From Lentisphaerota bacterium (GTDB taxonomy: Bacteria; Verrucomicrobiota; Kiritimatiellia; RFP12; JAAYNR01): 64,000 nt of DNA. The notes beneath the pieces are model-generated. The model saw only the letters and a list, made by a program, of their open reading frames with translations. It did not search any database and was not told the origin of the DNA. How positions within the stretch are numbered: position 1 is the first letter of the stretch; each line of letters begins with the position of its first letter. A program made the translations under genes and the position numbers. The stretch spans positions 5,648 to 69,647 of the forward strand of contig VGWG01000005.1 of the NCBI GenBank assembly GCA_016873675.1, given 5' to 3'. Positions 1-64,000 of the stretch are shown here, piece after piece.

Positions 1-504
1 CTCGCCCGTCTTCAGCGGATAGACATACGTGTAGAGGCCGCCATCGAACGCCAGGGTCTGCGAATACTCCAGCTCGATTTTCTGAAGGCCGTTGGCCGGA
101 ACCGGAAACACGCTGATGCGGAACAGGTTGCCGCCGATGTGCTCCAGCAGCCCCGGATCCTTCATGCGGCGCACGATGTCCTCATAAATCCCCCGCGCCT
201 TGCCTTTTTCCACAAGCTCGCCGCTCATCCGCTTGCCGTTGATCATCATGGCGAAGTCGGAGATGCTGGCGTTCGCGGGAAGCGGGAAGATGAAGACGGC
301 CTCCAAGTCGCGGCCGACGCTGTTGCGGAAGACCTGTTCGATCTTGGCCGTGGCGACGCCGTCCTTGATGCGGATATCGACGCGCTGGCTCTCAATGGCC
401 AGCGGCGGGATGGACGCGTCCTTGGGGATCAGCATGCCCGCAGCAAAGCTGCGCGCGGCGCCGAGCGTTCCCAAACAAGCAAGCATCAGCAGCGTGCGTT
501 TCAT
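1..504 (-). CDS. VIT-domain protein, N-terminal part (probably VIT+vWA); the gene runs off the window start
   Basis: The reverse strand from 504 translates to MKRTLLMLACLGTLGAARSFAAGMLIPKDASIPPLAIESQRVDIRIKDGVATAKIEQVFRN...GELVEKGKARGIYEDIV...VFPVPANGLQKIELEYSQTL. This is a signal peptide followed by the classic vault/inter-alpha-trypsin (VIT) fold pattern. RBS GGAGGA lies 6 nt upstream of the ATG (revcomp of 511-516). It is absent from the ORF track because it has no in-window stop. Confidence 0.7.
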   Translation of the reverse strand, partial: MKRTLLMLACLGTLGAARSFAAGMLIPKDASIPPLAIESQRVDIRIKDGVATAKIEQVFRNSVGRDLEAVFIFPLPANASISDFAMMINGKRMSGELVEKGKARGIYEDIVRRMKDPGLLEHIGGNLFRISVFPVPANGLQKIELEYSQTLAFDGGLYTYVYPLKTGE

Positions 505-681
505 GATATGTCCTCCCGTATTCTGACTCCTGACTCCTGACTTGCAAACGTCCCTGAGGGGTTTTGTAAGAGAGCCTGCAGTTGTTAAGACGTTTGTGGC
601 CGCTCTTTTGTTCCCGCGTTACACGAAATTTTTCTTAATAGGCTTGACGTGCAGGCACCGTATGCCTATCATGCATGCATC

Positions 682-939
682 ATGAAAACAAAGTCCCTTC
701 AGTACACGATTCGCAATGTTCCGGATCGCACCGACCGGCGTCTTCGAGAAGCTGCGGTTGAGTACGGCACCAGCCTCAACAGCGTCACTCTGCAGGCCCT
801 CAACCAGGGCCTGGGCCTGTCTGACAAGTCCGTTATGCACCACGATCTGGATGATTTGATCGGGAGTTGGGTGCCGGACAGCGAATGCGACAAGGCGCTT
901 GAAGAAATGGACCGTACCGATCCGGAGTTGTGGAAATGA
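682..939 (+). CDS. vapB: Ribbon-helix-helix antitoxin (VapB/FitA-like)
   Basis: An 85-aa protein MKTKSLQYTIRNVPDRTDRRLREAAVEYGTSLNSVTLQAL, an RHH N-terminus. Its stop overlaps the start of the downstream PIN gene (ATGA). The ORF-track start at 649 is less likely. Confidence 0.6.
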   Translation: MKTKSLQYTIRNVPDRTDRRLREAAVEYGTSLNSVTLQALNQGLGLSDKSVMHHDLDDLIGSWVPDSECDKALEEMDRTDPELWK

Positions 940-1325
940 AAATCGCCATAGACACCAACCGCTACCGGGACTTCTGTGAAGGAAAGGACGATGCCGTCGA
1001 ACAGTTGAGAGCCGCGTCCCGGATTTACCTTCCGTTCACGGTACTGGCTGAACTGCGGGCCGGATTCGAGTGTGGGACCCTGGCGCGCCGCAACGAAAGT
1101 GCCCTGTCTCGCTTCCTCAATAGTCATCGCGTTTCCATTCTCTTTCCCGACGAACAGACCACATTCCACTATGCCCGGATCTTTCACCAACTTCGGGTCC
1201 AGGGCACACCCATCCCCACCAATGACATCTGGATTGCGGCACTCGTCCAACAGCACAATCTCATCCTCTACTCTCGTGATCGACATTTTGACGTCCTGCA
1301 CCAGCTTGGGAGAGTGCCGTCGTGA
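930..1325 (+). CDS. vapC: PIN-domain toxin VapC
   Basis: MEMKIAIDTNRYRDFCEG...TNDIWIAALVQQHNLILYSRDRHF. The PIN-domain acidic residues (D8, E42, D-like positions) fit, and it is paired with the upstream antitoxin. Confidence 0.75.
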   Translation: MEMKIAIDTNRYRDFCEGKDDAVEQLRAASRIYLPFTVLAELRAGFECGTLARRNESALSRFLNSHRVSILFPDEQTTFHYARIFHQLRVQGTPIPTNDIWIAALVQQHNLILYSRDRHFDVLHQLGRVPS

Positions 1326-1360
1326 TCCTGACGAGCCTCCCTTAGAAACGGGCGCGGGGT

Positions 1361-2485
1361 TCAACGGAGGTCTATCTCCCGATAGTCCCCCGCCGCAAAA
1401 ACGGCCGCATGCACCAGGCCGCCCTTCCACGTCAGCACCTGCCCGTCCATCCGGCCCCGGATGGCGAACGATTCGCCGGCACCGGGCGTGTGCTGCCGCG
1501 ACAGCCCGGTCCGGGAGAGCTCATCCAGAAAGCGCTTGACCGTAGCGGCGTGGTTATCATACACCATTTCCCGGTCTTTGCGCCAATGCTCTTCCTGCGG
1601 ATAGTCGGCCACGTGGGAGCGCATGATCTTATCCCACAGCGCCGCACACAGATCCGCGTCTCCGAACAGATCGGCGCTCACGACGCGGCCCGAGGCGACG
1701 GTGACCAGCCCGACCGTGCGGCGGGTGCGGATGTGGCGGAACCGTTCCACCCGATCGGTAATGCGTCGACCCACATCGGGGTCGTTGTAGAGCGACTGGT
1801 AGCTGCGGGTCGGGGCGGACACGCCGGCCGCCTTGATCTGCTGGTCGATCTCGGTCCAGATCGCCGATTGAGAATTCTCGCGAACGGCCAGTCTGCGGAG
1901 GGTCTGTCCGGCCATCTCAGGCGCGCGATCAAAAGAATCCCGGGTCCCCTTCCACCGATCTTGCTCGCCGCAGTAGACCGGCACCGCGATCGCGCCCAGG
2001 CCGGGCGTCAGCAGGACGTCTTTTTGAAGGATGCGGTCCTGACGGCCGCCGCCGAGAATCTCTCCAGCCATCATGAAGACGGTCTGCCGGGATTCATTGC
2101 GAACGATCACCGCCGAGACGCGGGACTCCTCATACTCGCGAATGGTGATCCAGTTCTGGCTCAACGCCTCGTCCAGTGAACGGATCGCGGGCGGGCCCAT
2201 CGGATCGCCGATCTCCAGCGGGAACACGGTCAGCCGGCCGTAGGCTGCGGGACGACCGATCTCGACCTGACGCAGCATCCGGCGCAACGGGTTGTCGGTG
2301 TCGGGCGGCGGCAACGGCGGCCGCGGCATCGGCCTGTGTATGGGCGGCGCAATCTCGACATCCCGCGTCACTGGACTGCCGCTGTCATCTTCCAGATAGG
2401 CGCCGCAGACCGGAATCGACGACACCCGCATCCACACGGTCAGAAGCAGGGTGACTGTTGCGATCCAATGGATTTTCATGGGCAA
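1361..2485 (-). CDS. Secreted hypothetical protein (ARPP-1/DUF6569-like pattern)
   Basis: N-terminal signal peptide, a Pro-rich linker, then GRLTVFPLEIGDP...IREYEES...VIVRNESRQTVFMMAGEILGGGRQDRIL. I recall this pattern from ARPP-1-family secreted proteins. The family call rests on memory only. Confidence 0.35.
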   Translation of the reverse strand: MPMKIHWIATVTLLLTVWMRVSSIPVCGAYLEDDSGSPVTRDVEIAPPIHRPMPRPPLPPPDTDNPLRRMLRQVEIGRPAAYGRLTVFPLEIGDPMGPPAIRSLDEALSQNWITIREYEESRVSAVIVRNESRQTVFMMAGEILGGGRQDRILQKDVLLTPGLGAIAVPVYCGEQDRWKGTRDSFDRAPEMAGQTLRRLAVRENSQSAIWTEIDQQIKAAGVSAPTRSYQSLYNDPDVGRRITDRVERFRHIRTRRTVGLVTVASGRVVSADLFGDADLCAALWDKIMRSHVADYPQEEHWRKDREMVYDNHAATVKRFLDELSRTGLSRQHTPGAGESFAIRGRMDGQVLTWKGGLVHAAVFAAGDYREIDLR

Positions 2486-2626
2486 CCCTCCTAAGGCTTA
2501 CACCCCTTTAGACGTGGGCACGCCCGAAAAAGTTCCCATTCTGAAGCATGCACGGGGCCAACCGACGTCGAAGGCTTTTGCAGGCGCCTCACGCATTCCT
2601 AAAAAGCGCAGGCGCGAACTCGCTCG

Positions 2627-3568
2627 TCAGGCGGCTCCGGGTTCTCCCACTGACTGTGATCGAAGCGGCTGGGCGGGCAGCGGCCTGAGCACCCAGCGCT
2701 TGTTGTACCAGAACCATTGATCGGGGTTTTGGCGGATGGCAGCCTCGACATGCTCCATCACCGTCCGGGTCATGCGGAGGAGGTCGGCATCCCGATCAGC
2801 GGTTGGATCGGCCAAAACGGGGGAATAGGCAACCATGCGATGGCGAAACCAGCCGACACGGCTGAGGATCACGGGCAGCACGGGGACATGCGCGGTGCGC
2901 GCAAATTGGGCCATGCCGCGGCCCAGATTGGCCTGCGCGCCGAGAAACGGAACCAGAAGATCGGGCGTCGGCATCCGCACGTCGGGAAGGATGGCAAACA
3001 CCCCCCGGTGTTGCAGCCGGCGCAGGATGACGCGCAGGACCGATGACCCGCGCTCCAGCACGTCCATGCTGTAGCCACGAATGTGGTTGAGCCAACGGTT
3101 GACATGCGGATTCTTCTGTTTACCCGCGATCGAAAAGATATCAAATCCCGCCTGTTTGCCGGCGACCCCGGCCAAATCCCAGTTGCCCATGTGCGGGACG
3201 GCGATGACGAGTCCGCCGTGCGCCTCGATCAGCGCCTGCATGCGGATCAGGACCTCGTCCAGCCCCTCCACGTGGCGGCGCAGCCAGACGGGCGAGATCC
3301 GGGTCACCCGCATCATTTCCGCCGCATTGAAGAACAGGTTGCGCCACGAGCGCCAGGCGATCCACTCAGCCTGTCGGGGGGTCACCGCGCCGCCGAACAC
3401 GCTGACAATGCGCCGCACCGCCTCGGCCCGGCGGAAGCGGACGACATGGAATCCCACCCCGGCCACACCCCAAGCCAGCGCCAATGCGGCACCGTGAGGC
3501 AGCGCCCGGCATACGCCAGCGGTCGCGCGCAGGGCGAAATATTCGATCAGGTACCGGATGCGTCGCAT
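2627..3568 (-). CDS. Lipid A late acyltransferase / lysophospholipid acyltransferase (LpxL/HtrB family)
   Basis: MRRIRYLIEYFALRATAGV...RFRRAEAVRRI...HMGNWDL...ILPDVR...WFWYNKRW. HtrB/MsbB family motifs (the HxxxxD-like HMGNWD, C-terminal WYxKRW). The ORF-track start at 3772 is an upstream extension; I prefer the Met at 3568. Confidence 0.6.
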   Translation of the reverse strand: MRRIRYLIEYFALRATAGVCRALPHGAALALAWGVAGVGFHVVRFRRAEAVRRIVSVFGGAVTPRQAEWIAWRSWRNLFFNAAEMMRVTRISPVWLRRHVEGLDEVLIRMQALIEAHGGLVIAVPHMGNWDLAGVAGKQAGFDIFSIAGKQKNPHVNRWLNHIRGYSMDVLERGSSVLRVILRRLQHRGVFAILPDVRMPTPDLLVPFLGAQANLGRGMAQFARTAHVPVLPVILSRVGWFRHRMVAYSPVLADPTADRDADLLRMTRTVMEHVEAAIRQNPDQWFWYNKRWVLRPLPAQPLRSQSVGEPGAA

Positions 3569-3608
3569 GGAGGCAGACTCGATTGGAATTGGGCGAAAGC
3601 CTGCACAC

Positions 3609-3899
3609 CTATTTCTCAGCGTCGTAGACGAAGACAATCTCGTTGGGCCGGATAAGGCGGCCCTGCCGGGCCACCTGCTCGACAAACGAGGGATCCGTCT
3701 GCAACCGCTGTTGGCGCACACGGATACGCTTGATCTCCTGCTGCTTGGCATCGATGAGGCGCTGCATCTCATCGCAGCGCGCTTCGCGGTTTTTCAGCTC
3801 ATGATACTTCGGCAGAAAAAACAAGACCGCGCCGATCAGGCCCAGCACAACCGCCGTGACACAGGTTGTTTTGCACAAAATCCGCAAGAAATCGGCCAT
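3609..3899 (-). CDS. ftsB: Septum formation initiator (FtsB/DivIC-like)
   Basis: MADFLRILCKTTCVTAVVLGLIGAVLFFLPKYHELKNREARCDEMQRLIDAKQQEIKRIRVRQQRLQTDPSFVEQVARQG. One TM helix plus a coiled coil, the FtsB architecture. Confidence 0.5.
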   Translation of the reverse strand: MADFLRILCKTTCVTAVVLGLIGAVLFFLPKYHELKNREARCDEMQRLIDAKQQEIKRIRVRQQRLQTDPSFVEQVARQGRLIRPNEIVFVYDAEK

Positions 3900-3981
3900 A
3901 CGCGAGTCCCCCGGAAAAGGGATGAATAAATAGAACCGGCGCAATTAAAACACCCTTCGTACAAACGGTCAATAGAATTTA

Positions 3982-4971
3982 TTAAGCGATCGGTAACGGC
4001 GGGCGGGCGCTCACCCCCGCCGGCCGGTCCGCTACCGCCAGAAGCGCGCGTGGCAGATTGAAATGAATGTTTTCGGAAACGGTCTCAATGTGCTCGGTGC
4101 GGTCAAAACCTTCTGCAGCGAGGTGTTCGAGAACCTGTGTCATGAAGGATGCGGGCGTCGATGCGCCTGCCGTGACGCCGACTTCCATCCGGTTGGCGAT
4201 CCCGGCGGCGGCGATATCCTCGATGCGGCTGACCAGCACGGCCTCCGCGCCAGCATCGCGGGCGACTTCGGCCAGACGCCGGGTGTTGGAACTGTTTTGC
4301 GCGCCCAGGACGAGGATCATGCCGACCCGCCGGGCAAGCGCCTTGACCGCCTGCTGCCGGTTGGTCGTTGCGTAACAGATATCGTCTGTGGCCGGTGCGC
4401 GGAGGCTGGGGAAACGGCGACGCAGAACCGCGAGCATCCGTCCGGCCTCCTCCGCGCTCAGCGTGGTCTGCGTCACCACAGCCACGCGCGCGGGATCCGT
4501 CGGCGCGAACGCCTCCGCCTCTGCAACAGTCTCGACGACCGTCACCCGGTCGGGCGCCTCGCCCGCGACGCCAATCACCTCGTCGTGGGTGCGATGCCCG
4601 ACGATGACGATGGAATACCCCTCGCGCGCAAAACGAAGGACCTCGACATGGACCTTCAGGACGAACGGACAGGTGGCGTCGATCACCTCCAGACGCCGGG
4701 CGACCGCGGCAGCGCGCACGGCGGGCGGCACGCCGTGGGCGCTGAAGAGCACCGCGCGCCCCTCGGGAACCTCGTCAATGGTGGTGACGAAGGAAACGCC
4801 CCGGCGCTCGAACGATTCGACGACTTGGCGGTTGTGAACGATCTCGTTCAACGCATACAAGGGGAGGGGCCGCAGGCGCAACGCCGCCTCGGCAATCTCG
4901 ACGGCATGCCGCACGCCCGCGCAAAAACCGCAGGGACTGACCAGGACAACGGTTTTGTGTGGTGTGGCCAT
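3982..4971 (-). CDS. ispH: 4-hydroxy-3-methylbut-2-enyl diphosphate reductase
   Basis: VSPCGFCAGVRHAVEI, HNRQVV, TCPFVLKVH, VTQTTLS and SSNTRRL are all canonical IspH/LytB motifs, including the three [4Fe-4S] cysteines. Confidence 0.9.
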   Translation of the reverse strand: MATPHKTVVLVSPCGFCAGVRHAVEIAEAALRLRPLPLYALNEIVHNRQVVESFERRGVSFVTTIDEVPEGRAVLFSAHGVPPAVRAAAVARRLEVIDATCPFVLKVHVEVLRFAREGYSIVIVGHRTHDEVIGVAGEAPDRVTVVETVAEAEAFAPTDPARVAVVTQTTLSAEEAGRMLAVLRRRFPSLRAPATDDICYATTNRQQAVKALARRVGMILVLGAQNSSNTRRLAEVARDAGAEAVLVSRIEDIAAAGIANRMEVGVTAGASTPASFMTQVLEHLAAEGFDRTEHIETVSENIHFNLPRALLAVADRPAGVSARPPLPIA

Positions 4972-5109
4972 TGTTCAACCGCCACGAGAGTAGCGCAGGT
5001 TGTACGCGCCGGTCAAGGAAGAGAAAGTTCTCTCACCTTTGCGCTTGAAATCGCGGCGGTATCGTCGTACGCTGAACCCCGAACCCTGAACTCTTTTTTT
5101 GGGACTCCC

Positions 5110-6396
5110 ATGTCACGTTTTACCATCCGGGGCGGACGCCGCATCACGGGCGCCCACGCCGTTTCCGGCAATAAAAATGCCGCGTTGCCGATGCTGGCCG
5201 CCGCCCTGCTCACGGATGAGCCGGTCACGCTCACCAATCTGCCCCTCATTCAGGATGTCCGCACCATGCTGGACCTCCTCGACGCCATGGGCGTTGCGGT
5301 CTCCCTCGACGAGGCCGCCCGCACGGTCACCCTGCATGCGCGGCGGATCCGTTCGACCACGCTCGACCGCGCACTGTGCGGCCGGGTCCGCTCCTCGATT
5401 CTCTTCGCGGGCCCGCTGCTCGCCCGCTGCGGCGCGGCGCGGATCTATCCGCCCGGCGGCGACGTGATCGGCCGCCGCCGTGTGGACACCCATCTCGACG
5501 GACTGCGCCAGCTCGGCGCCAGCGCCCGCGCCAACGGCTGCTATGCCTTCAAGGCTGCCAAGGGCCTCGCCGGCGCGCGCATCCTCCTCGATGAGTCCAG
5601 CGTCACCGCGACCGAAAACATCCTGATGGCCGCCGTCCGGGCACGGGGCCGAACCACGCTTTACAACGCCGCCTGCGAGCCGCACGTTCAGGACCTCTGC
5701 GCCCTGCTCAACACCATGGGCGCCGCCATCAGCGGCGCTGGCACCAACCTCCTCGTCATTGACGGCGTCGACCGCCTGCACGGCGTCACCCACGCCATCG
5801 GTTCCGACACCATCGAGGCTGGCAGCTACATCGCCGCCGCCCTCGCCACCGGCGGCGAGCTGACTCTCACCGGCATCTCAGCCTCCGACTTCGAGGTCCT
5901 CGAACGCCCCTTCCATCGCTTTGGCGCCCGCTGGACGATCACCGGCACGACGCTCCAGCTCCCCGGCGACCAGAAGCTCCGCACCACCTACGACCTCGGC
6001 GACGCCATCCCCAAAATCGAGGACGGCCCGTGGCCGGCCTTCCCCTCGGACCTGATGAGCGTCCTGATCGTCCTCGCCACCCAGACGCGGGGAACGACCC
6101 TGTTTTATGAGAAGATGTTTGAAAGCCGCATGTATTTCGTGGATCATCTCATCGGCATGGGCGCGCGCATCGTGCAGTGCGACCCCCACCGCGTCGTCGT
6201 GACCGGCCCGACGCGCCTGCAAGGGACGCGCGTCGTCTCCCCCGACATCCGCGCGGGGATGGCGCTCCTGATTGCGGCCCTCTGCGCCCGCAAGGAAACC
6301 GTGATCCTCAACGCTGAAAGCGTGGATCGCGGCTATGAACGGATCGACGCCACCCTGCGCAGCCTCGGTGCCGCCATTGAGCGCACGTCCGACTGA
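5110..6396 (+). CDS. murA: UDP-N-acetylglucosamine 1-carboxyvinyltransferase
   Basis: MSRFTIRGGRRITGAHAVSGNKNAALPMLAAALL...YFVDHLIGMGARI. MurA is full length (428 aa). The 777-aa ORF-track entry is an artefactual N-terminal extension that is antisense to ispH. Confidence 0.9.
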   Translation: MSRFTIRGGRRITGAHAVSGNKNAALPMLAAALLTDEPVTLTNLPLIQDVRTMLDLLDAMGVAVSLDEAARTVTLHARRIRSTTLDRALCGRVRSSILFAGPLLARCGAARIYPPGGDVIGRRRVDTHLDGLRQLGASARANGCYAFKAAKGLAGARILLDESSVTATENILMAAVRARGRTTLYNAACEPHVQDLCALLNTMGAAISGAGTNLLVIDGVDRLHGVTHAIGSDTIEAGSYIAAALATGGELTLTGISASDFEVLERPFHRFGARWTITGTTLQLPGDQKLRTTYDLGDAIPKIEDGPWPAFPSDLMSVLIVLATQTRGTTLFYEKMFESRMYFVDHLIGMGARIVQCDPHRVVVTGPTRLQGTRVVSPDIRAGMALLIAALCARKETVILNAESVDRGYERIDATLRSLGAAIERTSD

Positions 6397-6405
6397 TCGC
6401 TTTCC

Positions 6406-7353
6406 ATGAACAAACCCATTCTCATCATCGGCGACGGCAAGGCCGGGCACGTCAATCAGTCCAAGGCGTTTTGTGACAGCCTCGGCCAGCCGTTCGTGAT
6501 TGCCGACGTCGTCTACCGCGCCAGGTGCTGCAAGGCACTGGCCTATCTGGCTGATCGCTGTCGGCTGAGGCTCGCGTGCCTCTATCGATTCACGGCCCCC
6601 CTTCCTGCGGGCCCCTTCGCGGCCGTGGTCTGCACTGGGTCGACGGCCTTCTATCCCGGCAAAGTCACCGCTCGCCGTCTCGGGATTCCGGTCGCCGCGA
6701 TCCTGAACCCCAGAGGCTGGCGACCCGATTTCGACGTGATTCTCGCGCCCGCCTTCGACAATCCCCGCCCGCGCCCCAACCTCATCACCCTGCCGGTCAA
6801 CCTCACCTCGGTCAACCCGGCGTTCTATGCCGCCGGCGTCGCCGCATTTCGCGAACGACACACGTGGGAAAAGCCCGCCGTCGGCGTCATCATCGGCGGA
6901 CCCAACGACGTGGCCGAAATGACCGCTCGGGGCATGAAGATTCACCTGGATCGCGTATTCGCCGCTACCGAAGGGTGTGAGCGATGGGTCACCACCTCGC
7001 GCCGCACGCCGCCCGAGGTTGAGGCGTTGGTCGATTCCTATCCCTTTGACTACAAGCTCCTGTTCTCACACAATAACTTCAACCCGATCCCCGCCTTCGT
7101 CTCCCTCTGCCACACCCTGTTCGTGACGGCCGACTCGACCGGCATGATCAGCGAGGCGGTCACCCGCGGCAGCGCATCGGTCGAAATCCTCATGACTCTG
7201 CGCGATCCCGCCTCCAAGTTCGCCCGGTTTGTGCGAAACATCGAGACGGCGGGCGCCGCCCATGTCTTCGACGGCGCCTGCGCCGCCGCCCGCACGAAAA
7301 TTGACCTCTCCCCCGCCCTCCGCGCCGCCGCCGCCCGACTGGGGATCGGCTAG
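6406..7353 (+). CDS. ELM1/DUF1022-family protein (putative glycosyltransferase-like)
   Basis: A 315-aa protein MNKPILIIGDGKAGHVNQSKAF...PNLITLP...GVIIGGPN. The pattern matches bacterial ELM1/GtrOC1-type proteins as I recall them. Confidence 0.45.
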   Translation: MNKPILIIGDGKAGHVNQSKAFCDSLGQPFVIADVVYRARCCKALAYLADRCRLRLACLYRFTAPLPAGPFAAVVCTGSTAFYPGKVTARRLGIPVAAILNPRGWRPDFDVILAPAFDNPRPRPNLITLPVNLTSVNPAFYAAGVAAFRERHTWEKPAVGVIIGGPNDVAEMTARGMKIHLDRVFAATEGCERWVTTSRRTPPEVEALVDSYPFDYKLLFSHNNFNPIPAFVSLCHTLFVTADSTGMISEAVTRGSASVEILMTLRDPASKFARFVRNIETAGAAHVFDGACAAARTKIDLSPALRAAAARLGIG

Positions 7354-7596
7354 ACAATCAAGACCGACGGACGCCGCTCGACGCGCGAGATCGTGCGCCA
7401 CCGGGGCGCGGCGGTCGTCCTCGGTGAACGGCCGGACGGGCGCTACGTCTGGGTGCGCCAATACCGCCGCGCCGTCAGCGAGACGCTGCTGGAGGCGGTG
7501 GCCGGCTGTCTGGAGCCGGGCGAGGCGCCCGAGGCCTGCGCGCGCCGCGAGATGGAGGAGGAGAGCGGCTATACCGTGCAGGCTAAAGGGATCTAA
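7354..7596 (+). pseudogene. NUDIX hydrolase gene remnant, truncated at the C-terminus (~80 codons)
   Basis: The full NUDIX box GCLEPGEAPEACARREMEEESGY (GX5EX7REUXEEXGU) is preceded by VVLGERPDGRYVWVRQYR. The ORF stops 7 codons after the box (a normal NUDIX enzyme continues ~60 aa further), and an in-frame stop sits immediately upstream at 7351-7353. Confidence 0.55.
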
Positions 7597-7657
7597 AAAA
7601 TAGTGCGTTTGCCCTTGGCGCTTGAACCGCCAGCCCTGGCAATGTTATAGTGACCGC

Positions 7658-9715
7658 ATGAGCACCACACGAAGAATCGTTGTCACCTCCGCGCTGCCGT
7701 ATGCCAATGGCGACATCCACATCGGCCATCTGGTGGAGTATGTGCAGACCGATTTCTGGGTCCGCTTTCAAAACATGCGCGGCCATGCGTGTGTCTATGT
7801 CTGCGCCGACGACACCCACGGCACGCCGATCATGGTCCGCGCCCGCAACGAGGGGATCACCCCCGAGGCGCTGATCGCCCGCAGCCACGAGCAGCATGTC
7901 CGCGACTTCACCGATTTCGAGGTGGCCTTTAACCACTACGGCTCGACCAACTGCGAAGAGAATCGCGCCTTCAGCACCCGCATCTTTTCCCGGATGGAGT
8001 CGGGCGGCCACGTCTCCTCCCGCCTCGTCCCCCAACTCTACTGCGAGCACGACGGCATGTTCCTTCCCGACCGCTTCGTCAAGGGCGGCTGCCCCGCCTG
8101 CGGCGCGCCCGGTCAGTACGGCGATTCGTGCGACACCTGCGGCGCGACCTATGCCGCCGAAGAGCTGAAGGAACCGGCCTGTACCGTCTGTGGCCGCCCC
8201 CCCGTGACGCGCGACAGCGAACACCTCTTCTTCGAACTCGACCACTTCCGCGATTACCTCCAGACCTGGATTCCGGCCCATACCGCCAAGGACGTGGCGA
8301 ACAAGCTGCTGGAATGGTTCGGCGAGTCGCTGCGCGGGTGGGACATTTCGCGCGACACGCCCTATTTCGGCTTTGAGATCCCCGGCCACCCCGGCAAGTT
8401 CTTTTATGTCTGGGTCGATGCGCCGATCGGCTACATGGCCTCGCTGGAGAATTGGTGCAAGCAGAACAACGCGCAGTTCGAGGACTGGTGGAACAACCCC
8501 GATGTCGAACTCGTCCACTTCATCGGCAAGGATATCGTCCGATTCCACTGCCTCTTTTGGCCCGCTATGCTGGCCTGCAGCGGGTTCAAGGGCCCCAATC
8601 AGGTCTTCGTCCACGGATTTCTGACCGTCAATGGCGAGAAGATGAGCAAATCCAAGGGGACGTTCATCAGCGCGCGAACCTTTCTGGACCATCTGGAGGC
8701 GCAAACCCTCCGCTTCTACTATGCCTGCAAGCTCAACGGCACGACCGACGATGTTGATCTCAACTTCGACGATTTCATCAACCGCGTCAACTCCGATCTG
8801 GTCGGCAAGATCACCAACCTCGCCTCGCGCGGCGCGCAGATGCTCCATAAGCATCTCGACGGCAAGGCTGGCGTGTGTGACGCCGCAGGCGCCGAGGTGC
8901 TCGCTCACGCGCAAGGCCGCGCCGACGCCATCGCCGACGCCTATGAAAAGCGCGACTTCGCGCGCGTGATGGTCGAGGTGCGCGACCTCGCCGACCGCGC
9001 CAACCAATACTTTGACGCCCAGGCGCCCTGGGCGCTGATCAAACGCGACCCCGAGGCCACCCGCCGCGTGCTCACCGCCACACTCAACCTCTTCCGCACC
9101 CTCGCGATCTACCTCAAGCCGGTCCTGCCTGGCTACGCTGCCAAGGTCGAGACACTCTTCGGCGAGCCACCCTATCGCTGGGCCGACGCCCAAACGCGCG
9201 TCGAGAACCGGGCGATCGCGCCGTATGCCTACCTCGCCACGCGGGTCGAACGCGAACCCATTGATCGCATGATCGAGGCCAGCCGGAGCCGCGCGCAACC
9301 CCCCGCTCCACACACCCACACACCCACGCACCCACACACTCACACACCCACTCCCACACCCCCGGCAAAGCCGCTCGCCGCGCCAGCGATCATTCCGTTT
9401 GAGACTTTTGCGCAAACCGATTTGCGGGTCGCGCGGGTGCTCTCGGCCGAAACGGTTGAGGGCTCCGACAAGCTCCTGCGCTTGATGCTCGATCTGGGCG
9501 ATGGCAAACCGCGCCAAGTCTTTTCGGGTATCCGCAAGGCTTATGCGCCTGAAACGCTGGTCGGCCGCAGCGTCGTGGCGGTCGCCAACCTCGCGCCCCG
9601 CAAGATGCGCTTCGGCGTGTCCGAGGGGATGGTTCTCGCCGCGTCCAATCCCGATGGCACGCTCTTCCTCGTCACTCCCGACCCCGGGGCCGCTCCCGGC
9701 GCATCCGTGGCCTGA
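7658..9715 (+). CDS. metG: Methionine--tRNA ligase with C-terminal EMAP/Trbp111-type tRNA-binding domain
   Basis: HIGH motif ([12 protein letters not shown]), KMSKS (EKMSKSKG), the zinc knuckle CPACGA...CDTCG, and a C-terminal [15 protein letters not shown]...MVLA domain. An unusual His/Thr/Pro linker [22 protein letters not shown] separates the two. Confidence 0.92.
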
Positions 9716-9753
9716 ACAGCCTATTTCTCACTGACCGCCGACACTCGCATACC

Positions 9754-10773
9754 ATGAACTACTCCCTCACGCTGACCAAACTGATCGCTCGCATCGACCT
9801 GACTGAGGGCGAGGCCGCCGACTTGGTGGACGCCATCCTCGCAGGGGAGCTGACCGAGGCACAGATCGGCGCGGCTCTGGCTGCGGCTGCGGCCAAGGGC
9901 GAGTCGGTCGCCGAGGTTGCCGGCGCGGCCCGAGCCATGCGCCGCCGCGCGACGCGCATCCAGCCGCTGGTCGCCAACACCCTCGACACCGTGGGGACCG
10001 GCGGCGACGGCGGCATGACCTTCAACGTTTCAACGACGGTTGCCTTTGTCGCCGCAGGCGCGGGGGCGGTCGTCGCCAAGCACGGCAACCGCGCCAGTTC
10101 GGGCAAGAGCGGCAGCGCTGACTGCCTCGAGCAGCTCGGCTTCAACCTGGCCGCCGAGCCCGACCTCATGGAACAGGCGCTGAACGACATCGGCATCTGC
10201 TTCCTTTTTGCCCAGAACTTTCACCGCGCCATGAAATTCGCCGCCCCGGTTCGGAAGCAGCTCGGCGTCCGCACCCTCTTCAACCTCCTCGGCCCGCTCA
10301 CCAACCCGGCGGGGGCGTCCTGCCAGTTGATCGGCGTCTTCAAGCCCGAGCTCACCGAGATGTTCGCCCACGTGCTCAAAATCCTCGGCTCGCGCCGCGT
10401 CCTCGTCGTCCACGGCCATGACGGCATGGACGAGATCACGCTCACAGCCCCCACGCGCTGCTCGGAGCTGAAAGACGGCGTCATCCGCACCTATGACATT
10501 GATCCGACCCGCTATTTCGGCGATTTCTGCGCCCCCGACGAGCTTGCGGGCGGCACCCCCGCCGACAACGCCGCCATCACCCGCGGCATGCTTCGCGGCG
10601 ACATCCGCGGCCCCAAGCGCAACATCGTTTTGATCAACGCTGCCGCCTCGCTGCTCGCCGCCGGTTTGGCCGGATCGATCGAGGAGGGCATCCGAAAAGC
10701 CGAGGCTTCCATCGACTCCGGCGCCGCCCTGGACAAGCTGGATCGCCTGATCGCCTATTCGCGCCAACCATGA
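9754..10773 (+). CDS. trpD: Anthranilate phosphoribosyltransferase
   Basis: DTVGTGGDGGMTFNVST, HGNRASSGKSGSAD and LGVRTLFNLLGPLTNP are TrpD signatures. Confidence 0.9.
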   Translation: MNYSLTLTKLIARIDLTEGEAADLVDAILAGELTEAQIGAALAAAAAKGESVAEVAGAARAMRRRATRIQPLVANTLDTVGTGGDGGMTFNVSTTVAFVAAGAGAVVAKHGNRASSGKSGSADCLEQLGFNLAAEPDLMEQALNDIGICFLFAQNFHRAMKFAAPVRKQLGVRTLFNLLGPLTNPAGASCQLIGVFKPELTEMFAHVLKILGSRRVLVVHGHDGMDEITLTAPTRCSELKDGVIRTYDIDPTRYFGDFCAPDELAGGTPADNAAITRGMLRGDIRGPKRNIVLINAAASLLAAGLAGSIEEGIRKAEASIDSGAALDKLDRLIAYSRQP

Positions 10774-11558
10774 ACATTCTGGACCAGATCGTGGCGGCCA
10801 GACGCGCGGAGGTCGCCGCCGCCAAACAGCGCTTGCCGCTGGCAGCCTGCCGTGCCGCCGCCGCGTCTGCGCCGCGTGACCGCCGTGATTTTGCGGCCGC
10901 TATCCGCGCTCCCGGCATCCGAATCATTGCCGAGATCAAGCGCGCCTCGCCCTCCCGGGGCGACATCGACATCGGCCTCGATCCCGCCACCGTCGCCCGC
11001 GCCTATGCCGCAGGTGGCGCGGTCGCGCTGTCGGTGCTCACCGAGCCGGCCTTTTTCAAGGGCGCGACCGCCGACCTGCAGGCCGCGCGCCGCGCCGTCA
11101 CCCTTCCCGTGTTGCGCAAAGACTTCATCCTCGACCCCTATCAGCTCTACGAAACCGCCGCTCTGGGTGCCGACGCCGTGCTGCTCATCGTCCGCATCCT
11201 CCCCGATCCCCTCCTCGGCGACTTGCATGCCCTCGCCCGCGAGCTTGGCCTCGACGTGCTCACCGAGGTCTACGACGCCGACGACGCACGCCGCGCCAAT
11301 GCCATCGGCGCCGATCTGGTCGGCATCAACAACCGGAATCTTGCCTCGTTCGACACCGACGTCGACCAGGCCTCGCGTCTCGCCGCGCACATCCGCCCGG
11401 GCGCCTGTGTGGTGGCGCTCAGCGGCATCGCCTCGGCCGACGACATCCGCCGCAATGGGACGGCAGGGATCACCCGTTTTCTCGTCGGCGAAACGCTGGT
11501 TCGCGCCCCCGATCCGGCCGCGCTGCTGCGATCCTGGACCTCCATTCATGCCCATTGA
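10770..11558 (+). CDS. trpC: Indole-3-glycerol phosphate synthase
   Basis: IIAEIKRASPSRG, LSVLTEPAFFKG, LRKDFI, GINNRNL. Its start overlaps the trpD stop. Confidence 0.9.
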   Translation: MNILDQIVAARRAEVAAAKQRLPLAACRAAAASAPRDRRDFAAAIRAPGIRIIAEIKRASPSRGDIDIGLDPATVARAYAAGGAVALSVLTEPAFFKGATADLQAARRAVTLPVLRKDFILDPYQLYETAALGADAVLLIVRILPDPLLGDLHALARELGLDVLTEVYDADDARRANAIGADLVGINNRNLASFDTDVDQASRLAAHIRPGACVVALSGIASADDIRRNGTAGITRFLVGETLVRAPDPAALLRSWTSIHAH

Positions 11559-12216
11559 AATCAAAATCTGCGGACTCACCGACCCGGCCGAGGCGCGCGC
11601 GTGCGCCGAGGCTGGCGCCGACGCCATCGGCCTGGTCTTCCATCCGCCCAGCCCGCGGAATCTGGAGCTCGCCCGCGCCCGCGCGATCAGCGACAGCCTG
11701 CCGCCGCGCGTTGCTCGGGTTGGCGTCTTTGCCGATGCCGATGCCGACACCATCCTGCGCATCGCCGCTGTGGCGGGGCTCACCGCGATCCAGCTCCACG
11801 GCGCCGAATCACTGGCCGCCCTGCCTCGTCTCCTTGGTGCCCCCTACCGCATCATCGCCGTTCTGCGCTCGACGGCGGGGCTGATTCAGGCGGCTCGCGC
11901 GCTACCCGAAACCGTCGGCATTCTGGTCGAGTGCGGCCGGGGCGTTTTGCCCGGCGGCAACGGCGCCACCTGGGAGTGGGCCGCCGCCGCACCCCTCGCC
12001 TCCGTCCGCCCTTTCGCCCTCGCCGGCGGCCTCTCGCCCGATACGGTCGTCGAAGCCGTCCGCGACGCGCGCGCCGCCGCTGTGGACATCAGCTCCGGTG
12101 TGGAGTCATCGCCCGGCCGGAAGGATGTGGTCCGCGTCCGTCTCCTCATCCGCCGTCTCACGGAGGCCTTCATCGACCTTCCCGGCCCCGCACACGCCGT
12201 CTTTCGCAGCCTGTGA
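11548..12216 (+). CDS. trpF: Phosphoribosylanthranilate isomerase
   Basis: MPIEIKICGLTDPAEARACAEAGADAIGLVF...IQLHGAE. It overlaps the trpC stop by 11 nt. The ORF-track entry 10852..12216 is an upstream extension. Confidence 0.85.
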   Translation: MPIEIKICGLTDPAEARACAEAGADAIGLVFHPPSPRNLELARARAISDSLPPRVARVGVFADADADTILRIAAVAGLTAIQLHGAESLAALPRLLGAPYRIIAVLRSTAGLIQAARALPETVGILVECGRGVLPGGNGATWEWAAAAPLASVRPFALAGGLSPDTVVEAVRDARAAAVDISSGVESSPGRKDVVRVRLLIRRLTEAFIDLPGPAHAVFRSL

Positions 12217-12288
12217 CGCTCAGGCAGAAATCCAGCAATCGCGATTTGACAATCGGTGATCCCTGTGCGAAAATGCGGCCTCTTTTTT

Positions 12289-12364
12289 GGCGGGTTAGCT
12301 CAGTTGGTAGAGCAACGGAATCATAATCCGTCTGTCGGGGGTTCAAGTCCCTCACCCGCCACCA
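12289..12364 (+). tRNA. tRNA-Met (anticodon CAT; could be tRNA-Ile2/lysidine type)
   Basis: GGCGGGTTAGCTCAGTTGGTAGAGCAACGGAATCATAATCCGTCTGTCGGGGGTTCAAGTCCCTCACCCGCCACCA. The 7-bp acceptor is GGCGGGT/ACCCGCC, the D-arm AGCTCAGTTGGTAGAGC, the anticodon stem ACGGA/TCCGT with loop ATCATAA, the T-arm GGGGGTTCAAGTCCCTC, and CCA is encoded. It is followed by a hairpin AAAACCCCGGCGTTGCTGGGGGTTTTT. Confidence 0.85.
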
Positions 12365-12640
12365 GCCAAAAAGCCCCACAAAACCCCGGCGTTGCTGGGG
12401 GTTTTTCATTTTACGCCCCGGTTTGCGGGCAAGCCCCGGTTGAGTGGCGTTCGTTCTTGTCCGATTCGTTTCTGACGTGGTATCCTTTCCGGTCTATGAC
12501 CGTGTCAGCATTCATTTCCAAGTGGCGTAAGGTGGAATTGAAGGAGCGCTCCGCCGTTTACGGCTGGTCCGCCGACCTCACCGACGATGCAATCCTCGAA
12601 CGGCTTATGCGTTGAATTCGGGGAATGCAAAAGGATGCCC

Positions 12641-14098
12641 ATGTTTGAACAAGCCTTCAAAAACATCGACGACGTCCTCTGGAAAGACGCTGGCTGCACC
12701 AGCGAACTCGATTACACCGAGCAGACCTCCTGGTTGCTCTTCCTGAAGTACCTCGACGCCCTGGAGACCGATCGCGCCACGGCGGCCGCCCTGAACGGCA
12801 AGACCTATACCCACATCCTCGACGCCCCCTTTCGCTGGGCCACGTGGGCCGCCCCCAAGGGCAAGGACGGCAGGATCGACCACAACACCGCCCTCTCCAG
12901 CGACGACCTCATCGCCTTCGTCAACGGCAAGCTCTTTCCCTACCTGCACGGCTTCAAGGCCAAGGCCACCGGCCCGAACACCATCGAATACAAGATCGGC
13001 GAAATCTTCGGCGAGATCAAGAACCGCATCCAGAGCGGCTACAACCTGCGCGAGATCATTGATCACATCGACGAACTCCGCTTCCAGTCCCAGACCGAGA
13101 AGCACGAGCTCTCGCACCTCTACGAAGCCAAGATCAAAAACATGGGCAACGCCGGGCGCAACGGCGGCGAGTATTACACCCCGCGCCCGCTCATCCGCGC
13201 CATCGTCGCCGTCACCGCGCCCCGGCTCGGTGAGACCCTCTGCGACCCCGCCGTCGGCTCGGCCGGCTTCCTCTGCGAATCCTTCGAGTACCTCCGTGTC
13301 CAGAACCCCCAGCGCACCACCGCCCAGGACCGCACCCTGCAAGAGCGCACCTTTTACGGGAAGGAAAAGAAGTCCCTCGCCTACGTCATCGCGATCATGA
13401 ACATGATCCTGCACGGCATCGAGGCGCCCAACATCATCCACACCAACACGCTCGCCGAGAACCTCGCCGACGTGCAGGAAAAGGACCGCTTCGACATCAT
13501 CCTCGCCAATCCGCCCTTCGGCGGCAAGGAGCGCAAGGAGGTGCAGCAGAACTTCCCCATCCGCACCGGCGAGACCGCCTTCCTCTTCCTCCAGCACTTC
13601 ATCAAATTCCTCAAGGCCGGCGGCCGCGCCGGCGTCGTCATCAAGAACACCTTCCTCTCCAACACCGACAACGCCTCCGTCAGCCTGCGCCGGAAGCTGC
13701 TGGAGGAGTGCGACCTCCACACCGTGCTCGACTGCCCCGGCGGCACGTTCATCGGCGCCGGCGTCAAGACCGTGGTCCTCTTCTTCCAGAAGGGCGCCAA
13801 GACGCGCAAGGTCTGGTTCTACCAGCTCGACCCCGGCCGCAACATGGGCAAGACCAACCCGCTCAACGACGCCGACCTCGCCGAGTTCGTCGCGCTCCAG
13901 AAGACCAAGGCCGACTCGCCCAAGAGCTGGAGCGTGGACGCGGCGGCCATCGATCCGCAGACCTTTGACCTCTCCGTCAAGAACCCCAACGCTGGCGAGG
14001 CGGTCGCCCACCGCACCCCGCAGGAGATCATGGACGAAATCGCCGCGCTGGATGCCGAGAGCGCCGAGGTGCTGGCCAACATCCGAGGGCTGCTATGA
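12641..14098 (+). CDS. hsdM: Type I restriction-modification N6-adenine DNA methyltransferase subunit
   Basis: MFEQAFKNIDDVLWKDAGCTSELDYTEQTSWLLFLKYLD is the HsdM N-domain. Motif I is DPAVGSAGFL and motif IV is NPPFGG. Alternative in-frame starts are 12635 and 12587. The stop overlaps the next gene. Confidence 0.9.
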   Translation: MFEQAFKNIDDVLWKDAGCTSELDYTEQTSWLLFLKYLDALETDRATAAALNGKTYTHILDAPFRWATWAAPKGKDGRIDHNTALSSDDLIAFVNGKLFPYLHGFKAKATGPNTIEYKIGEIFGEIKNRIQSGYNLREIIDHIDELRFQSQTEKHELSHLYEAKIKNMGNAGRNGGEYYTPRPLIRAIVAVTAPRLGETLCDPAVGSAGFLCESFEYLRVQNPQRTTAQDRTLQERTFYGKEKKSLAYVIAIMNMILHGIEAPNIIHTNTLAENLADVQEKDRFDIILANPPFGGKERKEVQQNFPIRTGETAFLFLQHFIKFLKAGGRAGVVIKNTFLSNTDNASVSLRRKLLEECDLHTVLDCPGGTFIGAGVKTVVLFFQKGAKTRKVWFYQLDPGRNMGKTNPLNDADLAEFVALQKTKADSPKSWSVDAAAIDPQTFDLSVKNPNAGEAVAHRTPQEIMDEIAALDAESAEVLANIRGLL

Positions 14099-15162
14099 GC
14101 GAACTGCCGGCCAGGGACTACGGCGACTTTCTGGTTGCAGTCAAGACCCGCATCCGGCAGGCGCAATACCAAGCGTTGCGGGCGACGAACAAGGAGCTTC
14201 TGACGCTCTACTGGGACCTGGGCGAGTCCATCCACCGCAAGCAGGATGCGCTGGGATGGGGCCGATCCGTGGTTGAGACGCTTGCCAGCGACCTCCAGGC
14301 TGAGTTCCCGGGGCGGAACGGTTTCTCAGCCCGCAACCTCTGGAACATGAGGGACTTCTACACCGAATATTCCGCCAGGCCAAAACTGCAACCGCTGGTT
14401 GCAGAAATCAGTTGGGCTAAAAACCTGGTCATCATGGCCCGTTGCAAGGATGACTTGGAGAGGGAGTTCTACCTCCGCGCCACCGCGCGCTTCGGCTGGA
14501 CCAAGGCCGTGCTCCAGCACCAGATCGACAACAAGAGCTACGAGAAATACCTGCTCAACCAGACCAACTTCGACGCGACCCTGCCCGCCGAGATCAAGGC
14601 GCAGGCGGCGCTGGCGGTCAAGGACCACTACACCTTCGATTTTCTCGACCTGGCCGAGGAGCACTCCGAGCGCGAACTGGAGCGGTCCCTGGTCAACAAC
14701 ATCCGCCGATTCCTCGCCGAAATGGGCGGTGCCTTCACCTTTGTCGGCAACCAGCACCGCCTGGAGGTGGGCGGACAGGAATACTTCATCGACCTCCTGC
14801 TGTTCCACCGCCGCCTCCGCTGCCTGGTGGCGATCGAGCTGAAGATCGGCAGTTTCGAGCCGGAGCACAAGGGCAAGATGGAGTTCTACCTGGAGGCGCT
14901 CGACGCGCAGGAGCGCATCGACGGCGAAAACCCGCCCGTCGGCATCATCATCTGCCGCGACAAAAACAAGACCGTGGTCGAATACGCCCTGCGCACCGCG
15001 GGCCGCCCCATCGGCGTCGCCACCTACACCGTCGTCCCCCAACTGCCCGCAACCTACCGCGACCAGCTCCCCAGTCCCGAAGCCATCGCCGAACGCCTCC
15101 GCCTGTGGGCCGCCGAGAGCGCCCGACAAGCCGCCGCTGACCAGGCGGAGGGGGCGGGATGA
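14095..15162 (+). CDS. PDDEXK-nuclease-fold protein YhcG/DUF1016, embedded in the type I R-M operon
   Basis: A 355-aa protein with ...YWDLG..I...W..NLVIMARCKD..EREFYL...GWTKAVLQHQI...FDFLDL...ELE..L...FLAEMGGAFTFVGNQHRLEVGGQEYFIDLLLFHRRLRCLVAIELKIG, the DUF1016 pattern. Its location between hsdM and hsdS is classic. Confidence 0.75.
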   Translation: MSELPARDYGDFLVAVKTRIRQAQYQALRATNKELLTLYWDLGESIHRKQDALGWGRSVVETLASDLQAEFPGRNGFSARNLWNMRDFYTEYSARPKLQPLVAEISWAKNLVIMARCKDDLEREFYLRATARFGWTKAVLQHQIDNKSYEKYLLNQTNFDATLPAEIKAQAALAVKDHYTFDFLDLAEEHSERELERSLVNNIRRFLAEMGGAFTFVGNQHRLEVGGQEYFIDLLLFHRRLRCLVAIELKIGSFEPEHKGKMEFYLEALDAQERIDGENPPVGIIICRDKNKTVVEYALRTAGRPIGVATYTVVPQLPATYRDQLPSPEAIAERLRLWAAESARQAAADQAEGAG

Positions 15163-16322
15163 AGAAGGGGTGGCAGACAAAGACGCTGGGGGACGTCTGC
15201 GCTTTCGACAAAGCGCAAGGCATCCACCGGGGTTTGCCTTACGTCGGGCTTGAACACATCGAGTCTCACACAGCGCGTTTTATCGGCTCAAGCGAGCCGC
15301 AGCCTGTCAAAAGCTCGACGTTTCGATTTTCCGACGAGCACGTTCTCTACGGGCGGCTTCGACCTTATCTGAACAAGGCACTCGCGCCGGATTTCGAGGG
15401 CCATTGCTCAACGGAAATCTTCCCACTGAAGCCGCGCCCTGAACTCTCGCGGGAATATCTGCTGTTTTGGCTGCTGGCTGATGAGACGTGTGACCGCATC
15501 AACGAGACTTGCACGGGCGCACGAATGCCACGCGCTCAGATGAACGACGTGCTCGGCTTTGAGATTCCCGTCCCCCCCCTCCCCGAACAGCGGCGGATCG
15601 TCGGCCTGCTCGACGAAGCGTTTGCGGGCCTCGCCACCGCCAAAGCCAACGCCGAAAAGAACCTCCAGAACGCCCGCGCCCTCTTCGAAAGCCACCTCCA
15701 ATCCGTCTTCGCTGACCAATGGCATGTTGGTAAGTTGGTTACACTCTCGGAGTTGGCCACTGACATCACGGACGGCGACCATCTGCCACCGCCGAAGTCT
15801 CCAACCGGTGTACCATTCATCACCATAGGAAACATCGTGAAGGAGACCCGCGAGATTGATTTTAGCGACACCTTCATGGTGCCTCGCGCTTACTTTGACG
15901 CTCTTAAAACCTACAAGAAGCCTCGGCGGGGAGACGTTCTTTATACCGTCACCGGTTCATTCGGAATCCCCGTCATTGTCCGTGATGACGCCGAATTTTG
16001 CTTCCAGCGGCACATTGGCCTTGTTCGTCCGAAGCCCGAGATAAGCAGTTCCTGGCTCTACTATCTCCTCATGTCTCCACAGTTGCTCAAACAGGCAAAT
16101 GAAGGTGCCACGGGCACGGCACAAAAGACTGTTTCATTAAAACTCCTCCGCAGTTTCATGGTGCCCAAGGTTGCGCCGAACCAACAGAGGCAAGCTGTGG
16201 GAAAACTTGACGCCCTCAATGCCGAAACCCGCCACCTCGCCGCCATCTACTCCCGCAAGCTCGCGGTGCTGGAGGCGTTGAAGAAGTCGCTGCTGCACCA
16301 AGCCTTCACCGGAGAACTCTGA
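15159..16322 (+). CDS. hsdS: Type I R-M specificity subunit (two target-recognition domains)
   Basis: The conserved central repeat is LPPLPEQRRIVGLLDEAFAGL and the C-terminal repeat is LRSFMVPKVAPNQQRQAVGKLDAL...LKKSLLHQAFTGEL, separated by two variable TRDs. It is translationally coupled on both sides. Confidence 0.85.
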   Translation: MKKGWQTKTLGDVCAFDKAQGIHRGLPYVGLEHIESHTARFIGSSEPQPVKSSTFRFSDEHVLYGRLRPYLNKALAPDFEGHCSTEIFPLKPRPELSREYLLFWLLADETCDRINETCTGARMPRAQMNDVLGFEIPVPPLPEQRRIVGLLDEAFAGLATAKANAEKNLQNARALFESHLQSVFADQWHVGKLVTLSELATDITDGDHLPPPKSPTGVPFITIGNIVKETREIDFSDTFMVPRAYFDALKTYKKPRRGDVLYTVTGSFGIPVIVRDDAEFCFQRHIGLVRPKPEISSSWLYYLLMSPQLLKQANEGATGTAQKTVSLKLLRSFMVPKVAPNQQRQAVGKLDALNAETRHLAAIYSRKLAVLEALKKSLLHQAFTGEL

Positions 16323-16324
16323 CC

Positions 16325-16999
16325 ATGCCCAATGCCCCAATCACAGAACGCACTTCCAATCCTGCCGAAATCACCACGGTCGGCATCGATGTGGGCGGCG
16401 AACGCAAGGGTTTTCACGCCATCGCGATTACCAACGGAGATTATTCGAGCCACCTTGCCACAAAGGACGTGCAGGAACTTTCCTGCTGGTGTCGTGATAC
16501 GGTGCGAGCACAAGTCATCGCTGTGGATGCACCGTGCGGCTGGAGCATCGACGGACATTCACGCCCCGCCGAGCGCGAGCTAATGCAAAAGAGCATCTGG
16601 TGTTTCTCAACGCCGACGCGAGAGAAGGCAGTCGGGCATCCCACCAATTACTTCGGCTGGATGCTGCGGGGCGAGGCGTTGTTTCGTGCGCTCGAAAATG
16701 ACTTCCCCCTTTGTCGCAAACTGCCCGCAACAAACCGGAAGTGCTGCTTCGAGACTTTCCCGCACGCCATCACCTGGCATCTGCGGGGTGGCAATGCCGA
16801 TGCTCGGCGTAAGCGTGAACAACGCCGGGCCTTGCTGACGCAGGCGAGAATCGACATCACCGGGTTGACAAACATCGACCTCGTTGATGCCGCGCTCTGC
16901 GCCCTCACGGCTAACCGCGCCGCCACGGGCGGTGCGTGCGTGAGTTTCGGTGAGCAGAACACCGGATTGATCATCGTACCCACCCAACCCAACCTATGA
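16325..16999 (+). CDS. DUF429-like predicted RNase-H-fold nuclease, embedded in the R-M operon
   Basis: A 224-aa protein with VGIDVGGERKGFHAIAI...VIAVDAPCGW...DLVDAALCALTA. Size and motif spacing match DUF429 as I recall it. It starts 3 nt after the hsdS stop. Confidence 0.5.
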   Translation: MPNAPITERTSNPAEITTVGIDVGGERKGFHAIAITNGDYSSHLATKDVQELSCWCRDTVRAQVIAVDAPCGWSIDGHSRPAERELMQKSIWCFSTPTREKAVGHPTNYFGWMLRGEALFRALENDFPLCRKLPATNRKCCFETFPHAITWHLRGGNADARRKREQRRALLTQARIDITGLTNIDLVDAALCALTANRAATGGACVSFGEQNTGLIIVPTQPNL

Positions 17000-17106
17000 A
17001 CACCACCGAACCCCAGCGCCTCACCGCCATCTGCACCCGAAAGCGCGCCACGCTGGGGCAGTTGAAGAAGTCGGTGCTGCACCAAGCCTTCACCGGAGAA
17101 CTTTAG
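16996..17106 (+). pseudogene. Orphan 3' fragment of a second hsdS allele (36 codons)
   Basis: It encodes MNTTEPQRLTAICTRKRATLGQLKKSVLHQAFTGEL. The hsdS C-terminus at 16250-16322 reads ...LAAIYSRKLAVLEALKKSLLHQAFTGEL. The final ~43 nt are near-identical (gaagaagtcgGtgctgcaccaagccttcaccggagaactTtag versus ...tcgCtg...actCtga). Confidence 0.65.
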
Positions 17107-17116
17107 GAGACGCCCC

Positions 17117-18157
17117 ATGAGCAGGGAAAAGAAACTCCAGATTCGTAACAGCACCGCCGAGTTCCTGATCTTCACCCGGCAGGCGGGCGAGGACGGCATC
17201 GAGGTGCGCGTCGAAGACGAGACCGTCTGGCTGACGCAGAAGCTGATGGCGGCGCTGTTCGAGGTGACCGTTCCGACCATCAGCGAGCATCTGGCCAACC
17301 TATATGCCCAAGGTGAAATCTCCGAACCGGCAACTCTTCGGAATTTCCGAACAGTTCAAAAGGAGGGTGCCCGCGATGTCGCCCGGAATATGGATTTCTA
17401 CAACCTCGACGCCATCATCGCCGTAGGCTTCCGGGTGAACTCCGTCCGCGCCATCCAGTTCCGGCAATGGGCCACAGGCGTCTTGCGGGATTTCGCGATC
17501 CGCGGCTACGTGCTGGACAAGGAGCGGCTGAAGAACGGGGCGTTCCTGAGCAAGGAGTATTACGAAAACCTGCTGGCGGAGATTCGCGAGATCCGGGCGA
17601 GCGAGCGGAAGTTCTACCAAAAGATCACCGACATCTACGCCACGGCGATGGATTACAGCCCGGAGGCGGAGACGACCCAGACATTTTTCGCCACAGTGCA
17701 GAACAAGCTGCATTTCGCCATCCATGGCCGTACCGCCGCCGAACTGATTGTGGAACGGGCGGACAGCAAAAAGGAGCGCATGGGCCTGACGACCTGGAAG
17801 AACGCGCCGCACGGGAAGATCCTCAAGCCGGACGTCGTGGTGGCAAAGAACTACCTCACCGAAAAGGAACTGAAGTCACTGGATCGGATCGTGACGATGT
17901 ATCTGGATTACGCGGAAGATCAAGCCGAGCGCGGCATCCCAATGACCATGCGGGACTGGGCGACCAAGCTGAACGCGTTCCTCCAGTTCAACGAACGGGA
18001 CATTCTCGATCATCCGGGGAAGGTGAGCCAGGCGGTGGCCAAGGCCTTTGCCGAAAGCGAGTTCGAGAAGTACCGGATCGTACAGGATCGCCTGTTTGAG
18101 TCGGACTTCGACCGGCATATCAGGAAGGCTTTGGAAGGCGGCAAGGAAGAATCATGA
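17117..18157 (+). CDS. rhuM: RhuM-family protein (R-M/island-associated DNA-binding protein)
   Basis: ETVWLTQKLMAALFEV, FYNLDAIIAVGFRVNS, RASERKFYQKITDIYATAMDYS and IVTMYLDYAEDQAERG closely follow the RhuM consensus. RBS AGGAGA is present. Confidence 0.8.
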   Translation: MSREKKLQIRNSTAEFLIFTRQAGEDGIEVRVEDETVWLTQKLMAALFEVTVPTISEHLANLYAQGEISEPATLRNFRTVQKEGARDVARNMDFYNLDAIIAVGFRVNSVRAIQFRQWATGVLRDFAIRGYVLDKERLKNGAFLSKEYYENLLAEIREIRASERKFYQKITDIYATAMDYSPEAETTQTFFATVQNKLHFAIHGRTAAELIVERADSKKERMGLTTWKNAPHGKILKPDVVVAKNYLTEKELKSLDRIVTMYLDYAEDQAERGIPMTMRDWATKLNAFLQFNERDILDHPGKVSQAVAKAFAESEFEKYRIVQDRLFESDFDRHIRKALEGGKEES

Positions 18158-20646
18158 ACGAAGCCGAAACCAGAGCCGAGCACATCGACCCCGCACTTGC
18201 CGCGGCGGGTTGGGGCGTCGTTGAGGGGAGCCGCATCCGGCGCGAGTACCCGATCGCGCCGGGCCGCATCGAGGGGCTCGGCCGGCGCGGCAAGCCGCTC
18301 ATCGCCGACTACATCCTGGAGTACCGCAACCGCAAGCTGGCCGTGGACGAGGCCAAGGCATGGGATGTTGAGTTGACCGAGGGGGTGGCGCAGGCCAAGA
18401 ACTACGCCGGCAAGCTCGCCGTCCGTTTCGCCTACGCCACCAACGGCCGTGGCATCTACGCCGTGGACATGCAGACCGGCAGGGAAGGCGAGATCGCCCG
18501 CTATCCGACCCCCGACGAACTCTGGGCCATGACCTTCGCCGGGGAGAACGCTTGGCGGGACCGGTTCACGGCCGTGCCGTTCGAGGACAAGGGCGGCTCG
18601 CACCCGACCCGGTACTATCAGGACACCGCCATCGAGCGGGTGATGGATGCCATCGCGGCGAACCAGCCGCGCATCCTGCTCACGCTCGCCACGGGCACGG
18701 GCAAGACCTTCATCGCCTTCCAGATCGCCTGGAAGCTCTTCCACTCCCGCTGGAACCTCTCCCGCGAGCCTTCCCGCCGGCCGCGCATCCTGTTCCTCGC
18801 CGACCGGAACATCCTGGCGAACCAGGCCTACAACGCCTTCTCCGCCTTCCCCGAGGATGCGCTGGTGCGGATCGAGCCGGACGACATCCGCAGGAAGGGC
18901 AAGGCGCCGAAGAACGGCAGCCTGTTCTTCACCATCTTCCAGACCTTCATGACCTCCGGCGCCCAGGCGTCCGATGAAGTCAATACGGTCAACGCGGTCA
19001 AACCCGCCGTCGCCCCGCCGCCGATCTATCCGCTGGCGGAGGACGAGGTCGCCCCCTTGGACATGGCGGCGGAACCGCCCGCGCTCTTCGGCGAATACCC
19101 GCCGGACTTCTTCGACTTCATCGTCATTGACGAGTGCTACCGCGGCGGCGCGAACGACGAGAGCGCCTGGCGCGGCATCCTCGAATACTTCGCCCCGGCG
19201 GTGCAGATGGGGATGACCGCCACGCCCAAACGCGAGGAGAACGTGGACACCTACCGCTACTTCGGCGACCCGGTCTACATCTACTCCCTCAAGGACGGCA
19301 TCAACGACGGCTTCCTGACGCCATTCAAGGTGAGGCAAATCCAGACCACGCTTGACGAGTACGTCTACACGCCCGATGATTGCGTTTTGGAAGGAAGCAT
19401 CGAAGAGGGCAAGCTTTACGACGAGGAAGACTTCAATCGCATCATCGAGATCAAGGAACGGGAGAAGAAGCGGGTTGAAATCTTCATGGCGCTGATTGAC
19501 CAAAAGGAAAAGACCCTCGTCTTTTGTGCGAGTCAAATTCACGCGTTGGCCGTCCGCGACCTGATCAACCAGATGAAGACCAGCGCCGACCCGAACTACT
19601 GCCAGCGGGTGACGGCGAACGACGGCGCGCTCGGCGAGCAGCACCTGCGCGACTTCCAGGACAACGAGAAGACGATCCCGACGGTCTTGACCACGTCGCA
19701 GAAGCTTTCGACCGGCGTGGACGCCCGCAACGTCCGCAACATCGTCCTGATGCGGCCCATCAGGCGGATCATCGAGTTCAAGCAGATCATCGGGCGCGGC
19801 ACGCGGCTTTACGACGGCAAGGACTACTTCACGATCTACGACTTTGTGAAGGCGTGCCAGCATTTCAGCGATCCCGAGTGGGACGGCGAGCCGCTCGAAC
19901 CGGAGCCCTGCCCGAAGTGCGGCTGCCAGCCGTGCGCGTGCGTAAAGCCGCCGCCGCAAGCGTGCCCCGTCTGCGGCCAGGCGCCCTGCGTCTGCCCGCC
20001 GGGTCCCTGCCCGAGATGCGGCCAGCGGCCATGCGTATGCAAAAAGCGGGAAAGGGTGAAGGTAAAACTGGCGGACGGCAAGGAGCGCACCATCCAGCAC
20101 ATGATGATGACCAGCTTCTGGCACCCCGACGGCACGCCCATGTCCGCGCAGCAGTTCATGGAACTGCTCTTCGGCAAGCTCCCGGACTTCTTCAAAGACG
20201 AAGCCGAACTCCGCGCCATCTGGAGCGCTCCCGACACGCGCAAGAAGCTCTTGCAAGGGCTGGCCGAGAAAGGTTTTGGCCACGACCAACTATCCGAAAT
20301 GCAGAAGATCATCGACGCCGAAAAGAGCGACCTGTTCGATGTGCTGGCCCATGTGGCCTACGCCTTGCCGCCGGTCACCCGCGAAGTGCGGGCCGCGAAC
20401 GCCAAAGTCCACATCAACGCCCAGTTCAATGCCAAGCAGCAACTCTTCCTTGATTTTGTGCTCCAGCACTACATCACGGTCGGCGTGGAAGAACTGGACC
20501 AGGAAAAACTCACGCCGCTGCTCCTCCTCAAATACCACAACTCCCTCGCGGATGCCGTCGCTGACCTCGGCGGCCGGCCCGAAGAAATCAACAAAACCTT
20601 CGCCGGTTTCCAGAAGTATCTTTATCAACAAACGGCTGCGGCGTGA
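18154..20646 (+). CDS. hsdR: Type I restriction endonuclease R subunit (EcoEI-like C-terminal domain) with a Cys-rich insertion
   Basis: N-terminal HSDR_N (ETRAEHIDPALAAAGW...IADYILEY), helicase motifs (LATGTGKT, DEC, MTATP, TGVD, QIIGRGTR) and a C-terminal EcoEI_R_C-like region. Between them sits 3x CPxCGQxPCxC (CPKCGCQPCACV / CPVCGQAPCVCP / CPRCGQRPCVCK), encoded by a ~45-nt tandem repeat at 19905-20040. The start overlaps the rhuM stop. Confidence 0.85.
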   Translation: MNEAETRAEHIDPALAAAGWGVVEGSRIRREYPIAPGRIEGLGRRGKPLIADYILEYRNRKLAVDEAKAWDVELTEGVAQAKNYAGKLAVRFAYATNGRGIYAVDMQTGREGEIARYPTPDELWAMTFAGENAWRDRFTAVPFEDKGGSHPTRYYQDTAIERVMDAIAANQPRILLTLATGTGKTFIAFQIAWKLFHSRWNLSREPSRRPRILFLADRNILANQAYNAFSAFPEDALVRIEPDDIRRKGKAPKNGSLFFTIFQTFMTSGAQASDEVNTVNAVKPAVAPPPIYPLAEDEVAPLDMAAEPPALFGEYPPDFFDFIVIDECYRGGANDESAWRGILEYFAPAVQMGMTATPKREENVDTYRYFGDPVYIYSLKDGINDGFLTPFKVRQIQTTLDEYVYTPDDCVLEGSIEEGKLYDEEDFNRIIEIKEREKKRVEIFMALIDQKEKTLVFCASQIHALAVRDLINQMKTSADPNYCQRVTANDGALGEQHLRDFQDNEKTIPTVLTTSQKLSTGVDARNVRNIVLMRPIRRIIEFKQIIGRGTRLYDGKDYFTIYDFVKACQHFSDPEWDGEPLEPEPCPKCGCQPCACVKPPPQACPVCGQAPCVCPPGPCPRCGQRPCVCKKRERVKVKLADGKERTIQHMMMTSFWHPDGTPMSAQQFMELLFGKLPDFFKDEAELRAIWSAPDTRKKLLQGLAEKGFGHDQLSEMQKIIDAEKSDLFDVLAHVAYALPPVTREVRAANAKVHINAQFNAKQQLFLDFVLQHYITVGVEELDQEKLTPLLLLKYHNSLADAVADLGGRPEEINKTFAGFQKYLYQQTAAA

Positions 20647-20711
20647 CGAATCGGGTCGCCCGCCGCGAGCCCCCCTTTCCCCTTTTCAGCTTTCCTCTTT
20701 CGGCCAGACAA

Positions 20712-20893
20712 GGGACGGGCCTGAATGGCGTGAATGGCGCTAAGTTAAGGGGCTATTGCCATCTTAATCGTAATCGTAATCTTGATCTTAATATTAATCT
20801 TAATCTCTTGGTGGAGAACGGATTACGATTATGATTATGATTATGATTATGATCGGAAGCATCGCTTTACTTAGCGCCATTCGGGACGGGCCT
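20712..20893. mobile_element. MITE-like non-coding element: 10-bp direct repeats flanking 14-bp terminal inverted repeats and an AT-rich palindromic core
   Basis: Direct repeat GGGACGGGCC at 20712-20721 and 20884-20893. Inverted repeat GAATGGCGCTAAGT (20731-20744) versus CTTAGCGCCATTC (20870-20882). The core is (TAATC/GATTA)-type pentamer runs arranged as an imperfect palindrome around a 15-nt centre, locally AT-rich in a 65% GC genome. It lies 70 bp after the hsdR stop. Confidence 0.5.
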
Positions 20894-20989
20894 TGCATCT
20901 CTCCGGGTGCCTGCAGAACCGACGAAGGAAATGTTGCAATCGCCTCGTAGGGTAACACCCCATCGCCAAAAAAAAGCACGCCGTGCATC

Positions 20990-22042
20990 ATGACGCCCAT
21001 GACCATAGACATCGACAAGCGATCCACGGTGCTCATGCTGTTGACACTGCTCCTTCCCGCACTGACACGTGGCGCGGGCTCGGACATCTCGGCAGGCACC
21101 TTCGGCGTGTACATGGAGAACGACATGTATGCCGGCACGGACCACTACTACACCAGTGGTTCCAAGCTCACGTGGAGTTCTCCCAATCTCGAAACGCTCA
21201 GCGACTCCCCGTATGCCAGCCCGTTCCTGCCGATGTTTGATCGGTTGCCCTACATCAACGCAAGCGACTATCAAAAGAACCTCGTTTTCGCACTTGGGCA
21301 GAACATCTACACGCCCGACGACACCGAGTCGTCTGGGCTGCTCGGCGATGATCGCCCCTACGCGGGCTGGCTTTACATGGGGCTCGGCATCGTGTGGAAA
21401 GATGCGCGGGTGAGAAACTCGCTCGTGCTGAGTATCGGCGTCGTCGGCCCATGGGCCTACGCGCATGAAACCCAGCGCCTGATCCATGATGCGCTTGATC
21501 AAGATCATCCGAATGGATGGGAGAATCAACTACACAATGAACTCGGTGTGAACCTCGCGTACGAACGGATTTGGCGTCTTCCCAAGCTCACGAAACGCAG
21601 CGGGCTTGACTGGGAGCTCCTGCCCCATGGAGGCGCGGTGGTAGGAAACGTCTATACCTATGTCAACCTCGGCGCCGAACTGCGCGCTGGCTTGAATCTG
21701 CCCGATGATTTCGGAACCGGAGTGATCGGTCCGGTGGCCACCACCTCGACGCCCGTCGATGGCATGATGGGCGCAGATCGTTCCCGCTTTGATCTGGGGA
21801 TGTATGTCTTCGCCCGAGCCGATGGCCGCGCGGTGGGACGCAACATTTTGCTGGATGGAAACACCTTTGGGAGTGGCCCATCCGTGGGGCATAATCCCTT
21901 CGTCGCTGATCTCAGCCTCGGCGTGGCCCTGAACATTAAGAATACCAAGATCGCCTACGCCTCTGTCTATCGGACCCGTGAGTTCGACAGCCAGCAGGAC
22001 GCCCAAATCTTCAACATGGTCTCACTCAACTGGACCTTCTAA
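20990..22042 (+). CDS. lpxR: LpxR-family outer-membrane lipid A 3'-O-deacylase (DUF2219)
   Basis: Signal peptide, then GVYMENDMYAGTDHYYTSG (LpxR starts ENDxxxxxDxxYTxG), an OMP beta-barrel with C-terminal ...SLNWTF. Confidence 0.6.
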   Translation: MTPMTIDIDKRSTVLMLLTLLLPALTRGAGSDISAGTFGVYMENDMYAGTDHYYTSGSKLTWSSPNLETLSDSPYASPFLPMFDRLPYINASDYQKNLVFALGQNIYTPDDTESSGLLGDDRPYAGWLYMGLGIVWKDARVRNSLVLSIGVVGPWAYAHETQRLIHDALDQDHPNGWENQLHNELGVNLAYERIWRLPKLTKRSGLDWELLPHGGAVVGNVYTYVNLGAELRAGLNLPDDFGTGVIGPVATTSTPVDGMMGADRSRFDLGMYVFARADGRAVGRNILLDGNTFGSGPSVGHNPFVADLSLGVALNIKNTKIAYASVYRTREFDSQQDAQIFNMVSLNWTF

Positions 22043-22150
22043 ATCACCGTCCATGAATCGTTGAGGCGCTTGAACGACGCGTATGTTTTCGAACGGCACG
22101 CTTGTGCTCCATGGGGGTGCAACCCCACCAAACCGCGAGGCGTCTGGGCC

Positions 22151-25100
22151 TCAGCAGACGCTGACTGCGACGGCGTGCTCGCGGCGGTCGTCAACCAGCG
22201 GGACGATGCCATCAGCTTGTTCCAGGCCGTCGAGCACCACCCGGAACGGCCGCGCGAGGGCCGCTGCGGACCGCGTAACATGAATATGGTAAAACGTGTC
22301 GCGGTAGCGGTAGTGCAGCTTCAGCGCTGTCCAGGCGCGCGGCAGTTGCGGATTGAGCCGCAATTGCTCGGCTTCAAGCCGCACGCCAAGCAGGGTCTCG
22401 ACGAGCAGCCGGTACATCCAACCGGCCGCGCCCGTGTACCAGGTCCAACCGCCGCGCCCGACATGGGGCACGGCGCCGTAAACATCGGCGGCCATGACAT
22501 AGGGTTCGACCTTGTAACACTCCACCCCGGCCGCGTTGGCCGTATGCCGGATCGGGTTGAGCCGCGAGAACAATTCCCAGGCGCGCTCGGTTTCGCCAAG
22601 CTGCGCGAACGCCATGACGGCCCAGATGGCGCCGTGGGTGTACTGGCCGCCGTTTTCGCGCACACCGGGCGGGTAGCTCTTGATGTAACCGGGCTCCATC
22701 GCCGATGTCTCGAAGGGCGGATCGAGGAGCCGGATCAGCCGGTCGTCGTGCCGGACCAGACGCTGATAGACGTGCTCCATAGCCTGACGCGCCCGCGCCG
22801 GCTCCGCCGCGCCGGACAGCACCGCCCAGCTCTGGGCGAGGGAGTCAATCTGGCACTCCTCGTTGGCAGCCGAACCGAGCGGGGTGCCGTCATCGAAGGT
22901 CGCACGCCGATACCATTCGCCATCCCACCCGTGTGCTTCGATGTTCCGCTGCAAGCGCGCCGCTTGCTCGCGGCAACGGTCGGCCAACACCGTATCGTGG
23001 CGGCGGCGGGCGAGTTCCTCGAACCGCTGCAACACGTGGTAAAGAAAGAACGCCAGCCACACGCTTTCACCCCGACCGTGCGCTCCGACCAGATTCATGC
23101 CGTCGTTCCAGTCGCCGCTGCCGATCAATGGCAGTCCATGTTCACCAAAACGCAGGCCATATTCGATCGCCAGCACGCAATGCTCGTAGAGCGTTCCGGA
23201 TTTTCCAGAAAGGCGCGGCAGATCATAGTACGATTCCTCATCGGCGTTTACCGGGCGGCCGTCGAGATACGGCGCACGCTCGTCGAGAACGCCGGTGTCG
23301 CCAGTCATCGTCACGTAGCGACAGGTGGCGTAGGGCAACCAGAGGTAATCGTCGGAGCAGTGCGTGCGCACGCCGCGTCCGCTGGGCGGATGCCACCAGT
23401 GTTGCACGTCGCCTTCGCTGAACTGGCGACTGGCGCACCGCAACAGATGCTCGCGGGCGATCCATGGCGCGGCGTGCAGCAGCGCCATCGTGTCTTGGAG
23501 CTGATCGCGAAACCCGTACGCCCCGCCGGACTGGTAATAGCCGCTCCGCCCCCAATAGCGCGCGGCCAAAACCTGATACTCCAGCCACCCATTGACCAGC
23601 AGGTTCAGGGCCGGGTCGGGCGTCTCGGCGTACACGACGCCCAAGGTGCGCTTCCAGAACTCCCAGACGCTCTCCAGAGCGAGCCGCGCGCCAGCCGGAT
23701 CGCCGAAGCGCCGGATGAGCTGGTGCGCCTCTTCGACATCATTCCCGGCCCCGAGCGTAAAGACCAGTTCGTGTTCCTCGCCATCGGCCAACGCGATACC
23801 CGCTTGCATCGCCGCGCAGGGATCGAGCCCCGCGCCCGTGCGACCCGAAAGACGCGCCCGGCGCATCGCCGCCGGACTGGCCATCATGCCGTTGCGCCCC
23901 AGAAATTCCGCGCGGCTTCCGGTGACGGTCCGCGCGGCGTCGCTGACGTTGACGAAAACGGTTTTGTCGGCAAACTCGCGATTGTACACGGTGCGCGCGA
24001 AGAGCGCGCCCGTGGCCGGGTCCAGGGAGGTGACCACGTGCATCAGGTTCGTGTGGCGCCACTGACCCAAGACCAGCTCCCAGTAGCCGGTGACCGACAA
24101 CCGCCGGGTTCGGCCCGAGCGATTGCGGAGCTTGATCGTCACCACTTTCACGGGTGCATCTTGCGCCACATAGGTCCAGAGTTCCGACTCGATGCCCAAC
24201 TGCGCGTACTCGAACACGCTGTACCCAAACCCGTGACGGCAGACATAGGTTCCGCTTCCCCGCGCGGGCAAAGGCGTGGGCGACCAGAACTGGCCGGTTT
24301 CTTCGTCCCGAATGTAGAAAGCCTCGCCGCTCAGATCTCCCACCGGATCGTTGTGCCAGGGTGTCAGCCGGAATTCATGGGCGTTGTCCACCCAGGTATA
24401 GGCCCCGCCACTTTCGCTGACCACCGAACCGATGCGGGCGTTGGCGAGCACATTGGACCAGGGCGCGGGGGTGGCCCGACCCGGCGCGAGCGAGATCACG
24501 TATTCCCTGCCGTCGGGTGTAAACCCCCCCAGCCCGTTGAAGAAGATACGTTCACGCGGCGGCAGCGCAGACGCGGCGGCCGTCAAGGGGGAGCGGCTCG
24601 GCGTGAAGCGAGGCATTACCCGCTCCAGCGGGGCCTGCCGCTCGACTTGCCCGGTGAGCGTCTCCGCGCTGTCGGTGATGATCACCCGCGCAACCGTTTG
24701 CAGCAGAATCCGCTGCTCCTCCGACAACTGTTCGCTGCGCCGCGGGAAGATGCCGCCTGGCTTATCCACCCGGTGCGCCTCCGTACCTGCGGCAATCAAG
24801 CTCAAAACCTGTTCCTGAAGCACCTGACGATATCCGGAAAAGTCCTCGTTCAAGATAATCAGATCGGTCTTCAAGCCTTTCTCGCGCCAATAGGCGTGGG
24901 CCTTGAGCACCTCCCGCACCCGCTCGATCCGATGCACGTCGGCGATGCGCAGCAGCACGATCGGCAGATCGCCTGAAATGCCAAAGGCCCACAAGCCGGG
25001 CTGCCCGAGCCGATTGCGAACCAGGAGGCCGGCGTCGGCGCGGAGGCGCGGGTTCGCAAACAGCACCGCGCCCGCGAGCTCGACATAGACCTGCGCCTCG

Positions 25101-28100
25101 GCTTCGGTCGCCTGCAACTGGCGCAACACGAGTTGGCTGTGGGACCAGGCCATTTCGAACGCGCGCGCGGCGAAACTGGAATCGCGGTACTTATCGATCA
25201 GTACCAGCGCGGCCGCGCGCGTGTCGGCCATGCCGGAAATGATGTGCCACGTGGCAACGGTGTCGGCGGCGATGACCATGCCGCATCGGATGGCGACGAT
25301 CGGATCGAGCGTCGCGCCCTCCGTGCCCGACAGCGGCCCGGGGGCGTCAAACGCCGCTGGCGCGTCCACCGTGCGATTCCGTCCGATAAACCGCGCCCGG
25401 TCCGTCTCGTAGGAGGCGTCGCCGGCCAGCGCGCCCTGGGTGGTCATCAGGTGGAACATCCACGGCGGCTCCTCGCCCGGCGCACGCGGTCGGCGCATAC
25501 AGAGAATGGCCTGCGTGTCGCGGAGAATCTCCGTGCGCACGAACAAATTGCTGAAGGCCGGGTGCGCGAGATCCGCGTCCGGGGGCGCAAGCACGATCTC
25601 TGCGTAACTCGTCAGTTCGATGGTGCGAAGGCGGGATGAAAAATTCGTGAGTGTCACACGGCGGACTTCAACGTCATCCTCGGGTGACACGGCGATTTCC
25701 GTGTGCGCTTCAATCTCTTCGTCGCGCCGGCGATACTCGGCGCGCCCCTGCAGAAAAATCGCCTCGCCGTATTTCGCTGCGCGCCGCGTCGGTTGGTAAG
25801 CCGTTGACCACAGCACGCCCGTGACGGTGTCGCGCACATAGCAGAACAGGCCCCATCCGTCGCGAGTGGCGTCCTCGCGCCAGCGCGTGACCGCCAGATT
25901 TTTCCAGCGGCTGTACCCGCCGCCCGTGTGGGTGACCATCACGTGATAGCGTCCATTGGACAGCAGATGCACATGCGGCAGCGGCGTGTCCGGCGAGGGG
26001 AAGACGCGCATGAGGGCGGCGGCCGCCTCCGGCGGCTGGCGCGCGGCGCTCACCTCGGCCGCGTGGGGATGCAAGGGGGAGGCGATCTTAGGGATACGCT
26101 CGTGCAACAGCAATTCCGCCGCCTTGAAAGCCGGGTCGGAAAGAAACCGGCGCTGCATCGGCCGGTCCAGCAGCAGGTGCGTCAGCGCCAGCAGGCTCAT
26201 CCCCTGGTGATGCGCCATGTAACTGCGCAACAGGACCCCCTCCTTGCCCTGCGGCATGCGCGCGGGCGAGAAATCAATCGCTTCATACAATCCGTGAGCG
26301 CCGCCGTATCCTTTCTCCACCAGCGTCTGAAGATTTCGGCAGGCCTCGCGGGGCATGACCATCAACGCCAGTGCCGAGGCGTACGGCGCGACAACCAGAT
26401 TCTCCGCCAGGCCGCGCTTGAACCCCAGTCCCGGCACGCCGAAAGCCCCATACTGGTAGACCCCCTGCGCGTCGGTGGCGTTGTAGCACGATTCGGAAAT
26501 CCCCCACGGCACACCGCGCTGGCGTCCGTATTCAATCTGCCGGGCCACGACCGCCCGGTAGGATTGATCGAGCAACGTGTGCTCGTACGTCGGCATCACG
26601 AGCAGGGGCATCAGGTACTCGAACATCGAACCGCTCCACGACAACAAAGCCATCGCGCCGACGTGGGTGGTCACCTGTCGGCCCAGGGCAAACCAATGCT
26701 CCTGCGGCAGCCGATCCTGGGCGATGAGCATGAAACTGGCCAAACGCGCCTCCGAGGCGAGCAGGTCGTAATACGCCGGATCGCGGCGCCGCTCGCTGAC
26801 GTTGTAGCCAATCACCAGCAAAGCGCGGGCGGGATCGTAGAGAAAAGCGAAGTCCATCTCCGCCTGCGCGGCACAACTCCGGGCGAGCCGATCAATCCGA
26901 CGGAGGCGCTCGGCGGCGCGTGGTCCACCGGCGGCCTCGCCGGCCAAATCCTGCAGCGTCGGAATGCCTTCGAACGGGCGGGTATCGGGCACGAGCAACA
27001 GCAAATCGTCGCGCACAGCCCGGCACTGCCGCGCGAATGCGTGCCGCCACGCCTGCCGGTTCGCATCACCGTCGGCGGGCAGCGTCTCGATCTCACGGCC
27101 GAGTTCCTGAAGCAGCGTCATCGTGGCGGACAGGGTCGCCGGCGGGGTCGCATTCAGTTTCGTCCGCAGGGACGCGAGGGGCGGGGCACCCGCCCTGTCC
27201 AGCGTGTCCCGCAGTCCAGAGAGCAGCCGGGGCGAGACGACGGGCTGCGTTTTCAACTCCAGCAGACCGCTGCGCAAGACGGCCAACGCCCCGGCGAGGT
27301 TACCGCTGTCCACGCTCGACACATAAAGCGGCCGAAGCGGCACCAGCGTGCGCGTGTCGTACCAGTTGTAGAAATGGCCATGGTAGCGTTCGAGACGCTC
27401 CATAGCGCCAAGGGTCTGTTCCGTGCGTTCGAGCAATTCACCGGTGGAGAGGTAACCAAAATCCCACGCCGACAGATTGGCCAGCAAGGCCATGCCGATA
27501 TTGGTCGGCGAGGTTCGTGAGGCGACGAGGCGCGTCGGGGTTTCCTGAAGATTGTCAGGCGGCAGCCAGTTTTCCTGAGCGTTGACGAGCGTTTCGAAGT
27601 AGCTCCAGGTTTGGCGGGCCAGCCCGTGCAGGAACACGTGTTGAGCCTCGGAGAGGACCGGTTGGGGGGTCGTCAGCGGCCGGCTGATCCACCAGCCGAC
27701 GGCGGGCGCGATGAGCCACAGCAGCAGCAGCGGCCCGCTGAAGAGCAACTCGGCGGGATGCGCCAGCGCCAGCCACACGCCGGCGATCGCTCCGAACAGC
27801 GGCGCGACCCACATCTCCGAGAAGAAGTCAGCCGGCGTCTTGCAGCCGTTGCGCCGCGCATAGCGCGGCGTGTGCCAGAGCAACAGGCCTCGCCGCGTGA
27901 ACGCCATGCGACCGGCGGAAACAAGGATCGCGTCCAGATGGACCACGGCCCGATACGGCAGGCTGCAAAGCGCAAGCGCGGCCTCAGCCCCCTGTCGGCC
28001 AATCGCTCCGAAGATGGCGTTACGATGGACGGCCCACGTCCGTTCGCGGGGTTTTTGAAGCGCTTCAACCAACACGGTGACGCCCACGGGCAGCAGCAGC

Positions 28101-30670
28101 AGAGCGAACGCAAACAGCGTCCAATACCCCGTCAGCGCGGGGACGCCCATCACCCAACCGCCGAGCAGCAGGAGAAACAGGGCCGGGGGCACCAGACTTC
28201 GGCGCAGGTTGTCGAAGATCTTCCACCACGCGAGCGCGGTCAGCGTATTGGGCACCCGCTTGCTGGACGACCCAAGCACCCGCGGCAGGAGCCATCCGGC
28301 GATCTGCCAGTCGCCACGAATCCAGCGATGACGCCGGCTCATCTCGGCGGTGAAACTCGCGGGATGGTCCTCATGCAACTCCACGTCCGTCACCAATGCC
28401 GACCGGGCATAACCGCTTTCCACCAAGTCGTGACTCAGAATCAGGTTTTCCGGAAACCGCCCGGCTGTGGCCTGCCGGAAGGCGTTTACGTCATAAAGAC
28501 CTTTGCCCACATACGACCCCTCCGCAAACAGGTCCTGGTACACGTCCGACACTTCGCGCGTGTAGGGATCAATGCCCGCTTCGCCGACGCTGAGCTGGGC
28601 AAAGCGCGAACGATGGGCCGCGAGCAGACTGATGGGCGTGCGCGGCTGTAGGATGGCATACCCCTCGACCACGCGCCCGGTGGATGGATCGAAGCGCGGT
28701 CGGTTCAGCGGATGCACCAGCGTGCCGACGAGTTTGCGGGCGGCATCGCGCGGCAAGGCGGTGTCTGTGTCCAACGTCAACACGTAGCGAATCGTGGGCA
28801 GCACCGCCAGATCGGCGATGATCTCGGAGAACGGCGTGCGCGGCCCGCCGCAGAGCAGCGCGTTGAACTGTTCCAGCTTGCCCCGTTTGCGTTCGTAACC
28901 CATCCAGAGGCGCTCGTGCGGGTTCCAGACCCGCGGCCGGTGAAAGAGGTAGAAGCCGGGCGCGTCCACGAAACCATACCGCTCGTTCAACGCGCGGATC
29001 CCGTCACGCACCAGACGCACCAGTTCTGCGTCGTCGTCTTGCGTCGCGGCGGGCGCATCACGAAAGTCGGTCAGCAGTGCGAAGAACAGATGCGGATCGC
29101 GATTTCCCAGAAATCGGACCTCCAGTCCTTCCAGTAAATCGGCGACGGCCCGTGCATCGGTCAGGAGCGTGGGGATCGCCACCAGGGTGCGATCCGTGTC
29201 TGGTATCCCTTTCGATAAGTCCATCCGCGGCAGGGCGCGTGGCCCGACCAAGAGACTCGTCGCCAGGTTCACCAGCGCGACGGCCATCTGGGACGCCACG
29301 AGGATGCCCAGCGCCGCTAGCAGCCAGACCCGCCAGTCGCCCCAGCCCAACAGCCGGAGCGGCTCCAGCAGCGGGCTGGTGGCGACCGCCGTGACCCCAG
29401 CCAGCGCTCCGACATAGAGACCGACCGGAAAGCGGCGCGCCATCCGCGAAAATGACCGGCGCAGCGACCAGCGGACGCGGACGAGGCGCTCCAGCCGATC
29501 ACACCCCTGGTCGATGAGATAGTAGCCCACATGGGCGGTGCGCGACAGCGGGCCGTCACGGCGCAGAGCTTCCGCGGCAAGATCGACGACCGTGCGGGCC
29601 ACCGTCTCCTCGGCGGTTTGGGACCGCCGCGCCAGATCTTCGACGACATGGCGATACCGGTCGCGCGTCAAGAAGTCCATGTCGGCATACACGCCGAGAG
29701 GATCGGCGCGCAGCGCCTGTTCGGTCGCGCTCGACGTTTCCACGAAGGTCCGCCAGTTGATCGCGCCCAACGCGCGCAGACTGCCGATGCAGTTGCCGAT
29801 GGAAACCTGATCAGCCGCCTGGCTCTGGGTGTCGGCCCGCTGCAGGCGCTCGCGGGTCACGCCCTGCTCGGCGAGCCGGTGTTGCACCCAGCTCTCGACG
29901 GTAGCCATGGCCGGCCCTTGCCCCTGCAATCGTTCGCAGAATTCCTCGACAAACGGGCTGCTGAACGACGGCTCGGACTCTGCCATCTCCGCCAGCACCC
30001 GCAGGACCGTCGCTGAATTCTCCTCCGTCGCCGTCAGCAGGCGAGCGGCCCACCGTTTGGCCAGAACCAAATCGCTACGACGTCCGGCGATATGCGCCGA
30101 GACGCGTCGCAAGTTCTCGATCAGCCCCAAACGCAGCATGATCGGCACGGCCCACAGCTCGCCCAGGATCAGCGTTTTGACGGACTGGTAGGCCGCAACG
30201 AAGTGGCTGACGTTTTCGGCGTCCACGCGTCCGTCAGCGTGAGCGATCAGCTCCAGGGCGATGTCATACACGCGGGGAAATCCGGCCGCCGCGCCATGCG
30301 CCAGTCGGGGCAGCTCCCGACTGTAGGTCCGAGGGAAGTGCAGACGCGCGAGACGGATTTGCTCCTCAACCAGGTAAAAATTATCCAGGAGCCACTCGCC
30401 TGCCGGGCTGCCACGCCGCCCTTCGGCCTCCGCGCCGGTCATCATATCATAGGCCTGAATCAGCATCCGTTCGTTGTCCGCCAAACGCGGCAGCAGCCGG
30501 TTCGGACCCGACTGCGGGTCTAGCTGATGTCGCCCCGCCAGGGCAACGGCATGCCGACGCAACTGCTCGACGCTGAACAATTCGGCGCGCAGAGGCCCTT
30601 CCGTCGCGCGAGCGCGCGGCGAAGACCGCCTTTCTTGCCACCGTGTGCGACCTAACCGTGTCGTTTGCAT
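22151..30670 (-). CDS. cgs: Cyclic beta-1,2-glucan synthase (Cgs/NdvB/ChvB), 2839 aa
   Basis: A single giant ORF with an N-terminal multi-TM region, a GT84 glycosyltransferase core (…LDTDT…, QPR, RWIRGDWQ) and a C-terminal GH94-like glucan phosphorylase domain. Size and architecture are diagnostic. Confidence 0.85.
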   Translation of the reverse strand: MQTTRLGRTRWQERRSSPRARATEGPLRAELFSVEQLRRHAVALAGRHQLDPQSGPNRLLPRLADNERMLIQAYDMMTGAEAEGRRGSPAGEWLLDNFYLVEEQIRLARLHFPRTYSRELPRLAHGAAAGFPRVYDIALELIAHADGRVDAENVSHFVAAYQSVKTLILGELWAVPIMLRLGLIENLRRVSAHIAGRRSDLVLAKRWAARLLTATEENSATVLRVLAEMAESEPSFSSPFVEEFCERLQGQGPAMATVESWVQHRLAEQGVTRERLQRADTQSQAADQVSIGNCIGSLRALGAINWRTFVETSSATEQALRADPLGVYADMDFLTRDRYRHVVEDLARRSQTAEETVARTVVDLAAEALRRDGPLSRTAHVGYYLIDQGCDRLERLVRVRWSLRRSFSRMARRFPVGLYVGALAGVTAVATSPLLEPLRLLGWGDWRVWLLAALGILVASQMAVALVNLATSLLVGPRALPRMDLSKGIPDTDRTLVAIPTLLTDARAVADLLEGLEVRFLGNRDPHLFFALLTDFRDAPAATQDDDAELVRLVRDGIRALNERYGFVDAPGFYLFHRPRVWNPHERLWMGYERKRGKLEQFNALLCGGPRTPFSEIIADLAVLPTIRYVLTLDTDTALPRDAARKLVGTLVHPLNRPRFDPSTGRVVEGYAILQPRTPISLLAAHRSRFAQLSVGEAGIDPYTREVSDVYQDLFAEGSYVGKGLYDVNAFRQATAGRFPENLILSHDLVESGYARSALVTDVELHEDHPASFTAEMSRRHRWIRGDWQIAGWLLPRVLGSSSKRVPNTLTALAWWKIFDNLRRSLVPPALFLLLLGGWVMGVPALTGYWTLFAFALLLLPVGVTVLVEALQKPRERTWAVHRNAIFGAIGRQGAEAALALCSLPYRAVVHLDAILVSAGRMAFTRRGLLLWHTPRYARRNGCKTPADFFSEMWVAPLFGAIAGVWLALAHPAELLFSGPLLLLWLIAPAVGWWISRPLTTPQPVLSEAQHVFLHGLARQTWSYFETLVNAQENWLPPDNLQETPTRLVASRTSPTNIGMALLANLSAWDFGYLSTGELLERTEQTLGAMERLERYHGHFYNWYDTRTLVPLRPLYVSSVDSGNLAGALAVLRSGLLELKTQPVVSPRLLSGLRDTLDRAGAPPLASLRTKLNATPPATLSATMTLLQELGREIETLPADGDANRQAWRHAFARQCRAVRDDLLLLVPDTRPFEGIPTLQDLAGEAAGGPRAAERLRRIDRLARSCAAQAEMDFAFLYDPARALLVIGYNVSERRRDPAYYDLLASEARLASFMLIAQDRLPQEHWFALGRQVTTHVGAMALLSWSGSMFEYLMPLLVMPTYEHTLLDQSYRAVVARQIEYGRQRGVPWGISESCYNATDAQGVYQYGAFGVPGLGFKRGLAENLVVAPYASALALMVMPREACRNLQTLVEKGYGGAHGLYEAIDFSPARMPQGKEGVLLRSYMAHHQGMSLLALTHLLLDRPMQRRFLSDPAFKAAELLLHERIPKIASPLHPHAAEVSAARQPPEAAAALMRVFPSPDTPLPHVHLLSNGRYHVMVTHTGGGYSRWKNLAVTRWREDATRDGWGLFCYVRDTVTGVLWSTAYQPTRRAAKYGEAIFLQGRAEYRRRDEEIEAHTEIAVSPEDDVEVRRVTLTNFSSRLRTIELTSYAEIVLAPPDADLAHPAFSNLFVRTEILRDTQAILCMRRPRAPGEEPPWMFHLMTTQGALAGDASYETDRARFIGRNRTVDAPAAFDAPGPLSGTEGATLDPIVAIRCGMVIAADTVATWHIISGMADTRAAALVLIDKYRDSSFAARAFEMAWSHSQLVLRQLQATEAEAQVYVELAGAVLFANPRLRADAGLLVRNRLGQPGLWAFGISGDLPIVLLRIADVHRIERVREVLKAHAYWREKGLKTDLIILNEDFSGYRQVLQEQVLSLIAAGTEAHRVDKPGGIFPRRSEQLSEEQRILLQTVARVIITDSAETLTGQVERQAPLERVMPRFTPSRSPLTAAASALPPRERIFFNGLGGFTPDGREYVISLAPGRATPAPWSNVLANARIGSVVSESGGAYTWVDNAHEFRLTPWHNDPVGDLSGEAFYIRDEETGQFWSPTPLPARGSGTYVCRHGFGYSVFEYAQLGIESELWTYVAQDAPVKVVTIKLRNRSGRTRRLSVTGYWELVLGQWRHTNLMHVVTSLDPATGALFARTVYNREFADKTVFVNVSDAARTVTGSRAEFLGRNGMMASPAAMRRARLSGRTGAGLDPCAAMQAGIALADGEEHELVFTLGAGNDVEEAHQLIRRFGDPAGARLALESVWEFWKRTLGVVYAETPDPALNLLVNGWLEYQVLAARYWGRSGYYQSGGAYGFRDQLQDTMALLHAAPWIAREHLLRCASRQFSEGDVQHWWHPPSGRGVRTHCSDDYLWLPYATCRYVTMTGDTGVLDERAPYLDGRPVNADEESYYDLPRLSGKSGTLYEHCVLAIEYGLRFGEHGLPLIGSGDWNDGMNLVGAHGRGESVWLAFFLYHVLQRFEELARRRHDTVLADRCREQAARLQRNIEAHGWDGEWYRRATFDDGTPLGSAANEECQIDSLAQSWAVLSGAAEPARARQAMEHVYQRLVRHDDRLIRLLDPPFETSAMEPGYIKSYPPGVRENGGQYTHGAIWAVMAFAQLGETERAWELFSRLNPIRHTANAAGVECYKVEPYVMAADVYGAVPHVGRGGWTWYTGAAGWMYRLLVETLLGVRLEAEQLRLNPQLPRAWTALKLHYRYRDTFYHIHVTRSAAALARPFRVVLDGLEQADGIVPLVDDRREHAVAVSVC

Positions 30671-30742
30671 ATCTTTCCTTCATCCAAGCCTTGCCGACTG
30701 AAGGTTACAACACCAATCACGCAAACGATATGGGGTAAAACC

Positions 30743-31456
30743 CTATTTCACCTGCGATGCCGCGAAATCCCAATTTACCAGATGGTCCAGGAATGCCTGG
30801 ACGAAATCTTTGCGGCGGTTCAGGTGGTCGAGATAGTAGGCGTGCTCCCAGACGTCACAGGTCAGGAGCGCGGTTTGCCCGTGCGCGAGAGGCGTATCCG
30901 CATTAGACGTCTTGATGATCTTCAGCGTGTCGCCCTCCTGCACCAGCCAAGCCCATCCGCTCCCGAACTGGGTCAGGGCGGCTTCGCTAAAGGCGGCCTT
31001 GAAGGCATCGAAACTGCCGAATGTGGCGGTGATTCGCTCCGCCAGCTTACCGGTCGGCGCGCCTCCGCCATTGGGCTTCATGCTCTTCCAGAAGAACGTG
31101 TGATTCCAGACCTGGGCGGCGTTGTTGAACAGACCCGCCTGATCCGGTTTGCCCGCCGTCTGCCGAATGATCTCTTCCAGAGGCAAACCGGCCATCTTCG
31201 TGTCAGCCGCGAGTGTGTTCAGATTGTCCACATAGGTCTGATAGTGCTTGCCGTAGTGAACGCTCAGCGTCCGCGCCGATAGGTGCGGCTCCAACGCATC
31301 CTGCGCGTAGGGCAGCGTCGGCAGTACGAAAGCGGGATCGTCTCCGCCTGCGGCCAGAGTCTTCGCGGGTACCTGCGCATTCGCTGCGAGCAACAGGCCT
31401 GTCAACGGAAGCAGGCTCACCATCGCCAACCTACTCTTACTCAAATGCGGATTCAT
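30743..31456 (-). CDS. sodB: Periplasmic iron superoxide dismutase
   Basis: An N-terminal signal peptide, then LPYAQDALEPHLSARTLSVHYGKHYQTYV...FNNAAQVWNHTFFW...DVWEHAYYLD. The AAQVWNHTFFW motif indicates Fe-type. Confidence 0.88.
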   Translation of the reverse strand: MNPHLSKSRLAMVSLLPLTGLLLAANAQVPAKTLAAGGDDPAFVLPTLPYAQDALEPHLSARTLSVHYGKHYQTYVDNLNTLAADTKMAGLPLEEIIRQTAGKPDQAGLFNNAAQVWNHTFFWKSMKPNGGGAPTGKLAERITATFGSFDAFKAAFSEAALTQFGSGWAWLVQEGDTLKIIKTSNADTPLAHGQTALLTCDVWEHAYYLDHLNRRKDFVQAFLDHLVNWDFAASQVK

Positions 31457-31521
31457 GTGTGGATCTCCTTGTTTGGATTTGATGATACCTAATTACTGCA
31501 ATGCAATAGTTTAGACACACA

Positions 31522-32193
31522 TTACCCGAGACCTGTTTCGAGACCGGCTAGATCAGTTGCCGGGTCGATCGATCTGGGCGCCCGAGCGTTCCACGAGGCG
31601 ATGGCGGGTTGGTCGGGGCGATTATGTTCATAGCAGAGCACGCTGACCGATGCGGTGTTTAGTAAAAAATGTTGTGCATGCGCGACGGTCAAGCCGATCC
31701 ACCGCGCGGCGAGCACGCGGCCAACGTGGCCGTGGGAGAAGAGCGCGACATTGCCATCGAGCGTGCGGAGATGGGCAATCACGCGATCCGCGCGGGCGGA
31801 CAGTTGAGCGGGCGTCTCTCCGTTGGGCGCGCCATCGCGAAAGAGATTCCAGCGTGGCCGCGATGCGGCTATCTCAGCAGGTGTACGCCCCTCATCATCC
31901 CCGTTGTCCCACTCCGCCAGATCCGGCACGATTGTCGGCGGCGGCTTCAGCCCCGCCAGCGCGCACGTCTGTCGCGCACGTTGGAGCGGGCTGGTCAGCA
32001 CGTGGGTGAATAGGATGTTCCGGAGCCGCAGCCCCACCTCTCGCGCCTCGTCTTCGCCATGGGCGGTCAGTGGAATGTCCGTGCTCCCGGTGTATTGGCC
32101 GGAGCGTGACCACGCGGTTTCGCCATGGCGGATGAAGTAGATGTTGAGCGACTGAGGAGCACAACCATATTCACTGGTCTTGCGGTTTGTCAT
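31522..32193 (-). CDS. Histidine phosphatase family protein (phosphoglycerate-mutase-like)
   Basis: IYFIRHGETAWSRSGQYTGSTDIPLTAHGEDEAR...LTSPLQRARQT...SHG. The RHG catalytic motif is present. The ORF-track start at 32541 is an extension. Confidence 0.7.
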   Translation of the reverse strand: MTNRKTSEYGCAPQSLNIYFIRHGETAWSRSGQYTGSTDIPLTAHGEDEAREVGLRLRNILFTHVLTSPLQRARQTCALAGLKPPPTIVPDLAEWDNGDDEGRTPAEIAASRPRWNLFRDGAPNGETPAQLSARADRVIAHLRTLDGNVALFSHGHVGRVLAARWIGLTVAHAQHFLLNTASVSVLCYEHNRPDQPAIASWNARAPRSIDPATDLAGLETGLG

Positions 32194-32249
32194 GACGGCT
32201 TTGTCGTCAGCCACCCGCGCCGTTGCGGTGGCGATCAATACGCGGGTAC

Positions 32250-34619
32250 TCATGATCGATCGCCCCACTTCCAGTTCCGCACGTCCGGCATGTCCACACC
32301 ATGCTGGTCGATGTAGCGCGTATGCTCGCTCAGCTTGTCGGTCATCAGCGCGTGCAGCGTTGCGCCTCGATTTCCAAGCGAGCCAACCCGACGAATCGCG
32401 TCCTGCACCAAGTGGAAACGGTCCAGATCGTTCAGCACGGTCATGTCGAAAGTGGTGGTGATGGTGCCTTCTTCCTTGTAGCCGCGCACATGGAGCTGTC
32501 CGTGGTTCGTGCGGCGATAGGTCAACCGGTGGATCAGCCACGGGTAGCCGTGAAAGGCGAAGAGGATCGGTTTGTCCTTCGTGAACAGGGCGTCGAAGTC
32601 CCGATCACTCAGCCCGTGCGGGTGTTCGCTTTCCGGCTGCAGCTTCATCAAGTCCACAATGTTGACCACGCGAATTTTCAGCTCGGGCAGGTGGTTCCGA
32701 AGGATGGAAACGGCGGCGAGCGTTTCCAGCGTGGGCACGTCGCCGCAACAGGCCATCACGATGTCCGGTTCTGTTGCCCGAGCGCATCCCGCCCATTCCC
32801 AGATCCCGATCCCCCGGGTGCAGTGCTCCACGGCCTCGTCCATCGTTAGCCATTGCGGTGCCTGGTATTTGCCGGCGACCACCACGTTGACGTAGTGGCG
32901 GCTCCTGAGGCAATGGTCCCACACCGATAACAGGCAGTTGGCGTCGGGCGGCAGGTACACACGCACGACCGACGCCTTCTTATTGACCACATGATCGATG
33001 AAGCCGGGGTCCTGATGCGTAAAGCCGTTATGAGCCTGCTGCCAGACATGCGAGGCGAGCAAGTAATTCAGCGAGGCGATCTTGCGCCGCCAGGGAAGCT
33101 CGGCACTGACCTTCAACCACTTGGCATGCTGGTTGAACATCGAATCGATGATGTGGATGAACGCCTCGTAACAGTTGAAGAGGCCATGCCGCCCGGTGAG
33201 CAAATAGCCTTCGAGCCAGCCCTCGCATTGATGCTCGCTGAGCATTTCCATCACGCAGCCGTCTGTTGCCAGAAACTCATCATTGTCCCTTGTTCGGGCT
33301 TCCCACTGCCGGTTGGTTACCTCAAAAACGCAATTTAACCGGTTGGACAGCGTTTCGTCGGGGCCGAAGATGCGGAAATTCCGTTGCTTGCTGTTGAGGC
33401 TCACCACCTCGCGCAGAAACTCCCCCAGTTCGTGCGTGTCGGCGGCTTGAACGGCGCCCGGCGCCGGGACCACTACCGCATAGTCGCGAAAGTCGGGCAT
33501 CATCAGGTCGCGCAACAGCAGACCGCCGTTCGCGTGAGGATTGGCCCCCATGCGGCGGTCGCCCGTGGGCGCAAGCTCGGCCAGTTCGGGGATAAGACGC
33601 CCGCTCTGATCGAAGAGTTCTTCCGGCCGATAGCTCTTCATCCAGTCTTCAAGAAGCTTGAGATGGTCAGGATGCTCCGCATCAATCAGGATGGGGATCT
33701 GGTGCGCCCGGAAGGTGCCCTCGATCTGCAGTCCATCGACCTCCTTCGGTCCTGTCCAGCCTTTGGGGGATCTGAGGACGATCATCGGCCAGCGCGGACG
33801 GTCGGGTGCCCCGTTTTCCCGTGCGCAGCGTTGAATCTGGCGGATTTCCTGAACGGCTCTGTCCAGGACTTCGGCCATGCGTTGGTGCATGGTTTTGGGA
33901 TCGTCGCCCTCCACGAAGTAGGGCGTCCAGCCATAGCCGCGGAACAGTTGCTCCAGCTCTTCCGGTTCGATGCGCGCCAGGACAGCCGGATTGGCGATCT
34001 TGTAGCCGTTGAGATGCAGGATCGGCAGCACGGCCCCGTCAGTGATCGGGTTGAGGAACTTGTTGGAGTGCCAGGCCGTGGCCAGCGGGCCGGTTTCGGC
34101 TTCGCCATCCCCGACTACGCAGGCGACGATCAGTTCCGGATTATCGAACGCGGCGCCGAAGGCATGGCTGAGCGAATAGCCGAGTTCGCCGCCCTCGTGA
34201 ATCGAGCCCGGGCACTCCGGAGACACATGGCTGGGAATGCCGCCGGGGAACGAAAACTGCTTAAACAGCTTTTGGAGTCCGGCCTCATCCTGGCTGATGT
34301 CGGGGTAGATCTCGCTGTAGGTACCCTCCAAATACGTGTTGCCCACCAGCGCCGGACCACCATGGCCGGGGCCGGAGATGTAGATCATGTCCAGATCGTG
34401 TTCCGTGATGACCCGGTTGAGGTGCACATAGATGAAATTCTGACCCGGCGTGGTCCCCCAATGGCCGAGCAGCATCGCTTTCACATGGGCGGACTTCAGC
34501 GGCTCACGCAGTAGCGGGTTGTCACGCAGATAGAGCTGGCCGACCGAGAGATAGTTCGCCGCGCGCCAATAGGCATCCATCTTGTGGAGCAGGTCGAGCG
34601 TCAGCGTATCTGTTTTCAT
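32250..34619 (-). CDS. xfp: Xylulose-5-phosphate/fructose-6-phosphate phosphoketolase
   Basis: [25 protein letters not shown] and the [15 protein letters not shown] ThDP motif. A 789-aa full-length XFP. Confidence 0.9.
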
Positions 34620-34622
34620 GGT

Positions 34623-35186
34623 TCAGTTCTCCTTTTTCATCTGACTCGGTTTCATTCTTCTCGCCGGGCGTGGCGCCCAAGTTTGACCATCTCCAGAACG
34701 AGCAACGGGATGGCTCCCACGGCGAGCAGCAACAGGCAATCGGTGAATGGCATGTGTGACGTCTTCAGAAAGCGCCCCAGCATCGCGCTGTGTTGGCTCC
34801 ACACCTGAAGGGTGAAGGAAAGGGCAACCACGAGCATGAGATTGACGTTTGTGAATAGGGAGATGCGCCAGACCGGCTTCGCCGAGCAGGCCGGAGATAA
34901 CACCGGCCGCGATGAGAATCCAGATCAGGAGGCTCTTGAACTGGCCGAGCACAATCCGAAGCGGGCTGATGGGTTTGCCTTCCTTCAGTTCGTTCGGGCC
35001 GCTGGTCGAAAGGCGCTGCGCCGCTTCCTGCGAAGAGAGCCCAACCGCCGCGGACTCAAGCCGGCTCAGCACATCCTCAGCCGACTGGCTGTGCCAAGCT
35101 GTGTTCGCCGGCTGTGCGGCGAACCCCTCGCTATCTGCGGGCAGAAGGCTGTAAGTCGTTGGGTCTGCACCAACCGGATTGTTCAT
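34623..35186 (-). pseudogene. P-type cation ATPase remnant: the N-terminal ~80 aa joined out of frame to the C-terminal ~80 aa
   Basis: The 35186-downward frame gives HSQSAEDVLSRLESAAVGLSSQEAAQRLSTSGPNELKEGKPISPLRIVLGQFKSLLIWILIAAGVISGLLGE (Cation_ATPase_N plus TM1). The second frame (34903-34652) gives ...FTNVNLMLVVALSFTLQVWSQHSAMLGRFLKTSHMPFTDCLLLLAVGAIPLLVLEMVKLG, the last TM helices of P2-type ATPases. About 2.2 kb of the expected core (DKTGT, TGDN and others) is missing. Confidence 0.65.
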
Positions 35187-36322
35187 GCCTTTCCCTTTGG
35201 CTGCTGTTTTGACGACCGTTGCATCAGGTTCTCCATCAATTTGTCGAACGGCTGATTGAACTTCGTGACGCCTTCGTCCTCCAATTGCTGAGTAACCGCA
35301 TCGAGACTGATTCCGATATCCGACAATCGCTTCAAGATCCGTGCCGCATGGGCAACATCTTTCTCGAGACGGGCTTGCGCGTCTCCATGGTCGCGATAGG
35401 CGTCGAACGTTTCGACCGGAGCCGTGTTCACCGTGTCCGGTCCGATGAGGGCCTCAACGTATTTCACGTCGCTGTAATCGGGATTCTTTGTGCCCGTGCT
35501 GGCCCAGAGCAACCGCTGAACGTGAGCGCCCTGCGCCGCCAGACTCCTGAACCGGTCGCCGTCGAAGATCTCTTTGAATATCTGATAGGCCATCTTCGCG
35601 CTGGCGATTGCGACTTGCCCGAGCGCCTCCTTCGCGACATCTGCCGCTGGGCCGTTTTTCTCGATGATTGGTTTCAGCAGCGGGTCCACTAGCACATCGA
35701 TACGGCTCACAAAGAAACTGGCCACCGAGGCCACGTGGTTCACCGCTTGCCTTTGGCTCAACCGCGCTTCGATGCCAGCGATGTAGGCTTCCGCCACCTG
35801 CCGGTAACGAGACAGCCCAAAGATCAAGGTCACATTGACGTTGATTCCTTCCCCTATCAGTTGCCGGATGGCGGGCAGTCCTTCGACTGTGGCGGGCACT
35901 TTGATGAAGACGTTGGGCCGGTTCAGGGCACTCCACAACCGGCGGGCTTCCATCAGCGTGCCAGGAGTGTTATGCGCCAGATGAGGGTTGACCTCCAAGC
36001 TGATGTAACCGTCTTTACCGTCGGTCCGGTCATAAAGCGGCCGGAACGCATCGGCGGCGCTTTGAACATCGCGCCGGGTGATCGCTTCATAGATATCCTG
36101 AGCGCCCTTCCCTTTAACCGCCAAGTCGCGAATATCCTCGTCGTAATCGTGACTCTCCACAATAGCCTTCTCGAAGATGGCGGGATTGGAGGTCATCCCC
36201 CGGAGTCCATCCTCTTCGATCAGACGCCGGAGCTCGCCGCCTGCGATCAGGTCGCGTCGGATGTAGTCCAGCCAAATGGACTGCCCGAGTGTTTCCACGT
36301 GTTTTACAGGATTGATCTTCAT
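35183..36322 (-). CDS. tal: Transaldolase
   Basis: MKINPVKHVETLGQSIWLDYIRRDLI...MTSNPAIFEKAI...ISLEVNP...FIKVPAT are transaldolase signatures, including the Schiff-base Lys region. It is translationally coupled to the P-ATPase remnant. Confidence 0.88.
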   Translation of the reverse strand: MKINPVKHVETLGQSIWLDYIRRDLIAGGELRRLIEEDGLRGMTSNPAIFEKAIVESHDYDEDIRDLAVKGKGAQDIYEAITRRDVQSAADAFRPLYDRTDGKDGYISLEVNPHLAHNTPGTLMEARRLWSALNRPNVFIKVPATVEGLPAIRQLIGEGINVNVTLIFGLSRYRQVAEAYIAGIEARLSQRQAVNHVASVASFFVSRIDVLVDPLLKPIIEKNGPAADVAKEALGQVAIASAKMAYQIFKEIFDGDRFRSLAAQGAHVQRLLWASTGTKNPDYSDVKYVEALIGPDTVNTAPVETFDAYRDHGDAQARLEKDVAHAARILKRLSDIGISLDAVTQQLEDEGVTKFNQPFDKLMENLMQRSSKQQPKGKA

Positions 36323-36351
36323 GGGGTTGCCTCGGTAACACGGTCGTGGAA

Positions 36352-36639
36352 TCAGGCACGGCGTGACTTACGACGGTACGTATGGCCACCACCGCCCCAA
36401 TGAACAATGTCGACAACACAGGCGGCGATGAAGAGCGCCAGCCATCCGCCGGTCAACGTGTGATTGTTGTTCAGCATGGCCGCGACGTAGGCGAGGGTGG
36501 TATACGGCATGAACACAAAGCCCACGAGCGGCCACAACCGGGTTTCAAACGCGCGTTTGAACCAGTCCGTCATCAAGAAAGCGATGACCATCAAAACGCG
36601 AGGCACGGCCAAAGCAATAACTACAAGTAGACATCCCAT
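36352..36639 (-). CDS. Small integral membrane protein (hypothetical)
   Basis: A 95-aa protein with three predicted TM helices. There is no recognisable family. Confidence 0.3.
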   Translation of the reverse strand: MGCLLVVIALAVPRVLMVIAFLMTDWFKRAFETRLWPLVGFVFMPYTTLAYVAAMLNNNHTLTGGWLALFIAACVVDIVHWGGGGHTYRRKSRRA

Positions 36640-36795
36640 CGCTCTTCTCCGTTATGATATCGTAACAACACATCCCAGCCCCTTCTTTTTCTCAGAAGCC
36701 AAGAATAAACGGGCACCCTTTTTAGCAGCACCTATCCTGATGCGCCGTTGATGGCACGCCCGTCTCTGTCGCCGGGGCTACAGGAGAGCGGTCGG

Positions 36796-37023
36796 CTATA
36801 CTGTGTCCCCCGCTTCATCCACGGTCTGCTTGGCAATATCCTTTGCTTTCGCCACGAACTTACGAGCGTTGTCCTTGGCTTTCCGGACGCCAGCCTCCGC
36901 GCTCTGCTTGACGTGTCCCATGGCCTGATCCATCTGGCCCTTGGCGCGCAATTTGTCGTTGTTGACCAGCGTACCCGCCGCTTCTTCGATTCGGCCCTTC
37001 GCTACTTCTATCGATCCATTCAT
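36796..37023 (-). CDS. CsbD-family general stress protein
   Basis: MNGSIEVAKGRIEEAAGTLVNNDKLRAKGQMDQAMGHVKQSAEAG…K..AKD is the CsbD repeat pattern. RBS AAGAGAGGGAATC is present. The ORF-track start at 37086 is an extension. Confidence 0.6.
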   Translation of the reverse strand: MNGSIEVAKGRIEEAAGTLVNNDKLRAKGQMDQAMGHVKQSAEAGVRKAKDNARKFVAKAKDIAKQTVDEAGDTV

Positions 37024-37422
37024 GATTCCCTCTCTTTTCTTGTTTCGAACGTTGGTTCTTTCGTTGGTGACGAGAGCGTACACCATCGGCTGAACACACG
37101 GGTATAGGGTGTAACCCTACGCGCGTATCCCCGGCGTGTCGATCAACATGGCGCCACCCTCCAGAACAAGCAACGGGCGTCGGGAGGTGGTAGAAAAACC
37201 CTCGGGACGACGCTATGAATCATGGCGGGGCCGCCCGATGCGTGGCACTGCACACACACCCAGTCGCCCACACACGGCAGGTCACTGGCGGACTCGACTG
37301 CGAAACGGAACTTGCCCGCGAGCTCCGCAAAGGTGTCGGCCCCTGTGAAAGATATTCTGGACATCTTTACCCGTTTCTGGCACGGTAGCCTCATGCATTC
37401 CCTGCTCCCATCCGGTTCCGGG

Positions 37423-38721
37423 ATGATTTCGGCCAATGCGGACCGATGCCAGCCGAAATGTGATTTGTTATCCATAGCCTTTCAAGCCGTGAGGCGGATC
37501 GCAGAAACACTGATTGTCTTTGCAGTCGGGGCCGGGAGCGTGAGGACCCTGGCCGCCGGGGAGGATCCCTTTGCGGACGTTGTGGCCGCGCCACAGGTCG
37601 TGGTGAACGCCGCCGCCCTGTCGGAACCGCAGTGGACGGATAATCTGCTCCTCCGCAAGGAGGTGTATCTGCTGTTTGCCACGAGTGACGAGACGGACGG
37701 CATCATGTCGCGACTGTCGGCGGGGTTTGAGGTGCAGAAGCGATTCTCCACGGCGACGCGCACGCTGGCATCGGTCGACTATCAGGGACGTCTCGTTTAC
37801 CGGGATCGCATGCGGGATACATCTGTCGACCCGATGGGGCATGACGCATCGCCGTGGGAGTACGAAACGCATAATGCGTATCTTGACTTCTATAACCTGT
37901 TTGGCGGCCCCGGTCGCTTCAATCTCCGGTGCGGCTATTTCTATCAGCCTTTTGGCCTCAACCAGCAGACCGATACGCATGGGACGATCCTGCAACTGTC
38001 CAATGACCGCCTGTTTGGTTCGGATCGCGACGGTCAGGCGATTCTGTACGGCACGTTGACGGACGATCTGGATTACACCGTCGGCTACCTGCTGGGCGCA
38101 GGACCGGATTTCAAGCTGGCGGGTCAGACGGGCATGGGGATCGCACGCGTGGCGCTAAACAGTGATTGGCTCTTCCGCCGCGGACTTGAGGTCGGGATGA
38201 GCGTTGCGGCCGGCGAGCGTGTTTCCGAGTACGACCGGATGCGCATGGAATCGTCTGTGACGAACAACCCGGCCATGGCACGACGCGCCGATACCCCGGC
38301 GCGCAACGCGATGGCCGGGTCAATGATCGGCAACGACCCCCTGATTACGACCTTCCGCGCGGGTCTGGACGTGCGCAAACGGATGGATTCCACGATCGGC
38401 CCCTTTACGCTGACCGGCGAGGCTGCGATGGGCACGGATGACGGCGATCCCATCCTGTCGGGACTGACGCAGGCGGACTGGCTCAATCCCGGGCGGCGCT
38501 GGGGCGTGGCGGCACACGTGCAATACTTCCGGCGCGAGGGTTCAGAGGAACACGACCATGCGGAGGAATCGCGGGCAACCTTTGTGCTTACGCGGTACTT
38601 CCGAAACGACGTGGGCAATGCGTCCTTGCACTGGGTCGCCCTGGCGGTGGCGCAAGATCTCCAGCCGTCTGACGGTCCAGACGACACGCTGGCCATGGTT
38701 CACTATTACCGGTATTGGTGA
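37423..38721 (+). CDS. Putative outer-membrane beta-barrel protein (hypothetical)
   Basis: A signal-like N-terminus (RRIAETLIVFAVGAGSVRTLAA), alternating hydrophobic/aromatic strands, and a C-terminal ...HYYRYW aromatic terminus typical of OMPs. The start is uncertain (37393 or 37423). Confidence 0.4.
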   Translation: MISANADRCQPKCDLLSIAFQAVRRIAETLIVFAVGAGSVRTLAAGEDPFADVVAAPQVVVNAAALSEPQWTDNLLLRKEVYLLFATSDETDGIMSRLSAGFEVQKRFSTATRTLASVDYQGRLVYRDRMRDTSVDPMGHDASPWEYETHNAYLDFYNLFGGPGRFNLRCGYFYQPFGLNQQTDTHGTILQLSNDRLFGSDRDGQAILYGTLTDDLDYTVGYLLGAGPDFKLAGQTGMGIARVALNSDWLFRRGLEVGMSVAAGERVSEYDRMRMESSVTNNPAMARRADTPARNAMAGSMIGNDPLITTFRAGLDVRKRMDSTIGPFTLTGEAAMGTDDGDPILSGLTQADWLNPGRRWGVAAHVQYFRREGSEEHDHAEESRATFVLTRYFRNDVGNASLHWVALAVAQDLQPSDGPDDTLAMVHYYRYW

Positions 38722-38726
38722 GCGTG

Positions 38727-39425
38727 ATGACTGCACACATGCTGCTGTTGACAGGGATTCTGGCGTTGGCTCCGATGATGTCGCGCGCGGCGGTCGGATG
38801 TACGCTCAGCAATCCGGCGCGAGACCTCCAGTCCCTTTTCCCTGAGATGACCTCGTATCGCGAGGATGTGAAGGAACTGCCGAAGTTCCCGCAGGGGCGG
38901 GAGCTGTATGAAGCGCTCCACGCACGCATGGGCGGCGAACTCGATCCGGTCTACGAAGCCTTCGATACGCCTTACACCCTCTATTCGGTCTTCAAAGGCG
39001 AGGAACGGATTGGCTACGTCCACGGCGTCAATGTGCCGGGGCGCGGCGGCGTGATCCAGGTCTTTGTGTCAGCCGAGCCCGCCACAGGGGCGATCAGCAA
39101 GCTCTTTTTCCAGCGCCTGGAGAGTCCGGGCGGCGCGATCCTGCGGGCCCGGGAGACGCGCGATCAGTTCACCGGACTTTCGCTGGCCGATTTCTACAAG
39201 CACGATTATTATGCGGAGGTCGAGCCCGGCAACACGGCCGACAAGATCGCCCGGATCAAGCCGCCGGCCGCGCTGCCCGAGGATGCGAAACCGGATTGGG
39301 ACGCGACCTTGCGCGGACTTCGCAAGAATCTGATCCTGCTGGACATCTTTGCGTTCGACCGGCGCTATGAACCGTTTTTCAAACGTGCCGAAGAGGCGCG
39401 CCAAAAGAAAGGGAACAAACCATGA
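38727..39425 (+). CDS. Secreted protein with possible degenerate FMN-binding-domain-like core
   Basis: A signal peptide, then GYVHGVNVPGRGGVIQVFVSAEPATGAISKLFFQRLESPGG, which resembles the G..G.I.V.V....G.I....ETPG pattern of FMN_bind domains. The downstream S/TGAT flavinylation motif is not intact (PGNTADKIA). The assignment is weak. Confidence 0.3.
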   Translation: MTAHMLLLTGILALAPMMSRAAVGCTLSNPARDLQSLFPEMTSYREDVKELPKFPQGRELYEALHARMGGELDPVYEAFDTPYTLYSVFKGEERIGYVHGVNVPGRGGVIQVFVSAEPATGAISKLFFQRLESPGGAILRARETRDQFTGLSLADFYKHDYYAEVEPGNTADKIARIKPPAALPEDAKPDWDATLRGLRKNLILLDIFAFDRRYEPFFKRAEEARQKKGNKP

Positions 39426-39829
39426 AACCTATCCGCAGCGTCGCATGGATGCTATTGGCCACAGCCGTCGCGGGCGTGCTGATCGCCGGATGCGGGCGCA
39501 AGGCCGGTCACGGAACGCATTTTGGCGAGCCGTTCACATCCGCGCCGGTTGTGACGATTGCGCAACTGCTGGAAACGCCGGAGGCCTTTCAGCGGAAGCC
39601 GGTGCGCGTGCAGGGAACCATCGAACGGCAGTGTCCCATGGCGGGGTGCTGGTTCTTCATACACGACGGGCAGGGCCGTTCCATCAAGGTGGAACTTGGC
39701 GACTACCTGCCCAAGTTGCCGCAAAACATCGGCAACATCGCCGAGGCTGAAGGCGAGTTGATCAAAAAAGGGGCTGCCTACGAATTCATCGGCACACGCG
39801 TAACGTTCACAAAAAAGGACGCTCCATGA
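39422..39829 (+). CDS. Small lipoprotein with a CPMAGC pair
   Basis: Lipobox LIAGC, 135 aa, with QCPMAGCWFFIHDGQGRSIKVE. It is translationally coupled to both neighbours. Confidence 0.4.
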   Translation: MKPIRSVAWMLLATAVAGVLIAGCGRKAGHGTHFGEPFTSAPVVTIAQLLETPEAFQRKPVRVQGTIERQCPMAGCWFFIHDGQGRSIKVELGDYLPKLPQNIGNIAEAEGELIKKGAAYEFIGTRVTFTKKDAP

Positions 39830-41073
39830 CGTTCACGGCTTTCGCATGGAAAAATCTGGTCCGCCGTCCGGTGCGCACGGCGTTGACGGCGGGCGGGGTT
39901 GCGCTGGCTGTCGCGGTGTCGGTGAGTCTGGGCGGGTTCAATCTGGGCTACAAGCGGGCCATTGCCGGGAGCATTGAGCAACTCGGTTTTCAGGTGATGG
40001 TCATGGCCAAGGGTTGTCCGTATGAGGCGGCGACGATGATGCTCAAGGGCGGCACGGGTTTGCTCTATCTGCCCGAAGATGCACACGCGAAGATCAAGAA
40101 TGACCCCGATATTGAGGCGATCACTCCGATCTTCATCGGCATCGCCGAAAAACAGGGATCGTCGATCGACGACGCGCCATCAGCCGCATCCTGGACCATC
40201 CTGTCGGGTGTGGACGAGGTTTCGTTCCGGGTGATGAAACCCTGGCTGACTTTCAAGCAGGGGCCTGGATATGACGGCGGGCGGTGGTTTTCTGCGGATG
40301 CGACCAATGAGGTGGTCATGGGGTTTGAGGCGGCGGAGTACGAGCAGCGCAAGGTGGGCGATGTGTTGTATGCATCCATCACGCCCAATGGCAAAACGGT
40401 GCCGGTGATGCATGCCTTCCGGGTGATCGGTGTGCTCGAGCGGAGCGGCTCCCAGGACGACGGCACGGTCTTTCTGCCGCTGAAGACGGCCCAGCAGATT
40501 TTTGGGCGCGAGGGGCAACTCACGATCATCGGCATCAAGCTGCGCGAGTTCAACGGCATCCGCATGCGCGAATTTGAGGGGCGATGGATGAGCATTCCCG
40601 AGGTGCAGGTGGTGAGCCTGGAGCAGGTGAAAGGCGCGCTGGTGTCGCTCGTCGGCACGGCGCAGACCATGGTGGCGGCGGTGGCCGTGATTGCTGTTAT
40701 TGTGGCGGTGATTGGCGTGATCAACGCGATTCTGATGAGTGTCTACGAGCGCATGGGCGAGATCGGCATCATGAAGGCCGTCGGTGCGACGCGCATTCAG
40801 ATCTTCCGGTTGATCTGGACGGAGACCTTGCTGATCTGTCTGGCCGGGGCGGTTGTCGGCTGCCTGCTGGCGGCCATGGGCGCCGGGGCCACGGATGCCG
40901 CGCTGCGCCATCTGTTGAACATCGGCGTGACGCAGGGGCTGGTCCGCATCACCCCGGGCCTGCTGGGCGCGGCTGTGTCGGGGTCCGTCATGCTCGGCTT
41001 GTTGGCGGGCATCTGGCCGGCGCGCCGCGCGGCGGAATTGCATCCGGTGGAGGCGATTCGCGCCAACGAATAA
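39826..41073 (+). CDS. ABC transporter permease, FtsX/MacB/LolC family
   Basis: An N-terminal TM, a large periplasmic MacB_PCD-like domain, then three C-terminal TM helices of the FtsX fold (…ILMSVYERMGEIGIMKAVGATR…). Confidence 0.75.
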   Translation: MTFTAFAWKNLVRRPVRTALTAGGVALAVAVSVSLGGFNLGYKRAIAGSIEQLGFQVMVMAKGCPYEAATMMLKGGTGLLYLPEDAHAKIKNDPDIEAITPIFIGIAEKQGSSIDDAPSAASWTILSGVDEVSFRVMKPWLTFKQGPGYDGGRWFSADATNEVVMGFEAAEYEQRKVGDVLYASITPNGKTVPVMHAFRVIGVLERSGSQDDGTVFLPLKTAQQIFGREGQLTIIGIKLREFNGIRMREFEGRWMSIPEVQVVSLEQVKGALVSLVGTAQTMVAAVAVIAVIVAVIGVINAILMSVYERMGEIGIMKAVGATRIQIFRLIWTETLLICLAGAVVGCLLAAMGAGATDAALRHLLNIGVTQGLVRITPGLLGAAVSGSVMLGLLAGIWPARRAAELHPVEAIRANE

Positions 41074-41083
41074 GGGGGCATCG

Positions 41084-41764
41084 ATGAACGGAGACGTGAT
41101 TGTCGCGGGACGTGGTCTGTGCCGCTTCTATCTGCGGGGCAGCGAAACGGTGCGTGCGCTCGATGGCGTGGATATCGATGTTCGCCCTGGCGAGTCCGTC
41201 TGCATTCTCGGGCCATCCGGTTCGGGAAAAACGACGCTGATCAATTTGCTTTCGGCTTTGGACGCGCCGACCGCCGGCACGCTGACCATCAATGGCCGGC
41301 GCGTCGACGGGCTGCCCGAAAACGAGCTGGTGAACATCCGGCGCGGCACCCTGGGGTATGTCTTCCAAAAATTTCATCTGATCCCGACGCTGACCGTGGC
41401 CGAGAATGTCGCCCTGCCTCTTTTATTCCTGGGGCGGAAAGCCGATCCAGACGCTCTGGCGCGGGTACTGGATGCGGTGGGCTTGGCTGACCGGGCAACC
41501 CATCTTCCAAAAGAACTTTCGGGCGGCCAGATGCAACGGGTGGCCATCGGGCGGGCGCTTGTCACGGGGCCGCGCGTGCTGATCGCCGATGAGCCCACGG
41601 GCAACCTGGACAGTCAGACGGGCGGTGCGATCATGGATCTGTTTGTCAAGGCCGTGCGCGAGGAGGGCGTTGCGCTCGTGCTGACCACGCACAACCTGGC
41701 GCTTGCGTCCCGATGCGATCACCGTGTCACACTGGAAGACGGACGTGTGAAACAGGGCGCGTGA
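41084..41764 (+). CDS. ABC transporter ATP-binding protein (MacB/LolD type)
   Basis: Walker [12 protein letters not shown]-loop, signature [15 protein letters not shown], Walker [13 protein letters not shown]-loop TTHN. Confidence 0.85.
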
Positions 41765-41986
41765 GGATGCTGCGCGTCCTGTCAGCCCGCCGGTGCAGCA
41801 GGTGCCGCACTTTGGGGAGAAGAAAGAAAGGTGTCGCTTGTCATCCTTCAGTTTTCATGCGATACTTGCCCCGCTGCTTGCTTTGGGTCTTTTGTCGCTC
41901 GAACAGCGCGCAATTATCCAAACGGGGGGCACTGCTGTCAACGCAATCACAACAGGTTCAACCTGTGTGTTGTATTGGGGTTATAC

Positions 41987-42039
41987 TCAACGCAATCCTA
42001 ATCGGTCTGTCGGGGGTGCGCGTCCCTCACCCGCCACCG
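41987..42039 (+). repeat. Degenerate copy of the 3' two-thirds of tRNA-Met (candidate attR / island boundary)
   Basis: tcaacgcaatcctaatcggtctgtcgggggtgcgcgtccctcacccgccaccga versus tRNA 12315-12364 gcaacggaatcataatccgtctgtcgggggttcaagtccctcacccgccacca. About 47/53 nt are identical. The T-loop is mutated, and there is no 5' acceptor or D-arm, so it is not a functional tRNA. Confidence 0.7.
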
Positions 42040-42073
42040 ATCAAACCGGGTTTCGGGGCCCGTCCGGGCAGCC

Positions 42074-42853
42074 ATGATGGTTAAATCTCAGGCGATCGCG
42101 CTTAAAATCCGCCCCTGGTCTCGCACGTCCCATGTGGTGACTTGGCTGACCCCGGATCACGGTCGGACGGTGACCTCGGTCAAGGGCGCCTGCCGGCCCA
42201 AAAGCGCTTTTCTGGGTCAATACGACGTCGGCGCGACCTGCGAGCTGCTCTTCTATGCGCGCGACCGGGGCGGCATCCACGCCATCCGAGAATGCACGCC
42301 ATCGGAAATCCGCGAACCGCTCCACGCCGATTGGCGCGCGGGAGCGGCAGCTTCCTATTTCTGCGATCTGACCGCCTCGGTCACCGTCCCCATGCAGGAG
42401 GCGCAGGCCCTCTTCGCCCTGTTAAGCCAGTCACTCGATGCCCTGTGCGCGCAGACTCCGGGAACCGGACACCTGCTCGCCTTTGAGATCGCCATGCTCG
42501 ACCGGCTGGGCATTCTCCCCGACCTCGCGCGCTGCCCGGGCTGTCACACCCCGGAACGCGACTGGCTCCGGTTTTCACTCGCCTCGGGCCGGCTGCTCTG
42601 CGCCCATGCATCGGCCGCCGCCATCCTGGAACCCTCGATCACCCTCCACCGCGACGTTGTGGCGGCCTTGAGCGGCCACCTGTCTCCGGAATCGGCCCTG
42701 CAGCTCCCGCACAGCGGCGACGTTGCGCTGGGCATACGCCGGTTCCTGGGACTGTTCATCCGCTACCACCTCGATCTTCCGCCCGCCGCTCGGCAGGTGA
42801 CGTTTGACCTGCTCGCCGAACCGCCTGTGTCCGGCGCGACCGCTGACCTGTGA
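42074..42853 (+). CDS. recO: DNA repair protein RecO
   Basis: An N-terminal OB fold (VKSQAIALKIRPWSRTSHVV), a C-terminal CPGC...C zinc motif, ~258 aa. Confidence 0.8.
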   Translation: MMVKSQAIALKIRPWSRTSHVVTWLTPDHGRTVTSVKGACRPKSAFLGQYDVGATCELLFYARDRGGIHAIRECTPSEIREPLHADWRAGAAASYFCDLTASVTVPMQEAQALFALLSQSLDALCAQTPGTGHLLAFEIAMLDRLGILPDLARCPGCHTPERDWLRFSLASGRLLCAHASAAAILEPSITLHRDVVAALSGHLSPESALQLPHSGDVALGIRRFLGLFIRYHLDLPPAARQVTFDLLAEPPVSGATADL

Positions 42854-42864
42854 AAGGACTGCCC

Positions 42865-43593
42865 ATGAAACGCATCCCGATGATTTCCACCACGCTCGCT
42901 TTGGCGCTCGTCGCCGTCACCCTGGCCACGGGGTGTTCGAACAAGGGGACGCTGGCCGACCCGCAGTCGTTGAAGAACCATCCCGAGAGCCTCGCCGTGA
43001 TCATCAACGGCTTTGCGGTGACCTGGGAAGCGGTTGATCGCCGCGCCCGGGCCTTTCTTCAGGACGAGAAGACCTTCAACCATCTGGCGTTTGCCCCGGA
43101 ACAAGAACCCGAGGCGCTCGACCATTTCCGACGCCGCGCCGTGAAGATCGAGGTGATGCGCCAGTTGCTGCTGGAAGAAGCGCGGCAGCAGCGGATCGTG
43201 GTGACTGAACAGGACCGCCAGATCGCCCTTGCGCGACTCGTTCCGCTGATGGCCCGGCGGAATTGGACGACGAACGACTTCTTCACCCGTTCTCCGCTGG
43301 GGCCGGAACAGACGCGCGCCGAGTTCGAGGAGAGTCTCTACATTGACAAGCTGCTGAATGAGCAGGTGCCTCGAACGGTGTCGGCCACGACGGAAGAGAT
43401 TGCGGCTGCCACCGCTGAATTGGCGCGCCTCCGTCCCGATGCCCAGCCGAAGCCGGCTGAAATCCGCCAGTTCGTCATCCGAAGCAAGGCCAAACAGGCG
43501 GCAAACGACTATTACCGGAAACTCGTCGCAAGCGCCACCATCCAATGCGCCTTCCCGGATCTGGTCTTCGAAGAGGTCATGGCCGCCGAGTAA
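42865..43593 (+). CDS. SurA-N-domain lipoprotein (periplasmic chaperone-like)
   Basis: Lipobox LATGC and RBS AAAGGA. The helical SurA_N-like pattern is PESLAVIINGFAVTWEAVD...EIR.FVI. The ORF-track start at 42850 overlaps the recO stop. Confidence 0.45.
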   Translation: MKRIPMISTTLALALVAVTLATGCSNKGTLADPQSLKNHPESLAVIINGFAVTWEAVDRRARAFLQDEKTFNHLAFAPEQEPEALDHFRRRAVKIEVMRQLLLEEARQQRIVVTEQDRQIALARLVPLMARRNWTTNDFFTRSPLGPEQTRAEFEESLYIDKLLNEQVPRTVSATTEEIAAATAELARLRPDAQPKPAEIRQFVIRSKAKQAANDYYRKLVASATIQCAFPDLVFEEVMAAE

Positions 43594-43603
43594 CCAGCCA
43601 CCA

Positions 43604-44887
43604 CTATCCCGAAAACTTCGCCCGGTATGCCCAGAGGCCGAGCGCGGGGTTGCTAATGAAAAAGACCTCTTCTCCATCCGGCATCCGGTTCCAGCCATTC
43701 TGGAGCCGATCTAGATTGTAGCGCGCGGCCATCTCCGCGTACGGACTGGCATCAAACCCGACGGCGCGCACCGCGTCCAGTCCCATCCCGTCGCCCGGAC
43801 AATAGGTGATGTGGAAGCGGTCCTCCGACGAGCCGTGGATCAAATGGGCCGCCGCGCCCAGGTTGCCGCGCAGGTCCTCATTCTCCTCAACCGCCTTCAA
43901 CGTGGCGGGAGTTCCGCGATAGCCGTATTTGCGGATCAGCCCGTCGATCTTCGGGTCCTCACCGAATTCTTTGAGCGCCGGGGCGAGCACGACCAACTCG
44001 CCGCCGTCGGCGATCGCCATGCGCGTGCGGTAGATCGCCTTGTTGCCGAGCCAGGTGCTCTGAAACTCATGCGGATCGAGATAGACCACCACTTTCCGGG
44101 GCTCGCGTTCGAGCAGGTTGATGTTTACCCGGGCCGCCAGCGCGCAGGCCTCGCGATACACCTGCGCATCATCCCCGGCATAAAAACCGCGCAGATGCAT
44201 CTGCCGCGTGACGGCATCCTGCTCAACCACCGTGAGTATGTAAGTAATCGGCAGATCCTTTAAAAACGTCTCAACGGCCGTGTTGAAAAGCCGGCGCACC
44301 GGCGTATCAGCCCGGCCGAGGATGGTCTCCATGTTGCAGACCGCGCCCAAGAAGTGAGATTTGTTGATGATGTCCGCCCCGCCCGCGCCCACGACGATAT
44401 TCTTGGTGTAGTTGGCCATGCCGACCACCTCGTGCGGCACGACCTGCCCGATCGACACGATCAGGTCGTAACCCTTGAACAGCCGTTGGCTCACCTCCAC
44501 CCCGACCGAATACGCAACCTTGCCGCCGGAAAGCTCGGCGAGCAGCGATCCCGGAAGCTCGCCTGCGCGGACAATCCCGTTGCGCCAGTCATGCACCAGG
44601 AATGCCGTCAACGGAATCGTGTCGCCAAACATGAGGCGAAGCTGCTTCTCGGTCATGGCATTGTGCGTGCCCAGCGTCGGCATCACGTCCACCCGCACGC
44701 CCCGGGCCGTCAGCGCCTCGTAGGCCATCGCGGTGATCGGCCCCGCCTGCGAATTGAGACGGGTGTGATCCGGTGGCAGCAGAAGCACGCGGCGCAGGGG
44801 TTCGGGGCGCGAATCCAGGGTCTTTAACACCAGCGCGCGCAGTTCCTCGCTCGAAATAGAAACCTGTTCTCCGCACTGTATGATCAT
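43604..44887 (-). CDS. LarA-family (nickel-pincer-dependent) racemase/epimerase, DUF2088
   Basis: LLLPPDHTRLNSQAGPI, PTLGTHNAMTE and IGQVVPHEVVGMANYTKNIVVGAGG follow LarA N-domain motifs (PDxTR, GTH, the PHE...G pattern). It is 427 aa from the Met at 44887. The ORF-track start at 45088 is an extension. Confidence 0.65.
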   Translation of the reverse strand: MIIQCGEQVSISSEELRALVLKTLDSRPEPLRRVLLLPPDHTRLNSQAGPITAMAYEALTARGVRVDVMPTLGTHNAMTEKQLRLMFGDTIPLTAFLVHDWRNGIVRAGELPGSLLAELSGGKVAYSVGVEVSQRLFKGYDLIVSIGQVVPHEVVGMANYTKNIVVGAGGADIINKSHFLGAVCNMETILGRADTPVRRLFNTAVETFLKDLPITYILTVVEQDAVTRQMHLRGFYAGDDAQVYREACALAARVNINLLEREPRKVVVYLDPHEFQSTWLGNKAIYRTRMAIADGGELVVLAPALKEFGEDPKIDGLIRKYGYRGTPATLKAVEENEDLRGNLGAAAHLIHGSSEDRFHITYCPGDGMGLDAVRAVGFDASPYAEMAARYNLDRLQNGWNRMPDGEEVFFISNPALGLWAYRAKFSG

Positions 44888-44903
44888 AGGCGCAGGACTC
44901 CCG

Positions 44904-46355
44904 TCACACGACGTAGGTGGATGCGGCGGTGCTGCCGCCGCGGCCGGTCCAATTGGTGTGGAAGAACTGGCCCCGCGGCGCATCCGTGCGCTCATAGGTA
45001 TGGGCGCCGAAATAATCGCGCTGGGCCTGCAGCAGGTTCGCCGGCAGTCGCGCGCAGCGGTAGCCGTCATAATAGGCCAGCGCCGCACTGATGGCAGGGG
45101 TCGGAATCCCCAGCTTCACGGCCATGCGGACGACCCGCCGCCAGCCACCCTGGGCGCGCCGCATCTTGCCGCTGAAGAACGGGTCGAGCAGCAGGTTGGT
45201 CAAACCCGGATTGTGGTCAAACGCCTTCTTGATCTTGCCGAGAAACACCGAGCGGATGATGCAGCCGCCGCGCCACATCAACGCGATGCCGCCGTAGTTG
45301 AGGTTCCAGCCGTAGGACTGGGCGGCCGCGCGCATGAGTTGATACCCCTGCGCATAGCTGACCAGCTTCGAGGCGTAGAGCGCCTGCTTCAGGTCATTGA
45401 CAAAGCGCTGACGGGAACCGGTGAACGTCGTCGCTGCCGGGCCGGCGAGCTGCGCCGAAGCCGCCACACGCTCGTCCTTGAGCGCCGAGAGACAGCGGGC
45501 GAAGACCGCCTCGCCGATCAGCGTGAGCGGCTGGCCTTCGTCGAGCGCGGCCACGGCCGTCCATTTTCCGGTGCCCTTCTGACCGGCGGTGTCCAAAATG
45601 TTCTCCAGCACCGCTTCGCCCGCCTCGGTCCGGTACCCCAGGATGTCGCGGGTGATCTCGATCAGGTAGCTGTCCAGTTCCCCCGTGTTCCAGTCGGCAA
45701 AGATGGCGTGCATCTCATCGGCGGTGAGGCCGAGGCCATCCTTCATCACCTGGTAAACCTCGCAGATCATCTGCATGTCGCCGTATTCGATGCCGTTGTG
45801 AACCATCTTCACAAAATGACCGGCGCCGCCCTCGCCGACCCACTCGCAGCAGGGCTTGCCGGAGTCGGTCTGCGCCGCGATCTTCTGAAAGATCGGCTTC
45901 ACGGCGGGCCAGGCTGCGGGTGAACCGCCGGGCATGATCGACGGGCCAAGCAGCGCGCCCTCCTCGCCACCCGAGACGCCCGTGCCGACATACAGCAGCC
46001 CCCGGCTTTCCACGTATTGCGCGCGGCGAATGGTGTCGGGAAAATGACTGTTGCCGCCGTCAATGATAATGTCGCCGGGCTCGAGATGGGGAATGATCTG
46101 CTCGATGAATTCGTCCACGGCCCGGCCCGCCTTGACCAGCATCATCACCTTGCGCGGACGCTCCAAGCTGGCGCACAACGCCGCGATGCTGTGGCACCCG
46201 ATGAACTTCTTGCCGGCCCCGCGTCCGCCGATAAACGCATCCACCTTCTCAACCGTGCGGTTGAACACCGCCACCGTAAACCCCTTGCTCTCCATGTTGA
46301 GCACCAGGTTCTCGCCCATTACCGCCAAGCCAATCAAGCCGATGTCTGCCTTCAT
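44904..46355 (-). CDS. gnd: 6-phosphogluconate dehydrogenase (decarboxylating)
   Basis: MKADIGLIGLAVMGENLVLN (Rossmann fold), GTGVSGGEEGA, and WRGGCIIRS. Confidence 0.9.
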   Translation of the reverse strand: MKADIGLIGLAVMGENLVLNMESKGFTVAVFNRTVEKVDAFIGGRGAGKKFIGCHSIAALCASLERPRKVMMLVKAGRAVDEFIEQIIPHLEPGDIIIDGGNSHFPDTIRRAQYVESRGLLYVGTGVSGGEEGALLGPSIMPGGSPAAWPAVKPIFQKIAAQTDSGKPCCEWVGEGGAGHFVKMVHNGIEYGDMQMICEVYQVMKDGLGLTADEMHAIFADWNTGELDSYLIEITRDILGYRTEAGEAVLENILDTAGQKGTGKWTAVAALDEGQPLTLIGEAVFARCLSALKDERVAASAQLAGPAATTFTGSRQRFVNDLKQALYASKLVSYAQGYQLMRAAAQSYGWNLNYGGIALMWRGGCIIRSVFLGKIKKAFDHNPGLTNLLLDPFFSGKMRRAQGGWRRVVRMAVKLGIPTPAISAALAYYDGYRCARLPANLLQAQRDYFGAHTYERTDAPRGQFFHTNWTGRGGSTAASTYVV

Positions 46356-46379
46356 GTGATTCTCCCGTGTTAATTGAAA

Positions 46380-47462
46380 TTACCGTTGGATCCGAGCCGA
46401 GCCGCCTGCGGCCAACGCCTTCACCTGGTCCAGCGTCGCCATCGTGGTGTCGCCGGGGTAGGTGGTGAGCAGCGCGCCGTGTGCCCAGCCGAGACGCACC
46501 GCGTCGTCAGCCGACACGCCGTTCAGCAGGCCATAGAACAGGCCGGCCGCAAAGCCGTCGCCGCCGCCGACCCGGTCGTACACATCCAGATCGAGCACCG
46601 GTGCCTGAGCGACGGTCCCGTTGATCCAGGCCACGGCGCTCCACCGGTGGCGATTCGTCGAGTGCACCTCGCGCAGGGTCGTCGCGACGACTTTGATGTT
46701 CGGGTGCTTCCGGACAACCGTGTCGATCATGCCGATGAACGCAGCGGAGTCGAGACCCGTCCGGGCGCTCGCTTCCGGTCCGGGGATGCCGAGCCCAAGC
46801 TGCAGGTCCTCCTCGTTGCCGACCAGCACATCCACGTGGCGGAGGATCGGGTCGAGCACGCTCACGGCCCGCTGGTTCCCGCCGAGGATATTCCACAGCT
46901 TTGCGCGATAGTTCAGATCAAAGGAAACCACCGCGCCGGCGGCTTTGGCCGCCTTCATCCCCTCCACGATCACCGCAGGCGTCGTGGCGGAGAGCGCGGC
47001 AAAGATGCCGCCGCTGTGAAACCAGCGCACGCCGTCGGCAAAGATGGCCCTCCAGTCGAAGTCGCCGGGTTGGAGCCGGGCGGCGGCCTCGTTGCAGCGG
47101 TTGTAAAACACCACCGGCGCCCGCGCGCCGCAGCCTCGGTCGCTGAAAACCGTCGCCATGTTCGGACCGTTCACGCCATCGTGCTCGAAGCGCTTGTAGA
47201 ACGGACGGACGCCCATGGCGCGCACGCGCTCGGCAATCAGATCGCCGACGGGATAATCCACCATCGCCGCCGTGATGCCGGTCTTAAGCCGGAAGCAGTC
47301 CGACAAATTGGCCGCGACATTGAATTCGCCGCCGCTGACATGAATCCGGCATTCCGTCGCCTTGCGAAACGGAACCACACCCGAATCGAGCCGATGCACC
47401 AGCGCGCCAAGGGAAACAAAATCCAGCGCGCCAACCGGCTTGATGGCCATTCCATAATCCAT
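46380..47462 (-). CDS. PfkB-family sugar kinase (2-dehydro-3-deoxygluconokinase-like)
   Basis: The VSGGEFNVA (GG motif) and C-terminal DRVGGGDGFAAGL (the DxxGAGD anion hole of ribokinase/KdgK enzymes). Confidence 0.7.
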   Translation of the reverse strand: MDYGMAIKPVGALDFVSLGALVHRLDSGVVPFRKATECRIHVSGGEFNVAANLSDCFRLKTGITAAMVDYPVGDLIAERVRAMGVRPFYKRFEHDGVNGPNMATVFSDRGCGARAPVVFYNRCNEAAARLQPGDFDWRAIFADGVRWFHSGGIFAALSATTPAVIVEGMKAAKAAGAVVSFDLNYRAKLWNILGGNQRAVSVLDPILRHVDVLVGNEEDLQLGLGIPGPEASARTGLDSAAFIGMIDTVVRKHPNIKVVATTLREVHSTNRHRWSAVAWINGTVAQAPVLDLDVYDRVGGGDGFAAGLFYGLLNGVSADDAVRLGWAHGALLTTYPGDTTMATLDQVKALAAGGSARIQR

Positions 47463-47683
47463 TGTAAGCTCCTTATTATTAAATACTTAAGAATATACGA
47501 AAACAAACGTCATGGGGTCTGCGCCCCGCTCTGCAGGCGGGGGGTATTATGCGGGGGAACAAATCAACAGTCAACGGGTTTTTCTATCCCAAGAGGCGCG
47601 TGCAAAACCTCCTTCGTCGGTTCTGCACTCAGTATGCCCAAGAATTCACTTGAATCCAAAACGCACAAGGGCTACAATCAAAC

Positions 47684-48859
47684 ATGATTATGATTCCACT
47701 TTCCGCACACCTGTCCACCCGGCTCGCCCATGCGGGTTCACGCCACGATCTGGTGGCCGGTGCATCGAGCGTTCCCATCTATCAGGTGTCAACCTTCCAC
47801 CAGGAGGATCCGGAGCACCTCGGACGCTACGACTACGCCCGCAGCAGCAACCCGACCCGCGCCGCGCTGGAGGAGACGGTCGCCAGCCTTGAGAACGGCG
47901 CGCAGGGACTCGCTTTCGCTTCGGGCATGGCCGCCATCTCCTCCACCCTGCTCCTCTTTGCTCCCGGCGACCATCTGATCGTGGGGCGTGACATTTATGG
48001 TGGCACCTACCGCATTCTGACCACCCTCTTCAGGCGGTGGAAGTTGGATGTCACGTTTATTGACACCACCGACCCGGAGCAGGTCCGCCGCGCAGTCACC
48101 CCCGCCACACGCGCCCTTTTCGTCGAGTCTCCCGCCAATCCGCTCCTGCAAATCACCGACCTGCGGGCCATGGCCGCCATCGCCCGCGAACACGGCCTGC
48201 TGGCCATTACCGACAACACCTTCATGACCCCCTTGCTGCAGCGGCCGCTCGACCTGGGTTTCGACATCGTCCTGCACAGCGCCACCAAATTCCTCGGCGG
48301 CCACAGCGACCTGATCGCCGGTTTGGCCATAACGCGCGAGGCCGAACTGGGCCGCCGCCTGCGCACCATCCAAAACGCCTTTGGCGCGATCCTCGGTCCG
48401 CAGGACGCCTGGCTCCTCCTCCGCGGCATCAAGACCCTCGCCGTTCGCCTCGAGGCGCAGCAGCGCACCGCCACTGCCGTGGCCGCCTGGCTACGGCAGC
48501 GCCCCCAGGTGCGGCGCATCTTTTACCCCGGACTGGCCGACCACCCGGGCTGCGCGATTCACGCCGGCCAGGCATCGGGTCCTGGTGCCGTGGTGTCGTT
48601 CGAACTGGCCGACCGCGCCGCCGCCGTCGACTTCCTGAAGCGCGTGCGGCTGCCGCTGGTGGCGGTCAGCCTCGGCGGTGTCGAGAGCATCCTCTCCTAT
48701 CCCGCAACGATGTCGCACGCCGCCATGCCATCCGCCGAACGTCTGGCGCGCGGCATTTCCGACGGCCTCATCCGCTTCTCCGCAGGCCTCGAAACCGTCG
48801 AAGACCTGACCGCTGACTTTTCCGCCGCATTCGAGCGAAAGACGGATTTGCGCGTTTGA
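47684..48859 (+). CDS. metB: Cystathionine gamma-synthase/beta-lyase-family PLP enzyme
   Basis: SSNPTR, the HSATKFLGGHSD PLP-lysine motif, and VSLGGVESIL. Confidence 0.85.
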   Translation: MIMIPLSAHLSTRLAHAGSRHDLVAGASSVPIYQVSTFHQEDPEHLGRYDYARSSNPTRAALEETVASLENGAQGLAFASGMAAISSTLLLFAPGDHLIVGRDIYGGTYRILTTLFRRWKLDVTFIDTTDPEQVRRAVTPATRALFVESPANPLLQITDLRAMAAIAREHGLLAITDNTFMTPLLQRPLDLGFDIVLHSATKFLGGHSDLIAGLAITREAELGRRLRTIQNAFGAILGPQDAWLLLRGIKTLAVRLEAQQRTATAVAAWLRQRPQVRRIFYPGLADHPGCAIHAGQASGPGAVVSFELADRAAAVDFLKRVRLPLVAVSLGGVESILSYPATMSHAAMPSAERLARGISDGLIRFSAGLETVEDLTADFSAAFERKTDLRV

Positions 48860-48946
48860 CGAAGATCTGCTAGCTTCTCGCGGTGACTCCTTTGAAAATG
48901 ATCGACACGGGTGCGTCTGCCTGCCGACAGGAGATCGTGGGGGTCT

Positions 48947-51166
48947 ATGAAAGCGATAGAAGAATCGCAAGAGGCGCGCGGTGAGGAGCAACAGGCCAAG
49001 GATCTGCTGCGGATCAAGAACCTGGTCTTCAATGATTCCATCACTGCCATCAGCATCGCCAATCTGGACGGCCTGCTCATGGATGTCAATGTGGCGTTCC
49101 TGCGCCTCTGGCGGTATGCAGACCGGGATGACGTGATCGGCAAGCCTATCTCCCATTTTCTCGACGATCCGAGTGAGTGCGCGATCATTCTGGCGTCTCT
49201 CAATGAGACCGGCTGCTGGGAGGGGGACTATACCGCGAGGCGTGGCGACGGTACGACCTTCCTGGCCAATGGGCTGGCCACGGTCGTGCACGAGAGAGAT
49301 GGTCGCGTGATCGGTTACCAGTCATCCGTTCTGGATGTCACCGCGCGCAAGCGGGCCGAGACCTATCGCGGCATCGGCAGCAGGATCCTGCAACTCCTCA
49401 ACCAGACCGGCACGCTGCAGGAGACCATCCCGCTCGTCGTCGCCGAAGTGAAGCGCCGTGCCGGAGTCGATGCCGTGGGCATTCGCCTGCATGACGGGGA
49501 GGACTTTCCCTATTTCGCCCAGGAGGGATTCTCCGATGATTTTCTGCGCACGGAGAACTCGCTGATCGCGCGTGACGCGGAAGTCACGGCATGCTGTGAT
49601 CGGGAGGGCCGCGTCCAACTGGAATGCGCCTGCGGTCTGGTCCTGACCGGAAAGACCAACCCGGCCCATCCGCTCTTCACGCCCTGGGGCAGCTTCTGGA
49701 CCGACGATGCGCGGTCGTTGCTGGATCTTCCAGCCGAGCAGGATCCGCGCCTGCACCCGCGCAATGTCTGCATTCATCAGGGCTTCGCCTCCATGGCGCT
49801 GGTGCCCATCCGCAACAAGGACCAGATCATGGGTTTGATCCAGCTCAACGACCGCCGTCCGGGACGATTCACGATCGAGACCGTGGAACTCCTGGAAGAG
49901 GCAGCGGCGTACATCGGTGCCGGGCTGATGCGCAGACAGACGGATGAGGAGAAGACCCTGTACGCTGTTCAGAGGTCCAAACTGTTGAAAGCTGAAGGGC
50001 TGAATCGCATGGCCGGCGCCGTTGCCCACCACTTCAACAACAAGTTGATGGTGGTGATGGGCAACCTGGAGCTCGCCATGCGTGCGATGCCCGAGGATTC
50101 GGAACCGGGATCGTATCTGATCCAGGCCATGCAGGGCGCCCGCCAAGCGGCGGATATCAGCACGTTGATGATGACTTACCTCGGCCAGATGAACGGCGTT
50201 CATGAGCCGATGGATCTGGCCGGACTCTGCCGGCAACGCCTGCCGGAAATCCGGCGCGATCTGCCCACCCACATTCATTTCAGAACCGATCTGCCCGATC
50301 CGGGCCCCATCGTTCTGGGGGACTCGCGCCAGATCCGGCAAATCCTGATCAACCTGATTGCCAACGCCCAGGAGGCCATCGGCACCCAGGCGGGGACCAT
50401 CCGTCTGGCCGTCAAGACGGTTTCACGGGTGGACATTCCGGACACCGACCGGTTCCCCTTGGAATGGGAGCCGCAGGCCGGCCGGTACGCTTGCCTGGAA
50501 ATCGAGGATTCGGGCTGCGGCATTGCCGACTCCGACAAGGAAAAGCTGTTTGATCCGTTCTTCTCCACCAAGTTCACTGGCCGGGGTCTGGGCCTGCCCG
50601 TGGTGATCGGCATGCTCCGCGGCAACGACGCGGGCATCACGGTTATGAGCGCGATACGGAAGGGCAGTACGTTCCGCGTCTATATGGCGTTGGCCTCAGC
50701 CGGCCTCAACCGGCCCGAGCGCACGATCCCGCCCCCGCAACAGGCCCCGGGCGAGCTGGCGGCTCGTAGCGCGAAAACCGGCCCGGTGCTGGTGATCGAG
50801 GACGTCCCGGCCATACGCGATGTGGTCGCGATCATGCTCCAGAATCTCGGGCTGACGGTCCTGCTTGCGGACAACGGCGCGGCGGCGGTGGAGCTGTTCC
50901 AGCAACATCGATCCGAAATTGGCTGCGTCCTCTGCGACCTGACCATGCCGCACATGGATGGCTGGGCGACGCTGACCGCGCTCCGGGCGCTGCGTCCCGA
51001 TGTGCCTGTCATACTGGCCAGCGGTTATGACGAGGCGCGGGCTCTGGCGGGCGATCATCCGGAAAGCCCCCAAGCCTTCATCGGCAAGCCGTACAACATG
51101 CGGGAACTGCGCGACACGATTGAAAGGGTGCTGGGCGTTCGCCTCACGGACTCATTGGCCGGATGA
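48947..51166 (+). CDS. Hybrid sensor histidine kinase (PAS + GAF + HisKA/HATPase + receiver)
   Basis: A PAS domain (…ITAISIANLDGLLMDVNVAFLRLW…), a GAF-like middle, the H-box AHHFNNKL, G1/G2 boxes (DSGCGI, GRGLGL), and a C-terminal REC with D (VLCDLTMP) and K (IGKPY). Confidence 0.75.
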   Translation: MKAIEESQEARGEEQQAKDLLRIKNLVFNDSITAISIANLDGLLMDVNVAFLRLWRYADRDDVIGKPISHFLDDPSECAIILASLNETGCWEGDYTARRGDGTTFLANGLATVVHERDGRVIGYQSSVLDVTARKRAETYRGIGSRILQLLNQTGTLQETIPLVVAEVKRRAGVDAVGIRLHDGEDFPYFAQEGFSDDFLRTENSLIARDAEVTACCDREGRVQLECACGLVLTGKTNPAHPLFTPWGSFWTDDARSLLDLPAEQDPRLHPRNVCIHQGFASMALVPIRNKDQIMGLIQLNDRRPGRFTIETVELLEEAAAYIGAGLMRRQTDEEKTLYAVQRSKLLKAEGLNRMAGAVAHHFNNKLMVVMGNLELAMRAMPEDSEPGSYLIQAMQGARQAADISTLMMTYLGQMNGVHEPMDLAGLCRQRLPEIRRDLPTHIHFRTDLPDPGPIVLGDSRQIRQILINLIANAQEAIGTQAGTIRLAVKTVSRVDIPDTDRFPLEWEPQAGRYACLEIEDSGCGIADSDKEKLFDPFFSTKFTGRGLGLPVVIGMLRGNDAGITVMSAIRKGSTFRVYMALASAGLNRPERTIPPPQQAPGELAARSAKTGPVLVIEDVPAIRDVVAIMLQNLGLTVLLADNGAAAVELFQQHRSEIGCVLCDLTMPHMDGWATLTALRALRPDVPVILASGYDEARALAGDHPESPQAFIGKPYNMRELRDTIERVLGVRLTDSLAG

Positions 51167-51191
51167 AAGTCGATGAAGGCGTATCCGCCGG

Positions 51192-52163
51192 TCACAGCCC
51201 GCAGAGGGCGTTCATCATCGCGATGATGAGGCTTCCGGTGATCTGGAAGCTTTTGGGGTCGAGCTTGTCCATCGTGTCCTGGAGCGTGTGCCAGTAGTCG
51301 TTCAGGCCCGGGGCGCTGCCAAAGGCGAAATCGATCAGATTGATCGCCGGGAATCCCTGGTCGAGGAAGGGCTGGTGGTCGTCGAGGATGATGCTGCTGC
51401 CGAGCGTGACGTGCTGGCGGATACCGAGGCGTTCGGCGCACGCGAGGGCGAGCAGGCGCAAATCCGGTGTTCCGTTCCGGGGGATCTCCAGCAGCAGGTC
51501 ACGGTCGCCGATCATGTCGGCGAGGATGACCGCGCGCACGGGCAGGCCCTCGCGCCGGAGGTCGCGGGCGAGACGGCGGCTGCCATGGAGACCGTCACGG
51601 TCGCTGTACGCGACCGCGCATTCCTCGCCGTCGAGAAAGGCGATCATGATGTTGCACGGCGGGGGCTGGGTCGGGAACTGGCGAGCAAAACGGGCGGCGA
51701 GTGCCAGCAGCAGCCCGGTGGATGAGCCGCTGTCGTTGGCGCCGACAAAGGGGGTCTCGTCTGTGTCGCCGGGGACATCGCGCTTGGTGTCGAAGTGCGA
51801 GAGCAGAACGATCCAGGGGGCTTGCGGGTTCGCGGCCGGAAAGGTCGCCAGCACGTTGTGAAAGGTGCGGACGCCGGACGGGGTGGCGTCCTCAAATGAC
51901 GCGATCCGGGCCGTGGAGGCACCCGCCGTCCGCAGCACGCGCTCCAGATAGTCGGCAGCGCGGCGCCCCCCCGGCGTGCCGGCGGCGCGCGGACCGAGGG
52001 CGACAAACCGGGCCGTCTGATCAAATGCATCGGCTGCCTCCGCAGCGGTAAACGGCGAAAGGACCTCAGTGATTGGGGCCTGCCGACGGCAACCGCAGAC
52101 GAGCGCGACCAGCAGTGCGAGGGCAAGCCTGCGGAAAAGCGGGACGGGATGGCGTCGACTCAT
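51192..52163 (-). CDS. M28-family aminopeptidase lipoprotein
   Basis: Lipobox LVCGC, HFDTK, GANDSGSSTG, DGEE and ADMIG are Zn-ligand motifs of the M28 family. The ORF-track start at 52370 is an extension through the palindrome. Confidence 0.75.
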   Translation of the reverse strand: MSRRHPVPLFRRLALALLVALVCGCRRQAPITEVLSPFTAAEAADAFDQTARFVALGPRAAGTPGGRRAADYLERVLRTAGASTARIASFEDATPSGVRTFHNVLATFPAANPQAPWIVLLSHFDTKRDVPGDTDETPFVGANDSGSSTGLLLALAARFARQFPTQPPPCNIMIAFLDGEECAVAYSDRDGLHGSRRLARDLRREGLPVRAVILADMIGDRDLLLEIPRNGTPDLRLLALACAERLGIRQHVTLGSSIILDDHQPFLDQGFPAINLIDFAFGSAPGLNDYWHTLQDTMDKLDPKSFQITGSLIIAMMNALCGL

Positions 52164-52247
52164 CGTTCGGAGACTATCGATCCAAATGCGCATGGCGGAT
52201 AGCGTAGGCGCAAGGCTGCGGGATGTCAATCCCCGGGACGGGGCGTG

Positions 52248-52384
52248 CAGCAATTCTAATTTTGAGCACATCCGTACAGTCGAAATCGAAATCGCTATCG
52301 GGGGCGAATTTCTTGCTTTCTCGTCGATTTCGGTCTCGATCCCGATTTGGATCCCGATAGCGGCTGCCATAATTAGAATTGCTG
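52248..52384. repeat. 137-bp palindromic element: perfect 14-bp inverted repeats flanking (GAAATCG)n-type internal repeats
   Basis: CAGCAATTCTAATT (52248-52261) versus AATTAGAATTGCTG (52371-52384). Internal tcgaaatcgaaatcgctatcggg versus cccgatttggatcccgatagcgg are partly complementary. It lies in the divergent promoter region between the M28 peptidase and the CBM9-like gene. GGGACGGGG sits 7 bp to its left. Confidence 0.5.
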
Positions 52385-52497
52385 GAGGTCTTCATATCCG
52401 TCTTGCGCTCAGCCCCGTCTATGCCGTATCCTCACGTGCGTGACCGACGCACGGGTCAGGTGGCCCGGGCAAACAGTCCAAACGATAGGAAGTGGCT

Positions 52498-53313
52498 ATG
52501 CGTATTCACAGGTCTCAAACACGTCTTTTCCGCATGGGAGTTGTTTCGACGCTGGCGTGCGGGCTTGGCGCCGCCGGGTGTGCGATGGCCGACGCCGGGG
52601 AGCGGATGCCGGCGCAGGAGGCGACGATTCAGAAAGCGGCCGGTGCGATGGTCGTGGACGGCAAGTTGGACGAGCAGGCGTGGCAGACCGCCGCGAAGCT
52701 CCCGATCGCCGTGCTGCACAACAAGAACGGGAAGACGCTGGAGACGCCCATTGGTTATGCGCGCCTCACATGGGATGATGCGAATGTCTACGTGGCGTTT
52801 GATGTGACCGACGACGACATCCGAGCGGTGGGCGCCGGACGTGACGACGTGAACCTGGATGCCCCGAATGATCTCGTCGAAGTCTTTCTCGACGTCCATA
52901 ACGACGACCACCATTTCTTTGAATTTCACGTCAATCCGTTAAACGGGTTCACCGATCTATTCATCCTGCGACCAGCCAAAGACACTCCGCTCTATCAGCG
53001 GCTGCCGCCGTACAAGATCCTGTTCATGAAGGAATATAATCTGCCCGCCTACGAGACGGCCGTCCAGATTCAGGGGACGCTGAACGATTCCGAGCAGAAA
53101 GACGCTGGCTGGACAGCGGAGATCCGCTTGCCGTACACGTCGCTGATGCTGCCCAACGGGCAAAAAAAACCGAAAGTTGGCGACCTGTGGCGCGTCCAGC
53201 TTGTCATCCAGAACGGCGGAGCGGACAACCGGTATGTGAATTGGTCTCCCACGTATGACAACTGGTACCACCACAGTATTGCGACGTGGGGTCGCATCCG
53301 CTTTTCCGAATAA
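52498..53313 (+). CDS. Secreted carbohydrate-binding (CBM9/DOMON-like) domain protein
   Basis: A signal/lipobox ([11 protein letters not shown]), then [19 protein letters not shown]...[21 protein letters not shown]...WRVQL, the CBM9-like beta-sandwich pattern. RBS AGGAAG is present. Confidence 0.45.
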
Positions 53314-53348
53314 CACGGCCCGAAGCCCGTTGCGTCAAAAGAAAACGG

Positions 53349-53391
53349 TGCCGCTATCCGGCGCCGTTTTTTTTTGACGTCGGGCCATTGG
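53349..53391 (+). terminator. Rho-independent terminator
   Basis: ACGGTGCCG-CTATC-CGGCGCCGT forms a 9-bp stem with one G-U pair, followed by T9. Confidence 0.6.
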
Positions 53392-53519
53392 GAAAGGGGA
53401 CGGGAGACCGTCCGCAATCCCCGTTGACCCGGGAGACGACTCAACGATCAAAAATCAGGTATTGCAGCCCGTCAAAATCTGCCTTATACTCATGCCTCAT
53501 TTTTTTAAGGAGACTCCTT

Positions 53520-55607
53520 ATGGCGCGCAGCACCCCATTAACTCACGTACGTAACATCGGCATCATGGCTCACATTGACGCCGGCAAAACCACCTGCAGC
53601 GAACGCATCCTGTTTTATTCGGGAAAGAACTACAAGATCGGTGAAGTGCATGACGGCGCCGCCACCATGGATTATATGGTTCAGGAGCAGGAGCGCGGCA
53701 TCACCATCACGTCGGCGGCAACGGTCGTCACCTGGCGCGACCATCAGATCAGCCTGATCGACACCCCTGGCCACGTGGATTTCACGGCTGAGGTCGAGCG
53801 GTCGTTGCGCGTGCTCGACGGCGCGGTCGCGCTGTTTTGTGCCGTGGGCGGCGTCCAGCCGCAGAGCGAACAAGTGTGGCGGCAGTCCGAGAAATACGAA
53901 GTGCCGAAACTCTGCTTCATCAACAAGATGGATCGCGTCGGCGCCAATTATTTCGAGGTGATCGACGAAATCCGCAGCGAATTGGGCGGCAATCCTGTGC
54001 CGATGGTCTATCCGGTCGGGCAGGGCGAGGCGTTCGCGGGCGTCATCGATCTCCTGAACATGCGGCGGTGCATCTTTGATGAGGCGTCCAAGGGCGTGAA
54101 GATTGTCTATGCGGAGATTCCTGCTGAGTTGCTGGAGGAGTGCCGGAAATGGCGCAAGAATATTGTTGAGAAGGCCGCCGAGCAGGATGACGCCCTGATG
54201 GAGAAGTACTTTGCCGAGGGCGATCTCCCCATGGCGGACATCCTGGCCGGTCTACGGAAGGGAACGGTATCCCGTGCGATCGTCCCCGTCTATTGCGGAA
54301 CAGCCTTCAAAAACAAGGGCGTCCAGTTGCTGCTGGATGCCGTGTGCGATTTTCTCCCCTCGCCGTTGGATGTCGGCGCGGTCCATGCCAACGATGATCA
54401 GACGAAGGTGCGGCAGCCCGACGACAATGAGCCGTTCTCAGCCCTCGCGTTCAAGGTGATGTCGGACAAGCATATGGGCCGGATCATTTTCATCCGCATT
54501 TATTCAGGGACCCTGCGGATCGGCGACACACTCAAGAACAGCTCGCAGGACATCGATGTGCGCGTCGGCCGCCTGCTGCGCATGCATGCCAACCGGCAGG
54601 AGGCGATCGACGAGGCGAACGCAGGCGAAATTGTCGCCGTGGTCGGCCTCGGCAAGACGCGCACGGGCGACACGCTGTGTGATCGCGCACACCCGATCAT
54701 TCTGGAGAACATCGAGTTCCCGGCGCCGGTGATTTCGATCGCCATCCGGCCGGGGACGCGGAATGACAACGATAAACTGGGCGCGTCGCTGCACACGCTG
54801 GCCGAGGAAGACCCGACCTTCTTTGTGAAGTATGACCGCGAGACCGGCGAGACCGTCATCTCGGGAATGGGCGAACTGCATCTCGAAATCATTGTTGATC
54901 GCCTGCGCCGGGAATTCAACGTGGCCTGCGAGGTTGGCCGCCCCGAGGTCGCCTTCCGCGAGACGATCACCCAAGCGGTCGATGGCGAATACAAGCATGT
55001 CAAGCAGTCGGGCGGCCGCGGTCAGTATGCCCATGTCTGTCTGAAGATCGTCCCGCAGCCGGCCGGCACGGGCTTCTCGTTTGTCAGCGAGGTCAAGGGC
55101 GGAACGATTCCTACCGAGTACATTCCTGCTGTGGAGAAGGGGGTCATCAAGGCGCTGGAATCCGGCCCGTATGCGGGATATCCAGTGGTCGATGTGCAGG
55201 TCATCGTCTACGACGGCTCCTATCACGAGGTTGACTCGAACGAGTTTGCGTTCATCGAGGCGGCCCGCGTCTGCTTCCGCCAGGCTTTTATGCAAGGCGC
55301 TCCGGAGTTGCTCGAACCGGTCATGGCGGTCGAAGTGACGGTACCCGAAGACTACATGGGCGCGGCCACGGGCTCGCTCTGCCAGCGCCGCGGACGCGTC
55401 GAGGGCATGGAGGACAAGGGGGGCGCGAAGCTGGTCAACGGCACGGTGCCGCTTGGCGAGATGTTCGGCTATTCCAACACGATCCGCACGCTCACGCAGG
55501 GCCGCGGCTCGTTTGTGATGGCGTTCGAACGCTACGAGGCGGTGCCCTACGAGCTGACGGAGACGATCATCGAGAAGCGCCGCAAGGAAAACAAGATCCG
55601 CGGCTAG
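53520..55607 (+). CDS. fusA: Translation elongation factor G
   Basis: [15 protein letters not shown] (G1), DTPGHVDF (G3), NKMD (G4), and full domains II-V. RBS AAGGAG lies 7 nt upstream. Confidence 0.9.
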
Positions 55608-56374
55608 CCCTTTCGATAATACCCGCCCGTGGTGACGGTGCGGAAGCCGAACCGGTTGTAAAACGCCTCCAGCGGCTTGTCCCGTTCGGTGAGCAGGAAG
55701 AAGCGCGTGGCCCCGCGCCGCGCCTCTTCCGCCAACCCCATCTGCAGCAGCGCGCGGCCCAGGCCGCGCCCGCGTTCCGAGCGGAGCGTGCCGACATTGT
55801 AGAGCCCGGTCAGGCCGCCTCGAGACACGGCTGAGAGCAGACCCTTCGGCACCCCCGATTCTCGGACGAGCCAGTGGCGGATTTCCATCCATCCGCCTGC
55901 GTCCGGCACGCTGTCCGGTATCGGCACAGACGCGCCGGGGTCGGGATCCCCGTCCCAGAACGCATCGGCGTAAAGCCGGTTGAAGATCTCAGCGTCGGCC
56001 GCCGTCTCAACCCGCGTGAGCGAGAGGCCGGGCATCGGGGGCGCCGGGTCGGCGCCGTCGCGCGCCATCCAGCGGTCGGCGCTGAAACGACGCCACGGGG
56101 CGGGCAGCGGATGGGTCTGCGCGGCCTCGTCACGGTCCGCGAGATACCAGATCGGCTCGCGGCCCCGCGCCTCAAATTCGCGGGCGATGCGAGCTTCGTG
56201 TCGTAGGGCCACGTCGGCATCGAGCACGGCAAACAGATTCCATGTCGGATCGGACTCGTGCGCAGAGAAGATCCACACGCCCGAACCGTCGGCGGCCCGC
56301 GCCGCCTCGTCGATGAACATGCCGCGCTGGGCCTCGATATGGAAAGCCAGTAGTTCCCGGAATGTGGTGTTCAT
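55604..56374 (-). CDS. GNAT-family N-acetyltransferase
   Basis: A C-terminal acetyl-CoA-binding motif [27 protein letters not shown]. Its stop overlaps the fusA stop (convergent). Confidence 0.7.
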
Positions 56375-57267
56375 GTGAAAAGCGGCTCCAACCGGTAGCG
56401 CGGCAGCCGCCGCTCGGGGAGGTAGGATCGTTTGGAGCGGCGCAAGCCCGGTATGCCCATGTCCTGCTCAATATTAAGCCAGACGCAGCGGTTCGCCAGA
56501 TGGCGTGCCACCGCCACCCGCATCGCCTGAGCCGCCCCCGGGATACGCCGATCGGCCTTCTCGAAATGGACATTGCCGATCTCGGACCGGGTGAAGCTGA
56601 AAAGCGAGCAGGCGAGAAGTGCGCCATCGGCGGCGGCGAGTGCCAGCCCTTCCAGACCGAGCGCATCAAAATGGGCGAAGGCTCGCCGCAAGGCGTCGGC
56701 TTCGTCGGACAGCGCGCCCGCCGGATGCGCGGCATCGGCTCGCAGGGCAAGCTCCAGCGTCTCCTGCCGATTGACCGGGGTGATCGGAACACCACGCCAC
56801 CCCGGGACGTGTTCGTCAAAGCGGCGGATGAGACGCCGGGTGTTCTGATGGCCACGGCCAGCAAGGGCCGCCACGCTGGCTGTCCGCAGCAGATAGTCGT
56901 CCTCGTCCTCCGTCGTGCTCACCGCATAACGCGCGGACAACGCATCGGCGTGGCGCGTGACATACTCCTGCGGCACATCGCCCCACGCCAGCCGCAAACC
57001 GGTGCGTTCGGCCATCTCAGCCCGAACGGCCTCCAGTTCTACAGGTTCGAACGGCTCGCCGAACGGAAACAGCAGCGTGCTGACACGGCGGTTGCAGACC
57101 ACGCGACGGCCGGCGATCCCGGTGTGGACGGTGTCGTATACCCCGCTCCAGATGAACAGGTTGCAGAAGTTGCATTCACAGCTCCAGCGGCCCTGCACCG
57201 CTAGGGCCGCCTCGAACAGGCCGCGCTGATCCAATGAAACGGGTTGTAGGGGTGTCGAATTCATCAC
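56371..57267 (-). CDS. DUF2156-like acyltransferase-fold protein (MprF C-terminal-like)
   Basis: A 298-aa protein with an FCNLFIW motif near the N-terminus, typical of the DUF2156/lysyl-PG-synthase C-domain as I recall it. Weak. Confidence 0.4.
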   Translation of the reverse strand: MMNSTPLQPVSLDQRGLFEAALAVQGRWSCECNFCNLFIWSGVYDTVHTGIAGRRVVCNRRVSTLLFPFGEPFEPVELEAVRAEMAERTGLRLAWGDVPQEYVTRHADALSARYAVSTTEDEDDYLLRTASVAALAGRGHQNTRRLIRRFDEHVPGWRGVPITPVNRQETLELALRADAAHPAGALSDEADALRRAFAHFDALGLEGLALAAADGALLACSLFSFTRSEIGNVHFEKADRRIPGAAQAMRVAVARHLANRCVWLNIEQDMGIPGLRRSKRSYLPERRLPRYRLEPLFT

Positions 57268-57538
57268 GGCTTAGACCGGCAGAAGGCGCTTCATGGGTCG
57301 AATGGTAACACAGCCACCCGCAACGGGCAATTCACGATTCGCGAATGCGCCACCCCGGGGTAGCGTTTTCCTTCGTTGCGTCGCATCTGGAAATCATTGG
57401 AAATCATTATTTCCACAAGGTTTGAAAATATATGCTACTATTTCTCTGTCCCTAGGATTCTGAGGATTCTAGCCCGGGGGTCTCGTGATTTCTGCGGCGG
57501 TGCACGGTGCACCGGGGCCGATGCGATAGGGAGAACAC

Positions 57539-58906
57539 ATGAAAAGAACGATCCGGATAGCGGCTGCGTCCTTGGGACTCGGCGCGGGTTTTTTGTCGGC
57601 CGGGACTGTCGGGTGGCGGGGTGACGGCACTGGACGCTTCCCCGGCGTGACCGCGCCGCTGCACTGGGACAAGGCCGAGTGCCTGGTGTGGAAGACGCCC
57701 ACGCCCAAGTGGTCGAACGCCAGCCCCATTCTGGTGGGCGACCGGATCTTCCTGTGCGCCGAGCCCGACAGCCTGCTCTGCCTGAATAAGCTCACCGGAG
57801 AGATCCTGTGGCAGCATTCGAACAGCTACGCAGACATCGCCCCGGAGGCGGATCGTGACGCGATCCGGACGAAGATGGTGCAGGTTGTCGCAATCGACAC
57901 ACGGATGAAAGAGCTCCAGAGCAAGCTGCGCCCACTCGAGAAGACGGCGAAAGAAAAGCCCGGCGATGCGGAGGTCCAGGCTGCGATCACCGCAAACAAA
58001 ACCGAGCAGAGTGTGCTGCGCGAGGAACGAAAGGCGGTTCAGGACTACGCCATGCCCAGTACCCACGCAGCCAACGGCTTTAGTTCATGCACCCCGGCGA
58101 CGGACGGGTCCCGCATCTTCGCCTTTTTCGGCAGCGGGGTCGCGGTCGCCTACGATCTCGAGGGAACGCGTCTATGGTCGCGCGTTGTCGAGAAACCAAC
58201 CGAAGGATGGGGCCACAGCGCGTCGCCGGTTCTGGCCGATGGCCGCCTCGTCATTCAGGTCCGCGATGTCCACGGACTCGATCCCGCCACTGGCAAGACC
58301 GTCTGGACGGTCAAATCGAAGCCCCGCTGGGGCGCCTGCGTGGGTGCTGTAATTGACGGTCAGGGGGTCGTGATCACCGCCAACGGCGAGCTCATCCGAG
58401 CAAAGGATGGCCTCGTTCTGGCCTCGGGACTGCACGGGCTGGAATACTGCGCGCCGCTGGTTCACGAAGGCGTGGTCTATTTCATCGAGAATGGCGGCAA
58501 GGCCTTCCGGCTGCCCGCGAAAGCGGATGGCTCTGAAAAGCCCGAGCTGTTGTGGCAGACTTCCCCCCCCAAAGATCGGTACTACGCCTCGCCGCTCTAT
58601 CACGACGGCGCAATTTACTGCATCAACCAGAATCGCGTGTATAGCATCATCGATGCGAAAGACGGAAAGGTGCTGAAGAGCCAAGCCATCAAGAGCCTGA
58701 AGCAAACGGTGTATCCGAGCGTCACCCTCGCTGGTACGTACATCGTGCTCGCCGCAGAGAGCGGAAGTGCCGTCATTCTGGAGCCTGGCGTCGCGATGAA
58801 GGAGGTCGCGACCTCCTCCATGGGGCCCTTCCGATCGACCCCGGTTTTTGACAATGACCGGGTCTACATCCGCACGCATGACGCGATGGTGTGCATTCAA
58901 CGGTGA
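57539..58906 (+). CDS. PQQ-like beta-propeller repeat protein (BamB-like) with a coiled-coil insert
   Basis: A signal peptide, then repeated ...DG.L.A.D..TGK..W motifs (LCLNKLTGEILWQ, LDPATGKTVWT), and a ~60-aa charged helical insertion (…RMKELQSKLRPLEKTAKEKPGDAEVQAAITANKTEQSVLREERKA…). Confidence 0.6.
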   Translation: MKRTIRIAAASLGLGAGFLSAGTVGWRGDGTGRFPGVTAPLHWDKAECLVWKTPTPKWSNASPILVGDRIFLCAEPDSLLCLNKLTGEILWQHSNSYADIAPEADRDAIRTKMVQVVAIDTRMKELQSKLRPLEKTAKEKPGDAEVQAAITANKTEQSVLREERKAVQDYAMPSTHAANGFSSCTPATDGSRIFAFFGSGVAVAYDLEGTRLWSRVVEKPTEGWGHSASPVLADGRLVIQVRDVHGLDPATGKTVWTVKSKPRWGACVGAVIDGQGVVITANGELIRAKDGLVLASGLHGLEYCAPLVHEGVVYFIENGGKAFRLPAKADGSEKPELLWQTSPPKDRYYASPLYHDGAIYCINQNRVYSIIDAKDGKVLKSQAIKSLKQTVYPSVTLAGTYIVLAAESGSAVILEPGVAMKEVATSSMGPFRSTPVFDNDRVYIRTHDAMVCIQR

Positions 58907-58921
58907 AGCCGGGAGCGCCCC

Positions 58922-59656
58922 ATGCAAACGGATCCCATTTTAATGTGCGCCTGTTCGCACGCAGATGTCATACCGGAAGAGAAGAAACGCGCGGTGGCCG
59001 CAGGACTGGAACGCTGCGGCCGCCCGGTGGTGATCGCGCCGGATTTGTGCGGCTGTGCTGCCCGGCGGGATCCGGTGTTGCGGGAGATCGCCGACGCCGC
59101 TCGCGCGACGGTCATCGCCTGTCATCCGCGGGCCGTCCATGGACTCTTCGCGTGGGCGGGCGCGCCACTCGACCCCGCCCGTGTCCAGTTCCTGGATATG
59201 CGCGCGGAGTCCGCCGCAACGCTGCTGGCCGCGATTACCTGCGGGAGCGACACTCCGGCGGCGATCCAGCGCGAACCCGACACGGCGGCCAGCGTTGGGG
59301 ATTTCTGGCGGCCGTGGTTTCCAGTCATCGATTACGCGCGATGCGTGAACTGCCGGCAGTGCCTCGAGTTCTGCCTCTTTGGCGTCTACGAGACCGATGC
59401 GGACGGCCGCGTCGCGGTCCGCCATCCGGATCACTGCAAAAACAACTGTCCGGCCTGCGCCCGCCTGTGTCCGCAGGCAGCGATCTTATTTCCCAAGATC
59501 GACGAGGAGTCGCCTGTGAGCGGCGCCCCCGACGATGCGGCGTCGGCGGCCGGAAAAGTACGGCTGACCCGCGAGCAATTGTTTGGCGCCAACGTCCTCG
59601 ACAAGCTGCGGGCGCGCCAGCAACGGCCGAGCCTGCTCAAGAACGAACACTACTGA
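58922..59656 (+). CDS. Ferredoxin-like protein, two [4Fe-4S] cluster motifs, with a Cys-rich N-domain
   Basis: CVNCRQCLEFC...CKNNCPACARLCP (2x CxxCxxCxxxCP-like), plus N-terminal MCACS...CGCAA...ACHPR. Its stop is 8 nt before the radical-SAM start. Confidence 0.6.
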   Translation: MQTDPILMCACSHADVIPEEKKRAVAAGLERCGRPVVIAPDLCGCAARRDPVLREIADAARATVIACHPRAVHGLFAWAGAPLDPARVQFLDMRAESAATLLAAITCGSDTPAAIQREPDTAASVGDFWRPWFPVIDYARCVNCRQCLEFCLFGVYETDADGRVAVRHPDHCKNNCPACARLCPQAAILFPKIDEESPVSGAPDDAASAAGKVRLTREQLFGANVLDKLRARQQRPSLLKNEHY

Positions 59657-59663
59657 GATCACC

Positions 59664-60860
59664 ATGATGTTTTCGCTCGCCAGACGGATGCTCGTCGAAC
59701 CGGATGCGCGCATTCTCGCAAAGTTTTCGTATCTCTTCGCCTGGAAAGGCTGCCGCTCCATGGCCGCGTTCCAACGGCGGGCCGCGCGCGGCGAGCGATC
59801 GCCCGCCGTGCTCTTCTTCTCCGTGACCGACCGCTGCAATCTGGCCTGCAGGGGGTGTTGGGTCACGCCCGGCCAACCGCCGCGCGAACTCGCTCCCGAA
59901 GCCCTGCACGCCGCGATCGGGGAATGGAAACGCGACAACCGGTCGCATTTCTTCGGGCTGCTGGGCGGGGAACCCCTGCTCTATCCGCACCTGATGGAGA
60001 TTCTCGCCAGCCACAGCGACTGCTATTTTCAAGTCCTCACCAACGGCATGCTGCTGGATAACGCCCGGGCCGCCGCCTTTCGCCGCCTGGGCAACGTGAC
60101 GCCCCTCATCAGCATCGAGGGCGACCGGCCGACGAGCGACGTGCGGCGCGGCGCGCGCGATGTCTGGCAGCGCGGCATGGATGCCATCGAGGCGTGCCGT
60201 CGGAACCGGCTGATCTTTGGCGTGGCGACCAGCATCTGCAAGAACAACCTGGCCGATCTGGCGTCAGACGCGTTTGTCGAGGACATGATCGCGCGCGGCG
60301 CGCATTATCTGTGGTACTACATCTACCGTCCGGTCGGCCCCGATCCCGCGCCTGAGCTGGCGCTCGACGAGGCCGACATTCTCACGCTACGACGCTTCCT
60401 GGTCGAGGCCCGCAGCCGCCACCCCATCCTGCTGGTGGACGCCTATTGGGATGCCGATGGGCGCGCAATCTGTCCCGCCGCCGAAGGCATCAGTCACCAC
60501 ATCGGCCCCGGTGGCGACATCGAGCCGTGTCCACCCGTGCAGTTCAGTTGTGAGACCCTCAGCGACGGAAACAGCCTCAACGCGCTGTTTCAGAACTCAG
60601 CTTTTCTGGAGCAGTTTCGGAAGCGGGCCGCCGCCGAGGGGCGCGGGTGTATCCTGCTGGCCAATCCGGCCGCATTAAGCGACGTGGTGAGCGCGGCGAA
60701 CGCCCGTGACACGAGCGGCCGAGGTTCGGGACGGCGGGAACTGGCCGCCATGGCTTGTCGGCCGTGTCATGATCTGCCCGGCCAAGAAATTCCTGAGAAG
60801 CATTGGCTGTACCGGTTCGCTAAGAAACGATGGTTCTGGGGATTTGGAACCTATGGATGA
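59664..60860 (+). CDS. Radical SAM enzyme
   Basis: The CNLACRGCW motif (CX3CX2C) 35 aa from the N-terminus, GGEPLL (SAM glycine-rich motif), and a TIM-barrel-like remainder. C-terminal Cys residues (CPAAEG, PCPPVQFSC, GRGC, CRPC) may form an auxiliary cluster. The stop overlaps the next start (ATGGATGA). Confidence 0.8.
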   Translation: MMFSLARRMLVEPDARILAKFSYLFAWKGCRSMAAFQRRAARGERSPAVLFFSVTDRCNLACRGCWVTPGQPPRELAPEALHAAIGEWKRDNRSHFFGLLGGEPLLYPHLMEILASHSDCYFQVLTNGMLLDNARAAAFRRLGNVTPLISIEGDRPTSDVRRGARDVWQRGMDAIEACRRNRLIFGVATSICKNNLADLASDAFVEDMIARGAHYLWYYIYRPVGPDPAPELALDEADILTLRRFLVEARSRHPILLVDAYWDADGRAICPAAEGISHHIGPGGDIEPCPPVQFSCETLSDGNSLNALFQNSAFLEQFRKRAAAEGRGCILLANPAALSDVVSAANARDTSGRGSGRRELAAMACRPCHDLPGQEIPEKHWLYRFAKKRWFWGFGTYG

Positions 60861-62523
60861 CGCGATCACACGGGACGCGCCGTCCGAAGGGGCGCACGCG
60901 CGGAAACGGCAAATCCGGCATTGGCGGGAATTGCGCCAGCACGCCGCTTGCGAAGTCGCCGGACTGAAGGACGTGCCTCCGTTTTCGCTGCGGCATCTGG
61001 TGGCGCTGGCTCGATCCCTGGCGAAGCGAATCGGGGTCTGCGACGAGACCGACATCAAACTGCTGGCGATCCTGATCCACAATGAAGCTTGGCGGGGAAC
61101 GGTTGCCAGAATCCCGTTCAGCAGGCGATTGCTGCTGCTGCCCCAATGTCTGCGGTCGCGCGATGCGTGTCCGGCGGGCCGGGACGAATTCGGATTGCTC
61201 TGCGACGCCTGCGGGCGCTGCGCGCTGGGGGCCCTGCAGAGCGAGGCGACGGCGCTGGGTTATGCCGTGCTGATCGCTGAGGGGGCGGAGGCCGTTGCCG
61301 GCATGCTCCGGGAGGGGCATGTGGACGCGGTCATCGGCGTGAGTTGTCTGCAGGCCCTGGAGCAGACCTTTTCGAGAATCGCCGACGAAGCGCTTCCCGC
61401 CATGGCCGTGCCGCTGCTGCGCGACGGATGCGACACCACTGACGTGGACGTGGATCTGCTGCTCGAATACATTCGTCTGACCGGCCCCGCCACCGACCCA
61501 CCGGGCCGCTCCGTGGACGCCATGCAGGCGGCCGTGCAGGCCTGGTTCAATCCCGAGGCGCTCCACTCGCTGCTGGGGCCCGAATCCAGCCACGCGCTCC
61601 ATAGTGCTCGGACGTGGCTGGCCGGATCGGGCAAACGCTGGCGACCGCTCCTGGCCGCTTCTGTGTATGACGCCCTCCAGTATCCCTCGGTCGAGGCCTC
61701 GCCGAAGCTGGTTCAGACCATCGCCGTCGCTGTGGAATGTTTTCACAAGGCCTCGCTGATCCACGACGACATCGAGGACAACGATGATTTCCGGAACGGC
61801 GCCCCGACGCTGCATCACGAGCACGGCGTGCCCATTGCGCTGAATGCGGGCGATCTGTTGATCGGGATCGGCTACCGGCTGCTCGCAACCTGTCCGGCGG
61901 ACGAAACCGCCCGCGTGCGGATGCTGACGGCCGCCGCGATGGCGCACTGCGACCTGTGTGTCGGACAAGGCGACGAGCTTCACTGGCGGGGCCGGTCAGA
62001 TGTGCCGGCATCCGCTGATCTGCTTCAGATGTTCAGCCGCAAGACGGCCCCCGCCTTTGAAGTGGCCCTTCTGATCGGCGCTATTGCCGGCGGTGCCGAT
62101 GCTGAAACGTGCGCAGCGCTGGCCGACTTCAGCCGCGCGCTCGGCGTTGCTTATCAGATCGGCGACGACCAGCAGGATGTCGAAGAGGATTCGGCCGGAG
62201 ACCTCGCATCGGGGCAGCAACCTTCCATGATGCTGGCGCTGCTGTTCGAGCGATGCACCGCCGCCGAGCGCCGGGCCATTCAGGATGCCTTGCTGGAGGC
62301 ACCCCGGTCCGCACGCACGCGGTCATTGACGCAGGCTCTGTTTGAACAGTACCAGGTGGCCGCCGCCGCCGAGGCGTTGCGGGAAGATTACCGTGACCGC
62401 GCCTTGCAGGCGCTGGCCCCGATCCGAGTCGTCCGGCTAAAGAGCCTGCTGACGCGGCTGGTCAAACGCATTCTCCCCCGAACTGAGCGAGGCGCCGATG
62501 TCCGCGAAAGCCCCCGTGCCTGA
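60853..62523 (+). CDS. Fusion protein: N-terminal DUF116-like Cys-rich domain + C-terminal trans-isoprenyl diphosphate synthase
   Basis: N-terminal ~250 aa with LLLLPQCLRSRDACPAG...CDACGRCALG...VIGVSCL, the DUF116 pattern from memory. C-terminal FARM LIHDDIEDNDDFRNG and SARM YQIGDDQQDVEED, plus KRWRP and GxxFQ-like regions of polyprenyl synthetases. It overlaps the upstream and downstream genes. Confidence 0.7.
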   Translation: MDDAITRDAPSEGAHARKRQIRHWRELRQHAACEVAGLKDVPPFSLRHLVALARSLAKRIGVCDETDIKLLAILIHNEAWRGTVARIPFSRRLLLLPQCLRSRDACPAGRDEFGLLCDACGRCALGALQSEATALGYAVLIAEGAEAVAGMLREGHVDAVIGVSCLQALEQTFSRIADEALPAMAVPLLRDGCDTTDVDVDLLLEYIRLTGPATDPPGRSVDAMQAAVQAWFNPEALHSLLGPESSHALHSARTWLAGSGKRWRPLLAASVYDALQYPSVEASPKLVQTIAVAVECFHKASLIHDDIEDNDDFRNGAPTLHHEHGVPIALNAGDLLIGIGYRLLATCPADETARVRMLTAAAMAHCDLCVGQGDELHWRGRSDVPASADLLQMFSRKTAPAFEVALLIGAIAGGADAETCAALADFSRALGVAYQIGDDQQDVEEDSAGDLASGQQPSMMLALLFERCTAAERRAIQDALLEAPRSARTRSLTQALFEQYQVAAAAEALREDYRDRALQALAPIRVVRLKSLLTRLVKRILPRTERGADVRESPRA

Positions 62524-63481
62524 CATCATCGCCGCCGCCGCCCAGGCCCGCATTCTGATCAGTTCGGAAGGCGCGGCTCGTGTGGCTGCCTTTTTTCTGT
62601 CGGCGCGCGGCGCGGCCGGTCTCTTTCGCGACCGGGCCGGCCGGCCGGATCTCTATTACTCGGTCTTCGGCCTCGGGGGGCTGATCGCGCTGGGGGTCGG
62701 CCTGCCGCAACCCCGTGACGTACGACGGTGTCTCGACGCGGAGGCCGGCGTCACGAAGGAAGAATCGTTCACAGACTGTGTTTCGCGCATCCGGTGTCTT
62801 CGCTGTCTGAATCTTCTGGGGGATGTGCAACCGGGAGACGCGCTGAAGTTCGAGCAATCCGTCGCCCGTCTGGAGCGCTATCGCAGCGCCGATGGTGGAT
62901 ACTCGCATGAACGCGAACACGCCCCACAGGGGACAGTCTACGCCGCCTATCTGGTCGAACAGGCCCATCGGGATGCCGGAATCGCCTGGCGCGATCCCGA
63001 GCGAACGATCACCGCACTCGACACGCTTTGCACACCCGACGGCGGCTACACCAATCATTCCGGAACACCGCGCGGCTCCACGACCGCCACCGCTGCCGCT
63101 GCGGTGCTGTTGATCCGGCATGGAAAATGCCAACCGGCGCGTCGGGCGGTGGACTATCTGGCGAGGCAGCGTCATCCCGACGGCGGCTACCGGGCATCGC
63201 AAGCGGCGCCGCTGCCCGACCTGCTCTCAACCGCAACCGCGCTCTACGCCGAAAGCCTGTGCGAACCGCTCACGGATAAACCGCCCTTTCGCCCGACCGC
63301 CGCTTTCATCGAAGGACTCTGGAACGGCGATAGCGGATTCCGCAGCCAGGCAGCCGATCCGGTCTCTGACGTCGAATACACCTTCTACGCGCTGCTCGCT
63401 CTCGGCGCGCTGGCGGCGATCCATCCGTCTCAACCGAAGGCCCTTCCCCCGGCAGCAGTGAGCTGTCAAACATCGTTGTAA
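62498..63481 (+). CDS. Prenyltransferase/squalene-oxidase-repeat (alpha/alpha toroid) protein
   Basis: Four spaced DGG(Y/F) repeats (SADGGYSH, TPDGGYTNH, HPDGGYRAS, NGDSGFRS), each followed by hydrophobic helices. This is the PF00432/PF13243-type repeat of protein prenyltransferase beta subunits and class II terpene cyclases. The start overlaps the previous gene by 26 nt. Confidence 0.6.
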   Translation: MSAKAPVPDIIAAAAQARILISSEGAARVAAFFLSARGAAGLFRDRAGRPDLYYSVFGLGGLIALGVGLPQPRDVRRCLDAEAGVTKEESFTDCVSRIRCLRCLNLLGDVQPGDALKFEQSVARLERYRSADGGYSHEREHAPQGTVYAAYLVEQAHRDAGIAWRDPERTITALDTLCTPDGGYTNHSGTPRGSTTATAAAAVLLIRHGKCQPARRAVDYLARQRHPDGGYRASQAAPLPDLLSTATALYAESLCEPLTDKPPFRPTAAFIEGLWNGDSGFRSQAADPVSDVEYTFYALLALGALAAIHPSQPKALPPAAVSCQTSL

Positions 63482-64000
63482 CGGAACGTGCGGGTGCCAG
63501 TGGCAGTTGTGATGGAAAGGGCGTACTGAAGCGATCGTTCCTTCCCCAGTCGGTGACCCATTCGGGAGATGGCCTTGCTCACCGCATGCGCGGACATCCC
63601 CGTGTGCTCCCCTAACTCGGCCAATGTGAGCGCACAGTGCCGCCGCCCCAGCCAGAGGGCGATGTCCCGCCCCCGTCCGTTACCCCAGCGCCAGACGGAA
63701 GCGTCCGCGCCCGCCGGGCTGCGGACGCCCGCCACAGCACGGGCGATCTCGCCGAAGGGCAGCAGTCGCCGCCACGCGCGCGCGTTGGTCCCCGGAGACG
63801 ACCGACCGAGGATCCCCGCGCGCACCCGCCGCACGAATTCAGTCCCGCCGATCACGAGGGCGCTACTCAAACGCGCGCCCGCGCCCTCTCGCACGCTTTG
63901 AGCCACCGCCCCCTCCGCCTGCCTGCGATACTCCGCCCTCACGCCCCCCGCGCTCGCTAGGAGCGTGCCACAGGTCAACCACTCCTGCGCCGACGCGTAG
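63466..64000 (-). CDS. DnaA-C-like helix-turn-helix protein, partial (N-terminus outside the window; possible transposase-family ORF)
   Basis: The C-terminal ...DIALWLGRRHCALTLAELGEHTGMSAHAVSKAISRMGHRL resembles the DnaA_C/Bac_DnaA_C HTH found at the C-terminus of IS200-like/REP-associated proteins. The frame is open to the window edge. Confidence 0.4.
   Translation of the reverse strand, partial: YASAQEWLTCGTLLASAGGVRAEYRRQAEGAVAQSVREGAGARLSSALVIGGTEFVRRVRAGILGRSSPGTNARAWRRLLPFGEIARAVAGVRSPAGADASVWRWGNGRGRDIALWLGRRHCALTLAELGEHTGMSAHAVSKAISRMGHRLGKERSLQYALSITTATGTRTFRYNDV

Follow-up and report, generated by a model that had tools for sequence, protein, structure and literature searches.

The window, a 64,000-nucleotide stretch of contig VGWG01000005.1, contains four genes packed end to end (Table 1). 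The ORF coordinates confirm the preliminary description of them as consecutive and on the same strand between 58922 and 63481. Their overlaps were also described correctly, but the gap between genes 1 and 2 is 7 nucleotides (nt), not 8, because gene 1 ends at 59656 and the gene 2 ATG is at 59664. Genes 2 and 3 overlap by 8 nt, ATGGATGA, with the gene 2 stop codon at 60858-60860 and the gene 3 ATG at 60853. Genes 3 and 4 overlap by 26 nt, with the gene 3 stop codon at 62521-62523 and the gene 4 ATG at 62498. The suggestion that the operon runs on past the window was not borne out; a convergent ORF overlaps the gene 4 stop codon, and similarity to L005, a relative that is 87 to 90% identical, stops at 63425, ahead of that codon. 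A PQQ_2 beta-propeller gene, whose product has a signal-peptide-like N terminus, lies 15 nt upstream of gene 1. It is missing from L005; PQQ_2 genes again adjoin the cluster in some other lineages.

Table 1. Features of the four-gene locus and its upstream neighbor (window coordinates)
Feature	Start	End	Strand	Length or span	NCBI entry	Assignment
PQQ_2 beta-propeller gene	57539	58906	+			Pfam PQQ_2; variable neighbor, outside the core
Gene 1	58922	59656	+	244 aa	MBM4163127.1, "hypothetical protein"	u109 4-Cys domain and 2x[4Fe-4S] ferredoxin
u109 domain	58937	59254	+	Gene 1 aa 6-111		43% identity, E 2e-22 to L004:5593-5922
Dicluster ferredoxin domain	59306	59524	+	Gene 1 aa 129-201		Fer4_10/6/9/7 and PorD/HgcB-like matches
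Gene 2	59664	60860	+	398 aa	MBM4163128.1	Twitch-type radical SAM enzyme
Gene 3	60853	62523	+	556 aa	MBM4163129.1, "DUF116 domain-containing protein" (longer 605-aa form)	DUF116::trans-isoprenyl diphosphate synthase fusion
DUF116 domain	61036	61470	+	Gene 3 aa 62-206		PF01976, 106 bits
Isoprenyl diphosphate synthase domain	61612	62301	+	Gene 3 aa 254-483 (Pfam span)		PF00348 polyprenyl_synt, 147 bits
Gene 4	62498	63481	+	327 aa	MBM4163130.1, "hypothetical protein"	Single (alpha/alpha)6 toroid

HMM searches with the four proteins confirmed the four domain types and reached no curated NCBIfam equivalog. Gene 1 had been called a 2x[4Fe-4S] ferredoxin. The ferredoxin domain is there, but the protein is more than a ferredoxin, with a second domain, u109, fused at its N terminus. 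The dicluster matches cover aa 132 to 190, score slightly under the Pfam thresholds, and include all eight Cys (C141/144/147/151 and C172/176/179/183-P), which are conserved in 47 orthologs. The first 111 aa form a separate conserved 4-Cys domain with invariant C9, C11, D41-L42-C43, A66-C67, and R70 (alignment A5); no Pfam family matched it in a Pfam search. In many relatives u109 is a stand-alone gene. Gene 1 is homologous to two adjacent genes of L004, one encoding a 109-aa u109 protein (5593-5922) and the other a ferredoxin 50% identical to the ferredoxin part. We found u109 in 51 of 84 loci, either as an in-frame fusion or on a gene of its own, and it is N terminal in every one of 469 representative clusters. 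It probably binds a metal or Fe-S center. One metagenomic protein is a u109::Fer4::rSAM triple fusion, in which the radical SAM (rSAM) part is 54% identical to full-length gene 2. This fusion strengthens the idea that the ferredoxin, earlier described as a likely electron donor, is a dedicated partner of the rSAM enzyme.

Gene 2 had been described as an rSAM enzyme with a CX3CX2C motif and no B12 domain, and the domain search agrees (PF04055, 60 bits). The motif is C58/62/65, and C120, C270, C289, and C329 are also invariant (CX13GX4C; alignment A3). The C-terminal tail is aromatic and basic, and is conserved. The orthologs number in the thousands. Gene 2 fell far short of the NCBIfam cutoffs for HpnH (35 bits; cutoff, 225) and PqqE (32 bits; cutoff, 381), and NirJ, AhbC/D, MftC, and SkfB were rejected in the same way. 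MqnC, MqnE, and MoaA were far under cutoff or absent from the NCBIfam search. In a profile comparison against the PDB, SkfB scored 73 bits, BlsE 63, and GDGT-MAS 29. The nearest solved relatives (SkfB, BlsE, and PqqE) act on peptides or nucleosides, not lipids, which counts against a lipid substrate. In Phycisphaerae and Pirellulales, the gene 2-type enzyme is swapped for a different rSAM with a B12-like or MiaB-like N-domain. Therefore, the radical step may differ between lineages.

Pfam and the motifs confirm that gene 3 is a trans-isoprenyl diphosphate synthase (IDS) with both DDxxD motifs intact (DDIED and DDQQD), fused to an N-terminal DUF116 domain. The fusion is present in 120 of the 120 best homologs, and its occurrence in Pirellula staleyi has already been remarked (Makarova et al. 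2015, PMC5898192). The DUF116 domain has seven invariant Cys, C99, C106, C117-x2-C120-x2-C123, C165, and C193 (alignment A1), and its Cys loop is modeled at low confidence in the predicted structure. We predict an Fe-S/flavodoxin-like redox domain; an earlier study predicted that DUF116 folds like a flavodoxin and takes part in electron transfer (Makarova et al. 2015, PMC5898192). Archaeal DUF116 proteins (arCOG02078) share the Pfam domain, the CxxCxxC motif with further Cys, and the predicted electron-transfer role. However, they have two N-terminal TM helices and lie beside sulfite/nitrite reductase or ArsA-like genes, whereas the gene 3 domain is soluble and IDS fused. In a terpenoid cluster of Bipolaricaulota, a solo DUF116 gene adjoins ispH.

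The IDS domain has GKRWRP, the FARM D305-D-I-E-D309, K397-T398, and the SARM D438-D-Q-Q-D442. Ala is invariant at position -5 to the FARM, where the aligned P. horikoshii GGPPS (1wy0) has a chain-limiting Tyr, and the stretch ahead of the FARM looks like that of long-chain synthases. Because of this Ala, the predicted product exceeds C20 and would be about C25-C40. The prediction hangs on a single position, since by overall similarity the nearest relatives of the domain are short-chain FPP/GGPP synthases. A synthase making medium- or long-chain polyprenyl diphosphate could also be a housekeeping enzyme for menaquinone or another cofactor, with the rSAM, ferredoxin, and DUF116 serving cofactor synthesis or supplying electrons to IspG/IspH of the MEP pathway. 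The pre-FARM region and the very wide, housekeeping-like distribution in PVC genomes would suit this role, as would the predicted electron transfer by DUF116 (PMC5898192) and its placement beside ispH in Bipolaricaulota. We consider it unlikely, because it leaves the coupled toroid and the cyclase that adjoins the core in relatives (see below) without account, the rSAM falls outside the menaquinone and cofactor families (MqnC, MqnE, MoaA), and neither the cluster nor the window has a UbiA-type prenyltransferase or quinone gene.

The predicted structure of gene 4 (pLDDT 94) bears out its description as an alpha/alpha-toroid of the prenyltransferase-beta/terpene-cyclase type. Its closest folds are protein-prenyltransferase beta subunits and class II cyclases, and it gives a Prenyltrans match of 33 bits. 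By sequence profile, the class II beta domain of drimenyl diphosphate synthase scores 61 bits versus 30 to 40 for protein prenyltransferase beta. The Zn ligands of the one fold and the DxDD acid of the other are both missing; across the toroid family, we found no conserved Cys or His, and the catalytic Asp is lost. Because every known catalytic motif is missing, the toroid more probably serves in binding or hand-over than as a catalyst. Gene 4 is only 12 to 15% identical to protein prenyltransferase beta subunits (FTase, GGTase-I/II), with neither a zinc site nor an alpha subunit.

These features bear on a RiPP-like prenylation of a protein or peptide. In this scenario, the IDS-like domain would, like ComQ, supply or transfer a prenyl group, the toroid would hold the prenyl donor as a prenyltransferase-beta-like subunit, and the SPASM/twitch rSAM would cross-link or modify a peptide or protein substrate, for example the GcvH-like protein of the larger clusters. 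The nearest solved or curated relatives of the rSAM are indeed peptide maturases (SkfB, PqqE, MftC, GeoRSP), and about half of the clusters encode a GcvH-like carrier with its lysine. However, with no invariant Cys or His, the toroid family lacks the Asp/Cys/His zinc site of protein prenyltransferases, and the core has neither an alpha-subunit-like gene nor a conserved precursor-peptide gene. A GcvH-like gene is missing from the four-gene form of the window. In most lineages, a genuine DxDD class II cyclase lies next to the core, which suggests that the isoprenoid is free. We therefore regard prenylation of this kind as quite improbable.

We compared 84 loci, 80 from species-representative genomes plus L001-L004, with the window additional. 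The order Fer-rSAM-fusion-toroid occurs in Kiritimatiellae (L001) and Planctomycetota (L003 and L004), and the block is kept across Verrucomicrobiota, Planctomycetota, Lentisphaerota, and Kiritimatiellia, as the neighborhood check proposed earlier would have it. Dozens of genomes, belonging to at least three phyla, share the gene order; many of the taxon labels derive from metagenome bins and could in some cases be incorrect. Among loci with long enough flanks, the fusion gene has a nearby ferredoxin gene in 47 of 60 (u109 not being scored in this count), any rSAM in 44 of 60, and a toroid in 51 of 69. Three look-ups anchored on the rSAM gave the same cluster each time. Each domain type is common alone, and about a quarter of the fusion genes with adequate flanks lack at least one partner nearby, as could be expected if four unrelated genes were adjacent by accident. 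The likelihood of this is negligible: order and translational coupling are kept across phyla, and three kinds of fusion tie the components together. The similarity to L005 also spans 58769 to 63425, ending 56 nt short of the gene 4 stop, and this near match to the four-gene extent counts against chance.

Relatives often have further partners, namely an SHC-like cyclase (32 of 58 loci), a GcvH-like protein (28 of 60) that retains the lipoyl-lysine motif, a CobW-like GTPase (29 of 60), and an IscS-like desulfurase (503 bits). The cluster in the window is the core only and has none of these four genes. The desulfurase, of IscS/NifS type, and the GcvH-like protein, both frequent in the clusters, would fit sulfur insertion, with the rSAM acting like LipA or MiaB on the isoprenoid or on a group carried by the GcvH-like protein and the IscS-like enzyme as donor. 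The alternative rSAM of Phycisphaerae weakly matches the MiaB/RimO family. However, the twitch rSAM lacks the auxiliary-cluster motifs of LipA, BioB, and MiaB and has no such NCBIfam score, the window and its nearest relatives lack IscS and GcvH in the cluster, and the need for about six Fe-S clusters would explain IscS. Sulfur insertion is thus very unlikely.

The SHC-like neighbor has about 600 aa, an invariant PDADDT (DxDD), and 68 bits to SHC. It fits the published SHC-like clade, a sister of the epoxy-polyprenyl cyclases (Lon15, AtoE), with 550-700 aa in PVC bacteria and Acidobacteriota, catalytic residues kept, and a genomic context taken to imply a non-squalene precursor (PMC7306690, PMC12324236). 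The correspondence is to these described features, and the window has no cyclase. The clade was still without an assigned function in 2025 (PMC12324236). The larger cluster form has been noticed indirectly through this cyclase's context (PMC7306690); the main texts of the SHC-like papers treat the cyclase only and do not analyze the four-gene core.

Among known systems, hpn hopanoid clusters likewise group an isoprenoid synthase, a DxDD class II cyclase (in the full form), and an rSAM, and a membrane lipid is the likely common role. The present system differs in lacking HpnCDE and Sqs, in its divergent SHC-like cyclase, in an rSAM that is not HpnH, in its Fe-S-fused IDS, and in adding a catalytically "dead" toroid and the u109/ferredoxin module. 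The Bacillus C35 sesquarterpene pathway (HepS/HepT, YtpB, SqhC) resembles the proposed system in that a regular head-to-tail medium-chain polyprenyl diphosphate, not squalene, is the cyclase substrate. We take the gene 3 FARM surroundings, ASLIHDDIED, to resemble HepT. However, the present system has no YtpB-type class I synthase or HepS-like small subunit, adds an rSAM and three Fe-S modules, and occurs in other phyla. Lipid-modifying rSAMs (Tes/GDGT-MAS, Mss, GrsA/B, HpnH, HpnJ, and HpnP/R; reviewed in PMC13459092) also accompany isoprenoid genes and have an auxiliary cluster, and the B12-domain-type rSAM at the equivalent position in some lineages echoes their auxiliary-cluster versus cobalamin alternatives. 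In contrast to these, gene 2 does not belong to their families by sequence (29 bits to GDGT-MAS and 35 to HpnH) and is served by a dedicated ferredoxin, either fused or encoded alongside. The preliminary description recognized no characterized pathway in the combination, and we too found no curated family or paper describing it; literature searches found no characterization of the function of the four-gene core. The cluster is widespread in PVC bacteria and not previously characterized.

On balance, and in support of the preliminary interpretation, the four genes probably make up the smallest core of a pathway dedicated to an isoprenoid lipid, which occurs across the PVC superphylum. We suggest that the C-terminal domain of gene 3, whose catalytic motifs are all intact, would add IPP to an allylic diphosphate and that the gene 4 toroid would take up the hydrophobic medium- or long-chain prenyl product as a binding or hand-over subunit. 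The twitch rSAM may then alter the chain by H-abstraction or adenosyl-radical chemistry, with C-C bond formation or functionalization at an unactivated carbon or double bond as candidate reactions. Electrons for SAM cleavage would come through an Fe-S relay of u109, the 2x[4Fe-4S] ferredoxin, and the DUF116 domain on the synthase. In most relatives, the adjoining DxDD-bearing SHC-like cyclase would then cyclize the product, and the IscS-like desulfurase, CobW-like GTPase, and GcvH-like lipoyl protein probably aid cluster assembly and redox supply. The window lineage, having the core only, would make an uncyclized product or encode the cyclizing enzyme elsewhere.

The four genes are packed closely together. 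Reading the junctions directly, we found 7 nt between the stop of gene 1 (59656) and the ATG of gene 2 (59664), not the 8 nt of the preliminary description. The two overlaps were as first described: the TGA of gene 2 (60858 to 60860) lies inside ATGGATGA, with the gene 3 start at 60853, and the ATG of gene 4 (62498) lies 26 nt inside gene 3, which ends with a TGA at 62521 to 62523. The window covers 64 kb of a 69,873-bp contig from a Lentisphaerota metagenome-assembled genome, and the four products match NCBI MBM4163127.1-MBM4163130.1 (locus tags FJ222_01595-01610) exactly. These entries carry only the labels "hypothetical," "radical SAM protein," and "DUF116 domain-containing protein." A scan for promoters and terminators was uninformative, and no such signals were found.

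Features of the window (all coordinates are window positions)
Feature	Position	Strand	Description
Four-gene block	58922-63481	+	ORF calling, junctions read directly
Gene 1	58922-59656	+	u109 (new N-terminal four-Cys domain) and ferredoxin
Gene 2	59664-60860	+	Radical SAM
Gene 3	60853-62523	+	DUF116 and isoprenyl diphosphate synthase (IDS)
Gene 4	62498-63481	+	Toroid
HsdM, HsdS, HsdR	12587-20646	+	Type I restriction-modification; YhcG/DUF1016 PDDEXK nuclease gene between hsdM and hsdS
Giant 2839-aa protein	22151-30670	-	GH94 supersandwich, catalytic, and glucoamylase-like domains
494-aa protein	43604-45088	-	Sole domain match lactate racemase N-terminal (Lar_N); ORF call overlaps 6-phosphogluconate dehydrogenase ORF call
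LPG_synthase_C and GNAT acetyltransferase	55604-57267	-	Divergently oriented pair; DUF2156, MprF C-terminal-like; conserved in L005
PQQ_2 β-propeller gene	57539-58906	+	15 nt upstream of gene 1; signal-peptide-like N terminus
170-aa ORF	63466-63978	-	Convergent, overlaps gene 4 stop by 16 nt

The window is colinear with the homologous locus of a close relative (L005) at 87 to 90% DNA identity, with two differences. One is the upstream PQQ_2 propeller gene, which we rejected as a member of the core because it is missing from L005. This gene is preceded by a GGGAG motif; elsewhere, PQQ_2 genes adjoin the cluster in loci L001 and L007 and lie directly upstream of the fused u109-ferredoxin gene in L012, L039, L052, L074, and L081. 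The other difference is the end of the similarity, which stops at 63425, 56 nt short of the gene 4 stop. The suggestion that the operon continues past the window was not borne out, because the ORF that follows the toroid gene is convergent and similarity to L005 goes no further than the toroid gene. Therefore, the conserved unit here consists of four genes, without continuation beyond the window. The next ORF had been described as a partial HTH/transposase-like gene on the opposite strand. It is on the opposite strand and has a weak MarR_2-type HTH match, but it is not partial, and none of the fetched loci contained a homologue.

The fusion encoded by gene 3 is widely conserved. Each of the 120 best database homologues of gene 3 combines DUF116 with an IDS domain. 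When one genome per species was scanned, at least 595 relatives were recovered, and the DUF116 part was covered in all of the best 80 of these. By taxon label, about 40 of the best 80 are of the Verrucomicrobiota type, about 25 are of the Planctomycetota type, 3 are Lentisphaerota bins, and 12 are other or unclear, among them Holophagae, Acidobacteriota, and Hydrogenedentales. We surveyed the partners of the fusion in these 80 loci plus L001 to L004 (84 loci in total) and the window, using tblastn with the window proteins and clustering of all ORFs, and counted only loci with enough flank. A ferredoxin gene lies beside the fusion in 47 of 60 loci (u109 was scored separately), a radical SAM gene occupies the same position in 44 of 60, and a small toroid is present in 51 of 69. 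Three look-ups anchored on orthologues of the radical SAM enzyme, not on the fusion, each returned the same cluster. Co-occurrence of the fusion with the radical SAM and toroid genes, a check proposed at the outset, was seen in most of the counted loci but not in all. Chance adjacency of the four genes is excluded.

Pfam and NCBIfam searches confirmed the four domain types, and none of the four proteins reached an NCBIfam equivalog. No curated family, solved structure, or paper that we found assigns a function to any of them, in agreement with the earlier view that the combination matches no characterized pathway.

Gene 3 has the expected features of a trans-IDS joined to DUF116. The IDS domain passed the PF00348 profile cutoff (147 bits) and has the IDS fold. 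Both DDxxD motifs (D305-D-I-E-D309 and D438-D-Q-Q-D442), the GKRxRP IPP-binding motif (G260-K-R-W-R-P265), and the KT motif (K397-T398) are invariant in 28 sequences. In this enzyme class, the residue five positions before the first DDxxD motif (FARM) limits product length. Compared with the archaeal GGPP synthase 1wy0, gene 3 has an Ala in place of the chain-limiting Tyr at this position, and the Ala is invariant across the fusion family alignment. This substitution predicts a product longer than C20. The overall similarity of the domain is highest to short-chain enzymes, so the chain length remains a prediction.

The DUF116 half scored 106.1 bits against PF01976 (cutoff, 25) and contains seven invariant Cys residues (C99, C106, C117, C120, C123, C165, and C193), including a CxxCxxC motif. 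The two-domain model has a pTM of 0.85, which suggests that the two domains are held in a fixed arrangement. In the model, the Cys loop of DUF116 has low confidence, which would be expected of a metal site. DUF116 has been predicted to be a flavodoxin-like, electron-transfer domain, and the fusion has been mentioned in Pirellula staleyi (PMC5898192). That prediction was the only paper on DUF116 that our literature search found, and the search returned no functional study. The legend of Fig. S12 in a preprint on a cultured Bipolaricaulota strain (bioRxiv 10.1101/2025.11.21.689855) lists a terpenoid cluster in which a stand-alone DUF116 gene lies beside IspH, squalene-hopene cyclase, HpnH, and polyprenyl synthetase genes. 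As given in that legend, this cluster is a second, independent association of DUF116 with isoprenoids.

Gene 1 had been described as a 2x[4Fe-4S] ferredoxin. The Pfam/NCBIfam scan detected a dicluster ferredoxin region, and both four-Cys motifs are present (C141-x2-C-x2-C-x3-C151 and C172-x3-C-x2-C-x3-C183-P; conserved in 43 to 44 of 47 sequences), with a Pfam score slightly under the cutoff (23.4 versus 25.5). The dicluster domain is there, but gene 1 is not a ferredoxin alone, since it also has the N-terminal u109 domain. A stand-alone 109-aa protein of a Planctomycetota locus (L004:5593-5922), whose gene sits just upstream of the ferredoxin gene, shares 43% identity (E 2e-22) with residues 6 to 111. 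We found u109 in 51 of the 84 loci, either as an in-frame fusion, as in the window, or as a separate gene. In the u109 alignment (A5), nine positions are invariant, four of them Cys (C9, C11, D41-L42-C43, A66-C67, and R70), and the domain matched no Pfam family even at E 1. On this sequence basis, u109 is a newly defined four-Cys domain. An hhalign comparison with the DUF116::IDS fusion found no relationship (probability, 0.2%). Faint matches to Pfam LYTB (IspH; E 0.035) in 2 of the 30 u109 domains of A5 (e.g., window 58937-59254) are probably due to chance, although IspH is itself an isoprenoid synthesis enzyme with a Cys-ligated Fe-S center.

Among 1.84 billion representative proteins there are 469 u109 clusters, and u109 is always N-terminal. 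These proteins are either about 110 to 180 aa (u109 alone) or 235 to 440 aa long, and all nine scanned proteins of 262 to 439 aa had Fer4 matches. One 675-aa metagenomic protein (P0508) is a u109::Fer4::Radical_SAM fusion whose radical SAM part is 54% identical to gene 2 over its full length; as a single case, it could be a gene-calling or frameshift artifact. The fusions among u109, Fer4, and radical SAM tie the three together as one functional unit, and they support the earlier proposal that gene 1 may serve as the reductant of gene 2. A housekeeping supply of quinone side chains next to an unrelated redox module is less well supported.

Gene 2 was confirmed as a radical SAM enzyme without a B12 domain (PF04055, 60 bits; cutoff, 29.5). 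In 30 aligned orthologues, the CX3CX2C cysteines (C58, C62, and C65) are invariant, as are C120, C270, C289, and C329. The invariant C270-x13-G284-x4-C289 is the N-terminal half of a SPASM/twitch motif, and the CX2CX5CX3C part of SPASM is absent. By sequence, this pattern fits a twitch-like arrangement with a single auxiliary cluster. The C-terminal tail is aromatic/basic and strongly conserved (PEKHW.YRFAKK.WF.GFG.Y), and it is possibly an interfacial membrane anchor.

Among solved structures, the profile of the gene 2 family scored best against SkfB (73 bits) and then BlsE (63 bits). Similarity to the tetraether synthase GDGT-MAS (7tol) was weak (28.7 bits) and covered the radical SAM core only (profile positions 51 to 179), not the full length. 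The score for HpnH, the adenosylhopane synthase, was 35.1 bits against a cutoff of 225 (TIGR03470). As had been argued, gene 2 is not of the HpnR/HpnP type; it has no B12 domain, and it matches no lipid-modifying radical SAM enzyme named in a 2026 review (Tes, Mss, Gms, GrsA/B, Gmm, Cds, HpnH/J/P/R, Jaw5, and the ladderane enzymes; PMC13459092). It also lies outside PqqE (32 versus 381), the anaerobic sulfatase maturases, and the other named SPASM maturases, none of whose equivalogs was reached. Even the best-scoring curated family, GeoRSP, was not reached (53; cutoff, 400). In Phycisphaerae and Pirellulales, the position of gene 2 is held by a different, 519-aa radical SAM protein with a B12-binding-like or MiaB-like N-domain (TIGR04013, 82 bits; L010, L012, L019, L030, L039, L052, L074, L081, and L083; e.g., L074:1250-2809). 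This protein is either a non-orthologous replacement or an enzyme of different chemistry on the same scaffold.

Gene 4 had been assigned to the prenyltransferase-β/terpene-cyclase type, and its fold agrees with this. It matches the Pfam Prenyltrans toroid (33 bits), its AlphaFold model is confident (pLDDT 94), and it has both the (α/α)6 toroid of protein prenyltransferase β and the β-domain toroid of class II terpene cyclases. Its closest match by sequence profile is the β domain of drimenyl diphosphate synthase (61 bits). However, the catalytic features of both types are missing. Neither Cys nor His is invariant at any position across 49 or 61 aligned members, so the Zn2+ site of prenyltransferases (Asp, Cys, and His) is absent from the family. 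We also considered a D/H/C metal site conserved on one helix of the toroid but rejected it, because the window protein retains neither the Asp nor the His. In an hhalign alignment, P-D241-L-L-S-T of gene 4 lies opposite P-D-A-D-D-T of the SHC-like (DxDD-bearing) cyclases of relatives, and thus Leu replaces the class II general acid. R99, Y53, Y54, F57, and W275 are invariant in the family, and R46 and R129 are conserved in at least 90%. With both catalytic apparatuses gone and the Arg and aromatic residues kept, we infer that gene 4 would be a subunit that binds or hands over a prenyl diphosphate and not an enzyme of either known type. The conserved cluster has no gene with the helical-hairpin repeats of a prenyltransferase α subunit, and protein or peptide prenylation is less well supported.

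Most Planctomycetota and Verrucomicrobiota add further genes to the cluster, as found by ORF clustering and Pfam/NCBIfam scans. A SHC-like protein of about 600 aa with an invariant DxDD is present in 32 of 58 loci with enough downstream flank, a GcvH-like protein with its lipoyl-lysine motif kept in 28 of 60, a CobW-like GTPase in 29 of 60, and an IscS/NifS-type cysteine desulfurase (503 bits) in 19 of 58. Sulfur insertion is a less well supported reading of the cluster. In the Planctomycetota locus L004 (4012-13627), each of the nine cluster genes abuts or overlaps its neighbor. In L085 (6238-8256), the CobW-like GTPase carries a fused MIP (aquaporin-like) channel domain. Between the ferredoxin and radical SAM genes, we saw a HicA toxin gene (L085:9761-9979) and a 600-aa AAA_15 ATPase gene (L086:8199-10001), with the cluster otherwise unbroken.

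We rejected the idea that further cluster genes are hidden elsewhere in the window, since its 64 kb contain no homologue of GcvH, CobW, the SHC-like protein, or IscS. The SHC-like gene is also absent beside the core in L005. The SHC-like protein is distant from squalene-hopene cyclase (68 bits). In their treatment of planctomycete SHC-like proteins, Santana-Molina et al. (2020; PMC7306690) report that the catalytic residues are kept and that the genomic context suggests a non-squalene precursor. A 2025 preprint places this SHC-like clade in PVC, FCB, Spirochaetota, and Acidobacteriota (PMC12324236). Both phylogenetic studies regard the PVC SHC-like proteins as the main uncharacterized branch of the terpenoid cyclases and describe the substrate as unknown (PMC7306690, PMC12324236). 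Matched by description, the cyclases of the cluster likely belong to this published clade, for which a rapidly evolving dimer surface has been reported.

No other isoprenoid genes were found in the 64 kb. The remaining genes are ordinary: EF-G, pentose-phosphate pathway enzymes, phosphoketolase, type I restriction-modification, and a giant GH94 protein that resembles cyclic β-1,2-glucan synthase. The LPG_synthase_C and GNAT pair may have a lipid or aminoacyl-transfer function, and no operon link of this pair was shown.

In the best-supported model, the IDS domain of gene 3 would make a medium- or long-chain polyprenyl diphosphate, which the toroid would receive. The twitch-like radical SAM enzyme would then modify the chain by radical chemistry, with electrons reaching it via u109, the ferredoxin, and DUF116. 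In loci that encode a SHC-like enzyme, this enzyme would cyclize the product afterwards, and IscS and CobW would serve the assembly of about six Fe-S clusters. Isoprenoid lipid clusters that include a radical SAM enzyme are a known kind of system. New in this one are the synthase-tethered, predicted Fe-S domain, the four-Cys domain, a toroid with neither catalytic apparatus, and a radical SAM enzyme with its own ferredoxin.

We tentatively suggest, as a possibility short of an even chance, that bacteria make a new family of polyprenoid lipids and that the four-gene block is its ancestral precursor module. In this scenario, a regular C30-C40 polyprenyl diphosphate would come from the Fe-S-coupled synthase, and the dedicated radical SAM enzyme would remodel it (e.g., by removing or replacing the diphosphate or forming a C-C bond) into the non-squalene substrate of the SHC-like cyclases. 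u109 and DUF116, the latter a synthase-tethered electron relay, would be two new redox domains. If so, the cyclized products would presumably be candidate sources of orphan polycyclic terpane biomarkers, the tricyclic terpane series among them.

These results identify a gene set that travels with the SHC-like cyclases, of which the window holds the minimal four-gene core, and they give DUF116 a concrete setting. That the radical SAM enzyme has a ferredoxin of its own, whether fused or adjacent, will help in vitro reconstitution, and the substrate question for the SHC-like clade is now directly testable via the operon. Hundreds of species-representative genomes from abundant soil, freshwater, marine, and gut-associated phyla carry the cluster. 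Therefore, its product is probably a common but unrecognized lipid.
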